A stretch of 64,000 bases of DNA from Azolla caroliniana (taxonomy: Eukaryota > Plantae > Polypodiophyta): assembly GCA_043228905.1 (NCBI GenBank), contig JBHGNT010000013.1, forward strand, positions 4,464,001 through 4,528,000, written 5' to 3'. Each line of letters starts with the position of its first letter. Within the stretch, counting starts at the first letter, position 1. Both the position numbers and the translations under genes were made by a program. Shown here piece after piece: positions 1 through 64,000 of this stretch. The notes below the pieces were generated by a model. That model ran no database searches and was not told the DNA's origin. It was given only the letters and a program-made list of their open reading frames with translations.

Positions 1-596
1 TGTACATTTGTCCAATACGGTATTTAAGGTATTTATAAAAAAACAAGTATAATACGTATTTATAAAGAAAATGTAAGTAAAACCCTAACAAAAAGCAAAA
101 GAAAAAAAAGCTTTTAGTGAAAAAGAAGCCAAAGGAAGGAAGAAAGACGAATAGAAGAGACAACGATGAAGAAGATGAAGAAGAAGAAGAAGAAGAAAAC
201 GAAGAAAAGAGAAACCTATGATGAGTGTGATAATCGCACACGATTCCTCAATCAATGAAGGCATAATTGTAAATAATTACAATTTGAAGTAGAACATTGT
301 GATACACACTTACACTGATTTATAGAATAAGGGAATGTCGACATCCATATTACTACAAGTATTTTAGGATGTTTTTTACAATATTATAGATATTTTTTAG
401 AAAGGTAAATAATTTTTCAAATTCTAGAAGTATTTAACGTACTATACGTAAAATACGTAAAATACGTATTTTATAAGTATTTAATGTATTAAGAAAACGT
501 ATTTAACATATTTTTTAATTGGGAGGTACTATACGGGTATTAATACGTTAAATACGTATGGTATCCGTACCGTGCCTAACATACCTAACAACCTTG
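1..596 (-). mobile_element. Non-autonomous hAT-type DNA transposon (MITE-like), cut by the window edge
   Basis: Reverse complement of ~53214-53957. Ends in AACAACCTTG (TIR CAAGGTTGTT), has many subterminal AATACGT motifs, and abuts Copia gag sequence. Confidence 0.8.
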
Positions 597-2242
597 CCTT
601 GGATGATGCAATGCAGGCCATCCTGCTGATGTGCACACTACCGGACAGCTGGGAGAACCTGGTGGTTACTCTCAGCACCTCCTGTCAAGAAGAGAACTTG
701 TCTTTACAGACGGTGAAGACAAGCATCCTAAATGAGGAGGCAAGGAGGAAAGACAAAGGAGTCCTATCCCAATTAGAGACAAATCTAACTCAACATATGG
801 ACAGAGGAAGAGACCGGCGAAGATGAATTCCGCAACGAACGGACAAATCGCATGCCAGATCGAAGTCCAGAGGTAAGCTTGTGTGCTTTTATTGTGGAAA
901 GCCTGGACACTTCTAGAAGGACTGTCGACACTTAAAGAAAGATAAGAGTGTCGGAAATAATGTCGAACCGAGGAAGATTCCTGATGAGAAGAACACTTCG
1001 GCCATTGCTACGAGCAATGAAGAATTCCTGTTCATTTGTGAACAGAAGAGTGCAAATCTTGCAAGTGAAGATTGCACGTGGGTGATTAATTCTAGGGCAT
1101 CGTTCCACATAACTCCGTCGAGAGAGTATTTCTCGACTTACATAGCCGGGGATCATGGCTATGTAAAGATGGGTGACAGTGGAGAGTGCAGGGTAACCAG
1201 AGTTGGAAGTGTTTGCTTAACAACGTCGATTGACACTGAAGGATGTTTGACACGTCCTCGATATCAGATTGAATCTGATATCGACTGGAAGGTTAGGTGA
1301 CGAAGGCTATAGTGGTAGCTTTTGAAATGGCAAGTGGAAGTTCTGTCGAGGAAATCTTATAGTGGCCCGAGAACAGAAAGAAGGCACATTGTACATGATG
1401 CATGCCCGAATGGGGAAATCGGAAGTAAATGTGGCAGCTGACTCGGCAGGTGAGATATGGCATAAGAGGCTACACCACATGAGTGAGAAGGGAATGTACC
1501 TGTTAGCCGACCAGAAACTTCTACCAGACGTCAAGGGCGTGCATCTGGAGAAGTGCGTCAACCATAGTCGGAAGACATGGGCCTTCGTACTGAAGTCGAA
1601 GGATCAAGTATTGTTGGTTTTCAAGGAGTTCTAGGCAAGAATCGAAAGAGAGTCGGGTCGGAAGTTGAAGGTTTTCCGAACCGACAATGGTGGCGAGTAC
1701 AAAGGGCAGTTCGAGGAATACTGCAAGTGCCAAGGTATTCGGATCGAATACACAGTGCCAAATACCCCAGAGTTGAACGGGCTTGTAGAGAGGATGAATT
1801 GAACAATCATGGAGATGGTAAGGAGCATGGTCTCTCATGCGAAACTGCTGAAATCCTATTGGGCTGAGGCGATGTACATAGTTGTTTATCTAATCAATAG
1901 GTCTCCCTCAGTACCATTAAAGAATGATGTCCCACAGAGGGTGTGGACAGGGAAGGATGTCTCCTACTGGCATCTGAGGGTGTTCGGATGTCTGGCGTAC
2001 ATGCATGTACCAAAAGATCAGAGGTCAAAGCTCGACAACAAGTCGAAAGCATGCATATTCAAGGGATACTCTGAAGATGAGTTCGGCTATAGGCTATGGG
2101 ACCTAGTCGACAAGAAGGTAGTGAGAAGTCGGGATGTAGTCTTTCTAGAAGATAAGACGATTGAAGAATGGAAATCACAGAAGTCAGAATCAACTCCCTA
2201 GTCAACCTCGACTACCATCGACTTAAGGCCAAGTGAGTTGTC

Positions 2243-2550
2243 TGTTGAAGACAAGGCCGTCAATGCGGAAGATCAAATAGCATTCGATTGGTGTTGAGTA
2301 CCTGTGTATGACAGTTTCCAAGATCGTGCATAGAGAGAGAGAGTGAGAGAGAGAGACAAAAGACTTTCTATTCAATAGAAACAGTAATACAACCAATAAT
2401 ACAACCAACCTTACAAAAAGGTTACTAGGTCACTTTATATAGTGACAAACTTAGGGCAACTACCCTTTATGCTAATTACACAAATGGCCCAAACTTGAGC
2501 TATACAAAAGGGATAGTGTGAATACGTCCATTATATACTTGTATTCGACA
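2243..2550 (-). repeat. 3' LTR of Copia B
   Basis: Direct repeat of 7418-7725; adjacent PPT (CTCCCCC on +). Confidence 0.96.
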
Positions 2551-2743
2551 CTCCCCCGTAATGGGCGTATACATGGGTTATCTAAGATTACAGGTATAAA
2601 CGTAGGTTCTCGGACATATCAGTTTTGTTCGAGTCGGCAGGGTCCGAAGGCAGAAGACCGAACTGGTCGGGTCGGAAGAGTTGAAGCCGATCATTAAGGA
2701 ACTGATGTCGGTTGTCTGAGACCATCCTGCGCTGTGTCCGGCT

Positions 2744-4190
2744 CTAACCGGACTGGTTTGTCGTTACGCCCATCTGATGCCGAAGGGACCGAAAGCGGTC
2801 TGCCGAAAGACACTTGGTCATTCCATCTGCGACATTGTCGGTTGTGGATATTTTCTCTAGACCGATTTTCCCTGAAATGACGCAGTCCCGAACGAAGTGA
2901 TATCGAACGTCGATATGTTTGGAGGCGTTGTGGTGAACCGGATTTTTCGACAAGGCAACAGCACCTTGACTGTCACTATATACAACTGGAGCCGAGTCAT
3001 GGTCGACTTGCCGAAACGTGTGCGCCAGCCGGCCGAGCCACAAAACTTCTTTTGCAGCGTCGGACGCAGCTACATATTCTGCTTCGGTCGTTGAGGTCGT
3101 TGTGCACTCCTGAAGTTTCGACTTCCACGAAATTGCTCCATTGCCGAATTTGAAGCAGTATCCGGTTGTTGATTTCCGACTGTTTATACAGCCGGCGAAG
3201 TCCGAGTCGGTGTAACCGACTACGCCTGAGGTTGAGTTCGGACCGAAAAGAATGCCGTGATCTTTTGTGCCAGCCAGATATTTGAACACATGCTTGACTG
3301 CGTTCCAATGCGATCAGCCAGGATTGTGCATAAATCTGCTAACGACTCCTACGGCATGAGAAATATCAGGCCGTGTCGCGACCATCAGGTACATAAGGGA
3401 GCCGACTGCCGGTGCATACGGTACCGACTTCATATCTTCCCCCTCCGAACCGGATGTCGGGCAGTCTCGCTGAGAGAGCCGAAGATTCATGGGGAGCGGG
3501 GTTGAAGCAGATTTGGCTGATTGCATGTTGAAGCGTTCCAAGACACGTCCGATATAGTCGGTCTGAGACAAAAAAAGATGTCGTTTATCGAGATGCCGAC
3601 TAATCTTCATGCCGAGTATGTGTCGTGCCGGACCGAGGTCCTTCATGGCAAACTTCAACCGCAATTGCCGAATGAGATCGGCAAGTTCGCCCGCGTGGCG
3701 TCCAGAAATTAGCATGTCGTCCACGTAAATGATGAGGAAGATGGGTGATCCATCTTGAGCTATGTGGGTAAAAAGACAATGGTCCTCATCGCTTTTTGAG
3801 AAGCCGATCGATTGGATGAAGTCGTCGAACTTCTTGTAACATTGTCGCGGTGCCTGTTTGAGGCCGTATAGACTCTTCCTGAGTTGGCAGACTAGATGTT
3901 CTTGGCCAGTTGCCACGAAGCCTTTTGGCTGCTCCATATAAATTTCCTCTTCAAGATCACCATGGAGGAAGGCTGTTTTGACATCTACTTGAATCAGCTC
4001 CAAGTTGTCGGCTGCCACTACGCCGAGTAGAAAACGAAGGGTTGTCATTTTCACCACTGGTGAAAAAATCTCGTCGAAGTCGACGCCATATTCTTGTCGG
4101 AAGCCCTTCGCAACTAATCTGGCCTTGTACTTTGGTGTGGTCGAATCAGACGTCTCTTTTAGTCGATAAACCCACTTGCCCGAATGGAGT
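2744..4190 (-). pseudogene. Copia B reverse transcriptase + RNase H (disrupted)
   Basis: ORFs 3314-4057 (IIYVDDMLI) and 2744-3289 (GYTDSDFAG..TTEAEY) separated by one in-frame TGA at 3314. A deletion/frameshift near 4180 disconnects them from the upstream ORF. Confidence 0.92.
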
Positions 4191-6723
4191 GCATTTCCGA
4201 CTCCATCGCCAGATGCCAGGTGGCTGAATCGACAGATGTCGATGCTTCTTCGTAAGACGTTGGTTCGCCGGCGTCGGTGAAGAAAATTCCAGGAGAATAC
4301 CTCTCCGGAGGTTGCGACAGTCTCTCGGATCGTCGAGGTATGATTGGACTGGTCGTATCGGGTATCGAGGTCGGATGGTCCGAAAGCGGATTATTCTGCT
4401 GTGCCGAGTCAGAGTTGTCCGAGTCGGTAGTGGAAGGTTCAGCTACCCGTGAAGCTGACCGTGTGTTAAGAGCGGGGCCTTCTTGAAGGGTCGGCACATC
4501 GGAAAATGTTACCCTTCGGACTTCGATCGGTGTTTTGACTGATGGATTCATAGCCGACTCGTTGAACACAACGTCCGAACTTCGAACGATTTGTCTGCGT
4601 TCGGGGTCCCAGAGTCGGTATCCCATTTCGCCGTCTGATCCATATCCAAGGAAGATGCATTTCCTGGACCGAGGTGCAAGTTTTCGGCGATCATCTTTCG
4701 GAATAAGGGCGTACGCCTCGCATCCGAAGATCCTCAGCTTGTCGTAATTCGGCTTACTGCCGATCCATAGTTCCTGAGGAATTTGAAGTCCTAGAGGTCT
4801 GCTTGGCGACATATTGATTATGTGTACTGCCGTGAGTAGAGCCTCTGCCCAGAAGCCATCCGACAGTCCGGAGTGTTGGAGCATGGAAACTATCCGTTCT
4901 TGGATTGTCCGATTCATGCGTTCTGCAATCCCGTTTTGCTCCGGACTGTGTGGTGCCGTAAATTCACGTCGGATGCCGCGTTGTCGGCAGAATTTGACGA
5001 ATTCTTCTGATTTGAACTCTCCCCCATTGTCGGTCCGAAAGCATTTCAGTTTTCGGTCGGTTTGATTTTCTACCATAGCGAGCCAATCGGAGAAGATCGA
5101 GAAGACACGATCTTTGGTGCGAATTGGATAAGCCCACACCTTTCGAGTCGAATCGTCAATAAAACTGACGAAGTAAGAGGCACCGCCGAGAGACTGATGC
5201 GGCATTGGGCCACAGACGTCCGAGTGGACTAAATCGAGAGGTCTCGTTTCTCTTGGTGCTGATGTCGGGTGTGATGCGGCTGCTTGTTTGCCATACTGGC
5301 AATGTTCGCAGAATTGATGATCCGAGAAGGAGAGTTTAGGGATGTATCCGGCTCTAGATAGGTGCGTAATGCCGGCCTTGCTGAGGTGTCCTAATCTTCT
5401 GTGCCATAGTGATGACACAGGAATATCCACCAAAAACAGGTTACCCTCTCTGAGCGTAACATGTAACGGATACAGTGAGTGTATCTTGGGTCCTCTAGCA
5501 AGCAGGAGGTTCCCCCTGTGGAGTGTCCACCCTCCCGAAGAAAAACCGGCACGAATGCCGTCTTCATCTAGTTGTCCGACTGAGATCAATGGCCTTGAGA
5601 GCTCGGGTACATGTCGGACATTGTGAAGTACAAGTGTAGAGCCACCTGCAAGGTTGAGCTCTACTGTGCCGATTCCAATGATGTCACAGTGTTGCGAGTT
5701 GCCGACTCGAACTGAGTCGGAGTGACGGATCGTATATTGCCGAAATTGGGATCGATGAGGAGTCACGTGAAATGACGCGCCCGAATCTAAGAGCCATGTG
5801 CTCGATTCTTCAGTCGTGAGCAGAACTTCTGATCCGACTAGATTTTCGATCGATAGTATATTCGGGTCGTTTGGTAGCACATCAGCTGAGAAGCTGACGT
5901 AGTTGATCTCCTCATGCCGGCCACTCTTCTTGTCTGATTTCTGAGACTTGTTGTTCTTGTTCTTGAGTGCGCGGCAGTCGGCTTTGATGTGTCCGGGTTT
6001 CTTGCAATAGTTGCAGATTCGATTATCCCGTGACTGGCTCCGTCTTCGCTGATTGTTCGGCTGCCGTGAGGAATCTCTTCCTCGTATGTTCGATCGGTCT
6101 GTCGAACCTTGTACTACATAAGCGTCGTCTGTTGAGTCTTTGGCGAAAGACTTTCTCCGAGCTGCTTCGGTCAGGATTGCGCTCGTGACTTCGGAGTATT
6201 TAACAGCCGTGGTTGACGCATTGCACACGGTTGTGACGAAAGTTTCCCATGATGAGGGAAGGCTGCTCATGAGTATCATTGCTCTGAGTTCATCCTCGAT
6301 TGCCGTCCCCTGAGATGAGATTTGGGAACTTATGCTTTCGTACTCATTGAGATGTGCTTGAACCGAATCTGATTCTTTCATCCGCAAGTTGTAGAGGCGC
6401 CGGATCAGAAACATCTTCGTTGCGGCGACCTTCTTTTCGTAGGTGTCCGACAGTGTTTTCCACAGTTCGAATGCTGTCGTACACGATTGCACCGTAAAGT
6501 ATACCGATTCCGATAGGTGCATCCGAATCGTGGCGCGGACGATTCTGTCCAGCTTCTGCCACTCAATTGGTTTGTATCCTTCTGGAGGTTCTTCATTTTC
6601 GATGGGATCGATTTGCCCCTTGACTATGAGATAGTCCTGCATTTGCTCCTTCCAGAAGTTGAAGTTCGATCCATCGAACTTTCGTAGACTCATTTCTGAC
6701 GAGCCGGATGTTGATGCCATCAA
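4159..6723 (-). CDS. Copia B gag-protease-integrase polyprotein (854 aa, ends at a frameshift)
   Basis: CCHC knuckle CNYCKKPGHIKADC, protease WLLDSGASFH, HHCC zinc finger, rve core (VHSDVCGP..RTDNGGEF..QNGIAERMNRT). Confidence 0.93.
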   Translation of the reverse strand: MMASTSGSSEMSLRKFDGSNFNFWKEQMQDYLIVKGQIDPIENEEPPEGYKPIEWQKLDRIVRATIRMHLSESVYFTVQSCTTAFELWKTLSDTYEKKVAATKMFLIRRLYNLRMKESDSVQAHLNEYESISSQISSQGTAIEDELRAMILMSSLPSSWETFVTTVCNASTTAVKYSEVTSAILTEAARRKSFAKDSTDDAYVVQGSTDRSNIRGRDSSRQPNNQRRRSQSRDNRICNYCKKPGHIKADCRALKNKNNKSQKSDKKSGRHEEINYVSFSADVLPNDPNILSIENLVGSEVLLTTEESSTWLLDSGASFHVTPHRSQFRQYTIRHSDSVRVGNSQHCDIIGIGTVELNLAGGSTLVLHNVRHVPELSRPLISVGQLDEDGIRAGFSSGGWTLHRGNLLLARGPKIHSLYPLHVTLREGNLFLVDIPVSSLWHRRLGHLSKAGITHLSRAGYIPKLSFSDHQFCEHCQYGKQAAASHPTSAPRETRPLDLVHSDVCGPMPHQSLGGASYFVSFIDDSTRKVWAYPIRTKDRVFSIFSDWLAMVENQTDRKLKCFRTDNGGEFKSEEFVKFCRQRGIRREFTAPHSPEQNGIAERMNRTIQERIVSMLQHSGLSDGFWAEALLTAVHIINMSPSRPLGLQIPQELWIGSKPNYDKLRIFGCEAYALIPKDDRRKLAPRSRKCIFLGYGSDGEMGYRLWDPERRQIVRSSDVVFNESAMNPSVKTPIEVRRVTFSDVPTLQEGPALNTRSASRVAEPSTTDSDNSDSAQQNNPLSDHPTSIPDTTSPIIPRRSERLSQPPERYSPGIFFTDAGEPTSYEEASTSVDSATWHLAMESEMHSIRASGFID

Positions 6724-7403
6724 ATTTGGTTTCGGTTGACGAAGCTCGGTTCGGAGTTGACTACGAACCTTGTTGGAGTGCAGCCGGTTGGCTCACCCGA
6801 TATCGTTCTAGTCGGATTTGAACCCGAGTCGGTTCGGCTTCGGATATATGTATTGTTGAACTTGCTCGAATTGACTCCGGTAACTCGAGGGACAGAACCA
6901 ACTGGTCTTCCCGAATGTTGCCGAGTCGGAGTGAGCCCGGTTCGCTTCCGAATATATATGCCAAATACCGATTATTGAAACCGATTGTCTGGACCGATTC
7001 TGCTTCGGGTGACTGCAGCGACGAGAGAGACGGATCCAACTGATCCTCCCGAATGTCGATCAGCCGGATGAAGCACGAATTGGGGTTGTTGTCTTGAGAC
7101 CGATCTGCACCGAGTGGTTACAATGAGCGGCGAGCAGCGTTTGATGACCTCTTCGGATGCCGTTTAACCGAGTGGAGCACGATCGTGTCAGTGTTGCACA
7201 AGGGGATTTCACCTCGAGCGGTTACGATCACAAGGAACAGAGTACAACCGGCTGGCTTACTCCAAGCGAAGATGATCTAACGCGATGAGATGCAAGCCTC
7301 GTTTTTCTTCTTCTTCTCTCTTCTTCGAATGACGCAAGAAACCGAATGCTGTGCAGGCTGAGACGACGGCCGACAGCGGGTTGAAGGACCGAATACTGTG
7401 CAG

Positions 7404-7415
7404 GCTCTGATACCA
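7404..7415 (-). promoter_or_regulatory. Primer-binding site (tRNA-iMet) of Copia B
   Basis: TGGTATCAGAGC on the minus strand, 2 nt from the LTR end. Confidence 0.92.
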
Positions 7416-7417
7416 GA

Positions 7418-7725
7418 TGTTGAAGACAAGGCCGTCAATGCGGAAGATCAAATAGCATTCGATTGGTGTTGAGTACCTGCGTATGACAGTTTCCAAGATC
7501 GTGCACAGAGAGAGAGAGAGAGAGAGAGACACAAAAGACTTTCTATTCAATAGAAACAGTAATACAACCAATAATACAACCAACCTTACAAAAAGGTTAC
7601 TAGGTCACTTTATATAGTGACAAACTTAGGGCAACTACCCTTTATGCTAATTACACAAATGGCCCAAACTTGAGCTATACAAAAGGGATAGTGTGAATAC
7701 GTCCATTATACACTTGTATTCGACA
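7418..7725 (-). repeat. 5' LTR of Copia B
   Basis: Direct repeat of 2243-2550, followed by the PBS. Confidence 0.96.
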
Positions 7726-9605
7726 TTGTCACCAATAGCTATAAGGAGACAGCTGGCCGATAGAGCCGAATCTGAATCGATCGACTCGGAGAGACCGGCT
7801 AACTATGAGTCAAAGTCGACAGAGCTGCAAAGGTCAATTGATGAATATGATTGGAATTGTCCAACTAGGAGAGGCCGATTGACGAGTAGAATCCCGAGCA
7901 GAGAGAATAGTTGGTAGAGACATTTGAAAGAGAGCCAACAACGAGTGGAAGAAGATACCCACTTAGGGAGAGGAAAGCACCGACTACATACGCCGGTCAA
8001 TACATCCTCTTGACTGATGAAGGTGAACTAGAGTGCTACGAAGAAGCCATTGCCGATGAGCACAGAGAGAAATGGCTGAGCACAATGCAAGATGAGATGG
8101 AATCCTTGCACGAGAACTACACCTACGACCTAGTAGAGTTGCCGAAAGGTAAGAGAGCACTTAGGAATAAGTGGGTCTACAAGGTGAAGACTGGAGAAGC
8201 TGACAGTGATCCTAGGTATAAAGCCCACATAGTGGTGAAGGGTTTTCAATAGAAAAAGGGTGTCGACTTTGATGAAATATTCGCAACAGTCGTGAAGATG
8301 ACATCCATTCGAACTAATATGAGCATAGTGGCCAGTATGGATCTGGAGATCGAACAGCTGGATGTCAAAACCGCCTTTCTGCATGGGGAGCTAGAAGAAG
8401 AAATCTATATGCAGCAACCCAAAGGCTTTGAGGAGAAAGGGAAAGAAAATCTGGTGTGTTGAATGAAGAAAATCTTGTACGGTCTGAAATAAGCTCCACG
8501 CCAATGGTACAAGAAGTTCGAGTCCTTCATGATGGAACACTGGTTCTAGAAAACACAGGCTGATCACTGTGTGTTCGTCAAAAGGACGAAGAAGGAGACT
8601 TCTTGATTCTCGTGCTATATGTTGATGACATGCTGATAGTCCGTCAAGATACAAGGAAGATTGGAAGCTTGAAGAAAGCTCTTGGCAAATCATTTGCCAT
8701 GAAAGACCTTGGACCGGCTAAACAGATCTTAGGAATGCGCATAGTTCGAGACAGAACTCAAAAGGTGCTATGGTTGTCACAGCAGAAGTATGTGATGAAG
8801 ATCCTAGAGAGATTTAACATGTCAGATGCAAAGACGATCGGCTCGGTGTTGCCGAAAAATTGCAGATTGAATGCGAAGCAGTGCTTGAAAGGGGAGAAGG
8901 AAAAGGCGGAGATGAGGAAGGTACCGTATGCCTCGGCTGTCGGCAGTCTAATGTATTCTATGGTCTGTACGAAACCAGACATAGCATTTGCTATAGGAGC
9001 AGTAAGCTGATATATGAGTAATCTAGGGAGAGAACACTGGGCAATAGTGAATTGGATACTCAGGTACTTAAAGGGAACCTCGGGGGTGTGCCTAAGGTAT
9101 GGTGTCGGAAAACCACTGCTAGAAGGTTTTACCGATTCGGACATGTCGGGAGATGTCGACTCGAGCCGATTCACGTCAGGGTACGTGATGACCTATGCAG
9201 GGGGAGCAGTGTCATGGCAGTCATGACTGTAGAAGTCTATAGCCTTGTCGACTACAAAGGCAGAGTATATGGCAGCGGTAGAGCCCGACAAAGAGATGAT
9301 CTGGATGAGAAGTTTTCTCACCGAATTAGGGATGAAGCAAAAGGAGCTCTTGCTTCACTATGATAGCCAGAGTGCCATACATCTTACCAAGAATGCTGCA
9401 TACCACTACCGGACCAAGCATATATAGAGGAGGTATCACTGGTTGCGGGTGAGAATCGAAGAAGGAGAGTTTTCCTTGGTGAAGATCCATACTGATGACA
9501 ATGGATCCGACATGCCGACAAAGAACCTACCTATGGATAGACTCATAGTCTGTTGATAGAAGACAAGACTGACTAACTTCCTCCCATAGGAGTGAAGGGG
9601 GAGTT

Positions 9606-10204
9606 TGTTGGGAATATGTCCCTCCAGTGGGAGGAGGAATCGACTATCTAGAAGTTGCTAACAGTCGATGACTATGAGGAGACGACTGATCGGACCGAGG
9701 AGTGCCGATAGTCGAAGACAAGGAAGATTCGACTGTTCGGAAAGCCGACAATCGAAGAATCGAAAACAGTGAGTCAACTGTTTAATAATTCGACTATTAT
9801 TATTATAGCAATAATAGTAATGATATGTAGCAGTGGCTACAATTGTAAATAGCCTATACAATGTATAAGTATTTAGGGCAAAATGTTGCATATGTGTGTA
9901 TAGAATAGAAGTAGCGTGAGAGCGTGTGAGACAGAGAGTGAGTGAGGGCGGCAACATAGCTGTGTGCGTAACAACAGACGCCAAGAGCCTTGCGTGGCTG
10001 ACACACTCGAAGGACTGTTGTAACATTCTCTGTTGTATATCCACGATATAGTGAAGTTCTGTTCCCCGTGGTTTTCCCCCATTTTAGGGTTTCCACGTAA
10101 ATTTCTGTGCACTATTGTTTATCTTGTTTGTCTCTGGGATACTGGTATGATTCGTATTTCAGCACAGTTCGTGTATTGTGATTTGACTGAACGATTTCTC
10201 AACA
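9606..10204 (+). repeat. 3' LTR of Copia A
   Basis: Begins TGTTGGG after the PPT and ends CTCAACA; shares the CCGTGGTTTT..TTTCCACG motif with other Copia LTRs here. Confidence 0.8.
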
Positions 10205-10422
10205 TAATATGAACCCTCTCTACTTGAGTGATTGCCCTCAGTCATATTTATACTTATATGAACTTAGGGCTATTTACAAATATAGCCTCAATAGGCTTAC
10301 TCAAAACATATTTACAAATATGTCTTCTCTTACAGTTCTCACCGGGTCCCTTCGATCTGGTTTCCGGATCTCTTGTGGTTCTCACCGGGTCTATCTGATC
10401 GGGAGGGACCGATATTCCAACA
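10205..10422 (-). repeat. Fragment (U3 end) of another Copia LTR, Copia E-like family
   Basis: Near-identical to ~54288-54474; ends TTCCAACA and abuts Gypsy A protease sequence. Confidence 0.8.
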
Positions 10423-11503
10423 TGTAGGGTTGCCCAAGAACCACCGAATGGGAAGTCGAATCTTGCACAAAAAAGGGTTGATCGATCTCTATATCCCCGA
10501 TTGTGACTTGAATGTTGGGACACGCTCCATAAAGATCTTCTGTTTCGTTCGTCACCGCACGAATCTACCATCCATGGTTCGTGTTGATAGGACATCTTCC
10601 CTTCTTGTAGAAATCCTTCAACATGAGGTTAATCTCTGATCCGTGGTCTATAAGAGCCACAATTGTCTCTTTCTTCTTAGATCCAATCTTGACCAGAGTT
10701 TCCATTGTTACTCTTGCCCAATGCGGTCATGTATAATGATTGTTCACTAGATCTTCTTCTTTCTCTTCCGTTCTTGCCATAGTTATGGCATTGGTTGTCA
10801 TCTTTGTTGAAATTCCCTCTTCCTCATCCACTTGTTGTCGTTTACATTTAATAAGATCGATGATGGTGTCATGGAACTCCTTTGCAATTCCAAGTTGTTC
10901 TCTCAATGTAAGGTCAATACGGCTATCAAGCACTCTTTCTTCAAGAACCTTTCTTAAGTTGGTTGTTTGTTCAATATCCGACCTTAATTTGTATGTTGGC
11001 ATCGATCTATCCTTCCCCTTCTTGGCATTCTCTTCAATGGGTTGAGTCGGTTCCTCGGCTCTCTTGTTTGAGGTTCCATCTTCTTGACGTGTGGTCTTGA
11101 TCATCTCTTCCTTCTTCTTAAAGCTTCTTGTGTCATGTTTCTTAGAGGGACTTCATCTAGATCCGTCCTCTTCTGCTTCTCATCCACAAACACTTCGTGG
11201 GTTTCACATATGACCTCTGCGGAGATCGTGTTGTTATCAACTGGATCTGCCCACCCGGTAAGGTCTTGTACATGAAGGTTGGCTAGCTTTGCATCATCCG
11301 AATTAAAATTCCCTTTTTTTCGTATTTGAGGAAGGTTGGCCAAAACCCAGTTCCCGGTTTAATCATTCCAAGCTTCTCCTTCCCAATTCTTATACCGGCG
11401 GATGCGGCATAGTGTATAGCTTCGACATGGCTCACATCGGCCTCATCCATGATTTTCTTTAGACCACCCCAAACGAAATTCACTTGCAAGGGCTTTCGAG
11501 TCT

Positions 11504-14500
11504 CACTTCGGCCATTGCTACGGGCAATGAAGAACTCCTGTTCATTTGTGAACAGACGAGTGCAAATCTTGCAAGTGAAGATTGCACGTGGGTGATTGAT
11601 TCTAGGGCATCGTTCCACATAACTCTGTCGAGAGAGTATTTCTCGACTTACATAGCCGGGGATCATGGCTATGTAAATATGGGTGATAGTGGAGAGTGCA
11701 GGGTAACCAGAGTTGGAAGTGTTTGCTTAACAACATTGACAGGGTGTCGACTGACACTGAAGGATGTTCGACACGTCCTCGATATCAGATTGAATCTGAT
11801 ATCGACTGGAAGGTTAGGTGACGAAGGCTATAGTGGTAGCTTTTGAAATGGCAAGTGGAAGTTCTGTCGAGGAAATGTTATAGTGGCCCGAGAACAGAAA
11901 GAAGGCACATTGTACGTGATAGTGGCCCGACTGTGGAAATCGGAAGTAAATGTGGCAGCTGACTCGGCAGGTGAGATATGGCATAAGAGGCTACACCACA
12001 TGAGTGAGAAGGCCGACCAGAAACTTCTACCAGACTTCAAGGGCGTGCATCTGGAGAAGTGTGTCAACCATAGTTGGAAGACATGGGCCTTCGTACTGAA
12101 GTCGAAGGATCAAGTACTGTTGGTTTTCAAGGAGTTCTAGGCAAGAGCCGAAAGAGAGTCGGGTCGGAAGTTGAAGGTTTTCTGAACCGACAATGGTGGC
12201 GAGTACAAAGGGCAGTTCGAGGAATACTGCAAGTGCCAAGGTATTCGGATCGAATACACAAGAAGGTAGGCTATAGGCTATGGGACCTAGTCGACAAGAA
12301 GGTAGTGAGAAGTCGGGATGTAGTCTTTCTAGAAGATAAGACGATTGAAGAATGGAAATCACAGAAGTCAGAATCAACTCCCTAGTCAACCTCGACTACC
12401 ATCGACTTAAGGCCAAGTGAGTTGTCACCGATAGCTATAAGGAGACAGCTGGCCGATAGAGCCGAATCTGAATCGATCGACTCGGAGAGACCGGCTAACT
12501 ATGAGTCAAAGTCGACAGAGCTGCAAAGATCAATTGATGAATATGAGTTGGAGTTGTCCAACCAGGAGAGGCCGATTGACGAGTAGAATCCCGAGCAGAG
12601 AGAAGAGTTGGCAGAGACATTTGAAAGAGAGCCAACAACGAGTGGAAGAAGATACCCACTCAGGGAGAGGAAAGCACCGTCTACATATGGTAGCCAATAC
12701 AACCTCTTGACTGATGAAGGTGAACTAGAGTGCTATGAAGAAGCCATTGCCGACGAGCACAGAGAGAAATGGCTGAGCACAATGCAAGATGAGATGGAAT
12801 GCTTGCACGAGAACTACACCTACGACCTAGTAGAGTTGCCGAAAGGTAAGAGAGCACTCAGGAATAAGTGGGTCTAGAAGGTGAAGACTGGAGAAGCTGA
12901 CACTGATCCTAGGTATAAAGCTCACATAGTGGTGAAAGGTTTTCATTAGAAAAAGGGTGTCGACTTTGATGAAATATTCGCAACAGTCGTGAAGATGACA
13001 TCCATTCGAACTAATATGAGCATAGTAGCCAGTATGGATCTGGAGATCGAATAGTTGGATGTCAAAACCGCCTTTCTGCATGGGGAGCTAGAAGAAGAAA
13101 TCTATATGCAGCAACCCAAAGGCTTTTAGGAGAAAGGGATAGAGAATCTGGTGTGTTGACTGAAGAAAATCATGTACGGTCTGAAACAAGCTCCACGCGA
13201 ATGGTACGAGAAGTTCGAGTCCTTCATGATCGAACACTGGTTCTAGAAAACACAGGCTGATCAATGTGTGTTCGTCAAAAGGACGAAGAAGGAGACTTCT
13301 TGATTCTCGTGCTATATGTTGATGACATGTTGATAGTCCGTCAAGATACAAGGAAGATTGGGCAAAATGTTGCATATGTGTGTTTAGAATAGATGTAGCG
13401 TGAGAGCGTGTGAGACAGAGAGTGAGTGAGAGTGGCACCATAGCTGTGTGCGTAACAACAGACGCCAAGAGCCCTGCATGGCTGACACACTCGAAGGACT
13501 GTTGTAACATTTTCTGTTGTGACTTGAATGTTGGGACATGCTCCATAAAGATCTTTCGTTTCCTTCATCACCGCACGAATCTACCATCCATGGTTCGTGT
13601 TGATAGGACATCTTCCCTTCTTGTAGAAATCCTTTGACATGAGGTTAATCTCTGATCCGTGGTCTATAAGAGCCACAACAGTCTCTTTTGTCTTAGATCC
13701 AATCTTCACCGGAGTTTCCATTGTCCACTCTCGCCCAATGCGGTCGTGTATAATGATTGTCCACTAGATCTTCTTCGTTCTCTTCCGTTCTTGCTATAGT
13801 TATGGCATTGGTTGTCATCTTTGTTGAAATTCCCTCTTCCTCATCCACTTGTTGTCTTTTACGTTTAATAAGATCGACGATGGTGTAATGGAACTCCTTT
13901 GCAACTCCGAGTAGTTCTCTCAATGTAAGGTCAATACGGCTATCGAGCACTCTTTCTTAAGTTAGTTGTTTGTTCAATATCCGACCTTAATTTGTATGTT
14001 GGCATCGATCTATCCTTCCCCTTCTTGGAATTCTCTTCAATGGTTTGAGTTGGTTCCTCGGCTCTCTTGTTTGAGCTTCCATCTTCTTGATGTGTGGCCT
14101 TGATCATCTCTTCCTTCTTCTTAAAGCTTCTTGTGTCATGTTTCTTAGAGGGACTTCATCTAGATCCGTCCTCTTCCACTTCTCATCCACAAACACTTCG
14201 TGGGTTTCACATATGACCTTTGTGGAGATCGTGTTGTTATCAACTGGATCCGCCCACCCGGTAAGGTCTTGTACATGAAGGTTGGCTAGCTTTGTATCAT
14301 CCGAATTAAAATTCCCTTTTTTTTCGTATTTGAGGAAGGTTGGCCAATTCCCAGTTCCCGGTTTAACCATTCCAAGCTTCTCCTTCCCAATTCTTATACC
14401 GGCGGATGCGGCATAGTGTATAGCTTCGACGTGGCTCAGATCGGCCTTATCCATGATTTTCTTTAGACCACCCCAAACGAGATTCACTTGCAAGGGCTTT

Positions 14501-14512
14501 CGAGTCTCACTT
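11504..14512 (+). repeat. Second, deletion-riddled unit of a tandem segmental duplication of 994-11508
   Basis: Collinear with 994-11508 minus Copia B; junction microhomology CACTT at 994, 11504 and 14508. Confidence 0.9.
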
Positions 14513-15443
14513 GAGTGTATAATGTTGCCTTCCATGTAGACGAGGTTTTGTTGAATTGCATGATCAACACTACCACACCATACACATCTATATGGGTCTT
14601 TCCCCTTTGGCCTTCAACGACTTATATTAGCTAACGAAAACACTTCAAATTTTCGTGCCAACTCTTTAGTGACAGAGTTCTCCATTGCTCTTTCGATCGG
14701 CTCTCTTTGCTTTGTCATCTCAGTTGTTATTGGAGCCTTCCTTCTTTGAACTATGTCGGAATCATCTAGCCATCAACGACGCTTGCCAAATCGATCACAT
14801 GCTCTTCTTACCGCTACCCAATCCGTTATGAGACCATTGGGTTGTGCTTCGTCCTCTAATAGACTACCTAGTTCTCGTCTATCTTTTGCATCCACTACCT
14901 TTAAGAAGTACAAAACTTTATCTCCTTCGAGAAGTGTTTGGTCGGTTCTCGGGAGACGGTTGTACATTTGGTCAAATTCAGTGTACACTCCCAATGTGTT
15001 CATGTTCTTCCCCTTCTTCTCGATACACTTCATCAATGTATGAAGAGTCATCCTCGATGCATCTTCAAGCATATATTCAGCCAAAAGCGCTCATTCAAAT
15101 CCCACCCATGTTGTTTGGGCGGCTTGAATCTCCCTTATACGGCCTTGTAACCCAATTGCTATGACACGCTTGAAGCTTGATATTTCCTTCTCTTCGATGA
15201 CATCATGTTGTTGCATCTCTGTCTTGTATGTAGAGAGAAAATACCTAATGTTTCTTCCACCAAATTGGCCCGCTATCTCAACGGTTCAGTCGATGGCCTT
15301 GTCTAAGCTTGCATCATTATCTCAAGCTCTCATCATATGCTCGAGTATAGCCACCAACTTTGCCACTTCGTCAACTTGGGTGTTTGTCGAAGAAGCCATC
15401 TTGTAACCTTCTATTTGAAGCACTTGATCCTTTCTACCGCTTC

Positions 15444-15461
15444 TTCACGTCGGGTTTACCA
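15444..15461 (-). promoter_or_regulatory. PBS complementary to the tRNA-Trp 3' end (Gypsy A)
   Basis: TGGTAAACCCGACGTGAA on the minus strand; one mismatch to the complement of plant tRNA-Trp ...TTCACGTCGGGTTCACCA (recalled sequence). Confidence 0.8.
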
Positions 15462-15469
15462 CTTTATTA

Positions 15470-17024
15470 TGTTGTGAAAATTCGTCACTATGTGTGGATC
15501 GTGAGGCAGAACCGCCAGGGTTATGGACGGGAAGGAAATAGGGTTCACACACACAACACAAGGAAGGCTTACACAAACAAGGCACGAGTATTCGAACGTG
15601 TTTGTGAAAAGGAGAGGTGCATGAGCAAGCCCGAATCAACCCTTAGTCACAAGGCGAACAAATACATGCGAGGAAGGCTTACACAAGGACACACAAGGAA
15701 GGCTTACACAAACAAGGCACGAGTATTTGAACGTGTTTATGAAAAGGAGAGGTGCATGGGCACGCCTGAATCAACCCCTAGTCACAAGGCGAACGAATGC
15801 ACGTTAGGAAGGCTTACACACGGACACACAAGGAAAAGGCTTATTTACACACATGAGAGATAAAGTTTCAAATGCCTTTGTGAAAAGAGAGGTGCATGGG
15901 CAAGCACGAACACTCCCTTGTTACAAGACATGCGAACACACAAGCAAGGTTTACACACGGGAGATACAATTTCAAACGCCTTTGTGAAAGGAGAGGTGCA
16001 TGGGCAAGCCCAAATGCTCCCTTGCCACAAGTCACACGAACACACAAGCAAGATTTACACTAACACGCAAGACACGAAAGTTTGAATGCCTTTGTGAAAG
16101 GAGAGGTCCATGGGCAAGACCGAAACGCTCCCTTGTCACAAGACACAAAAACAAATAAGCACAAATGACAATAACATATAAGACACATAAGTTTGAATGC
16201 CTTTGTAAAAGGAGAGGTGCATGGCACAAATAAATAAGCAAAAATGACGATAACTTATAAGATACGTAGGTGAAACCAAACATTATTTTATTGCAATATA
16301 ATAAATTCTTTTATAAAATAAGAATAAATTTTACAACGGGTTTGATATGAATATGAGAGATAATTTATAAAGGATCGGGGAAGAGAGGTGGAGGAAAGAA
16401 GAGAGTGGAATATAAAGGAAGGTGATTCTTTGTTGATGATGCCTCTCAATGTTGTTGATCCTTCTTCTTTTTCCATCCAATTGAGTAGAGCTTCCGCGTT
16501 CCTTCTCTCTCCCCCCCTTCTTCACTAGAATAGGCTCTTATTTATAGGTTTAGGATTGCTTGCTTTTTTCCCCTTCAAAAAATGCTTGTCTATATCAATC
16601 AACCTTTCTTTTCCTCACTAATTTTGTTTTCTAGTCCCAAATTTCACATGCAAGATATTCTTGGAAATCTCTTTTGGTTAGCTTTCTTATGCATATTTTC
16701 TTTTCTAATTTGGATATCTGACGAGGAAATTATGAGTTTTTTTCTCTACTGTGCTCCTCATATTCACGCATGCTTTTCTTTTTCTCCGGATCTTTTTCTC
16801 TACTTTTGTCTACTTTTGAAAACTGCCTCTAACTTAATATTCATCATTATTTATAGTAAGGTTCAATCCTTTGACCTTTTATTTATAAGGAATTATCTTT
16901 GGCAAATGTAAAAGTATTTTTGCTACCAATAAAGTTGACTTTGTGACAATACTAGTTTATTTGAACTACTATTTTACTTCTTTTCGAGAGTGGTTTCACA
17001 TTATGTGTTAGAAACATCACGACA
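15470..17024 (-). repeat. 5' LTR of Gypsy A (~1.55 kb) with an internal tandem array (~15540-16230)
   Basis: Minus strand TGTCGTG...CACAACA; six copies of the (G)GAGAGGT(G/C)CATG core at ~103-141 bp spacing. Confidence 0.8.
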
Positions 17025-17059
17025 TTGGTAGCCTAGGCCTGCACTTCGTATTCAAGCAG

Positions 17060-17866
17060 TTGGTTCTGATAAGTCGGTTGAACCCTATTTAGAGCCTTTT
17101 TTGCTCGTTCCATTTCCTCGTAGTGTTGTCGGGTCAGCTTCATCCTTTCTCTCGCCATCTCTTCCAGCAGCATTGCCGACTCTATCGCCTTTGTCCGTTC
17201 TTTTGCCAACGCGTCCGATTTCTAATCTACCTCTGCCCGGAGTTCCCTCAACTTCTGTTGTTTCCCGTCCAATTTTGCCCCAAGATTTTCATGCTGCGCA
17301 TCTAGGTACTTCTGGTCTTGGTGCAGTTTATTGAAGTCTTCTGTTTTCTGTTTTAGCCAGCGGTTAATTTGCGAGCGACCACGGTCCTCCCTGTCCTTCT
17401 GCTGCCGGAGTTCCTCTTTGAGCCGTTCTATTTCTGTTTCCGCACCACACTAGACCTTGTCGTTTTCCTGCAACAATTTTTGGGATTCCTCTTTTAGTCG
17501 GTCGTTAGCGGCCTGCCTCTTCTAGAGAGCTTCTTCTATTCTCCATTTTTCCTCCTCGACTGCTTTCTTTTGCTCTCCTTCTCTGCCCCTTGGGGTCTCT
17601 TGAGTGGCCAATTCCTCTTTCAAGGTTGCTAGTTCCTGGTCTTGCTCAGTAATATTTACCGGGGCTGTGCTGGCCACAGGTTCCTTTGGCGTTGGTGTGT
17701 TAGCCGGTGCCACCAACTCTATGGTTGTGTTTGGCCCTATCTAGGCTATATTGGTCGCATGTTCCTTGGCCTTCTTCAACTCTTCTTCTAAGCTCCGGAT
17801 CCGTTGTCCTAATGTGGCATGCTCGATTGTAGGAAAAACCGGCGAAAGGGGAGGTCAAAATGTGCA
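17060..17866 (-). pseudogene. C-terminal coiled-coil part of the Gypsy C 3' extra ORF
   Basis: E/K/Q-rich heptad-like peptides (RIRSLEEELKKAKEH, QELATLKEELATQ); reading frame joins 28718 once Gypsy B is removed. Confidence 0.6.
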
Positions 17867-20234
17867 TGTACAATGTGTGTGCACACAAAGGCAATTAAAT
17901 GTGCACATGCAAAAGAAAAGGGAAAAGAAAGGGTGGAAAGGAGATATAGAAGCTCGTGTAAAAAGTAAGAGAGAGGAGAGATAAAAAGTAGAGACAAGAC
18001 ATGCTATGAATTTGTAGATATAGAATTATATAGTATATAAGAGAGAGTTAATGGACTAGTGGATAATAAAATTGACTTCTAGCTAGATGTGCACGGTTCA
18101 AATGTGGTCTTACAATGCAGCGTGATTTAACGAATTTTATTTCTTTTGCATTGAAGACAAAATTGGTGACCCCCTTCCTTTTTTCCTATAAAAGGAGGTC
18201 GAGGGGGGCTCATTTGAAGGACGTTTTGGGAGGAGGAGACTATCGCCATTTCTCCTTTGGAGCTCTTCATCTTCTTTTTCACCATTTCTCTTCATCTCAT
18301 ACCCCTTCATCCCCTAATTGCCACGTGCTCGTCTTCTTCGTGTTGGCACTCGAAGTGCTCGTTTATGGTGCTTGTGAGCCCCAGCTTTATTGGTTCGACG
18401 TTGCTTCGTTTCCATTTCTCGTTGCGAGCCTGTGTGCTTGTTGTTCGAGTGGTCGTGGTTTGTAGGCGTCGGCATTTTTGTGGTGCTCATGTGTTCGTCT
18501 TCGTCGTGTTTGTGCTCCGTGTTCAGATTTGCTTTTGTCTCTAAGGGCATTTAGTATTTATGTATTGTTGAGCCTGTGGTTAACTAGAACTTCCTACATT
18601 GTAATCAAACCCTATTTAATAAAGGGCCCTCTTGCGTTGGAATTGAACACATATTTATTTCTTTAGACAATATCATTCATGTTCTTTCTTTCTTTCTTTC
18701 TTTGTTCTCGTCCCCCTGTATGTTCGGCAATCTTGTGATGAGGGAGCGTTTTGAGCATGCCCATGCACCTCTCCTCCTCGTAAACGCGTACGAGCATGTG
18801 TGTGCGTTTGTGTCTTCCTTGTACGTTCGACTGTCTTGGGACGAGGGAACGTTTTGGGCGTGGCCATGTACCCTTCCTCATAAAGGCGTACGAGCATTTG
18901 TGCATGTGCTTGTGTCTTCCTTGTACGTTTGATTGTTTTGTGATGAGGGAGGGTTTCAGGCGTGCCCATGCACTTGTCCTCCTCATAAAGGCGTACAAAC
19001 ATTTTGTGTGTGTGTTTGGGTTATTCTTGTCTGTTCGGCCATCTTGTGATGAGGTAGCGTTTCGGGCGTGCCCATGCACCTCTCCTCCTCATAAAGGCGT
19101 ACGAGCATTTGTGCATGTGTTTGTGTCTTCCTTGTACATTCGGTCGTCTTGTGACAAGGGAGCGTTTCGGGCGTGCACATGCACCTCTCGTCCTCATAAA
19201 GGTGTACGAGCATTTTGTGCATGTGTTTGTGTCTTCCTTGTACGTTAGGTCTTCTTGTGACGAGGGAGCGTTTTAGGTGTGCCCATGCACCAATCCTGCT
19301 CATAAAGATGTACGAGCATTTGTGCGTGTGTTTGTGTCTTCCCTGTACGTTTGGTCGTCTAGTGACGAGGGAGCGTTTCGGGCGTGCCCATGCACCTGTC
19401 CTCCTCATAAAGGAGTACGAGCCTTTTCTGTGTGTGTTTGTGTTATTCTTGTCTGTTCGGCCGTCTTGTGATGAGGGGGCGTTTCAGGCGTGCCCATGCA
19501 CCTCTCCTGCTCATAAAGGCATACGAGCATTTGTGCATGTGTTTGTGTCTTCCTTGTACGTTCAGTCATCTTGTGACGAGGGAGCGTTTCGGGCGTGCAC
19601 ATGCACCTCTCGTCCTCAGAAAGGTGTACGAGCATGTTGTGCATGTGTTTGTGTCTTCCTTGTACGTTCGGTCGTCTTGTGATGAGGGAGCGTTTCAGGT
19701 GTGCCCATGCACCACTCTTGCTCATAAAGATGTATGAGCATTTGTGCGTGTGTTTGTGTCTTCCTTGTACGTTTGGTCGTCTTGTGACGAGGGAGCATTC
19801 GGGCTTTTGCCCATGCACCTCTCCTCCTCATAAAGGCGTACGAGCATTTGTGCTTGTGTTTTGTGTTTTCCTTGTATGTTCGACGTCTTGTGACAAGGGA
19901 GCATTCAGGCGTGCCCATGCACCTCTCCGCCTCATAAAGATGCATGGGCATTCGTGTTTGTGTTATCATCCCATTGTGCGTTCATCTTGTGTGCTCACCT
20001 TTGCTTGTACCTGTTTGATCACTTGGCTGGTGCAGTGATCTCAAAAACTCGACGACTCGTGATCAGCAAAAGACACTGGCCCCACAAAAGGGGCAAGGAG
20101 CCCTTGATCAGGAAGGGTCGGGATGTGGTATTGTCGTAAAGCAAACCTCGGGTCTTGTCTATCCCTTCGTACTCTCTAGTCCAAGACCCTCGTGGTCCCA
20201 CCCAAGTAACACACACGTGGGAATCTTCGCGACA
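17867..20234 (+). repeat. 5' LTR of Gypsy B (~2.37 kb)
   Basis: TG..CGCGACA ends; TATA box CTATAAAAGG ~18186; repeated in part at 27771-28712. The left end is inferred from the TSD. Confidence 0.8.
18710..19960. repeat. Tandem array of ~12 units of ~105 bp inside the Gypsy B LTR
   Basis: GTGTCTTCC anchors at 18810, 18912, 19123, 19229, 19334, 19545, 19651, 19756. Confidence 0.95.
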
Positions 20235-20239
20235 TAAAT

Positions 20240-20257
20240 TGGTGAACCCAACGTGAA
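20240..20257 (+). promoter_or_regulatory. PBS complementary to tRNA-Trp (Gypsy B)
   Basis: TGGTGAACCCAACGTGAA, 5 nt after the LTR end. Confidence 0.82.
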
Positions 20258-20279
20258 AGGGTGGCAAGGGAGAACCAAG

Positions 20280-22483
20280 ATGCGAGGAGGAGAACTCGTT
20301 GAAGCGATGGCGGGGGCGGCGGATCGCTTGGTAAATGCCCGAGAAGGCATCACCGGCCTAGACCGGGCCATAGAGACAATGGTTAGCACAACGGGTCACT
20401 TCAATGGAGGGGATACCACGAGCTACCTGGATGCCTATAAGGCCGAAATGCTTATGTGAAACGTCCCCAAAGATAGGCGGCTAACTGGATTCACTAGAGT
20501 GGTAACACCGAGTATCCACGTAGAGGTACTCGAGATCCAAGCAAACTGTTGCAATTGGGAGGAGTTCGAAGAATGACTCCTCGAGAAGTACGACCTTGAT
20601 GACTTACTCAGAATTTTGAAAAGGGATCTAATGGAGTGGGTTGAGATTCCCGAGAAGGGGAGAAATACTATGGCACTTCTACAAGAATTTGAGAAGTGCT
20701 TCGCGAGACTCTCGACTCTCGATAGAACGGTGCTTGACACAAGGAAGGTCCTACTATTCATAAAAGCTATTGATGCACGAGACCGAGAGAATGTGGGGCT
20801 TCTCCTCGAAACTGATGATGGGCTCACGATGGATTGGGCTATGGTAAAACGGGTTTGTAGTCGCTTCGATAAGAGAAGGGAATGGAACGGCAGGTCTCCG
20901 TTGAGCGGGCAAACATCGACAGGCTCCATTAGTGAGACACACAAACCCAGGGGTGGTAGAGCACCTCAAGAAAGAGAGCAAGCAAATGCAAGGTTTTTCC
21001 CCAAGAGAAACGTGGTTGAAGCACCGTTTGGAGGGTTGGCAATAGACGAGCTCACAAAGATGGTGCGAGATCTCCAAATAGTGCAAGCTAGGAGAGAGAG
21101 TGGCGACTGTCAAGATCGACATCCCCTATTCGCGCAAATATGTATGTGGTGCGACAATCCCGACCACCTACGAAGGGAGTGTGGAGACTTTCAAGAGGCC
21201 CTAATAAGGGATATTATCTATCTTTGGAACAATATAGTCTATTCGACGGAGACAAAGCGCACCTAGAGATTGAATCAAGGCCGAGGGGGCATGAGAAGGC
21301 TAATGGAGGAGGCCAAAGCATGACATGTTGAAGCCATCCACTACTCGGCGTCGGCTGGGATCCGAGTGGGGAAAGAGGTGAGGAGGCAAGAGGAGAAAGA
21401 GTTTGAATTGTGGCCGTCAATCCTTGGAAGACTCTCTAGGGGAATGTTCAAAAGACAAGAAGTGGACAAAGCGGAAAGAAGGGTCCAAGAAGCAACCGGG
21501 TGGAAGGATCCTGTGGAAGAAAAGACAGGCTTAATGGAAGCCGCTTGCCAAAACTACGAAGTAATGGTAGAAGAGAAGAAGGTAGCAGATGACGAGGGAG
21601 CCGGTCCATCAAGAAAATACGACGCTCGAGGTGCACGAAGAAGGGATGAACCGAACCAGTCTCAAGCACGCGACGAAAGATAGAAAGAGAAGGAGAACCC
21701 CTCCAACTTCAAGCTTTTCTCGGAGATCGAATAAGCAATGGACTTGAAGAAGGTAATGGAGGAAAGGATCCTCGATAGTCACGTAGAGTTACTCTATGAG
21801 AGGTCCTCGGAATTCACAAGAAAGAATTCCACGAGGTCATCATCGACCTAATGAAGAGGAAGCGGCTCTCGACGGAGCAAGAAGTGGCAAAGCCCGCGAT
21901 TGTAAATGCATTCTCAACTAAGGTGCCCGAGGAAGACAAACTCTATGCGGACAATCACTACACGAGGCCGCATTGGGCGAGAGCGACAACGGAGACACCG
22001 GTACTGGTCCGAGATGTAAAAGAGCTGGTTGTAGGATTGATCAACCATGGCTCTGAGATCAACCTTATGTCCATGGACTTTTATAAAAAGGGAAATTGGC
22101 CGATCAACATGAAGCATGGGTGGAAGATTAGAGCGTTGACCCGAGCAATCGAGGAGCTATACGGGGCTTGCCTGAATGTACAGGTGAAGGTGGGGGACGT
22201 AGAAATAGATCAACATTTCTTTGTTCAAGACACGTCCTCGAACCCGGTCATCTTGGGTGAACCATACAACACGGCGGCTCACATGGAGACGAAGGTGCTA
22301 GACAACGGGTCGGCATATGCGAGGGTCAAGAGCCAAGATGGGAAGCATTTGGTCCAATTCCTTACGGTGAGGCCCAACCATGAGCGCAATCGAGCCTCCC
22401 TCAAAGGGGAGAGCCGAGAGGATTTTTTATGTGGGCTATTAAAGAGTGGGACCGCAATAGCCCGAGGCAAACTAAGACCCTAA
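20280..22483 (+). pseudogene. Gypsy B gag-protease (disrupted)
   Basis: CCHC knuckle CMWCDNPDHLRREC; protease LINHGSEINL...VILGEP; multiple stops. Confidence 0.85.
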
Positions 22484-24148
22484 ACCCTTGCAAAACTATT
22501 AAATGTAATAGGAAACAATTTTGTTTCTCTGAAAATGGAGCTTGTAAAATTACTAGTTTAAGTGATACAGATAAGCCTAGGGCTAAGAGATAAGAAAGGT
22601 ATCTCAAACAATGTAATTTATTAGGGGAAAATGACACCATAAGCGGCACCATGGAGGCGGTCTCATTGGAGGACACTCTCGGAGAGATGGAGAGGATAGT
22701 TGCTTCGGACGTCAATGAAGACAAGGTAATTCTAGTCAACTCAGTTGACATGTACACCGCCATCGAAGAGCTTGGGCGGTTGATCGAGGAAGCGAGGACG
22801 GTCAAGGTGCAAAGTACAAGACCATGGACAAGAAGTTGAAGCATGTGGCTGCCCCATTGCCTAACGATAGTTGGGATCGGATAAAGGGGGTAGCGGTTGA
22901 TCCGAGCTTGCGGGACCCACGAGGCATAGGGCATCAGTTCACCGACGAGACACGACAGAAGCTCCGGATTGGTGGGGGTGGCTTTCTATTTCCTAGGGAG
23001 GAGGAAAGATTTAGAAGGATGATCGAAAACCACGAAAGGGCTTTTGCCTTCTTGTTGGGTGAGATAGGGTGCGTAAACCCTAAGATCGTGTAGCCAATGG
23101 TGATCTTTACGGTACCGCATGTACCATGGAACATCAAACCAATCCCGGTTCCGAGAGCTCACATCCCGAAATTGATTGAGCTACTCAAGAAAAAGATCGA
23201 GATGGGTATTCTCAAGCCCTCAAGTGCCCCATACTCGAATCAGTGGTTCACTATGCCAAAGAAGAACGACACCTTATGCTTCATCCAAGATCTACAACAT
23301 GTTAGTCAAGTGACAATTCAAAATGCAGCGGTTGGGCTGAGCATTGACGAATTCGTCGAGGCCTTCGCTAGAAGGTCTATTTATTCAATCGATGATCTAT
23401 ACTCGAGGTATGATCAATTCCAACTAGTTGTGGAGAGTACGAACATCATAACAATGTGGACCCCTATCGGCCTAGTGCGAATGTGTACCTTGCCACAAGG
23501 AGGCACTAACTCTGTAGCCCACATGGTAAATGCAATGAACAAGGTATTGAGAGATTGCATCCCCGACATCACTATGTCATTCCTCGATGACATCCCCATA
23601 AATGGGTGCTCTTAAGAGGAGAAAGATGAAACCTTGGACGAGGATGGGTGCAGATGTTTTGTGGCAGATCACATCTCCAATTGTGAGAAGGTTCTACAAA
23701 GACTCGAAGATGCACGCTTGACCTTCTTGGGTGAGAAATCGGCATTCGGGCAATCAGAGATTCTTGTGGTGGGACACTTGTGCGGGAAATATGGACGGAA
23801 GCCATCCCCGGCAAAGGTGGACGCCATCACAGACATGAGGGAAGAATGTAAATCGCAAATAGAGGTGAGGTGATTTCTTGGTGCCTATGCATTCTACCAC
23901 GTTTGGATCCTGCACTACGCTCACCTCACCGAGCCCGTGTAGGGGCTACTCAAGAAGGGGTGGAAGTTCAAGTGCGAGGAAGAGCACACAGAGGCAATGA
24001 AGAGGCTCAAAGGAATGTTGGTAGTGGCACCAGCTTTACGAAAAGCCGTATACAAGGAAGGGGTGCCCATGTACGTGACGGTAGATACGAGTCCAATAGG
24101 GATTGGATGGGTCATCAACCAAGAAGGAGAGGATTGTGCACGCTACGC

Positions 24149-25024
24149 TGTCGTGGTGTGGCGTGTGCACTGTGAGCAAAAGCAAGGTTCCACACACATG
24201 TCATGAAATAATACATAGGCTAATAATAATAATAATAAGTAACTTGTAGTAGCTTATTGGTTAAGGTGTATAAGTATATGTAGAGAGGTGTAGAGCTCAA
24301 GTTTCCCTTTCTACAAATGATTTTGCTTCCCTTCCATTTTTGTGATAAAGAAAGAAAGAAAGAAAAGCATGTAATGTTAAAATAAGCTCCTCTTTCCTCT
24401 ATAAGAGAGGAGCCATATGGCTTATTTGAGGGTCACCCATTTTGGCTTAGGGGTGTACCACTAGGGTTTCATCTTCTTCTCCTCTTCTTCTAGGGTTAGG
24501 GTTTTGTAGCCTCCCTTTTTCTTTCATCTTTTCCTTCTAGGGTTAGGTTTTGAGAGCTTCTTCTTTCTCCTCAACATACTAGAGGACTTAGGTTTTTAGG
24601 GTCTATGAGTTTAGATTCTATTCTACTTCTTATTGAAGAGATTTAGGGCTTGGATTCCTTCCACAATGGCTTCTTCGGCATCTCGGTGGTAGTCAACTCG
24701 GTGGCCGGTGGCATAAGGGAGGTTGTAGTGGCACGAGAACTACTCCGAATCGAGGCAACATAGCTGTCGGAAGTAGTCGAGCTCGGAGCCCACTAGACTC
24801 TCCTTCACCGGTTTATTTTAGCCCCTTTTGTTTATTTATAACCAATTATTGTAATAACCACCGAAATTGTGGTGTCAAGCCTAACAATTGTAAAAAAATA
24901 AAAACAAAACCCCTAATTTATAACAAAACTTATGTTTCATATTTCCCCATGTCTTTGTCTTAATCTCCCGCTTCCTCTCTACTTTTGTCTCCCCGGTCCA
25001 AGGCCCCGGCGGTTCCGTTCAACA
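24149..25024 (+). mobile_element. Solo LTR 1 (876 bp) in Gypsy B RNase H
   Basis: TGTCGTG..TTCAACA; 4-bp TSD ACGC; removal restores the R-Y-A-I reading frame. Confidence 0.85.
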
Positions 25025-25595
25025 ACGCCATCGGGTTCGGAGCCTAGGTCTTAAGTGAGCAACAACGAGGATATGCCCAAGTAAAACGTGAGCTTTGGGG
25101 TATTGTGCCTGTAGTGAAGGCTGATAAAGATTACCTAATCGGGTCAGAGGTGGTGATACAAATGGATTGCCTTCCAATCCTAGGCATGGTTTCGGGATGT
25201 GCAACACATGGCTTAGCTATGCTAAGATGGATTGCTTACATCAAATCAATGAACCGGGAGATTTATCACATTTCAGGGAAGAACAATGCCATGGCAGATA
25301 CGCTATCGAGGGCAAGATTCGAAGGCGAAAGCGAAATGGTGTCTGAAGATGAGGATGTCACTCTTGACTTCTTGAAGATGGCCCAAGCGTTTATAGATGA
25401 TCTTGATGTGCAAGTACTCCACGCCTTCAACAAAAGTGAATACAAAGGGGAGTGACTACACATTGGCAAGTTCTTAAGCTCAATGATGGTGGATAGTTCA
25501 TGGTCGAAGGAGGAAGCACAGAGAGTCTGAAAGAAAGCGTACAAGTACTTCCTACGAGGGGGATTCTTGTGGAGGCACCCGAAGAGAAGGATAGG

Positions 25596-26066
25596 TGTTG
25601 TCCGCTGGAATAGTAACCGACGGACAGGAGCGCAGAAATATAATATAGTAATATTGTAACGCATGTTTACTGTTCACGCGGGAAGCGTGAACGGCTAAAA
25701 AGACCCTGTGTATATAAAGGGAAAAAATCCTCTAATAGAGGTAGCGTGTAATTTTGAATGTAAAAGGCGTATCTTAATAAAGTTCTATCTTCTCTGATCC
25801 CTGTGCGTATTTGTGGTTAATCTACTGTGTGTTTGTGATTCTTGGTGGCGTAGCGCAGTCATAAGACCATAGGCGTGAGTAACAGTGTGGTTGCTAGTCC
25901 ACTGTCTAAGGAGTTCGGTTGTAGCCCTCTCCCTTATACGCTACTAGGATACGGGAGGTATCCCACTAAGTATTACGCTACGATGATACCATTCGTTGCA
26001 ACACAGTCACTTTGAGGACTTGGTCGAAGGTCTGACTGTAGAATGTGTTCCTAATCGGTAACAACA
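25596..26066 (+). mobile_element. Probable solo LTR 2 (~470 bp) in Gypsy B pol
   Basis: TGTTGT..ACAACA termini, TATATAAA and AATAAA inside, interrupts pol; no clean TSD. Confidence 0.65.
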
Positions 26067-26238
26067 CGGACGCCACAATGAGTGGTCATAAATGAAGAGG
26101 ACCAGACAACATTGGTGTATGAGTTCCACGAGAGTCCCTGGGCGGGCCATAGAGGAACATGGGCAACATTCGAGAAGTTAAAGGAGAAGTATTGGTGCCG
26201 AGGAATGTACAAGGATATCATCCATTTTGTGGGGACGT

Positions 26239-27553
26239 TGTCGTGTGAATCTTCACACACTATGTAAAAAAATAATGAAATAATTATTATAGATTAGATT
26301 AGTAGCTTACTATAGAAAGATGGATATACTCAAGAGCTTCAAAATGTATTTTACTATATACAAAATGGAGAAATACATATCAAGTTATGAGAAAATGAAG
26401 TTTGATTAGATAGAGAAATTAGAACTATCCCACATAGATAGGAAAGTTAAGGCCCTGGCTATATAAACACCTTGAGCTCCCTCATTTTTCATTTGTGCTA
26501 AGAGCACTTTGGCCACTTTGTCTTGATGGATGATGGTGGCCAAATTCCTTAAAACCGGAAACCGGCCGGTAAGCAAAATCGGAACCGGAATCGGCAAGCA
26601 AACCGGAACCGGAACCGGCAAGCAAACTGGAACCGGTCGGCAAGCAAAACTGGAACCGGAACCGGAAAGCAAACCGGAACCGGCCGACAAGCAAAACCGG
26701 AAACCGCCCGGCAAGCAAAACTAGAACCGGAATCGGCAAGCAAACTGGAACCGGCCGGCAAGCAAAACCGGAACCGAAACCGGCAAGCAAACCGGAACCG
26801 GAATCGGCAAGCAAACCGGAACCGGTCGGCAAGCAAAATCGGAACCGGAACCGACCGGCAAGCAAAATGGAATCGGCTACCGGACGATGTTGGACGCGGA
26901 CGGATGAAAGATTGGATCATGCAACAAACTAAAGTAAAGTGAAGAGAACTAAAGTAAAGGCCATGTGGACGCAAGCAACTAAAGAAGGGAGTGCATGGAA
27001 AAAGTAAAGGTCATGTGGACAGTCACATGCAACCAAAAGAAAAAGCTAGGCAACTAAAAGTAGAGGCCATGCAACAAAAAGTGAAAAAGTTATGATCAAG
27101 GGAGAACTCCATTTTTATTCCATTTTTTTTTCTACATGAGGACTCTCCATATTATCTTAATTTTTCTTGTCCTTCTCAACTCTCTTATCTTAGGGAAGCC
27201 ATAACTCTCATAAACCCAAAAAAATTCCCTACGGAAGCCATAACACTCAAAAACCCTAATCTTCCCTACGGAAGCCATAATACTCATATAACCTAATCCT
27301 AATCTTCCCTACGGAAGCCATATCTCTCAAAACCCCTAATTTTTCTTTTCTATTAATCTTAGTAAACCTAAAACTTCTAAATCCCAATCTTGGGACATAT
27401 TGTAATTTCTTTTTCCTTTGTTAATGAAAATTATTAAATTTCTTCTTTTTGTTAATTGTTAAAAATATAAACGTACACATGTGATTATCCTCTGGTCGGA
27501 GGCCCCGGGGTCTTGCCTCAAAGTTCACGTATCCTCGTCGTATTTTCGCGACA
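26239..27553 (+). mobile_element. Solo LTR 3 (1315 bp) in the Gypsy B integrase zinc finger
   Basis: TGTCGTG..CGCGACA; 4-bp TSD ACGT; removal restores G-T-C-E-R-C. Confidence 0.88.
26550..26880. repeat. Minisatellite of GGCAAGCAAA(A)CCGGAACC-type units within solo LTR 3
   Basis: About 12 variable-length units built from CAAGCAAA and ACCGGA. Confidence 0.92.
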
Positions 27554-27770
27554 ACGTGTGAAAGATGCCAAATACACTCAAACATAGACCATAGGGATGA
27601 GTTGCACCTGACCTACCCACTCACCATACACTTCAAATGGATGGTGGATTTGGTTTCAATGCCAATGGGAGTGGGCCAAATGAAATATTTGGTTCTAGCA
27701 AGAGAAGACCTAACAAACCAAGTAGAAGGGCGAGCGTTAGCAAACAAAACGACGGCGGGGGTGTGTAAAT

Positions 27771-28712
27771 TTCCTTTTTTCCTATAAAAGGAGGTCGAGG
27801 GGGGTTCATTTGGAGGACGGTTTGGGAGGAGGAGACTATTGCCATTTCTCCTTTGGAGCTCTTCATCTTCTTCTTCACCATTTCTCGTCATCTCATACCC
27901 CTTCATCCCCTCATCACCATGTGCTCGTCCTCTTCGTGTTGGCACTCGAAGTGCTTGTTTACGGTGCTCGTGAGCTCGAGCTTTGCTGGTTTGACGTTGC
28001 TTCGCTTCCATTTGTCATTAAGAGCCCTTGTGCTCGCCGTTCGGGTGGTCGTGGTTCGTAGGGATCGGCATTTTTGTGGTGCTCTTGTGTTCATCTTCGT
28101 CGTGTTCGTGCTCCATGTTCGGATTTTCTTTTGTCTCTAAGGGCATTTAGTATTTATGTTTTGTTGAGCTTGTCGTTAACTAGAAGTTGCCACATTGTAA
28201 TCAAACCCTATTTTATAAAGGGCCCTCTTGCGTTGGAATGGAACACATATTTATTTCTTTAGCCAATATCATTCGTGTTTTTTCTTTCTTTCTTTCTTTG
28301 TTCTTGTCCCCTTGTACGTCCGTCCATCTTGTGATGAGGGAGCGTTTCGGGCATGCCCATGCACATCTCCTCCTCATAAAACCGTACGAGCATTTGTGCG
28401 TGTGTTTGTGTCTTCCTTGTACGTTCAGCCGTCTTGTGATGAGGGAGCATTTTGGGCGTGCCCATGCACCTCTTGTCCTCAAAAAGGCGTACGAGAATTT
28501 GTGTGTGTGCTTGTTTCTTCCTTGTACGTTCAGTCGTCTTGTGACGAGGGAGCGTTTCAAGCATGCCCATGCACCTCTCGTCCTCATAAAGGCGTACGAG
28601 CATTTTGTGTGTGTGTTTGTGTCTTCCTTGTACGTTCGGCCGTCTTGTGATGAGGGAGCATTTCGGGTGTGCCCATGCACCTCTCCTCCTCATAAAGGTG
28701 TACGAGCATTTT
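27771..28712 (+). repeat. Doubly truncated 3' LTR of Gypsy B with ~4 satellite units
   Basis: Collinear with ~18175-19110. Confidence 0.88.
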
Positions 28713-29757
28713 GTGCATCCAGTTTTGGAAGCCATATCTCGTCTGACTGCGCCTGCCGACCCAGTGAGATATGTTTTGTCGTATCCGGTTCGTGCAGAAC
28801 CGGTGCCACCAGTTCTTGTCATATAGAGACAGTTTTCGACGTTCTGCCCTCTACCGCCAAGCGGGGAATCAGGCTCCTTTCCAGATCTGGGCCCGATCCG
28901 TCCCCTTGCTACTCCTTGTCGTGCCTTCTGCCAACGTTCGAGGGTTTCAACGAGTTCCTCCACCGCGTCTTCCTCGGCGGTTTCGTGATTGATTCGTTGG
29001 GCCAAAGTGTCCATCTCCCTATCATGCCGGCTCAGTTTGATCTTGATGGGCTTGGCTAGTTTTTCCACCAAGTTTTCTACCGGCACAACTTTCTCCACCG
29101 GCTCTTTCTGGCCTGACTGCTCCGTTTCCTGTTGAGACGAGCCACCTTCTGTCCAACCGGGGGTGTGCTTGGCGAGGAGCTGCTACCGTTTCGTCGTTTT
29201 ATTCGGCGTTGTTTTTGTCGATCGGCCTCGTTTCCTTGCTTGAATGGCTAGTGGCAGTGATACCAATAGGAATAGCCATTGTGCCACTGCAGTCGAGGCC
29301 TTCTTCCCATCCTCAATCAAGTGAATGGTAGCCCGCAAGGAATCTGTCACTATAACCAGCCAGTCGACCTTCAGGCCTTCATACGTCGCAATGATAAAAC
29401 TGACTTTGTTTTTAGGCATAGTTGGTGGGCGATGATGCACAAATCCGTATTCGATTAACACCCATGCCACCTCCCAAAATAGAGGGCCATCGTTGCCTTG
29501 TGTGCGGTATGCTTTGCTAGCTATGGAGTACTCACTAAAGTACTCTATCAGTGTCTCAATGGAGGGGTTCTCGATGGAGCAGAGGTCTCCTTCCGGTAGG
29601 CCGGTAAGGGCCTGCACCATGGCTTATGTGATCTCCTCGAGGTCAATCTGTAATGCGACCTTCTCGGTTCTTCATGCGATGGTGCCTCTGCTATACGGAG
29701 GAATCCCTCCAATTCGTATCTGCTGAGCCAATCTTTCGCCATATCGGATAGAGCCAT
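28713..29757 (-). pseudogene. N-terminal part of the Gypsy C 3' extra (env-position) ORF
   Basis: MALSDMAKDWLSRYELEGFL.. and MVQALTGLPEG..KVDWLVIV..RKRGR peptides downstream of integrase on the same strand; frameshifted. Confidence 0.65.
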
Positions 29758-29974
29758 TGGTCTCGTGTCTTCTTCTTCGCTTACGTTGCTCTGATAGAGT
29801 TCCTTTCTGCTGGTGCACGTTTGTGCTCTTTTGAAAACCTGTAAACACCTCTACTCATTGAATATCCTATTTTCTAGAAATAACAATGCCTTTGTTAACC
29901 GGATGTTTTGTGCCCCCATTCTGTCCAGCCACCTTATCTTGATTCCCGCGCATCCACGTCGTGTACCATAATAG

Positions 29975-30247
29975 TGACAGGAACTACATGCTCCCGATGA
30001 ACGATGCTCGGCCACAACCGAGCTTAGAATCATACACAGAAAACAGGAAATGATAGCACGACACAATGGAGAGAAGAGTACACAAGATGTTTACGTGGAA
30101 AACCCAAACACGGGAAAAACCACGGCAGTCCACTAACTGCTAACTATCACTATGTAACAATATACAATAGATGAACACAGAGGCAAGGACCTCTTGTTCA
30201 CTGTCTTCGCCATAGGCGGCGGTTACAACAGAGATACGAACTCTTCG

Positions 30248-30278
<31 letters not shown>

Positions 30279-30610
30279 GTACACAGTTGCGCGCTCTAAT
30301 CTTGCGCCAACAAGAATGACAATAACTATATTCTTCTCTGTTTGCCCTAAGTCATATTTATACTAATATGACTTTTTAGCTATTTACAAATATAGCCCCG
30401 ATGAACTCTCAGAAACATATTTACAAATATGTCCCTTCATCTGGTGAGCACTTCTCACCGGGCCTTCACCATCCGGGTCTTGCCGGGTACTCCTCATCCG
30501 GTGCTTGCCGGGTACACCACATCCGGTTCACACCGGGTCTTCCGTAACCGGGTACTCCTCATCCGGCACTTGCAGAGTACACCACATTTGGAGGGACCTG
30601 TTTCCCAACA
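29975..30610 (-). repeat. 3' LTR of Copia C
   Basis: Direct repeat of 34674-35274 with one extra ~24-bp CATCCGG unit and a longer CT tract. Confidence 0.95.
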
Positions 30611-30773
30611 AACTCCCCCTTCACTCCGGCATGGGGTGTCTTAACTGTCTGATCCGCTTCCGGCATGCATCCAGCTTGTGAGGTATCAATACTTTGGTCA
30701 GCATATCTAACCCGTTCTCGGCCGTGTGGATCTTCGTCAGCGCGAACTCTCGATCTTCTACTCGCTCCCGGAT

Positions 30774-33062
30774 CTAGTGATACCTTCGCTGGATATGCTT
30801 CGTCCAGGAATGGTAGGTCGCATTCTTAGCAAGGTGGATGGCACTTTGACTGTCACAATAGATACGGTATTCATCTTGCCGGATACCGAGCTCTCCGATG
30901 AAGTCCTTCATCCATAATATTTCCTTGCCGGCTTCCACAGCCGCCATGTACTCCGCCTTCGTGGTTGACAATGCAACCGTCTTCTGCAGCCTCGACTGCC
31001 ACAAAACAGTTCCCCCTGCATATGTCATTACATACTCGGATGTAGACCGGCTGGTATCCACATCAGCCGACATGTCCGAATCGGTAAAATCGTCAAGTTG
31101 AGGTTTTCCGGAGCCGAATCGTAGACACATATTCGAAGTGTCCTTCAAGTACCGGAGTATCCATTTGACTGCGTTCCAGTGCTCCTTGCCGGGATTGCTC
31201 ATGAACCGGTTCACCACTCCGACAGCGTATCCAATATCTGGTCGAGTACACACCATTGCGTACATTAAGCTCCCGACAGCAGAGGCATATGGAAACTTCA
31301 TCATATCCGCCTTCTCTGCTTTCGTCTTCGGGCTTTCCTTACTAGATAATCCGCAGTTTGTCGGCAGTGTCGATCCGACCGGTTTCGCATCTGACATGTT
31401 GAACCGCTGAACCACCTTTGTCACGTATTTCTCCTGTGACAGCCACAATTGCTTCGTTTGCCGGTTTCGGATGATATGCATCCCCAGCATTTGTCCTGCC
31501 GGACCCAAGTCTTTCATTGAGAAGGTCCGGTTGAGAGCCTTTTTCAACATCTGTATTTTGGCTTGGTCCTGCCCGACGATCAACATGTCGTCCACGTACA
31601 AAAGGAGTATCAGGAAGTCGTCTCCTTCGAACTTCTTCACAAACACGTAGTGATCGGCTTGCGTCTTGTGGTACCCTTGATCGGTCATGAAGGAGTCAAA
31701 CTTCCGGTACCATTGCCGGGGGGCCTGCTTCAACCCGTAGAGGCTCTTCTTCGACCGGAAAACCAAGTGTTCCTTCCCTTTCTCCACGAATCCTTCCGGT
31801 TGCTGCATGTAGATCTCCTCTTCGAGGTCACCGTGAAGGAATGCCATCTTCACGTCTAGCTGCTCTACCTCGAGGTCCATGCTTGCCGCTATACTTAGCA
31901 CCGTCCGGATGGAGGTCATCTTTACTACTGGGGCAAATATCTCGTCGAAGTCCATGCCCTTCTTCTGTTGGAACCCCTTCACCATGATCCTGGCTTTGTA
32001 TCTCGGGGGGTTGCCGGCATCTCCCGGTTTCAACTTGTACACCCACTTGTTTCGGAGTGCCCGCTTTCCTTTCGGCAACTCCACCAGTTCGTACATATGG
32101 TTCTCATGCAGGGAATCCATCTCATCCTGCATGGCACTTAACCATTTTCGGCTGTGGGTGTCATCCTTCGTTTCTTTGAAGCTTTCTGGCTCCCCCTCAT
32201 CGGTTAGCAGTACATGCTTTGCATCCGGAAATCTCCGGGGGGACCTCTCTCTAAGAGGATATCTCCGTCTCTGGGCTTCGGTAACCAGCTCCTCCATTTT
32301 CTCTTCATCTGAATCCGATTCGGGGTCTTGGTCGGTTCGGGTTCCAGCTTCCTCTACTTCTTCTTCTGCCGGTTCGGTATCCTCACCGTAACCGGCTGGT
32401 TCCTCGAGTGTTAACCGGTCTCTTGCCAATTGGGTCTGCTCATCGTAGAATCGATCCTTACCGGTCGACTCGGAGTTCATTATCTTCTTCTCCGACTCCC
32501 AGTCAGCGACCGTCTTGTCCTCCATGAAGATAATATCTCGACTCCGGAATACCTTTTTGTCGACCGGGTCCCACACTCGGTAGCCGAACTCATCGTCGCC
32601 GTAACCGAGGAATATGCATGGCCGGGTCTTTGGATCTAACTTTCCTCTCCGGTCCTTAGTTACATGCACGTACGCGAGACACCCGAATACCTTCAGATGC
32701 TGGTAGGACACTTCCTTACCGGTCCAGACTCTCTGTGGCGTGTCTCCGTCCAAGGGTATTGAGGGTGATCTGTTTATCACATATGTTGCCGTCGACAGTG
32801 CCTCAGTCCAAAACTTCTTGGGTAGTTTTGCATGCGCAAGCATACTCCAGACCCTCTCCATTATGGTCCGGTTCATCCTCTCGGCCAACCCGTTTAGTTC
32901 CGACGTCTTCGGCACGGTAAATTCCAGTCGGATTCCCTTCGAGTGACAGTACTCCTCGAACTGCCCCCGGTATTCACCTCCGTTATCTGCTCGAACCACC
33001 TTCAGCTTCCAGCCGGTTTCTCTTTCCAGTCTAGCGTGGAGCTCTTCGAAGACGGATAGCAC
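30774..33062 (-). CDS. Copia C integrase-RT-RNase H open segment (762 aa)
   Basis: RADNGGEY, LLYVDDML, FTDSDMSAD; bounded by premature stops. Confidence 0.88.
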   Translation of the reverse strand: MLSVFEELHARLERETGWKLKVVRADNGGEYRGQFEEYCHSKGIRLEFTVPKTSELNGLAERMNRTIMERVWSMLAHAKLPKKFWTEALSTATYVINRSPSIPLDGDTPQRVWTGKEVSYQHLKVFGCLAYVHVTKDRRGKLDPKTRPCIFLGYGDDEFGYRVWDPVDKKVFRSRDIIFMEDKTVADWESEKKIMNSESTGKDRFYDEQTQLARDRLTLEEPAGYGEDTEPAEEEVEEAGTRTDQDPESDSDEEKMEELVTEAQRRRYPLRERSPRRFPDAKHVLLTDEGEPESFKETKDDTHSRKWLSAMQDEMDSLHENHMYELVELPKGKRALRNKWVYKLKPGDAGNPPRYKARIMVKGFQQKKGMDFDEIFAPVVKMTSIRTVLSIAASMDLEVEQLDVKMAFLHGDLEEEIYMQQPEGFVEKGKEHLVFRSKKSLYGLKQAPRQWYRKFDSFMTDQGYHKTQADHYVFVKKFEGDDFLILLLYVDDMLIVGQDQAKIQMLKKALNRTFSMKDLGPAGQMLGMHIIRNRQTKQLWLSQEKYVTKVVQRFNMSDAKPVGSTLPTNCGLSSKESPKTKAEKADMMKFPYASAVGSLMYAMVCTRPDIGYAVGVVNRFMSNPGKEHWNAVKWILRYLKDTSNMCLRFGSGKPQLDDFTDSDMSADVDTSRSTSEYVMTYAGGTVLWQSRLQKTVALSTTKAEYMAAVEAGKEILWMKDFIGELGIRQDEYRIYCDSQSAIHLAKNATYHSWTKHIQRRYH

Positions 33063-34643
33063 CTAATCCTTCGTCTTCAATGGTGTGGCCCACAACTTCC
33101 GGCTGTGGTCATTTATGAACGTCACAAAGTACTGCGATCCTACATGTGACTTCGTGTCCAATTGACACACATCAGTATGCACCAACTCCAGTGGTGCATT
33201 ACGTCTCATCGGTGGCCTTGGTCGGAAGGAGGTCCGGTTTTGCTTACCGGCCAGACAATCAGTGCACTTCTCCAAGTGCACGTTCTTCACGGGAATGAGG
33301 TTGTCGTCTGCAAGCCTCTTCATCCCCTTCTCGCTCATGTGACATAGCCTTTTGTGCCACAGCTCACCGGTAGTGTCGGATGCCACGTTCACTTCCTCCG
33401 GACATAACCGGGCATTCATCAGGTACAACGTGTTTACCTTCCGGGCCCAAGCCACAATCAGGCTCCCTTTGCTGAACTTCATAACACCGTTCTGGATGCT
33501 ACCCGTGTAGCCTTCATCATCTAGCCGACCGGCTGATATCAGGTTTAGATGAACCTCCGGAACGTGTCAGACATCCTTCAGCAGCATCTTGCATCTGGTT
33601 GGTGTTGACAACCACACGTCTCCTATGCCGACAATTCGGCATGTACCTTCATTCCCCATCCGGACACAGCCGTGATCAACGGCTGAGTAGGATGAGAAGC
33701 ATTTCTAGTCCGGGGTAAGGTGGAACGACGCTCCGAAGTCGCTGCCAAGGTTTATCTCACTCTCCTCGGTGATGAGAATCAACTCTTCTTCACTTGCCGC
33801 GATTGCCGTCGTTCCCTTCCGGTCCGTTCCCCTCCGGTCTTTACCGTTCCGGTTCGGTGTCCGCTTCGAATCGGTACCATCGGTTTCCTTGTCTTTCCGG
33901 AAATGCCGACAGTTCTTCTGGAAGTGTCCCGGCTTGCCGCAATAGAAGCAAGTAGGCCTCCCCCTTGACTTTGACCGTGTCCCCGACTTTTCCCCGTTCT
34001 GGGGACTACGGTTCCCTTGTCTTCTGCGTTCCTATTCGGTAAGGAGCGCTTTGGAGTCGGAGCTCGTATCCTTATCTTTCCGACGTGCCTCCTCCTCTAG
34101 CAAGCTCGACTTCACTCTTGCTAGGGATAACCGTTTCCCTTCCGGCCCGGCGTTGCCCAAAGTGACAACCAACGTCTCCCAGCTATCCGGGAGGGAACCG
34201 AGCAGGAGTAGCGCTGGTACCTCATCGGCGAGAGGTACTTCCAATGATGTTGCCTGGTGGATCAGCCCCTGGAAGGCAATCATGTGCTCCGCCATGCTAG
34301 AGCCATCTCGGTACCGGAGTCTTACTAGCTTCCGGAATACCGAAACCTGATTAACAACATTTTTGTTTTGAAACATAATGCCGATCTTCTCCCAGAGCTC
34401 ATGAGCCTTGCTCTCTTCATTGAAGTTGTTGTATAGGCTCATGTCGATGAAGCACCGTATGTACGCCGTTGTCTTCATGTGCATCACCTCCCATATCGTG
34501 GCGTCGATTTTGTCCGGTCTCTTGTCCCCGAACTGAACCGGCAACCAAAGATCTTTAACCACGAGCATGTCCCTCATCTTCGACTTCCACACTGAATAGT
34601 TGGAGCCGGTGAGCTTGAACATGCCACCCAACGATTCGTCCAT
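33063..34643 (-). pseudogene. Copia C gag-protease-GAG-pre-integrase (disrupted)
   Basis: Gag ORF 34032-34643, CCHC ~33905-33950, small deletion through the protease WVVD motif, in-frame stops. Confidence 0.88.
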
Positions 34644-34673
34644 TGTCTGTGTCGCTTCTCTCTGATACCACTT

Positions 34674-35274
34674 TGACAGGAACTACACGCTCCCGATGAA
34701 CGATGCTCGGCCACAACCGAGCTTAGAATCATACACTGAAAACGGGAAATGATAGCAAGACACAATGGAGAGAAGAGTACACAGGATGTTTACGTGGAAA
34801 ACCCAAACACGGGAAAAACCACGGCAGTCCATTGACTGCTAACTATCACTATGTAACAATATACAACAGATGAACACAGAGGCAGCAACCTCTTGTTCAC
34901 TGTCTTCGCCACAGGCGGCGGTTACAACAGAGATACGAACTCTTCGTCTCTTTCTCTCTCTCTCTCTGTACACAGTTGCGCGCTCTAATCTTGCGCCAAC
35001 AAGAATGACAACAACTATATTCTTCTCTGTTTGCCCTAAGTCATATTTATACTAATATGACTTTTCAGCTATTTACAAATATAGCCCCGATGGACTCTCA
35101 GAAACATATTTACAAATATGTCCCTTCATCCGGTCAGCACTTCTCACCGAGTCTTCACCATCCGGCTCTTGCCGGGCACTCCTCATCCGGTTCACACCGG
35201 GTCTTCCGTAGTTGGGTACTCCTCATCCGGCGCTTGTCGGGTACACCACATCCGGAGGGACCTGTTTCCCAACA
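34674..35274 (-). repeat. 5' LTR of Copia C
   Basis: TG..CA ends, adjacent PBS. Confidence 0.95.
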
Positions 35275-35389
35275 AATAGTATGTGTACACCGCATGGTGC
35301 GCTGTAAATGGCTGTTGTCACATATTTTCATGGTGGCCGTTCATAATTCACGTCTTTTTTTCTTTGTTGTTTTTTTAAACTTTAACCAG

Positions 35390-38300
35390 CTACTCATCTG
35401 TCATAGTCGAAGGTACCGGCTCCGTTGTCGGCGTAGGTTCCACAGTTACTTCTTCCCCGCCGGGCCCCGGTTGCTCGAACCCATTCTTTGGCATTGGTCT
35501 GTGGTATAGTTTTAACCGGAAATTGTTCAGCCACTTGTCCAACACATCGCCTGCTAGCGTGCCCAGTTGGTACGAGCCCTTGAATTCTCTTGTTATCCAA
35601 TAGGACCCTATCCACCGGAACCATAGCTTTCCCTGCATTTTGCCCATCTGGGTCTAGAATACTAAGACGGGCTTGCCGATCCCAAAGTCCTCGTTCCCCC
35701 GTCAGTGCCGATCCACGAAAGCTTTTCTTCGTTGTTGCTCAAGTTCTAATTGTAAGATACTTGCTATCCGGTGCTCTTCCAACTTGCACAGCGCCGCTAG
35801 GCGGATTTTCTCTTATTCTTTTTTGCTTAACCGTTCCTGAACCTGTATCCTTAAGCTAGGAATTTGGAATTCCATCGGCATTACCACTTCCAACACGGAC
35901 GCGAACCGGAAGGGTCATGTCCGAATACTCGTTTTGTACGTCGTCCGGTATGCCCATAGCGCGCTTTGTAACTTTGTGTCCCAATTGGTCCGGTTTTCAT
36001 TGATGATCTTCTGGAGAATATTCTATAGTGTCTTCTTGGTGGATTCTGCCAGCCCGTTGGCTTGTGGATAGTCCGGCATGCTCCGTTTATGCACAACCAC
36101 GTAGAATGTTGTCAAGCTTTCCACTATCTAGTCGAGGAAAAGATCACCCTGATCACTAATAAGCTCGATCGGGCAACCGTATCTACACCAAATGTATTCA
36201 TATAAAACTTTTGTTGTCGATGCGGCGGTGTTGTCTCACAAAGCTTTGGCTTCTACCCACTTTGTACAGTAATCGGTCATGACAATAATATACCGGTTTC
36301 CGGTTCACATTGCCGACGGCTTGAATGGTCCTACAAAATCCAAACCCCATTTCTGAAAAGGATCCAATGGCAAGACCGGTTGGTGTGGTATCCGTGCTTG
36401 TTCGATGGGTTGGCCCATCCGTTGACAAAGATCACATTCCTTTGCATATTGGATCACGTCTTTCAAGGTTGTCGGCCACCATAATCCACTTCTCCAAATT
36501 TTTCGTATTGTAGCGTCCCCGGCATAGTGGCCTCCCACCACTCCGCAATGGGCTTCCCATAGGATTGCATCCTTTTCGTCGCTCCGGACTGCGCGTTGCC
36601 ATATTCTGTCGGCTCCCTTGTGGTACAACGTGTCCTGTAATACACAAAAATCACGGCTTTGGACTACCCACCATTTCCGTTCGTCCCGGTTCAATTCGTC
36701 AGGAAGCAATCTGGTGCTCAGGAATTGTTGCATGTTAGTGAGCCATTTATCGTCACCGGCCACAGTTTCGTCTACTATGTTTTCCGCGGTCACCCTAAAT
36801 AGTTGCGCATCCGGAAACTCGTCCCGGACTCCATCTCCTCCTTCACCAGACTCTAACCGGCTCAAATAGTCGGCTACTGCATGTTGCACTCCGGGCCCGT
36901 GGTATATCTCAAATTCAAACTCCTGTAGGAACAATGTCCACCGTGCAAGTTTCCGGTTAAGGTTGCTTTCGAGACCAAGTATAGTAGCGCCGAATGATCC
37001 ACATGGAATGAAAAATTTTGTCCTAGCAGGTAATGGTGGTACTTTGTTACACTATAGATCATCCCCAGGGATTCTCTCTCCGTCGTAGACTAGTTTCGTT
37101 CGGTCTTCGAGAGTTTTTGGCTGGCATAGTATACCAACCGGTACCACCTAGGTTCGGAGAGCTACATGAGAACGCTACCGATTGCTACATCGGACACGTC
37201 CATCAACACATGAAAATCCTTGGTCCAATCTGCAAGTTGCACAACCGGAGCTTGTGACAACATCACCTTCAACGCGTGGTATGCCTTATCTTCTTGCCCC
37301 GTCTATTGGAATGGATTCAATGTACGACCGCATGTAATGGGGTGGCGAAGTCAACCAGATACCGGAGCATCCAGTTGTGCCACCGGATTTGTCCAAAATA
37401 CCGACTTAACGCTTTGGCATTTTCCGGGGCCGGAGGTTCCAAGATGGCCTTTACTTTATCCAGGTTGACCGCAATTCTTTCCCTACTCACGATGTGAACG
37501 AGTAGTGTCCCACTCGTTACTCCAAAAACACAATTTGTCGGGTTTAGGCTCAGCTGGGAACCTCGGCACTTTTCCAGACACATTCGAAGATGGTCCACGT
37601 GTTCTCCCTTCTAGCTATAGACTGTGAAATCGTCTAGAAACACCAGCATAAAGGCCGGAATGTATTCCCCAAATATTTCCATAATGACCCGCTGGAACGT
37701 TGCCGGTGCGTCTTGAGTCCGAACATCATCAGCACCGCGACGAACACTCCCCATTCAGTAACAAATGTCGTTTTCTCCTTATCTGCGGGGTGCATCCGGA
37801 TCTGATTGTATCCGTTAAATCCATCGAGAAAACTATACATCTCATGACCAGGTACTGCGTCTAAGACCACATCCGTAAGTGGTGGCGGAAACCCGTCTGT
37901 CACTGTAGCCGCATTTAACTTCAGTAGTCGACACAATCCTGTATCTTTCCGTTTTTCTTGGGTACAACCACGATCGGGCTTAGCCATGTCTCTTGTTTCA
38001 CCTGTCAGATAAAACTAACTCTAAGCAGCTTATCGATTTCTTCTTTCACTTTCGTCGCATAGTTCGAATTCATCTAGTATCGTCGCTGGGCTACCGGCAT
38101 TGCATGCTTGTTTAGATGGATCTGATGTTGGTACAATTGGGGTGTAATCCTCGCATGTCTTCATATGACCACACAAATACATCCCGAAACTCTTTAAGTA
38201 ATTTCACCATTCGAAATTTTTCTGCCGGTGGCCTTTCTTTCGCGACGTTTACTAGTTTCGGTGTTTCACCGGTCCCAAGGTTTACCTCCTCTAACTGGGA

Positions 38301-38750
38301 TGCCTTCACTCATTGTGAGACCACCATTTCTTGTTCCAAGGATTCCTAGGCTTGCCGTAGTTCCCGAATTGCCTCCAGATCCCGCTCATCCCCGACTTCT
38401 TATGGGTGCACTATATACAGGGCAACAGGCCCAACAACGTCTACTTCGAATAGTGGCACTATCTCTGAATGCTCATTGAGGTTCCGGTCCATGTCCTCCT
38501 CCGCTAGTCCCTCCAGCATATTAATGCTTTCGGCATATAAGGGCATCAGCTTCTTACGTGTGCACGTGCGTGGTTGTGTTGGCATTCATACTTTTGTCTT
38601 GCCCCTTCAGAGGGTAATGATATTTTTCTGCCAGTTTTGCTTGATGTGTGTCGTCCGCAGCCATGGTCGTCCTAACGTCAAGGGATATGTCCTTTGTGCG
38701 TTTAGTTGCAGGACAATTGCGGATATCCGGAATGCATGTCCTTTGATTCT
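35390..38750 (-). pseudogene. Gypsy C pol (protease C-terminus, RT, RNase H, integrase)
   Basis: LGRPWL; YSFLDGFNGYNQIRM; H.VADYLSRL; HCGVVGGH..CDLC; WGLDFVGP; GPY/F-like C-terminus (RWIGSY). Confidence 0.88.
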
Positions 38751-40431
38751 TTCCCTTCTGGTTGTGGTAGCGGTGGTTCTGGTTCCCTAGACATTCCGGG
38801 TACCTTCTATCCTGATCGGGGTACTCCCGTCGTTCCGAGTATCATCTCTCGTCTCTTCTACGGTCATAATCTGGGGAATAGTCGCGATCGTAACACTCTC
38901 GATTGTAGTCTCCTCCTCGCCGGTAGTTGCGTTCTTCATCGTAATCCTCTCTTCTTATTTCGTCATACCGGTCCCTTTGTTCCTGTCAATATCAATCTTC
39001 CCTCCGGAATCGTCCCTCTTATGGTTGTTGTTCACTCCGGGGCTCCATGTGTCAGACTAGTGCCGCTTGTCGGTTGAGCAGGTTGTACTCGCACAGGTCC
39101 ATCGTATGGGACCGGGAGTGGCACAACATGCACTGTGTCCGCATCGTGCATTCTAAAATCAAGTGACCTGGGTTGAGGCACGTTGTACATTGGACTACCT
39201 GTCGGAACCGTAAGTCCTCTTCCTTGGGTAGCGCTTACTGTAAAGCTCCCATCTCCATGTGATTGCTCTACTGAGCCCTATCCATTTCTAGCATCCAGTC
39301 CATGGTGCTTGTCCAGAAGTCGAATACTGTTAGCATCGTTCGTAGCGGTTCCCGGAGTGCGGCCAAAAAGACCGCTTTTCCCTCATCTTCCGGAGCTGCC
39401 CTTGTAAGCTCGTTGTGCAGGGTCTGAAAGCGGCACGAATTGATGCGGAAGCGAACGTATATGCTTTTCTATAAACATGGGAAGCGAACCATGTCTCGCA
39501 CCGGCTAACAAAAGCAAAGGTCGAATGATCAAAGATAGCTGAGTTCAGGATGACATTGGAGGGACCAACGACAAACTGGCACAAGAAGCACCTTCCCGGG
39601 AGCTTCACCACATTTGAAGTTTTGCAGGATAAGTTCCTACGATTGTTTCACCGAAAGGTGCTTCTTGTGCAAAACTTATCCAGTTCATCCTGGTGCTTCA
39701 GGTATGGGTATGGCATGGTGTCGTCGGCGAAGGGTAGTACCACCTCTTCATTTTTCGCCTTTGTGTTCAATGGTTGCGTTGGTACGCTATCGTTCGTGTT
39801 CTTGGATTGTTGATCCAGTGGTGGTGTGGATATGCTCCCGGCCTTTTTCTCTGACCGCTAGTCTTCGTTTGTTTCGTAATGTTTCTTGTTTGGATAAACA
39901 TTTAATGGTTTTGAAATCAATTATAGAGTTGCTCTTTCATCTCATTTATGAAAATCTTGACTAGGTTATATGATAATATTAACAAAATGTTATGACGTGT
40001 AGAGTAAATCTTAACCCGATTTGAGTGTACGATGATGTTGAAAGGTAAATCCGTTCGTAATTAAGTTAATTAATTTTTATATTCGAACCTTTTGTTTGAT
40101 TTCATTCTACAAGATTCTTGGCACATTGATATAGCCACAATGTGGGATGCCAGGGTTTAGCGTAGTCCAAACAACCAATCATTTCCATAACATGGCACAA
40201 GAGAATGATTATGTTTCATTCAATATAAGTAAAGATGAATATATTTTCAATGCATTATAAATTTATTAATAGAATTACATATGATCAACCAAAAACCAAA
40301 AGAAAGATTATTTATAGCATGTATTAGCATGCAGATTAAGCACTAATACAAAATTTGTTATGTTGATGTAGCATACAAGATTGCTATGTGGCATTGCGCG
40401 AAATGTTTTGTGAGTTATGAAATGTGAATTC

Positions 40432-43400
40432 TTAAGATTTCCAATATTGGTTAGAGAGCCAAAGAGAATCTGCTGCGACACCTAGGTTGTCTTGGTTGCG
40501 GTGCCAAGAATAATATGCATGTGTCCTATTCTTTATGTCAAGAAGGCCATGCCCATAGCTAGCTTCGCGATATGCAGAATATGCAGGTTGAGGCTCTGTG
40601 AACCTATTAAAAAAGCACACAATAACTCATGCATCACAAAAGTAATATTTTATATCGAAAGAACACATTTTGTGGCAAAGAAACATATTCCAAAGCACAA
40701 GATTACTTGTCAGAGAGACCGTCAGCACCACCATCTCCAAGGACTACATAAACTGGTGCAGATGGGTTAGGTTGTGGGGTACACATCCCATTAGTAATGT
40801 TGTAATTTATGTTGGAGAAGCGATACTAAACACAACATTTAAATAATTAGTTAATATCCAATTCAAATACCTAGAAATTTAGTCTTGAAATGTGTTGTCC
40901 TTACCTAGGGAATAGTTGTAGTATTATTCTTGATATTTTGCCTAACAAACTCTCTGAATGTAAAATCAAAACAAAAGCATAAAAGAATATCTAAAGTTAT
41001 ACTTACTGATCTTTCATATGCATGACAATGGCCGGCGAACACAATGTCAACCTTAGCTTGCACGAACCATGCTTCGAATTGAACTCGCATGGTTTCACCC
41101 TCCATATAATGATCCTCATTGCTATTGTACAAGGGTGAATGCATCAAAACAATAAGCCATGGAGTCTTTGTCCTATCAACGGAGCTCAGCTCCTTCTTTA
41201 GCCATACGTATTGAGGAGTATATTTTCCTATACAAATATGAGCTCAAGAATGTGAGTGTTGCCTTAATCAACTTTCCCCGAGAAAGTGAAACTAGAATAA
41301 TAGAGTGTACTTACCGAATGCCGAGTAAGAAGAAAGAACGATAATATGGGCTGATGCTCTCTTGATGGAGTACCATAATTGTGATGTACTATTTGAGGCT
41401 TTATAGGGCACACGATAGCGGTTCAAATATACCTTGAATGGAGTATTCTCTCCCTAATGGATAAAATGAAATTGAAAAGAGTGACATGTCATCTAGACTT
41501 TACTCAAAAAACAGAGAGAGTCGGTATGTAATCAATGACTTTCAAACTAACCACATCAAAGAGAAGATCAATCTCATGGTTGCCTGCAGTCCAGATCCAA
41601 GGTTGGTAAGCCGTGCTTCGTTCGACAAAGCGGCCCCATGTATCCCATCGGTTGTGGTCATGGAAAGGATAAGTGTCAGCATAGGAAAAGTCACCTACAA
41701 ATAGAAGTGTTTGACCTTTTCCTCGCACGTAGCGGTCAAGTGTTCTATTAGAATCAAATGTTTGTCCAAGGTCACCTATTTAAACAATCATTTGAGTAAT
41801 TACCATAAATGAGAACAAGAATTGAATAGCAAAAGTGATATATTTTGTAATTAGTTTCCTTTAAAATTCCCTTTTTTATCATGACTATATCAATGTCAAC
41901 ACATGAATTAACCATAAGATCTTTCCCAAAGTCAATCATGATGTGCAAATTATTCATCACAATCTTTATTGCATGCTAGTACTATCACATCTTCAATATC
42001 CAAACGTTTATAATTTGGCATTGTGTTGATACTCTTTAGTGTTTTCAATCCATCATTGCATACCTTAGATAATGTCAATTGTAAACATAATGCCCAATAT
42101 CTCAAAGAGATGGACCATCTAGATTGAAGTTTGTTTTTATTCAAGAAGTAATTAATCGAGACCATCATGATACAAGCAATGTAGGTTGTTAATATTCTAG
42201 GTTTCATGCAACATATCTTGGAATAGTTTAGATTTCATGGAATATAGCTTGTTAATGCTCTATTTTTTCAAATAGATTTTCTCTTATATGAGTGGAAGGA
42301 TTGTCCTCACTTTTTGGGTTATTTTAGTAACAATAGCATTCACACATCAATTATTTAAGAGTTGAACCTTGACCACTAGTATATGGGAATGATCATCCTA
42401 TGCACATGGGGACTATCCAATAAGTTTAGTTTATTATGTCATTCTACTAAAGGCAAGAACCCCATCAAAGTTTAGAGACCGAGAAAACAAAATGAATGAA
42501 AATAAATAGGACTTAAGATACTTTATCACATTTCACCAAAGAAGTTTCTAAGAAATGGTTGCCATTTCATAGTACCAATTATTCCAAAAGTGTAGGGAAC
42601 ATCAGGTCCAACTGGTGGAGGTGTCTGAAACGAAAACTCACGAGCAGAGGCTCCCTCCCCTAGTTTGTAGTAATATTTGGTGTTAGGCTGCAAAAATAGT
42701 ATAAGCAAACATTAAACAAAAGACTGTTAAGAATATCTATATCTTAGTAATCACCTAAATTTATATGTATATGTACACACCTTGAGGTTATCAATTCTAC
42801 AATGATGAATAAACCCAGATGTGTAGTTGTAATATGTGTATGTTAGGACGTCAGCTTTTTTACTCTTAGAGTACTTTCCAGAGTTGAGACCATATTGGAC
42901 AAGATTAGATCCGGGTTTTGAAGGTGTAATCCATGATATATAGACTGCTTCTCCAATGTGATCTCCTTGTGTGATATGGACCTACATCCGAAAAGATTTT
43001 CACCTTGATATTATTGTATTGCCACATTGTAGGAAAGTTTTGTTCATTATGATTCCAGAGTGTATGTAGGTTCTAGAAATTGAATTTGGTATGTTCATTA
43101 TGATGGGAGGCCATACCGTGAAAACTATTAAACGAGCAAAAAATGGGAGATGTTCATTCATGAAGAAAGAAAACAACATGAATTGGTATGTGATAGAGAA
43201 GGTTTTCCACAAAAAAAATGGCCATGCTTAATTGATATGGATCTTATTATCTATAATCAACATAATGGTTATGTTCTAATTACAAAATTTGTTTTGCTCA
43301 ATGACAAGAATATTATCTCTACCCATCCAAACACAAAAATCTAGTATACAATTCAATGAGGTCTAGTAATACAATTAAGTGTACCAACACGCCATGAAAG

Positions 43401-43717
43401 AATTAAAAAGTATATGAATGAATTATAAGCTCCAAATGTTCAAGTTTTTTTTGTAAGAAAACAAATTATAAATATTTACACGCAACAATCCATTATAACA
43501 TTAAGAATTCAAGATTTGTTGCCTGTTGTGGAGCATTGTAGCCATTGGGCACTTTGAAAACATCACTATCCAAGGGCATGTCCCCAGGATATACTTCTAA
43601 TTTGCGTTCGATCTTTGAGCTTGTCACTCCACCATCGATGCATAGTGTGAAAGCAGAGACCAATAATATTACATTAAACATGGTCACAACAAGATTAAGG
43701 TTCGCAATGCTTGTCAT
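40432..43717 (-). CDS. PAP: Purple acid phosphatase, high-MW secreted type (PAP10/12/26-like), 8 exons, 460 aa, intact
   Basis: Exons 43717-43523, 42981-42781, 42687-42576, 41775-41552, 41453-41315, 41227-41007, 40825-40707, 40603-40432 splice in frame (1383 nt). Metal-binding motifs GDLG, GDFSY, GNHE, VLMH, GHCH; hydrophobic N-terminal signal. Confidence 0.95.
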
Positions 43718-44339
43718 ACTTATAGTTGTCCCTGAAACCTATTGCACGAAATGGATTATAAATAGAACGTCAATAAAATATCTCTCTCTGACTCTCAAAA
43801 AAGAAGATCTTACCCTATGCATAAGAAGATGATGATGGACAAGTTGTCATAATGAGTGAGGGTGTCACTTATAAATAGATAGTACATCAAAGTATTATTT
43901 AATTCATTTATTTATTTCCATTTGCATTGGAGAGCATATATATGAGTTATTCATGGAATATACTAAAAAATGCAAACTCTTATTAATTTAATTTCCACAT
44001 AGAAGCAAAGACTATGCCAAAGTTATATTATAAAAGGGTATTTAGATCGTGGTTTACGTATGACATAGACTTTAAGAAAATTCATATCGTATATTCCAAA
44101 TTCGATTTAAAATCCTTGAGTTGTGGATAATATATTCGACTTCATGTCAACCCAAATTATTTTTCTTTCACCAAACGCCTTCAATTAACCCCCAGTAGAG
44201 TGGAAAGGCAATGAATCACTATATCATTATTCAAATAATATAAGGAACAACTTTGAGAGGGGGTTTACAAAGGGACATTTAAGGAAATTGCAAACATTTA
44301 GGAAATAAATGAAAATTGTATATTACCAAAATACACAAT

Positions 44340-45092
44340 AATGATAATTGAAGTTTTCGTACATCATCACTCTCTGACAATCATGTTTTCACCATCAAGA
44401 GTTGAGTACACATATAATTAAGAATGTGCATGCACCGATATTGTACAAAAGAAGAAAATAGGTTACCTTGTACTAGGATTGATAGTTATCCAGGGAGAAG
44501 GACTTGTGGAGAGGCCATTAACACAAAGTTACAAAATGGGAAAGGAACCATTCAAATCATGTGTCCAAATTATGACTCAAAATCATGTATATAATTACTA
44601 TAAGTATAACTTTAAGGACCAACAACTGATTGCAAATTTGACTGATAACCGACTCGACTAATAGCTGAATCGACCGAAGCCAACTAAGGGCTATACTTGT
44701 AAATAGCCCTAATGTGGCTATTGTGGGGTATATGTAAATAGTCATATATGAACATGGGAATGCTGGTACTGTGGCAAAAGAGCAATATGATTATCAATGG
44801 GTAATTATGTGTGTAAAGAGTTGATTAAGTGTGTTGCAAGAGAGTGTGAGTGTTGTAGTTGTCTACAAGACGAAGTAGAGCTCAAGGTCGTTGCTTTAGA
44901 GTTTCTTGTACTCTCCTCATATAATGATTTTGTTTGGAGTTTGTGGACTCCCGTGGTTTTTCCCTTTCCGGGCTTTCCACGATAACATCTTGTCTCGTTG
45001 TTTGTGCCTTTTCAGTTTTCTATCTTTTTTTGGCCATTGTCTTCTCTCATTTTGTACTAGGGAACTGATTGTGGTCGGCCTCATTTCGAACA
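44340..45092 (+). mobile_element. Old Copia 3'-end remnant with LTR (44505-45092) between the PAP genes
   Basis: Purine tract AGGGAGAAGGA then TGTGGAG..CGAACA; GGCTATACTTGTAAATAGCC and CCGTGGTTTTTCCC..TTTCCACG motifs shared with other Copia LTRs. Confidence 0.7.
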
Positions 45093-46362
45093 AATGCAAT
45101 ATGGTGTAAACATAACCTTAGGGACTAACTCTAAAGCTAATTTTAATATTAGGGTAGCACAAAAAGAAAACTTGTTTTCCTAGGACATGGGACAAACCGA
45201 TAAGAACTGATGACACGTGGGAACATGTGGTGATGATGTGGATTATGCAAAGAAAGAAAAACATGAAAAGGCCAAGTTTTTCTCGAGACTATGGTCAAGG
45301 TTATCATTGGAAGAGAAATAGAAAATTTGCAAAATAACAAGGGATAAATCAAATGGTAAGATCTAGTCTTTGAACTCTAATACATAATTGATGGTGAGGA
45401 AACATGTTACCCTTTCTTACTTTGCTTTTGCTCTATATACCTAGCGTTATGAACCCTTAAACCATTAAAACTAGCTTTAGAATTGGTCCTCAATGGATCA
45501 ATTCTCCCCTTATAGGAAGGGACACACCATACCATGTGCCTGGTCACAATGGCTATCTTATGATAGTTGTCAAACTAGCTAGCCTTGGGTTCTTTTCTTT
45601 ACGTTTGCTTCCAAGCAATGTTTACATTCAATAGTGAGCTCAAACTGGCCATTGTATTAGGGTATGGAATATATTTTCCCAATCTTTTATAAGCTGACAA
45701 GCTTCCATATGTACATTGAAGATTTTATTTCCCATTAAATCTATATCCATGGATCTCCCTTTCAACATGTCTATCTACAATTCATAATTGTTTTTAAAGC
45801 CTTCTTAGTTTATTGCTCTAATTCATTCCCTCTATGAAATATAAAGGCCTTTGCTTGAATAATCTAGAGATCCCCACCAAGTATGCCTTATCCCCATGAG
45901 TGATGATCTTTTCTCCTTTTCCTTATCTCAATGGTTCTTATATTTTGATACCACTCTTTTCCAATGATTTACTTTGGTGCTTATAATTTCATATCAATAC
46001 GAAAGTCAATATGTGTCCAAAACATTATTTAACCATGGATTTAAACAATTATACCTATGAACATTTTACTAATAGCTATATACTAAGCACGGATTTAAAT
46101 AAATACATATATGACAATTTCACTAGTAGCTAACTTATTAGAGAACATATACTTGTGGGAATCGAATGCTCATCCACTCAAATTTTCTTCCTTTTAACAT
46201 AACTCCATATCATATTTATGTGTAAGCTTTGTATAAAACATAAAACAACAACTAACATAGAAACATTGAATATAATATCACCTCATATTTTCTAAACCAT
46301 GTGCGTCACATGATACACGAGTTTATGCATGGGAAGTTGTGATCCCTTGAGGAAAATAAAGT

Positions 46363-46579
46363 TATTTTGTTCATAAGAATAGGAGTAATTCCCGTAAAAT
46401 AAACATGTTAATCTAGACATTTTGTGCCCACGATTGATCCAATTTCTTGGGATCTTATATAACTTAAACCAAGCTATTTTGTTCATAAGAATAGGAGTAA
46501 TTCCTGTAAAATAAACATGTTAATGTAGACCTTTTGTGCCCATGATTGATCCAATATCTTGGGATCTTACATAACTTAA
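46363..46579. repeat. Tandem duplication, 2 x 112 bp
   Basis: TATTTTGTTCATAAGAATAGGAG.. starts at 46363 and 46475. Confidence 0.92.
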
Positions 46580-46941
46580 TTGCAAGGTTCCATTACTTCA
46601 GGGATTCTTATATAAATTTACCATTAAATTTTTTGTATTCTTACATACAAAAATATCCAAATATCATACACCTTTAATTGTTTGACCATTCTATTCAAAT
46701 GAACGTTTTGTACAAGGGTATAAACACATCATCACTTCAAAATGAGATAATGAGTATTCATAACTTACAAGATGACAAAGTTATTCCCAACAATGAAGTT
46801 TTATTATCGCTTCTCATGGAACATAATTAATATGCGAGCAATGTTCACATGTTAACATAACATCCGAGATTATATAAAAGATTGTTTGGAATCATTGTTG
46901 TTGTAATTTGTTGAGTCATAGTAGCTCATAAAAATGAAGAC

Positions 46942-49655
46942 TTAAGAGGTCCAATATTGGTTAGAAAGCCAAAGAGAGTCGGCCTTGACAACTACACCAT
47001 CTTGATTACGGTGCCAATAATAATATGCATGTGTCCTATTCTTGATCTCAAGCATGGCATGTCCAAAGCTAGCCTCACGGAATGCTGAATATGCCGGTTG
47101 CGGCTCGGTAAACCTATAAAACAAACTCATAAAGTCATATATAATGAAATAGACGTTATGGACATTTCATTATCAAATTCAACCTGAAAACATAGAGGAA
47201 AACAAGAGAATTACTCTCTGGCAAGACCCTCGGCATTTCCACCGTCCCCAATCACTACGTAAACGGGTGCAGAGGGGTTTGCTTTTGGGGTGCAATTCCC
47301 ATTCACAATGTTGTAGTCAATGTTGGAAAAGCGATACTGCATAAAAAGCTCCCAATTTAGTGAAGATCCAACCAAAAAGTTTAACTTCTTTCTTTGTCAA
47401 TTCAAAGTTTTACGTTGAATGGCATGAAACCTTAGGCTTTTATTAAAGCAAAACATCATGTGTTGCAATATCAAAGCAATACTCACTGTTCTTTCATATG
47501 CATGAACATGGCCGGCAAATACAATGTCCACCTTGGCTTTTACCAACCATGATTCGAATTGGACACACATTGTTTCACCCTCCATATAATGATATTCATT
47601 GCTATTATACCATGGGGAATGCAACAAAACAATGAGCCACGGGGTCTTTGTCCTATCTACCGAAGCTAGCTCCTTCTTGAGCCAAACATATTGTGGGGTA
47701 TATTTGCCTACATAAAAACTCATTGAATGTGAGCCTACACAAGTCTATTCATAGTTTTATCAAATATGGTAGAGAAGTGTAGTATAGTACTAACCATATG
47801 CTGAATAAGACGAAAGAACAATGATATGAGCAGATGCTCTCTTGATGGAGTACCACAAGGGTGATGTGCTATTTGAGGCTTTATATGGAACTCGAAAACG
47901 GTTCAAGTACGGTTTGAATGCATCAACCTCTCCCTAATTGACAAAATCGCCAGAAAACAACCATTGAATTTAAAGGACAATTTGAAATACCCACAAGTGC
48001 TTATTTATTTTCCTAAATTCCTCTCAAGTTTTTGTTTTTATCCCAAATGCCCTTGGTTTAGTTCCTCTTATACAAATAAATATGTTATTGGTGTGATTGT
48101 AAGGTCAGGTTACCCCAATATGCACTTTTTAGATTATTTCTAAACATAGACTAACCAACTCAGGTGCAAAATCAAGTTCATGGTTTCCAGCTGTCCAAAT
48201 TCAAGGTTGATACGCCGTGCTTCGTTCGACAAACCGGCTCCAAGTATCCCATCGGTTGTTGTCATGGAATGGGTAGATGTCTGCATAGGAAAAATCACCT
48301 ACGTATAGAAGGGTGTCACCATTTGATTTCATGTAATGGTCAAGTGTTTTGTTGGAATCAAATATTTGACCAAGGTCACCTATAAAAAACAACGTGTATG
48401 AGTGAGTTGGTTGGCACTAGTATTTCTTTGAAGAATCTCATCTACATCTCATCACTATTATCATAGACAAAAAAAGAGTGTACTCCTTTGCACATGTTAT
48501 GAGTAAACACCAAACGCAAACTTTTTAAGGGATTCAATGGCTTCAATGCAAAACATAACCCTTAACTTTCATTAATTTAAAAGAATTGGATTTTTTATTA
48601 TAAATTTTGATTTTTCATACCAATAATCCCAAAAGTGTAGGGAGTATCAGGACCAACAGGTGGAGGTGTCTTAAACCAGAACTCTCGAGCAGAGGATCCC
48701 TCACCTAACTTGTAGTAATATTTTGCATTAAGCTGCAAGAAGATGTCCAAACAACAACAATGAAACTATAAATTAAGACAACAAATCTCTAGGTTTTGAG
48801 TCTTATTAGTAACAATTGAGCATCAATTTGCAAATGTGTACACACCTTGAGGTTGTCAATTCTACAATGATGAATGAAACCTGATGTGTAGTTGTAGAAT
48901 GTGTATCTTGAAACTTTGCCTTGTTTACTATAACTATACTTTCCAGATTCAAGGCCATATTGTACAACACTGGATCTTGGTTTTGAAGGTGTAGTCCATG
49001 ATATAAAGACTGCCTTTCCAATGAGGTCCCCTTGTTTGATATGAACCTGAAATTCCAAAGCTATCCTTCAATGTATAATCGGAATAGTGCCTAGTATATA
49101 CATTTGATAATGTAAACACAATGAAAACAAGATTATAAAATATGAATCTAAATATTGACACATGAACAGCTCAACAATGTACATTATTGTCTATGTCCAT
49201 ACCAATGAAAGTCTTATTTCTGCTTATAATGACTATAAGATATGAACCAAAGAGGAAATAAACTATAAATTAGAATAGTTGAAAACAAAATGGAAATTTT
49301 TGACACATTTGTACCTATATACATGTAGTCTTTCACATATAGAATGCATGGCTTTCATACATTACATATGGTACATGGTTTTGAAGATTTCTAATATTGT
49401 ACCCATGAGATTTGGTAGAAGTGATGAACACATACTTTATGTACAATATATTATAGGACAAGATAAAAACATATTTGCCTGTTGTGGAGCATTGTAGCCT
49501 TGGGGAGCTTTGAAAACGTCACTATCCAAAGGCATGTCCACTGTTGCTGCTAATTTGCGTCTATATGAGCTTGTCACCGCACCGTGCACGCATAGCGTGA
49601 AAGTGGACACAACTAAAATTCCATAAAACATGAGAAGAAGGTGATTGCTTGTCAT
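46942..49655 (-). pseudogene. PAP: Purple acid phosphatase paralog, 8 exons, 455 codons with a single nonsense codon (W223*)
   Basis: Exons 49655-49479, 49046-48846, 48732-48621, 48379-48156, 47933-47795, 47707-47487, 47336-47215, 47113-46942. All motifs present (GDLG, GDFSY, GNHE, VLLH, GHVH), but TGA at 48203-48201 where the paralog has TGG. Confidence 0.88.
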
Positions 49656-50424
49656 TGTGTCCCTACAAAAGGAGACAAAATATGTACCTAAGAATACTTG
49701 GTTATGCCATATAAATTTGAAGGCACTTTGAGCTTATAATTTTACTTCCTTAAAAGAGCTTATAGTCATTGAACATGAAAGACATGTTTGTCTCTAAATT
49801 GAAAGATTTTAGTCTTACCCGATGGAGAATAAAAGGAAGATGGGCAAATAGAATCACTAATGAATTGATTACATAGTTGAGAGATAGAGCTCTACTTATA
49901 TAGGTTTTATTCATCCTATATGTAATATATCCACAAGTATATTCTAGCACAAAAAGTCAAACTATTAAAAAATTCTCACTTTAAAGGAAGCCTAAGTGAC
50001 AATAATATATCAAAAAACAAACTGTCGAGTGATTCCAAGCCTCATAGAGCATAAACAAAGAGCCAATTTCCATAATGTGTTCAAGCGGAAACAATTGTAA
50101 TTTGTAAAATGTAAAGAAAGTAAACGGATAAGATTTTTACTTTTCCTTCATTTCTTAGTCCATTTCTTAGTCCATTTCTTAGTTAAATCTTTCCTCTCGA
50201 TCTCTTGTGTTCTTTCCTCTTGTTATCCCTAATCTTGCCCTACTTCCATATGTGTCAAGTTTAAGGCTTAAGCTTTCCTCGTGAGTGCCTAAAATTTTAT
50301 CCCTCATGAAAGTGGTTTGTTATCAGAAAGATAGTGGTATGTACTCTTTGTGTGATTTTCTCATGCTTTGCTTGAGTCAGCGATCAGCCATGAGTAAATT
50401 TGTACTTAAATTAATATGACCATA

Positions 50425-53086
50425 TGTTGAGCGGGCAAGCTCAACCAGATTCGGATCGGTATCCGGATGGTATTTGGAACTAGGAGCTGGATCGGAGAGC
50501 CGGATTGGATTGTAACCGGTAGGCCGTTAGAGGCCTATGAATCTAGCCTTGTATGTAGGCATATTTTTCGGAGTCAATGGTAGTCGCTTGTATGAGCATT
50601 GATGTACCTGTCAGTCCTTTCATGGACTTGTATAAAAGAGCTCACTGAGCACATTGTATGTACACAAAGTGTTATTATTTTAATGGAGTTTATGCTTTTT
50701 GCTCTCTCCTCTCCCGTGTATTCTTTGTTCTTAACCTTCCATTAAATCTTCACTCTCTATTTTATTGTTGTAATCCGGCTAAGACGGTTTGTCTACAAGC
50801 TTCCGCACGCTATTCTCTTCATGGTATCGGAGTGCGAGGGTTGAGAACCTATGCAGCCGACGAGCAATTTCCAAAGACAAACCCTACACCCGATAGAGAA
50901 CAGAAAACAAGGTTAGAATGGACAGATGAATGGCTAGTTCGTTCCCGACGGAGAAGCTCAACAGATCCTGTAGCACGGTTACTAGAGTTATGTTGACGAA
51001 GCTAACGATACGGCAGCTGATGCGGCACACAGGGACTTCCCGGCTTGGAAGCAAACTTGGGGAAACCTGAAGAAGGTCATCGCCACGAGCACCATGGCCC
51101 GGAAGCTGCAACTTCGACAGGAGTTGAGCAATGTCTGATAGAAGGACATGTCAATGGCCGACTACAAAGCCCGGATCAAAGACATCTGCGACTTAGTTGC
51201 CTCTATCAACGTAATCATCGAGGAAGATGAGATTGTGCAAGTTTGTCTCGAGGGCTTGGCATCAAAGTTCGGAGCATTCCGGACGGCGGTCTGTACAAGG
51301 GAGAATATGCCCTCGTTTTTCGACTTACAGTCGATGCTCCTTGTAGAGGAGAACCGGTAATCAAATGCCAAGACGGAATGCTGGTACTGTGGCAAGAAAG
51401 GCCACTTGGAAAGAGCATGCTGGAAGAAGCACGCCGATTCAGATAAATCTAGGTCCGGCAAGGCTGAACAAGGGACCCGACAAAGCTCGCATTATACCGA
51501 AGGATCCATAATCGGTAAGACCGGAAAAGGGCCAGCCCTTGTGATGAAGCACAAGGCGAACTCGATGAAGAAGACCACTTCCGGATTGGAGGAAGTGTGG
51601 TACGTTGACTCAAGAGCATCAAAACACATGACGAGCCATGAAGAGTGGTTCTCGTTTTTTTCAAAGCTGGAGCAACCAGAGATGACACTCCTCACCTGAT
51701 TGCGCATTTTGGAGAAGTCCCTTCAAGCCACGTCGGACAAAAGGGAAAGCTAATGAACGTACTACATGTTTTGACAATCACAAAGAACCTAGTGTTTGTC
51801 ATGTAGATCGTCGACCAGGGGATGCAGGTGCGTTTCACACACCTCAAGTGCTTCATCGAGGCAAAAGGCCGAATAATTGCTCAAGGGCGTAGGGACGGGA
51901 TGATGTTTATCCTCAACACCAACGACATCGGCACCACTATGTTTGCAAAAGTATAGAAGGTCGAATCGGATATCAACTTTTAGCACAAGCAAATCGGCCA
52001 CGTCAACTATCAACGACTTCAAGACCAACAATCGAAATAGGTAGTTTTGGATTGCCAAAACTCAGTGGTCGGAAGGCCCAAATTTGTGAAGCTTGCCAGC
52101 TCGGGAAGCAACATCGGCTTTCGTTCCCCACCAAAACAAACCAGAGTTGTAACATGCTTGATCTAATACATTTAGATGTATGGGGACCAACACAGAACGT
52201 TCGACTTGGCAGTAGCCGATATTTTGTCTCCTTCATTGATGACTCCAGCCGGCACACATGGATGTACCTCATCGAGAACAAAACCGAACCCTTTGACTGT
52301 TTTCGGAACCTGCAAAGTCTTGTCGAACGAGAAACAGAGAGGATGATCAAGTGCCCGTGGTTGGATGGTGGAAAAGAATACTTTTCCAGCCAATTCAATT
52401 GTTATCTGCAACAAATGGGAATTCGGAGAGAACACACCGGAACAAAACGGTGTGGCTGAAAGGAAGAACCGGTCGATTATGGAGGCGGCACGGGCAATTC
52501 TGGAGGTGAAGAGTATGCCCAAGTTCTATTGGACCGAAGCGGTCTGGACGGTTGTCGGATCGGGGACAAGGTGTCAGCACACGAGCTGTATTTCGGGCGG
52601 AATCCGAATCTAAGGCACCTTAAGATATTTGGTATCATTGCATATGTGCATGTGCTAGCTGAGAAGTGGAGAAAGCTGGACTCGAAGTCGGAGAAGTGCA
52701 TCCTTGTTGGTTACTCTCATGAGCAAAACAGTTATAAGTGCTATAAAGCCCGAACAAAACAAGTTCGAGTGAGCTGAGATGTCGAATTTGATGAGTCGGT
52801 GTCATGGTACTCTCTACCGTCTCCAATGTCTGACTCCGACCCGATTCAAGACGATGAGGCCAGTGAGTTAGAAACAATCCGGGCAGAAGATGAAGGATGA
52901 TTCAGTACTCTAGATGAGAGTCCAATCTCATTCCGGCTAAGTGGGTCGCATGAGCAACTGAGTCTGAATAACCAGTCCGATGACGAGCCGTCGAGTAGCG
53001 GGGACTCAACCATGCTCTCCCCGTGCAAGGAACCGAGGAGACGGTTCACGCACAAAGAAAAGGGGAAGAAGAAGATGCTTCCATTA
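50425..53086 (+). mobile_element. Copia D: 3'-truncated degenerate Ty1/copia (5' LTR 50425-50821, gag, protease, integrase)
   Basis: TGTTGAG..TTCA directly followed by PBS TGGTATCGGAG; CWYCGKKGH, WYVDSRAS, IHLDVWGP, QNGVAERKNR; no RT. Confidence 0.88.
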
Positions 53087-53213
53087 TGTGAAGAATAGCG
53101 CGGAATATTGCTCGGCCACAACCGAGTCTTAAATCTCTTCAATGAGAATCAAAACACAAAAATGGGAAGTAGAGAGTGAACAAATGTACACACACGGACA
53201 ATAGAGAGTACAC

Positions 53214-54057
53214 AAAGGTTGTTAGGTACATTAGGTACGGTACGGTACGGATACCATACGTATATAACGTATTAATACCCGTATAGTACCTCCCAATTTA
53301 AAAATACATTAAATATGTTTTCTTAATATGTTAAATACTTATAAAATACGTACTTTATGTATAATACGTTAAATACTTCTAGAATTTGAAAATTATTTAC
53401 CTTTCTAAAAAATATCTATAATATTGTAAAAAACATCTATGTTTACACAATTTTGTGATGTACAATATAGTTCTACATCCTAAAATGCATAAAAGACATT
53501 TTAACATTTCACATCCTAAAATACTTGTAGTAATATGGATGTCGATATTCCCTTATTCTATAAATCAGTGTAAGTGTGTATTACGATGTTCTACTTCAAA
53601 TTTTAATGATTTACAATTATGCCTTCATAGATTGAGGAATCGTCTACGATTATCACACTCATAATAGGTTTCTCTTTTCTTCGTTTTCTTCTTCTTCTTC
53701 TTCTTCTATCTTCTACGATTATCACACTTTGAGTTAGGACAGGTTTATGTCTTCTTTTCTCTCTTTTTCTTTTTCTTCTTCATCTTCTTTATCGTCGTCA
53801 CTTCTATTCTTCTTTCTTCCTTCCTTTGGCTTTTTTTTCACTAAAATCTTTTTTCTCTTTTGCTTTTTGTTGGGGTTTTACTTACATTTTCTTTATAAAT
53901 ATGTATTATACTAGTTTTTTTATAAATAGGTCAAATACCGTATTGGACAAATGTAAATGATATTTGACTGAACAACATTGAGGTATAGTATGTACTATAC
54001 AAATGATGAGGTATTATACGTATTTAAACGTTAAATACGGCTACGTAAACAACCATG
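53214..54057 (+). mobile_element. Complete non-autonomous hAT-type element (844 bp) inserted in the Copia E LTR
   Basis: Termini AAAGGTTGTT..AACAACCATG; 8-bp TSD GAGTACAC/GAGTACAT (53206-53213 / 54058-54065); subterminal TACG repeats; no coding capacity. Confidence 0.88.
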
Positions 54058-55706
54058 GAGTACATAGAATGTTTACATGGAAAACCCTAATGGGAAAAAC
54101 CACGGGAGCCCCCAGACTCTAAGCTATCACTATATAAGAAAAGGTACAATTAGAGACTCAGAGGCAACAACCTTGAGCTCTGTATCTTCACCAACCGGCG
54201 GTTATAACAGAGTATCACTTTGTATCTCCTCTCTCTCTATACAACAATTATCTCAACAACAATATGACAATCACACTCTATGAAGTCATTGCCCTAAGTC
54301 ATATTTATACTTATATGAACTTAGGGCTATTTACAAATATAGCCTCAATAGGCTTACTCAAAACATATTTACAAATCTGTCTTCACTTCCAGTTCTCACC
54401 GGGTCTATCCGATCCGGTTTCCAGATCTCTTCATTCATAACCAGATCCCATCCGGAGGGATCAATTTCCCAACAATCTCTCCCTTCATTCTGGCATGGGA
54501 TGTCTTGTCAGCCCAATCTTCCTTCGGTACGCGTCCAGGTTGTCAGTGGTCAACACCTTCGTCAGCATATCCGACCCGTTCTCCTTCGTGTGGATCTTCG
54601 TCAGCACGAACTCTTGATCTTCTACTCTCTCCCGGATCCAGTGGTACCTCCGTTGGATATGTTTAGTTCGGGAATGGTAGGCCTCGTTCTTTGCAAGGTG
54701 GATGGCACTTTGATTGTTGCTGTAGAGTTAGTATACCTCCTATTGGATCCCTAGCTCTTCGATGAAGTCCTTCATCCAGATTATCTCCTTGCCGGCTTCC
54801 ACAACTACCATGTACTCCACCTCCGTGGTTGACAACACAACCGTCTTCTACAACCTCGATTGCCACGAGACAACTCCCCCTGCATAAGCCATGACATATC
54901 CGGATGTCGACAGCTAGTATCTGCATCAGCCGACATATCTAAATCCGTGAACCCGTCAAGTTGGGGATTACCGGAGCCGAACTGGAGGCACATACTCACG
55001 GTGCCTTTCTGATACTAGAGTATCCACTTGATTGCGTTCCAGTGTTCTTTTCCGGGATTGCTCATGAACCGGCTCCCCACTCCGACCACATATCCAATAT
55101 CCAGATGGGTACATACCATAGCATACATCAAGCTTCCGATGGCAGAGGCATATGATATCTCCATCATGTCCGACTTCTCTGCCTTTGTCTTCGGGCTTTC
55201 CTTTCCAGAAAACTTGCAATTTTCCTGAAGTGTTGATCCGATCGGTTTTGCCTCCGACATGTTGAACCTTTGGAGTACCTTTGTCACGTACTTTTCTTGT
55301 GACAACCATAACAACTTCTTTGACCGGTCCCAGATGATGTGCATTCCCAATATCTGTCTTGTCGGCCCCAAGTCTTTCATTGAGAAGGTCGAGTTTAGAG
55401 CCTTCTTCAGCATCCATATTGTGACTTGGTCTTGTCCGACGATTAACATATCATCCACATATAGGAGTATCAAGAAATCTCCTTTGTCAAATTTCTTCAC
55501 AAACACGCAGTGGTCGGCTTGCGTTTTGTGATACCCTTGGTCGGTCATGAAGGAGTTGAACTTTTGGTACCATTGCTAGGGAGCTTTTGCTTCACTCCGT
55601 ATAGGCTCTTCTTCAGCCAGCACACTAGGTGCTCTTTCCCTTTCTTCTCAAATCCGTCTGGTTGATACATGTAGATTTCTTCTTAGAGGTCACCATGTAG
55701 GAATGC

Positions 55707-56147
55707 CGTCTTGACGTCCAGTTTCTCTACCTCGAGGTCCATGCTTGCCGCTATGCCCAATACTGTCCGGATGGATGCCATCTTTACTACCGGGGCAAAG
55801 ATCTCATCGAAATCCACTCCTTTCTTCGACTGGAACCCCTTTCACCATGATCTGGGCTTTTGTATCTCGGTGGGTTTCCGGCATCTCCCGGTTTCAGCTT
55901 GTACACCCACTTGTTCCGGAGTGCGCTCGTCTTGACGTCCAGTTTCTCTACCTCGAGGTCCATGCTTGCCGCTATGCCCAATACTGTCCGGATGGATGCC
56001 ATCTTTACTACCGGGGCAAAGATCTCATCGAAATCCACTCCTTTCTTCTACTGGAACCCCTTCACCATGATCTGGGCTTTGTATCTCGGTGGGTTTCCGC
56101 CATCTCCCAGTTTCAGCTTGTACACCCACTTGTTCCGGAGTGCGCTC
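55707..56147. repeat. Tandem duplication 2 x ~220 bp within Copia E RT
   Basis: CGTCTTGACGTCCAG starts at 55707 and 55928. Confidence 0.93.
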
Positions 56148-56290
56148 TTTCCTTTCGGCAACTCCGTAAGTTCATATGTGTGGTTCTCATGCAGGGAATC
56201 CATTTGATCCTGCATGGCACTCAACCATTTGTGGTTGTGGGTGTCTGTCTTTGCTTCTTTGAAGCTTTCCGGCACCCCCTCATCGCTGTC

Positions 56291-56363
56291 ATGATATGGC
56301 AAGACTCGAACCCATGACCTTATACTACATGGGTCGAGCTCTTGACCATTAGACTATACATTG
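56291..56363 (-). other. tRNA-like / Pol III type-2 promoter module, antisense in the LTR U3 (second copy ~61537-61609)
   Basis: Minus strand A box TAGTCTAATGG (56356-56346), variable-loop AGGTC and B box GGGTTCGAGTC (56313-56303) at canonical tRNA spacing. Cloverleaf stems are degenerate, so this is not a functional tRNA. Confidence 0.6.
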
Positions 56364-56417
56364 TAATACATAGAATATTATTTTCATTTACGTTTTATTA
56401 TAGAAAATTGATGTATA

Positions 56418-56460
56418 TTCCAGATTTCTCTGGAACATTCTAGAAACTTCAGGAGTATTC
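56418..56460 (+). promoter_or_regulatory. Heat-shock element array upstream of the LTR TATA box (also 61664-61706)
   Basis: TTC-GAT-CTC-GAA-TTC-GAA-TTC-GAG-TTC in exact 5-bp phase; TATAAAA at 56471. Confidence 0.72.
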
Positions 56461-56734
56461 CTTAGAACACTATAAAAGGAGGCATAAGGCATTATTTCGA
56501 ACCAAATCGGTTCAACGCCAGTCTTAAGCCTCCTAGCTACTGTACACTTTCTTCACATAATATATATATTTTCTTATCATCACTCACTCACTCTCTCTCT
56601 CTCTCTCTCTCTCGATCTCTCTCTCCCTCCCTCTCACTCACTCTTTCCTTCTCTCGAGAGTTCTTTACCTCTCTTAGTACTAATACTTCTTTTAGTACTA
56701 ATTCCTTCTCTGTCTTAGTACTGTTCCTGACAGT

Positions 56735-56747
56735 TTGAACCGATTTG
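56735..56747 (+). promoter_or_regulatory. Self-priming PBS (non-tRNA) of Gypsy D
   Basis: TTGAACCGATTTG is the exact complement of CAAATCGGTTCAA at 56503-56515, 32 nt after the TATA box. Confidence 0.8.
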
Positions 56748-56805
56748 CCTACCTTCTGTCTCTCTCATTTCCTACTAATCTCTTATTCCTCTTTTCTTTC
56801 ATCCC

Positions 56806-57957
56806 ATGGACACTGTTAGCGCTGAAGAATATCAATCTGTTTTCTCGGAATTTCAATGCTTGAAAGAGAAGTTCCATGCTTTGGAACAAGAAAACCAACG
56901 GTTGTTGGGGGATCTTCAGCAAATCTCCTTAGAAAAGCAACAAACGCAACAACAACATGGGGAACTTGCGTTACGCGTGCAACAACTCGAAGCAACCATC
57001 GTAGCGATGCAACAACAAGGGCCCGGAACACAAGGGATTCGTAAAGAACCCAAGATTGTCTTTCCCACGAAGTTCGATGGAACGCGATCACAGTTTAGAG
57101 GGTTCCTTAACCAGGTACGATTAGTTATTCAAATGCATCCTTCCCGGTATCCCACCGATGCATCACGAGTGGGTTTAGTAGGCACTTTGTTAAGTGGCCC
57201 AGCGTTGGCATGGTTCGCTCCACTATTAGAAAAGGAATCCCCGTTACTCAACAATTTTGAAGAGTTTCTAGGTGAGTTTAAAGCATGTTTCGAAGATACT
57301 GACAACATTAGGACCGCAATCAACAAAATTCGGCGATTACGCCAAGGTGACCATCCAACCTCTGCATATGCTGCAGATTTTCGCCTACTCGCCGCCGATA
57401 TCCCTTGGGATGATCAAGCGTTGATGGAGCAATTCCGTTATGGTTTACGCAACGACGTCAAGGATTTACTCTTGACCTTCCCCGAAGAGCCAAAGTCCTT
57501 AACAGAAGCAATCAGTCGCGCGGTGAGATGTGACAACCGCCTCTTTGAGCGACGTTCGGAACGACAACTACAGATGCCGAGGGCAAGATCAGAGCCCACC
57601 TACGCCTCAGTGGTAGCAAGACCTTTTCCGAGGGAGTCATATAATGCGCCTCCAGCGAATACTCCGACTCCGATGGAGATTGACACTACACGTCGTCGAG
57701 GGCCATTATCCGAAGAAGAAAAGCAGCGACGCCGTACAAATCAACTATGTCTTTACTGCGGTGGACCAGGACATATTGCAATAAATTGCCCCCATAGGTC
57801 AAGAAGACAGGTAAACCAAATAGTCGCTAGTTCTAATTGTACTAAACCCGAGCCTATTTCAGTAGGGATATCTGATAGTCCTAATAGTACTAATAGCCCA
57901 GATCTAGCAAACAGATTTGATGTCCTTAGTCAGTTAGAAGAAGAGTTAAACGACTAA
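56806..57957 (+). CDS. Gypsy D Gag (383 aa, open)
   Basis: N-terminal coiled coil, P.KFDG.R..FRGFL capsid (PEG10/Rtl1-like), CLYCGGPGHIAINC knuckle. Confidence 0.92.
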   Translation: MDTVSAEEYQSVFSEFQCLKEKFHALEQENQRLLGDLQQISLEKQQTQQQHGELALRVQQLEATIVAMQQQGPGTQGIRKEPKIVFPTKFDGTRSQFRGFLNQVRLVIQMHPSRYPTDASRVGLVGTLLSGPALAWFAPLLEKESPLLNNFEEFLGEFKACFEDTDNIRTAINKIRRLRQGDHPTSAYAADFRLLAADIPWDDQALMEQFRYGLRNDVKDLLLTFPEEPKSLTEAISRAVRCDNRLFERRSERQLQMPRARSEPTYASVVARPFPRESYNAPPANTPTPMEIDTTRRRGPLSEEEKQRRRTNQLCLYCGGPGHIAINCPHRSRRQVNQIVASSNCTKPEPISVGISDSPNSTNSPDLANRFDVLSQLEEELND

Positions 57958-60900
57958 GTCCAGCCAAAATAGGAGCCGTTTGGTTGGACAGCCCTAGATC
58001 TGTGCAACCCATTAGTGGTTCCATTCCCTCTAAGCAAGTTAGTGATATGTTCGTAGCCCAAGTAATAGTTAGTACTAAAAGTACCCCTCCAGTACATGTC
58101 CTAGCACTCCTAGATTCTGGAGCTAACTCTTGCTTTATGGATAAGAAATTTGCTCAAGCTCATAAGATATCCCTAAGAAAACTCCAGTGTCCAGCCTCTG
58201 TAGTAGTCATTGATAGACGTCCCATTGCTTCCGGAAATATCATAGAAGAGTCTGAGCCCATTAATATTGTCCTAGATAACTTAGCATGTGTAGTATCATT
58301 TAATATTATTAGTATCCCAGAACATCCCATAGTTTTAGGATTACCATGGTTCGAGTTACATAACCCAGACATAGATTGGAGAACAAGAGAAATCCGGTGT
58401 CGACAAACCCAAGGGTCAACTCAGAAGATGGCAACCATTTCGCTACGTTAGTTGCGTAAAGAAGGGCACAAGGAGGAAATGTTCCTCTTTGCAATATCAG
58501 TAAACCCCTCCAGCACCACTAAAGAAGGATCCACCGTTCAACTTCTCGAGAAGTATCGTCATTACGCCGATGTCTTCGATAAAGTACAAGCCAACACACT
58601 TCCTCATCATCGACCGTACGATTGCCCCATCGATTTACAACCGGGAAAAGAGCCGCCATGGGGACCGATCTACAATTTGTCACCAACCGAGCTGGAAGTC
58701 CTTCGGGCCTATATAGAGGAGAATTTGGAAAATGGTTTCATCTGGCATTCGAAATCTCTAGCCGGCGCGCCCATTTTCTTCGTCAAGAAAAAGGATGGAT
58801 CGCTTCGTCTTGTTGTAGATTACCGTGGCCTAAATAAGGTTACAATTAGGAATAGGTATGCTCTTCCCCTTATCTCAAGTCTTTTAGAACGGATCAATGG
58901 TGCCAGGTTCTTCACGAAGATCGACTTACGGGGAGCATATAACCTCGTACGGATCCGACCAGGAGACGAATGGAAGACCGCGTTTCGCACCAGATATGGG
59001 CACTTCGAGTATACGGTCATGCAGTTCGGCCTCACTAATGCACCAACAGTCTTCCAGCACATGGCTAATGATATATTCCGAGATCTATTGGATGATTGTT
59101 TGATCATCTATTTGGATGATCTACTAGTTTATTCAAAGACCCAAGAAGAACATGATTCTCATGTACTATTAGTACTAAAACGACTTCGAGAACATGGTCT
59201 GTATGCAAAGCTGGAAAAATGTAGTTTCGGGTGCAACCAAGTGGAATTTCTCGGCTACATCATTTCGTCAGAAGGCATCTCCATGGACCCAGCTAAGGTC
59301 AAAACGGTGGTAGAATGGCAGACTCCACGTTCGGTGCGGGATGTGCAATGCTTCCTAGGCTTTGTTAATTTTTACCGGAAGTTCATACAAGATTACTCAA
59401 AGATCGTTCTACCTCTCACACAACTTACCAGGAAGGGACAACCGTTCATTTGGTCTGAAGAAACGGACGTGTCTTTCAAGAGTCTTAAAAAGGCATTTAC
59501 ATCGGCTCCAATTCTAGCTCATGTCGATCCGGAAAAACCATTTATTATCGAAGCTGACGCATCGAATTTTGCATTGGGGAGCATTCTTTCACAACAAGGG
59601 AATGATGAGAAGCTACATCCTGTGGCTTTTCACTCACGCAAGTTTGATGCCGCCGAAATCAACTGCAAAATTCATGATAAGGAGCTATTGGCAATAGTGG
59701 ATTCTTTTATGCAATGGAGGCATTTTCTGGAGGGATCCTCTCATCCGGTCACCGTATTTAGTGACCACAAGAACCTTGCCTACTTTCAGGATGCTCGTGT
59801 GTTGAATCAACGTCAAGCTCGGTGGGCCCACTTCCTCACGCGTTTCGACTTCAAAATTACATATCGTCCGGGGAAGCACCAAGGGAAGGCAGATGCATTA
59901 TCACGGCGTTCGTATCTAGCACCCCGTCCCGGCGAGCCAGCTTTCAATAACCAAAAACAAGTCATCTTGGGACCGGCACGACTACAAGCAACAAAGATCT
60001 TTGACATGCCCATGGATTCCCGCGTTATCGATACCATACGCGAAGATTTGAAGGCAGATGCGTTCGCCCAAGTTATACTAGCACAAATTGATCCCTCTCG
60101 AGCGTCGTGTTCACAGTCGCAACCACCAAGTACGGACTATCGGCAATTCAAATACCATGATGGATTACTCTTCTTTAAAGAACTTTGTATGTTCCTAATG
60201 GTTCTTGCCACCTTCAAGTAGTACAAAACTGTCATGACACATATACAACTGGGCATTTTGGTAGTACTAAAACACTACATTTAGTACAACGATCATTCTG
60301 GTGGCCCTGTATGCGACAATTTGTCGAGGATTTTGTTCGGACTTGTGATACATGCTGCAGAGCGAAAATGCCAAGGCATCATCCATATGGTTTATTAGAA
60401 CCATTACCAATTCCAAGCAAGCCGTGGCAATCCATTGCTCTAGACTTCATCACAGATCTTCCAGTCTCTAAGGGGTTCAATGCGATTCTAACGGTGGTCG
60501 ATCGATATACGAAGATGGCTCATTTCTTGCCATGTACTAAGGAGATCTCTAGTGAAGACACTGCCGAAATTGTCATGCGTGAAGTATGTCGGCATCATGG
60601 ACTTCCCGATAGTATCATCAGCGACTGTGGACCCCAGTTCGTGTGAAAATTCTGGAAGCACCTTTTTAACATGCTCAAGGTCACTTGTAACCTCTCCTCC
60701 GGCTACCACCCACAAACCGACGGCCAAGCCAAACGAACCAATCAAACGCTGGAGCAGTATCTGCGGTGCTTTCTCAGCTATCATCAGGATGACTGGGCAG
60801 ATATTCTCCACTTCGCCGAATTTGCCTATAACAACTCTATCCATGCATCCACGAAAGTTACGCCATTTTATGCTTATACGGGATGTCACCCCCGGTGGTG

Positions 60901-61540
60901 TGTACTTGAAACCCCAGAGGTGTCCACAAATCCTTGCGCAGAGGATCGTTTGGAGAGGTTACGCAAGATACAAGCGGATTTATCTACTCATCTCCAACAA
61001 GCTCAACAAACACACAAGATTTATGCGGATCGTCATCGACTCCCATCTAGTTTTAACATTGGAGATCGGGTATAGCTACTCCGACGACACATCAAGACTA
61101 CTCGCCCATGCGAGAAGTTGGATTATCGGCGATTAGGTCCTTTCCGTATTATCGGAAAGATTAATGATGTCGCTTTTCGTCTTGATCTACCTCCACAACT
61201 TCAGATACATTTGGTGTTTCATAGTTCTCTCCTCGAACCCTATCAAGAAAGCACCATCCCAGGACGTATTACACAGCCTCCACCCCCGATCGAGGTTGAA
61301 GATGGACCTGAGTACGAGGTTGCCGCCATCCTTGATTCCAAGCTTGTTCGCAACAAGCTCTACTATCTAGTCGACTGGCTAGGATATAGTCCCAACGAGC
61401 GTACTTGGGAACCGATAGAGAATGTCACCAATGCTCGTGCTCTTCTTGAAGACTTCCATCGTCAATATCTAGACAAACCGGGTCCTCAATCCAAAACGAC
61501 TCGTTACACTCGTGATTTTAAAAGGGGGATAGTGTCATGA
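57945..61540 (+). pseudogene. Gypsy D Pol in the -1 frame: protease, RT, RNase H, integrase, chromodomain (3 stops, 1 frameshift)
   Basis: LLDSGA, IIYLDDLL, EADAS, HHCC, IALDFI, GPF, EYEVAAILDSK..YYLVDWLGY..TWEP. Stops end at 58451, 60646, 61075; frameshift ~60183. Confidence 0.93.
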
Positions 61541-61824
61541 TATAGCAAGACTTGAACCCATGACCTTATACTACATGGGTCGAGCTCTTGACCATTAGAC
61601 TATACATTGTAATACATAGATATTATTTTCATTTACGTTTTATTATAGAAAATTGATGTATATTCCAGATTTCTCTGGAACATTCTAGAAACTTCAGGAG
61701 TATTCCTTAGAACACTATAAAAGGAGGCATAAGGCATTATTTCGAACCAAATCGGTTCAACGCCAGTCTTAAGCCTCCTAGCTACTGTACATTTTCTTCA
61801 CATAATATATATCTTTTCTTATCA

Positions 61825-61862
<38 letters not shown>

Positions 61863-61973
61863 CCTCCCTCCCTCCCACTCACTCTTTCCTCCTCTCGAGA
61901 GTTCTTGACCTCTCTTAGTACTAATACTTCTTTTAGTGCTAATTCCTTCTCTGTCTTAGTATTGTTCCTGACA
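61533..61973 (+). repeat. 3' LTR of Gypsy D
   Basis: Direct repeat of the 5' LTR, preceded by PPT AAAAGGGGGATAG. Confidence 0.96.
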
Positions 61974-63914
61974 ATCGCTTAGCAACACGTGCTTTGCATT
62001 TGGAAATCTCTAAGGGGCTCTTCTCTCTTTGAGAGGATATCTCCGTCCTCCATTTGTTCGTCATCCGAATCCAATTCGGGATCTTGTCCAGTTTCGGTGT
62101 CTTCTTCTTCTTCTTCGGCCAATTCGGTTTCTTGTCCGTATCCGGCTGGTTCGTCTAGTGTCATCCGGTTACCGGCTAACATCCGGTTTTTAATCGGGTA
62201 TATCCTTGTGTCCTCAAGCCGGTTTTCATTGGATGATCCAGAGTTCATCAACTTCTTCTCCGACTCCCAATCGGCAATGGTCCTCTCTTCCATGAAGCCT
62301 ATGTCCCGACTCCGGAACACGTTCTTGTCGACCAGATCCCACACCCGGTAACCGAACTCATCATTGCCCTATCCAAGGAATATGCATGGCCCAGACTTCG
62401 GATCCAACTTTGCTCTCTTATCCTTTGCAACATGCACATATGCGAGACACCCGGTCACCTTCAGATGTCAGTAAGACACGTCCTTACCTGTCCATATTCT
62501 TTGCGGTGTGTCTCCGTCCAAGGGTACTGAGGGTGATCTGTTTATCACATAGGTTTCCGTCGTCAACGCCTTATCCCAAAACGTATTGGGTAACTTTGCA
62601 TGTGCTAGCATGCTCTAGACTCTCTCCATTATGGTCCACTTCATCCTTTCGGCCAGCCCATTCAATTCCATTATGGTCCAGATTTCCTTCAATCGGTAGT
62701 ACTCCTCGAACTGCCCCCGGTATTCTCCTCCGTTGTCCGCTCGAACCGCCTTCAGTTTCCGGCCACTTTCTCTTTCCACACTTGCGTGGAGCTCCTTGAA
62801 GACGGATAACACTTGATCCTTCGTCTTCAGTGGTGAGACCAACAACTTCCGGCTGTGGTCATCTATGAACGTCACAAAGTACTGCAATCTGGCATGTGAC
62901 TTCGTGTCCACTTGACACACACCGGTATGCGCCAGCTCTAGTGGTGCCTTCCATCTCATCGATGGTCTTGACCGGAAGGAGGTCCATTTTTCTTGCCAGC
63001 CAAGCAATCAGTGCACTTCTCAAGTTGCACGTCCTTCACTGGAATGAGATTGTCTTCGACAAGTCTCTTCATCCCCTTCTGGCTCATATGACACAATCTC
63101 TTGTGCCACAACTCACCGGTAGTGTCAGATGCTACGTTCACTTCCTCCCGGCATATCCGAGCATTCATCAAGTACACTGTGTTGACCTTCCAGGCTCGAG
63201 CCACTATTAGGCTCCCTTTGCTGAACTTCATAACTCCGTTCCGGATGCTACCCGTGTAGCCTTCATCATCTAGCCAACCGACTTATATCAGGTTCAGTCG
63301 AACCTCCGGAACGTGTCAGACATCCTTCACCAACAACTTGTATCCGGTTGATGTTTTCAACAACACATATCCTATGTTGACAATTCGGCAGGTCCCTTCA
63401 TTCCCCATTCAGACACAACCATGATCTTCGGTTGTGTAGGATGAGAAGCATCTCCAGTCCGGTGGTAGGTGGAATGACGCTCCGGAATCAACAACCCACG
63501 TTGTCTCGTCGTCGACAAGGTTTAACTCATTCTCCTTGGTAATGAGCATTGGTTCTTCTTCACTTGTCGCGATTGCCGAAGTTCCTTTCCGATCCGGGCC
63601 TCTCCGGTCTGAACTCTTCTTCGAATCGATAGTGCCGGTTTCTTTCTCTTTGCAGAAATGCCGACAGTTCTTCTGGAAGTGCCCCGGCTTCCCACAGTAG
63701 AAGCAAGTAGGCCTCCCCCTTGACTTCGACCTCGTTCCCGATTTGTCCCGGTTTTGAGGACTCCGATACTAGCCTCTTCCTCGGTTGTGGTCATCTTCGG
63801 TAACTAAGGCCTTCGGATCGGTTCCAGACTCCCACTCCTTCCAGTGAGCTTCTTCATCTAGCAAGCTTGATTTTACCGTTGCTAGGGACAATTGTTCTCC
63901 TTCTAGCCCGGTGT

Positions 63915-64000
63915 ATTATACAAATGAGGTATAGTACGAACTATACAAATGATGAGGTATTATACGTATCTAAACGTTAAATACGGCTATGTAAACAACC
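63915..64000 (+). mobile_element. Right-end fragment of the same hAT-type family
   Basis: Matches ~53978-54054 (..TTAAATACGGCTATGTAAACAACC); directly abuts truncated Copia E gag. Confidence 0.8.

Follow-up and report, generated by a model that had tools for sequence, protein, structure and literature searches.

An antisense tRNA-type A/B-box module at the LTR edges of Tcn1-like chromoviruses, a candidate outward Pol III promoter

The DNA analysed here, a 64,000-nt stretch of an Azolla caroliniana contig (the window), carries a full-length copy of a Tcn1-like chromovirus inserted into a decayed Ty1/copia coding region (Table 1). The copy is defective; its pol region contains stops and a frameshift and is split into five open stretches. 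Pfam searches gave the order gag, PR, RT, RH, INT, SH3 and C-terminal chromodomain (Chromo, E = 1.5e-14), and the Y-W-Y residues of the aromatic cage were present in the translated chromodomain, with positions taken from PMC3350952. At the overlap of gag and protease (57930-57957), gag stops and the protease lies in another frame, so that translation of pol would depend on a frameshift or on recoding of another kind. AT and CT microsatellites in the R/U5 region of the LTRs (56566-56640 and 61810-61880) hold most of the differences between the 5' and 3' copies. Left of the insertion, the copia sequence at 55707-56147 forms an imperfect tandem duplication of ~220 bp.

A preliminary description of this DNA had claimed that the element needs no tRNA primer. 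The analysis bore this out: the primer-binding site (PBS) has a 13-nt complement within the element itself, and no tRNA-complementary PBS was present. The same self-priming arrangement, with a 12-nt complement, was found in 11 of the 17 related loci examined. The domain order, the chromodomain and the self-priming PBS match those of the plant Tcn1 clade, which, in the available text of PMC6317226 and PMC2864245, is known only from mosses and club-mosses, a range that points to a non-seed plant as the likely host. A quick RT tree, containing no named Tcn1 reference, placed the window element inside a 46-row clade (SH-aLRT 99), and the close matches of a protein search (71-85% identity) included no named plant Tcn1 element. 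No RT relatives were found among viral contigs.

Table 1. Features of the Tcn1-like element in the window, with module positions in related loci in the last row
Feature	Position	Strand	Remarks
Tcn1-like chromovirus (Ty3/gypsy), full-length copy	56287..61973	+	5687 bp; TG...CA ends
Target site duplication (TSD) ATCGC	56282..56286; second copy 61974-61978	+	5 bp
5' LTR	56287..56732	+	446 bp; 95.7% identity to 3' LTR
3' LTR	61533..61973	+	441 bp
gag ORF	56806..57957	+	
pol (protease, RT, RNase H, integrase, SH3, group I chromodomain)	57930..61540	+	Pfam
PBS, self-priming	56735..56747	+	13 nt complementary to 56503-56515
Presumed 5' end of element RNA	56503..56515	+	Self-primer, complementary to PBS; ~30 nt below TATA box
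TATA box TATAAAA, the element's own Pol II promoter	56471..56477	+	Back to back with tRNA-like module; from sequence, relatives alike
Polypurine tract (PPT)	61520..61532	+	
tRNA-like module, antisense	56291..56363	-	tRNA positions 1-73; cloverleaf broken
A box	56346..56356	-	T8 to G19
AGGTC	56316..56320	-	tRNA positions 44-48
B box	56303..56313	-	tRNA positions 51-61
Second module copy, 3' LTR	61537..61609	-	A box 61602-61592, B box 61559-61549
AT-rich tract upstream of A box	56357..56406	-	84% AT; predicted TFIIIB site and start region
Rod hairpin	56296..56349	either	20 pairs; strong in near family only
Second module, in pol of relatives	L006:2949-3006 (-); L009:5901-5960 and 585-632 (-); L012:3231-3278; L037:4958-5005; L057:517-564		

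On the minus strand, both LTRs read as an A box, AGGTC and a B box at tRNA spacing (56356-56303 and 61602-61549), just as had been described. With T8 set at 56356 and one extra base allowed in the D loop, AGGTC falls at tRNA positions 44-48 and the B box at 51-61. The B box of the 3' LTR differs from that of the 5' LTR by one change, TTCGA to TTCAA, and still fits the consensus. When the window was scanned with a general A/B-box pattern, the only matches were the two LTR heads, which count as one event, against 0.1 expected per 64 kb from 30 simulated sequences.

The likeness to tRNA was then examined with models from an unrelated source. From 312 tRNAs of viral contigs, those matching the search pattern and those with lengths outside 71-78 nt were dropped, which left 168 unique sequences. 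A profile of these phage tRNAs, searched over the window and 77 related loci (424 kb), matched the two LTR heads of the window with E values of 0.0054 and 0.049 and locus L002 with 3.6e-5. With a covariance model built from 73 of the 168, the two heads were the top 2 of 12 window matches (16.1 and 14.8 bits; E = 0.036 and 0.084, the next match having 0.95). The match of both heads to an independent tRNA profile and covariance model supports the earlier claim that the module is tRNA-derived. Covariance-model similarity, proposed earlier as a check, was thus found, but the scores were weak (E 0.04-0.08), and Rfam cmscan (E<=10, 801 and 96 bases) gave no tRNA match. ARAGORN called 0 tRNAs, and degenerate real tRNA-Pro genes in L004 scored 27-33 bits with the same phage-tRNA covariance model. 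As for features of tRNA-derived SINEs, only a head-like part at the LTR edge was found, and no free copy was present within the window.

Next, the module was followed through related elements. One scan of metagenome contigs yielded 153 RT relatives. The 80 best were retained; they represent 77 loci, 58 of them with at least 60% identity. LTR starts could be located in 30 cases, near-duplicates included. G18-G19, GTT and A58 occurred at a spacing of 43-44 nt in 25 of the 30 LTR heads; L005, L006b, L014, L026 and L068 failed this strict A/B test, and the A-to-B spacing itself was 43-44 nt in 26 heads. Six of the 25 passing heads had T at C56; in yeast, TFIIIC no longer binds when this position is mutated (PMC3395662). 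The module lay 11-40 nt from the LTR end and was antisense in every head that carried it. All module-bearing loci belonged to the single 46-row clade of the quick tree, and the module was absent from the five distant relatives with a located LTR start (46-50% RT identity).

Column statistics were calculated over 19 aligned rows, from which eight near-duplicates and the degenerate heads L001, L005, L014, L026 and L068 had been omitted; for comparisons between families, ten rows were hand-picked, one per family. Among the ten families, mean pairwise identity was 0.89 at 11 universal tRNA positions, compared with 0.38 at 40 stem positions, 0.37 over 61 positions of upstream DNA and 0.39 at 4-fold degenerate RT sites (36 pairs from nine of the ten families; 0.25-0.39 against the window). 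Synonymous RT sites are near-saturated among the families. Because a box-anchored alignment is circular for the box letters, six tRNA letters outside the pattern (T16, A21, A44, G45, G46 and T47) were counted instead. They occupied 57 of 60 cells; 200 shuffles gave 17 on average and at most 26, and the opposite strand gave 19. Positions 44-47 of AGGTC were kept across families though they lie outside the search pattern, and the 43-44 nt spacing was found in 10 of 10 families, the shuffle maximum being 5.

Whether the boxes are better conserved than flanking U3 had been proposed as a check. Across families they stood far above stems, flanks and synonymous sites, but within the near family they were hardly better kept (81/88) than the rest of U3 (575/656). 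Taken together, the tRNA-type module is very probably under selection. Four DNA runs each had 3115-5403 contigs over the stretch with an 80% identity filter; among 40 of the 85 variant rows obtained with this filter, 0 were in the B box and 2 in the A box, counts not weighed as evidence of conservation. An A located 33 nt upstream of T8 was invariant in 10 of 10 families and was not relied on, since it depends on the LTR copy chosen for the window family; it shifts by a 1-nt indel between LTR copies and is one column of 61.

We also examined whether an RNA fold was conserved. Cloverleaf pairing was found in 51.6% of cells, close to the 48.9% of shuffled rows and far from the 95.2% of real tRNAs, in agreement with the earlier statement that the tRNA stems are broken. 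RNAalifold gave no consensus structure for the module alignment, and with pairing near the shuffled level a conserved cloverleaf RNA was rejected. The segment had also been said to fold as a rod of ~20 bp; tRNA-derived SINE RNAs are known to refold into rods. In the window this fold was confirmed: the rod at 56296-56349 had a z score of -5.35, none of 200 shuffles being as stable, and the plus strand at 56287-56363 had a z score of -6.02. For the whole 91-nt transcript of the 3' LTR, z was -1.60, and 13 of 200 shuffles were as stable. The strong rod was, however, confined to the near family, where z was -3.0 to -6.0 in all four relatives folded. In 15 rows outside the near family the minus-strand module folded no better than shuffles (z -1.9 to +1.1). 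When the rod register was imposed on nine other families, 62% of it was paired compared with 43±7% for re-dealt columns (7 of 5000) and 48% for the cloverleaf. This register was borrowed from a relative, and the conserved B box forms one of its arms, so shared ancestry alone could explain the raised pairing.

The DNA upstream of the module, on the minus strand, is AT-rich. The 50 nt next to the A box had an AT content of 76-92% in each of the 19 rows, falling to ~40-60% farther in from the tract in several families. The TFIIIB region of plant tRNA genes is AT-rich in a comparable way (PMC13578239, PMC3082873). No fixed TATA box was found upstream of the module; a CAA in the window occupies tRNA positions 1-3 instead of -10 to -3 and is unconserved. 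In the 7 of 10 families for which the Pol II start was covered, it lies 146-215 nt from T8, back to back with the module.

An antisense RNA of ~90 nt ending at TTTT (T4) had been predicted. The AAAA at 61520-61523 within the PPT is TTTT on the minus strand and is the first T4 behind the 3'-LTR module, at the end of a 90-nt span from 61609. The TTTT behind the 3' LTR of the window is thus where it had been placed, but the position of the putative terminator varies among families. A T4 was found in 8 of 10 families (3.3 expected) within the interval from the B box to 25 nt outside the LTR, a count inflated by the relatedness of the families and by the PPT's own A-run. It was in the PPT in four families; in four more, where the PPT contains just three A, it was inside the LTR; two had none. 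For the LTR alone the count was 4 of 10, with 1.8 expected (P = 0.08). No T4 was found within 400 nt on the minus strand leading out of the window 5' LTR, nor within 400 nt in L009 and L019, and in L006a and L025 a T4 lies inside the module. Among the assembled contigs of four RNA runs, only two cross the LTR, both from the same run and uninformative on strand and ends, and the other three runs had none there; in RNA runs X15-X20, only 0.05-0.10 of the words were present.

The tRNA profile revealed a second antisense A/B module in one sub-family (Table 1). It derives from another type of tRNA, lies in frame within the PR-RT linker of pol, and is absent from the window element. This second capture suggests that such boxes were selected for repeatedly or that the elements are prone to copying tRNA sequence. 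An A-box-like stretch in the PR-RT linker of the window (~58415-58425, minus strand) was rejected as a candidate: a conserved coding motif is located there and no B box was present.

Several other tRNA-like or repeated sequences were observed. A weak sense-strand tRNA-like stretch at 24243-24319 (E = 0.95 and 0.21) has a clear A-box-like part and a degenerate B box; it lies ~45 nt after TGTCATGA and upstream of a TATA near 24400, within an insertion of ~0.9 kb that interrupts a Ty3/gypsy coding region, and is single copy in the window. Degenerate tRNA-Pro-like units form a tandem array beside a truncated copy of the element family at L004:2270-3025. At L050:1450-1522 (+), a tRNA-like A/B stretch is found by a decayed relative, with no recognisable LTR start there. 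At L070:3-226, an LTR of the window's family has inserted, reversed, into another element of the clade. Arrays of 105-106-bp repeats occur in retrotransposon-derived DNA at 18694-19964 and 28267-28777 of the window.

What could such a module do? Because it points outward, it cannot transcribe the element, and in the 5' LTR it separates the host flank from the Pol II promoter. The conservation of boxes and spacing, with free stems and AT-rich DNA upstream, is the pattern expected of selection on DNA recognition by TFIIIC and TFIIIB. We propose that the LTR edges carry an outward type 2 Pol III promoter that acts at the DNA level as a barrier protecting the element's own Pol II promoter, a reading to which we assign a probability of about 0.5. 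Judged from its sequence, the module is likely to be a working type 2 Pol III promoter, and it is probably bound by TFIIIC. That barrier or anti-silencing activity is the benefit for which it was selected falls slightly short of an even chance.

In the proposed scheme, a tRNA gene or the head of a tRNA-derived SINE would have entered the ancestor of the clade in a single capture, in reverse orientation. TFIIIC on the A and B boxes would load TFIIIB on the AT-rich DNA that separates the module from the Pol II TATA box, and Pol III may yield a short RNA of ~65-100 nt where a T4 follows. The bound complex would stop silent chromatin from spreading in from the host flank and so keep the Pol II promoter open in heterochromatin. 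Such a barrier would be of use to an element that, guided by its group I chromodomain, presumably integrates into H3K9-methylated chromatin. In MAGGY, chromodomains of this group target H3K9me chromatin (PMC3350952), and H3K9-methylated targeting has likewise been suggested for RLG1 (PMC7466625). In yeasts, tRNA genes and TFIIIC sites block the spreading of heterochromatin, and at cen1 of fission yeast the barrier works in either orientation (PMC2040200, PMC3395662). No demonstration of barrier activity by plant Pol III elements was found in the literature examined. The partial rod register in other families and the conserved letters outside the boxes are not required by a pure barrier model.

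The main competitor locates the benefit in the Pol III product, a rod-like cis-antisense RNA of 65-100 nt over U3, and over the PPT in some families, that would regulate reverse transcription or feed or decoy small-RNA silencing. The stable rods of all four near relatives folded, the 62% pairing of the rod register in nine other families against 48% for the cloverleaf, and the T4 found in 8 of 10 families, lying within the LTR where the PPT has only three A, all agree with it. A cis-antisense RNA would also need no conserved sequence, and the Pol III hairpin RNAs of foamy virus LTRs are a precedent (PMC3993851). Against this, the fold was no better than shuffles in the 15 rows beyond the near family, and ancestry alone may lift the rod register, given its related source and the B box arm. 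Moreover, L009, L019 and the 5' LTR of the window have no T4 within 400 nt, and that of L006a and L025 falls inside the module. We consider this reading rather unlikely. It is improbable that the plus-strand genomic RNA instead pairs with the D and T arms of a host tRNA and so aids dimerisation, packaging or strand transfer. The orientation and the place in U3, beside the PPT, would fit, and the conserved letters reach past the strict boxes to 21 and 44-47. Precedents are the bipartite PBS of Ty3 and a tRNA-like stretch in HIV-1 U3-R; for the latter, nothing was found in the literature search. The element, however, self-primes (13 nt, and 12 nt in 11 of 17 loci), and the stems, which pairing specific to one tRNA would need, are unconserved (0.38). 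In mature tRNA, A58, T16 and T47 carry base modifications and pair poorly, yet all three are invariant in the module, and such pairing gives the AT-rich tract no role.

Slightly less credible again is a role as a landing pad, in which the module mimics a tRNA gene so that elements integrating at Pol III start sites, of its own kind or others, insert beside it. Ty3-type targeting of Pol III genes is established. No insertion upstream of the module was found in 6 of 6 related LTR pairs, in which collapsed contigs would hide rare ones, and no tRNA-profile match lay beside four insertion flanks (the window, L001, L018 and L070); the window copy sits in a copia gene. Drawing insertions into its own promoter would also leave purifying selection unexplained. 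That the module is a functionless remnant of an ancient tRNA or SINE insertion is very improbable. Weak covariance-model scores and the damaged boxes of several copies would suit a relic, but the boxes have an identity of 0.89 where stems, upstream U3 and synonymous RT sites have 0.37-0.39, and the 43-44 nt spacing is kept in 26 of 30 heads. This position-specific conservation largely refutes the relic reading.

Returning to the barrier, a wider version of the model is more tentative: a heterochromatin-seeking plant clade may have domesticated a tRNA gene promoter as a portable barrier, so that every copy would arrive with a TFIIIC/Pol III boundary of its own separating its Pol II promoter from the host flank. 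Very many mobile Pol III sites would thereby be scattered over the genome, with one sub-family adding a second capture, of a different tRNA type, in pol. If the module is a barrier, it would explain how elements that integrate into heterochromatin stay transcribed, and it would offer the first plant test of tRNA-type insulators. An abundant repeat family would then supply a large share of the TFIIIC sites of its host.

The preliminary description knew of no such module in plant Tcn1-like elements. Our search agrees with it: no Pol III or tRNA-like LTR element in plant Tcn1 was found in the literature, including the available text of PMC2864245, PMC6317226, PMC3350952, PMC7466625, PMC11899658 and PMC12786077, subscription papers being largely outside this search. 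Kojima (2024) mentioned 'not a few' Repbase LTRs with tRNA-like parts and, in the text available, analysed only TRIMs (PMC10886601). With those LTRs uncharacterised and few subscription papers in the search, an earlier notice may exist. The same paper expected autonomous partners to be without the tRNA-like stretch.

The element resembles several known systems in part. Helenus (TRIMp3), of which one family is known from Selaginella, also has conserved tRNA-derived A/B boxes in its LTRs, a tRNA fold that is mostly lost and a 5-bp TSD (PMC10886601). However, Helenus is non-coding, 311-1263 bp long and tRNA-primed, whereas the window element has 5687 bp, gag and pol, and primes itself. The tRNA-like stretch is sense in Helenus-1_SMo and Helenus-2B/2C_ToGe, where it is proposed to drive transcription, and antisense and outward in the Tcn1-like element, which has a separate TATA promoter. 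Of four features of Helenus/TRIMp3 membership, the window element shares the A/B boxes and lacks the other three (non-coding length below ~1.3 kb, sense promoter and tRNA PBS). In the Cassandra and Ajax TRIMs, too, the LTR houses the Pol III promoter of a small-RNA gene, but that promoter is 5S-derived and of type 1, the elements are non-autonomous, and Cassandra makes its element RNA from it (PMC10886601, PMC12786077). The plant Tcn1 clade shares the Ty3/gypsy order, the group I chromodomain and the self-priming PBS (PMC2864245, PMC6317226, PMC3350952), as well as LTRs of ~440 bp, a 5-bp TSD and great abundance, RLG1 of Physcomitrium included (PMC7466625). Simian foamy viruses are autonomous retroelements with A/B-box Pol III units and hairpins in the LTR; they make a conserved, processed miRNA, whereas the Tcn1-like module has no evident conserved product and keeps exact tRNA spacing (PMC3993851). 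In its proposed action, with TFIIIC/Pol III occupancy as a boundary of silent chromatin, the module resembles the tDNA barriers and extra-TFIIIC (ETC) sites of yeast, which are fixed host loci, unlike the mobile LTR module (PMC2040200, PMC3395662). ETC sites have an extended B box, whereas the LTR module keeps the A box, the B box and the AT-rich upstream tract (PMC3395662).

Earlier descriptions of LTR Pol III promoters concern non-autonomous TRIMs, which make their own RNA from them, and retroviral miRNA cassettes. What appears to be new, as read from the sequences, is the theme of a small-RNA promoter in an LTR turned antisense and outward in protein-coding, self-priming elements. Here the putative promoter has been kept to near-saturation of synonymous sites in an element that needs neither an outward promoter nor a tRNA primer.

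Follow-up and report, generated by a model that had tools for sequence, protein, structure and literature searches.

A Tcn1-like chromovirus of Azolla caroliniana that very probably primes reverse transcription with its own RNA, and fold-back integrants as a likely by-product

Self-priming of reverse transcription is proven for the yeast element Tf1 and only predicted for the Tcn1 elements of plants; cleavage of a self-primer by RNase H, as reported in the available part of PMC7175516, is likewise proven only for Tf1. In REXdb (PMC6317226), self-priming is predicted for 83% of 1,500 plant Tcn1 elements, the criterion being a complement 10 nt or longer that starts 0-5 nt after the LTR; in the accessible sections of that paper this is a BLAST-based prediction, without covariation, TSS spacing or by-product analysis. 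The primer motif described below was not found in the part of its supplement text that was available, although the per-element tables may list it. The available text of PMC2864245 reports no self-primer in a Selaginella element, and no Tcn1 by PCR in 26 ferns and horsetails. The idea that our element extends the host range of Tcn1 was rejected, because PMC13477047, in its accessible part, already lists Tcn1 for ferns. The mechanism is already predicted for plant Tcn1; what is new is the member described here and the evidence from within its genome, above all the fold-back integrants. We consider it highly probable that this family starts reverse transcription from its own RNA, and that mis-transfer of the primer copy has made these integrants.

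The element occupies positions 56287-61973 of the window, i.e., the whole 64,000-nt stretch of Azolla caroliniana DNA that was analysed. It is a complete Ty3/gypsy chromovirus of about 5.7 kb in a defective copy, nested within a minus-strand copia element, and the finding is at its 5' end. The limits of the LTRs are fixed by their TG..CA ends and by the target-site duplication ATCGC; the 5' and 3' LTRs differ by 13 substitutions in 441 aligned columns. The pol frame of this copy is broken by stops at 58449, 60644 and 61073 and by a frame change near 60180-60220. The features are as follows.

56282-56286, plus strand: left target-site duplication ATCGC
56287-56732, plus strand: 5' LTR, 446 nt, TG..CA (LTR-LTR comparison and duplication)
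56471-56477, plus strand: TATA box, TATAAAA
56504-56515, plus strand: predicted self-primer, R nt 1-12, with the predicted TSS at A56504, between C and A
56516-56523, plus strand: conserved C-R-C-C-A-G-T-C downstream of the primer (nt 13 unpaired in 67/67 relatives)
56733-56734, plus strand: GT spacer between LTR and PBS (GT in 62/67, AT in 5/67), likely the 2 nt removed by integrase
56735-56746, plus strand: primer-binding site (PBS), 12 nt, complement of 56504-56515
56747-56750, plus strand: mutation hot spot just 3' of the PBS (38/51 nearest-neighbour pairs differ at the first base, where end gaps accumulate)
56806-57957, plus strand: gag ORF, open, with Retrotrans_gag, Ty3_capsid and a weak CCHC
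57930-61540, plus strand: pol in the -1 frame, with PR, RT, RNase H, integrase and chromodomain
61313-61462, plus strand: chromodomain with three aromatic cage residues, group I (cage definition from the available part of PMC3350952)
61520-61529, plus strand: polypurine tract (PPT), followed by TAG and then the 3' LTR
61533-61973, plus strand: 3' LTR, 441 nt; the primer sequence recurs at 61749-61760
61974-61978, plus strand: right target-site duplication ATCGC

The gag-pol overlap contains GTTAAAC followed by an inverted repeat (window 57945-57990), by its sequence a likely -1 frameshift signal, and the motif or a near variant is present in most relatives. The rest of the window consists nearly entirely of nested copia and non-chromovirus gypsy pieces (53979-54054, 63925-64000, 29975-35276, 994-14512), no host gene was seen in it among ORFs of at least 170 aa, and an array of tandem repeats, each about 105 nt long, is found in two places (18714-19991 and 28310-28718). 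Elsewhere in the assembly, a contig carries plastid psbZ (L219:1055-1246), 97% identical to a Salvinia entry, with ACG at the expected start and CAA at the expected stop, a pattern that likely reflects C-to-U editing.

Sequence comparison makes membership in the Tcn1 clade likely. The named relatives of the RT-RNase H region are vertebrate and fungal elements with 44-63% identity, the seed-plant matches have 42-46%, and the closest matches reach up to 92%; greater similarity to vertebrate and fungal than to seed-plant elements is what would be expected for Tcn1. The element combines a caged group I chromodomain, a non-seed-plant host, a 5-bp duplication, and overlapping gag and pol; it should be noted that an aromatic-cage group I chromodomain is not exclusive to Tcn1 and is also found in Galahad/Galadriel of Selaginella. 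Plant Tcn1 elements, as far as they are described in the available parts of PMC6317226 and PMC2864245, share with it the Ty3/gypsy caged chromodomain, the 5-bp duplication, the gag/pol overlap, the LTR-complementary site and a non-seed-plant host, and their length range of 5.5-9.4 kb includes the 5.7 kb of the Azolla element.

The 13-mer CAAATCGGTTCAA at 56503-56515 has its complement TTGAACCGATTTG at 56735-56747, which begins 2 nt (GT) past the end of the 5' LTR at 56732. The initial annotation had placed these 13-mers in this way and had noted the lack of a TGG-type PBS, and both points hold, there being no TGG within the first 8 nt after the LTR. Of its 13-bp duplex from 56503, 12 bp (56504-56515/56735-56746) are conserved, whereas the thirteenth pair, C56503:G56747, involves the most variable base; G occupies that position in 8 of the 30 closest copies, and the present copy is one of the 8. 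Among 67 relatives, the position-0 pair forms in 15%, compared to 91-100% for the 12 inner pairs, and position 13 pairs in 0%; the conserved duplex is therefore 12 bp, with A56504 as its first base, 33 nt past the first T of the TATA box, and the primer is probably the 12 nt starting at 56504, rather than 13 nt starting at 56503. When the LTR was shuffled 3,000 times with its dinucleotide composition kept, it never contained a complement of at least 12 nt to a stretch starting 0-5 nt after its end (the best reached 11), and the fold of 56503-56810 has a z-score of -5.8, with none of 100 shuffles equally good. When 14 copies were folded, the primer duplex appeared in all 14 with a mean pair probability of 0.85-0.94. 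In addition, nt 14-15 and 18-20 are able to pair with the GT spacer and the GAC at the end of U5, and this predicted short extension on the U5 side (2+3 bp, with nt 13 unpaired) is part of the best fold of 8/14 copies, this copy not being among them. A search of Rfam gave 0 matches.

To follow the duplex among relatives, we chose the sample by gag and not by the PBS: the first 80 of the 150 loci from a gag-profile search were taken, of which 67 had both anchors (13 were dropped for lack of an anchor, and L126 was retained although its LTR is that of another element). These fall into five primer types, each with a matching PBS, namely A (the family of this element), B, C, D (11 bp) and E, and both sides have changed at positions 2, 3, 4, 5, 7 and 8. 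Pairing is perfect in 45/67 copies, compared to 16.9 +/- 3.1 after random re-pairing of primers with PBSs (maximum 31 in 10,000). The compensatory changes sought by the initial annotation are thus present, the complement being kept in five sequence types, and yet the independent events are few, because in the gag tree C, D and E are each a single clade and A and B are intermixed. The change between A and B sits in a CpG on both sides and is present as G-U in 4/67 copies; for one chosen PBS variant, the matching primer change was found in 1/4 copies.

The first T of the TATA box is located 32-33 nt upstream of duplex position 1 in 63/67 relatives, and the base before position 1 is C in 63/67. 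A subfamily of 13 loci with an unrelated U3 (L358-L365, L367-L371), apparently the result of a promoter swap, has kept a type-B primer, with TATA 33 nt upstream. The constant TATA spacing and the start at A after C fit 56504 as the predicted TSS. Several observations concern the bases around this start. Five normal copies (L075, L081, L104, L129, L291) have a PBS extended by 2-9 nt complementary to the pre-TSS bases, possibly by short fold-back or upstream starts, and a 5'-truncated copy (L372), in which foreign sequence adjoins R nt 1 precisely, may represent the cDNA of a full RNA. In types A, B and E, and not in C or D, bases just 5' of the predicted TSS (window 56495-56515) are partly complementary to the 3' half of the primer; in RNA from the 3' LTR, the second primer copy could be masked by a hairpin of this kind.

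Priming by a host tRNA was examined with 55 distinct tRNA sequences of the genome, an incomplete set, in which no 3' end matches the PBS (best 7/12). With the covariation in five types, this supports the tRNA-independent, Tf1-like self-priming that had been proposed at the outset. The same set contains 10-nt matches to T-arms. An alternative explanation is that a host tRNA fragment ending in the T-loop binds the PBS and that the copy in the LTR is a by-product. The T-arms of Thr, Ala and Cys tRNA genes match 10 nt in types A and B and 9 nt in D and E, but the search pattern was built to find them, the matches end 18-20 nt before the tRNA 3' end, only 6 nt match in type C, and the PBS tracks its own LTR at positions 1-12. 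The matching Thr and Ala genes look organellar by their sequence context, and priming by a tRNA fragment that ends in the T-loop is not known; we give this explanation hardly any weight. A separate observation is that the primer end and the bases that follow (window 56509-56519) resemble a tRNA T-loop or a Pol III B box in types A, B, D and E, and not in C; the resemblance may be chance.

The sequence immediately behind the PBS is a hot spot of change: nearest pairs differ on average at 37% of positions +1 to +4, compared to 4% beyond +10 and 2% in U5, a comparison in which neighbours were picked on their flanks, lowering the background. At these positions, plus-strand synthesis would run up to the 5' end of a 12-nt primer. 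In the available part of PMC11042837, the RT of Tf1 is reported to add untemplated bases to cDNA ends. The hot spot also bears on the explanation that the duplex is structural, serving packaging, dimer formation or translation control, while something else primes. Covariation proves pairing or copying, not priming, and the third duplex of Tf1 is missing here, as this explanation would allow. However, 67/67 copies have one end of the duplex 2 nt from the LTR end, the point at which priming has to begin, its other end coincides with both the hot spot and the fold-back junction described below, and no other primer site was found; a purely structural role is very unlikely.

If the RNA primes itself, transcription would start at 56504 and nt 1-12 of the RNA would anneal to the PBS at 56735-56746. 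By analogy with Tf1, the RNase H of the element would cut after nt 12 (between 56515 and 56516), and RT would extend the 12-nt primer across GT into U5. The plus strand would end on the primer copy, whose normal partner would be the minus-strand complement of the PBS. Since the primer derives from the LTR, its DNA copy could instead anneal to R nt 1-12 of a plus-sense U3-R molecule, and copying of U3 to its end would yield a second integrase end and, upon integration, a fold-back integrant.

We searched the genome, in which 2,424 LTR-PBS junctions are within 2 mismatches of that of this element, for a pattern in which the PBS runs into the complement of the bases preceding position 1. There were 66 matches, and the reversed control had 0. 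Sixty matches were fetched at length, of which 50 have the structure U5-GT-PBS-inverted U3, 8 are plain LTRs read backwards, and 2 are other; 5 of the first 30 were not refetched (4 plain LTRs and one 9-nt extension) and 1 match was not fetched. The inverted U3 ends at LTR nt 1 in 44/50 and continues into the PPT in 0/50. In 48 distinct loci, an exact 5-bp duplication is present at the far end in 18, and one with a single mismatch in 8 more (one uncertain). The usual layout is a minus-strand LTR and internal region, a switch to plus-sense R-U5, the PBS, and the inverted U3. The share of fold-back loci is 2-3% of the A/B junctions that bear a PBS, counted either as 1,629 (exact, last base not A) or as the 2,424 loose ones. 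For type C, the same class was predicted on the basis of that type's primer and U3, and was then found, with 36 matches and 0 in the control; of the 30 loci examined, 29 extend to the start of U3, 2 of those running on into the PPT, and in the one locus where the far end was reached the duplication is exact. An assembly artefact was considered and ruled out, given the many contigs, the different duplications and the 0-8% difference between the two U3 copies; one public contig of 64 nt crosses a fold-back junction with 17 nt on the U5 side, below the 31 nt required, and was not counted. A literature search on this class and on TSS work in mosses, which most subscription papers lay outside of, found no description of the class.

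In the A/B loci, the start of the R segment falls at nt 11-13 in 5, at nt 14-19 in 7, further in in 28, and in U3 or at a whole LTR in 8, and at nt 1-10 in none; in the 29 distinct type-C loci it falls at nt 11-14 in 4, at nt 17-21 in 5, further in in 18, and in U3 in 2, and again at nt 1-10 in none. Thus, 21 distinct loci start at nt 11-21 and none at nt 1-10, for which p is about 1e-6 if starts were uniform. In loci that seem to include nt 11-12, most of the A's either come from the donor or are extra bases standing singly. The R starts suggest a cut after nt 12, the edge at nt 13 being what strong-stop DNA made on RNA so cut would leave. The edge could also arise if plus-strand DNA folded into a hairpin and was nicked at the hairpin's border, and, genome-wide, LTR pieces outside the fold-back class start at nt 13 and at nt 1 in 2 versus 2 distinct loci (13 of the 15 nt-1 matches in this count belong to one subfamily with another U3); for these two reasons the RNA cut after nt 12 is likely, not firm.

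The inverted-U3 loci might alternatively be post-integration products, formed when the host replication fork switched templates at the 12-bp inverted repeat, in which case self-priming would hold and the loci would be uninformative on reverse transcription. Indeed, when the most frequent layout is read on the opposite strand, it amounts to a normal element with R13-U5 inverted and the next internal part missing, its ends and duplication being kept, and many inner junctions have 3-5 nt of microhomology. On the other hand, two loci (L303 and L307) contain a whole LTR, PBS and inverted U3, with a single duplication enclosing two U3 ends; no normal insertion can have U3 ends next to both halves of an exact duplication. 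A third locus (L310) contains the same nt-13 junction twice, and this repeated junction requires a cDNA template. Furthermore, the mapped donors are element sequence, and several nt-13 joins are blunt or carry an untemplated base. Since these three loci are hard to make after integration, fork switching is disfavoured, and we regard it as unlikely. The fold-back loci are instead likely mis-transferred cDNAs, of a kind that only a self-primer would allow. We are inclined, with somewhat more belief than doubt, to see in them a cost built into self-priming: a few percent of cDNAs would mis-transfer and integrate, and these fossils would record the primer length and the cut after nt 12 in a plant and offer, for any LTR family, a test of self-priming that needs sequence only.

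The combination of covariation, fixed TATA spacing, hot spot and fold-back integrants backs what was a BLAST prediction with several lines of evidence from within the genome, and names exact positions that can be tested, namely a start at 56504 and a cut between 56515 and 56516. Should the fold-back class prove general, self-primed and tRNA-primed families could be told apart by a short pattern search, with no bench work; the class also accounts for rearranged elements that LTR finders would mis-annotate.

The comparison with the Tf1/sushi group draws on the available parts of PMC7175516, PMC4600332, PMC11042837 and 10.1101/2022.12.06.519325. Tf1/Tf2 of Schizosaccharomyces pombe, Tj1 and Tosmo1-3 are likewise chromoviruses in which a segment of the 5' end (predicted, in our case) pairs with a PBS adjacent to the LTR. 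The Azolla element shares with the group the order PR-RT-RH-IN with a chromodomain, an LTR-complementary PBS that covaries, and, within the incomplete tRNA set, the lack of a tRNA primer site, and among named matches its RT-RNase H is nearest to vertebrate and fungal elements. It differs from Tf1 in having two ORFs, and its primer has 12 nt (11 in type D) compared to 11 in Tf1, the sequences being unrelated. From the three-duplex 'pretzel' of Tf1, as described in the accessible part of 10.1101/2022.12.06.519325, only the central duplex is present; that on the U5 side is short and predicted, and the downstream duplex, between the bases that follow the PBS and the LTR, was seen in 0/14 folds. 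The closest parallel to the fold-back integrants is provided by the integrase-independent insertions of Tf1 at PBS-like sites, reported in the available part of PMC11042837, in which a copy of the self-primer in single-stranded DNA, located at the cDNA's 3' end, anneals elsewhere, as would be the case here. In Tf1 this copy anneals to chromosomal DNA, whereas in Azolla it apparently anneals to the element's own R start, U3 is copied, and the product is flanked by a 5-bp duplication.
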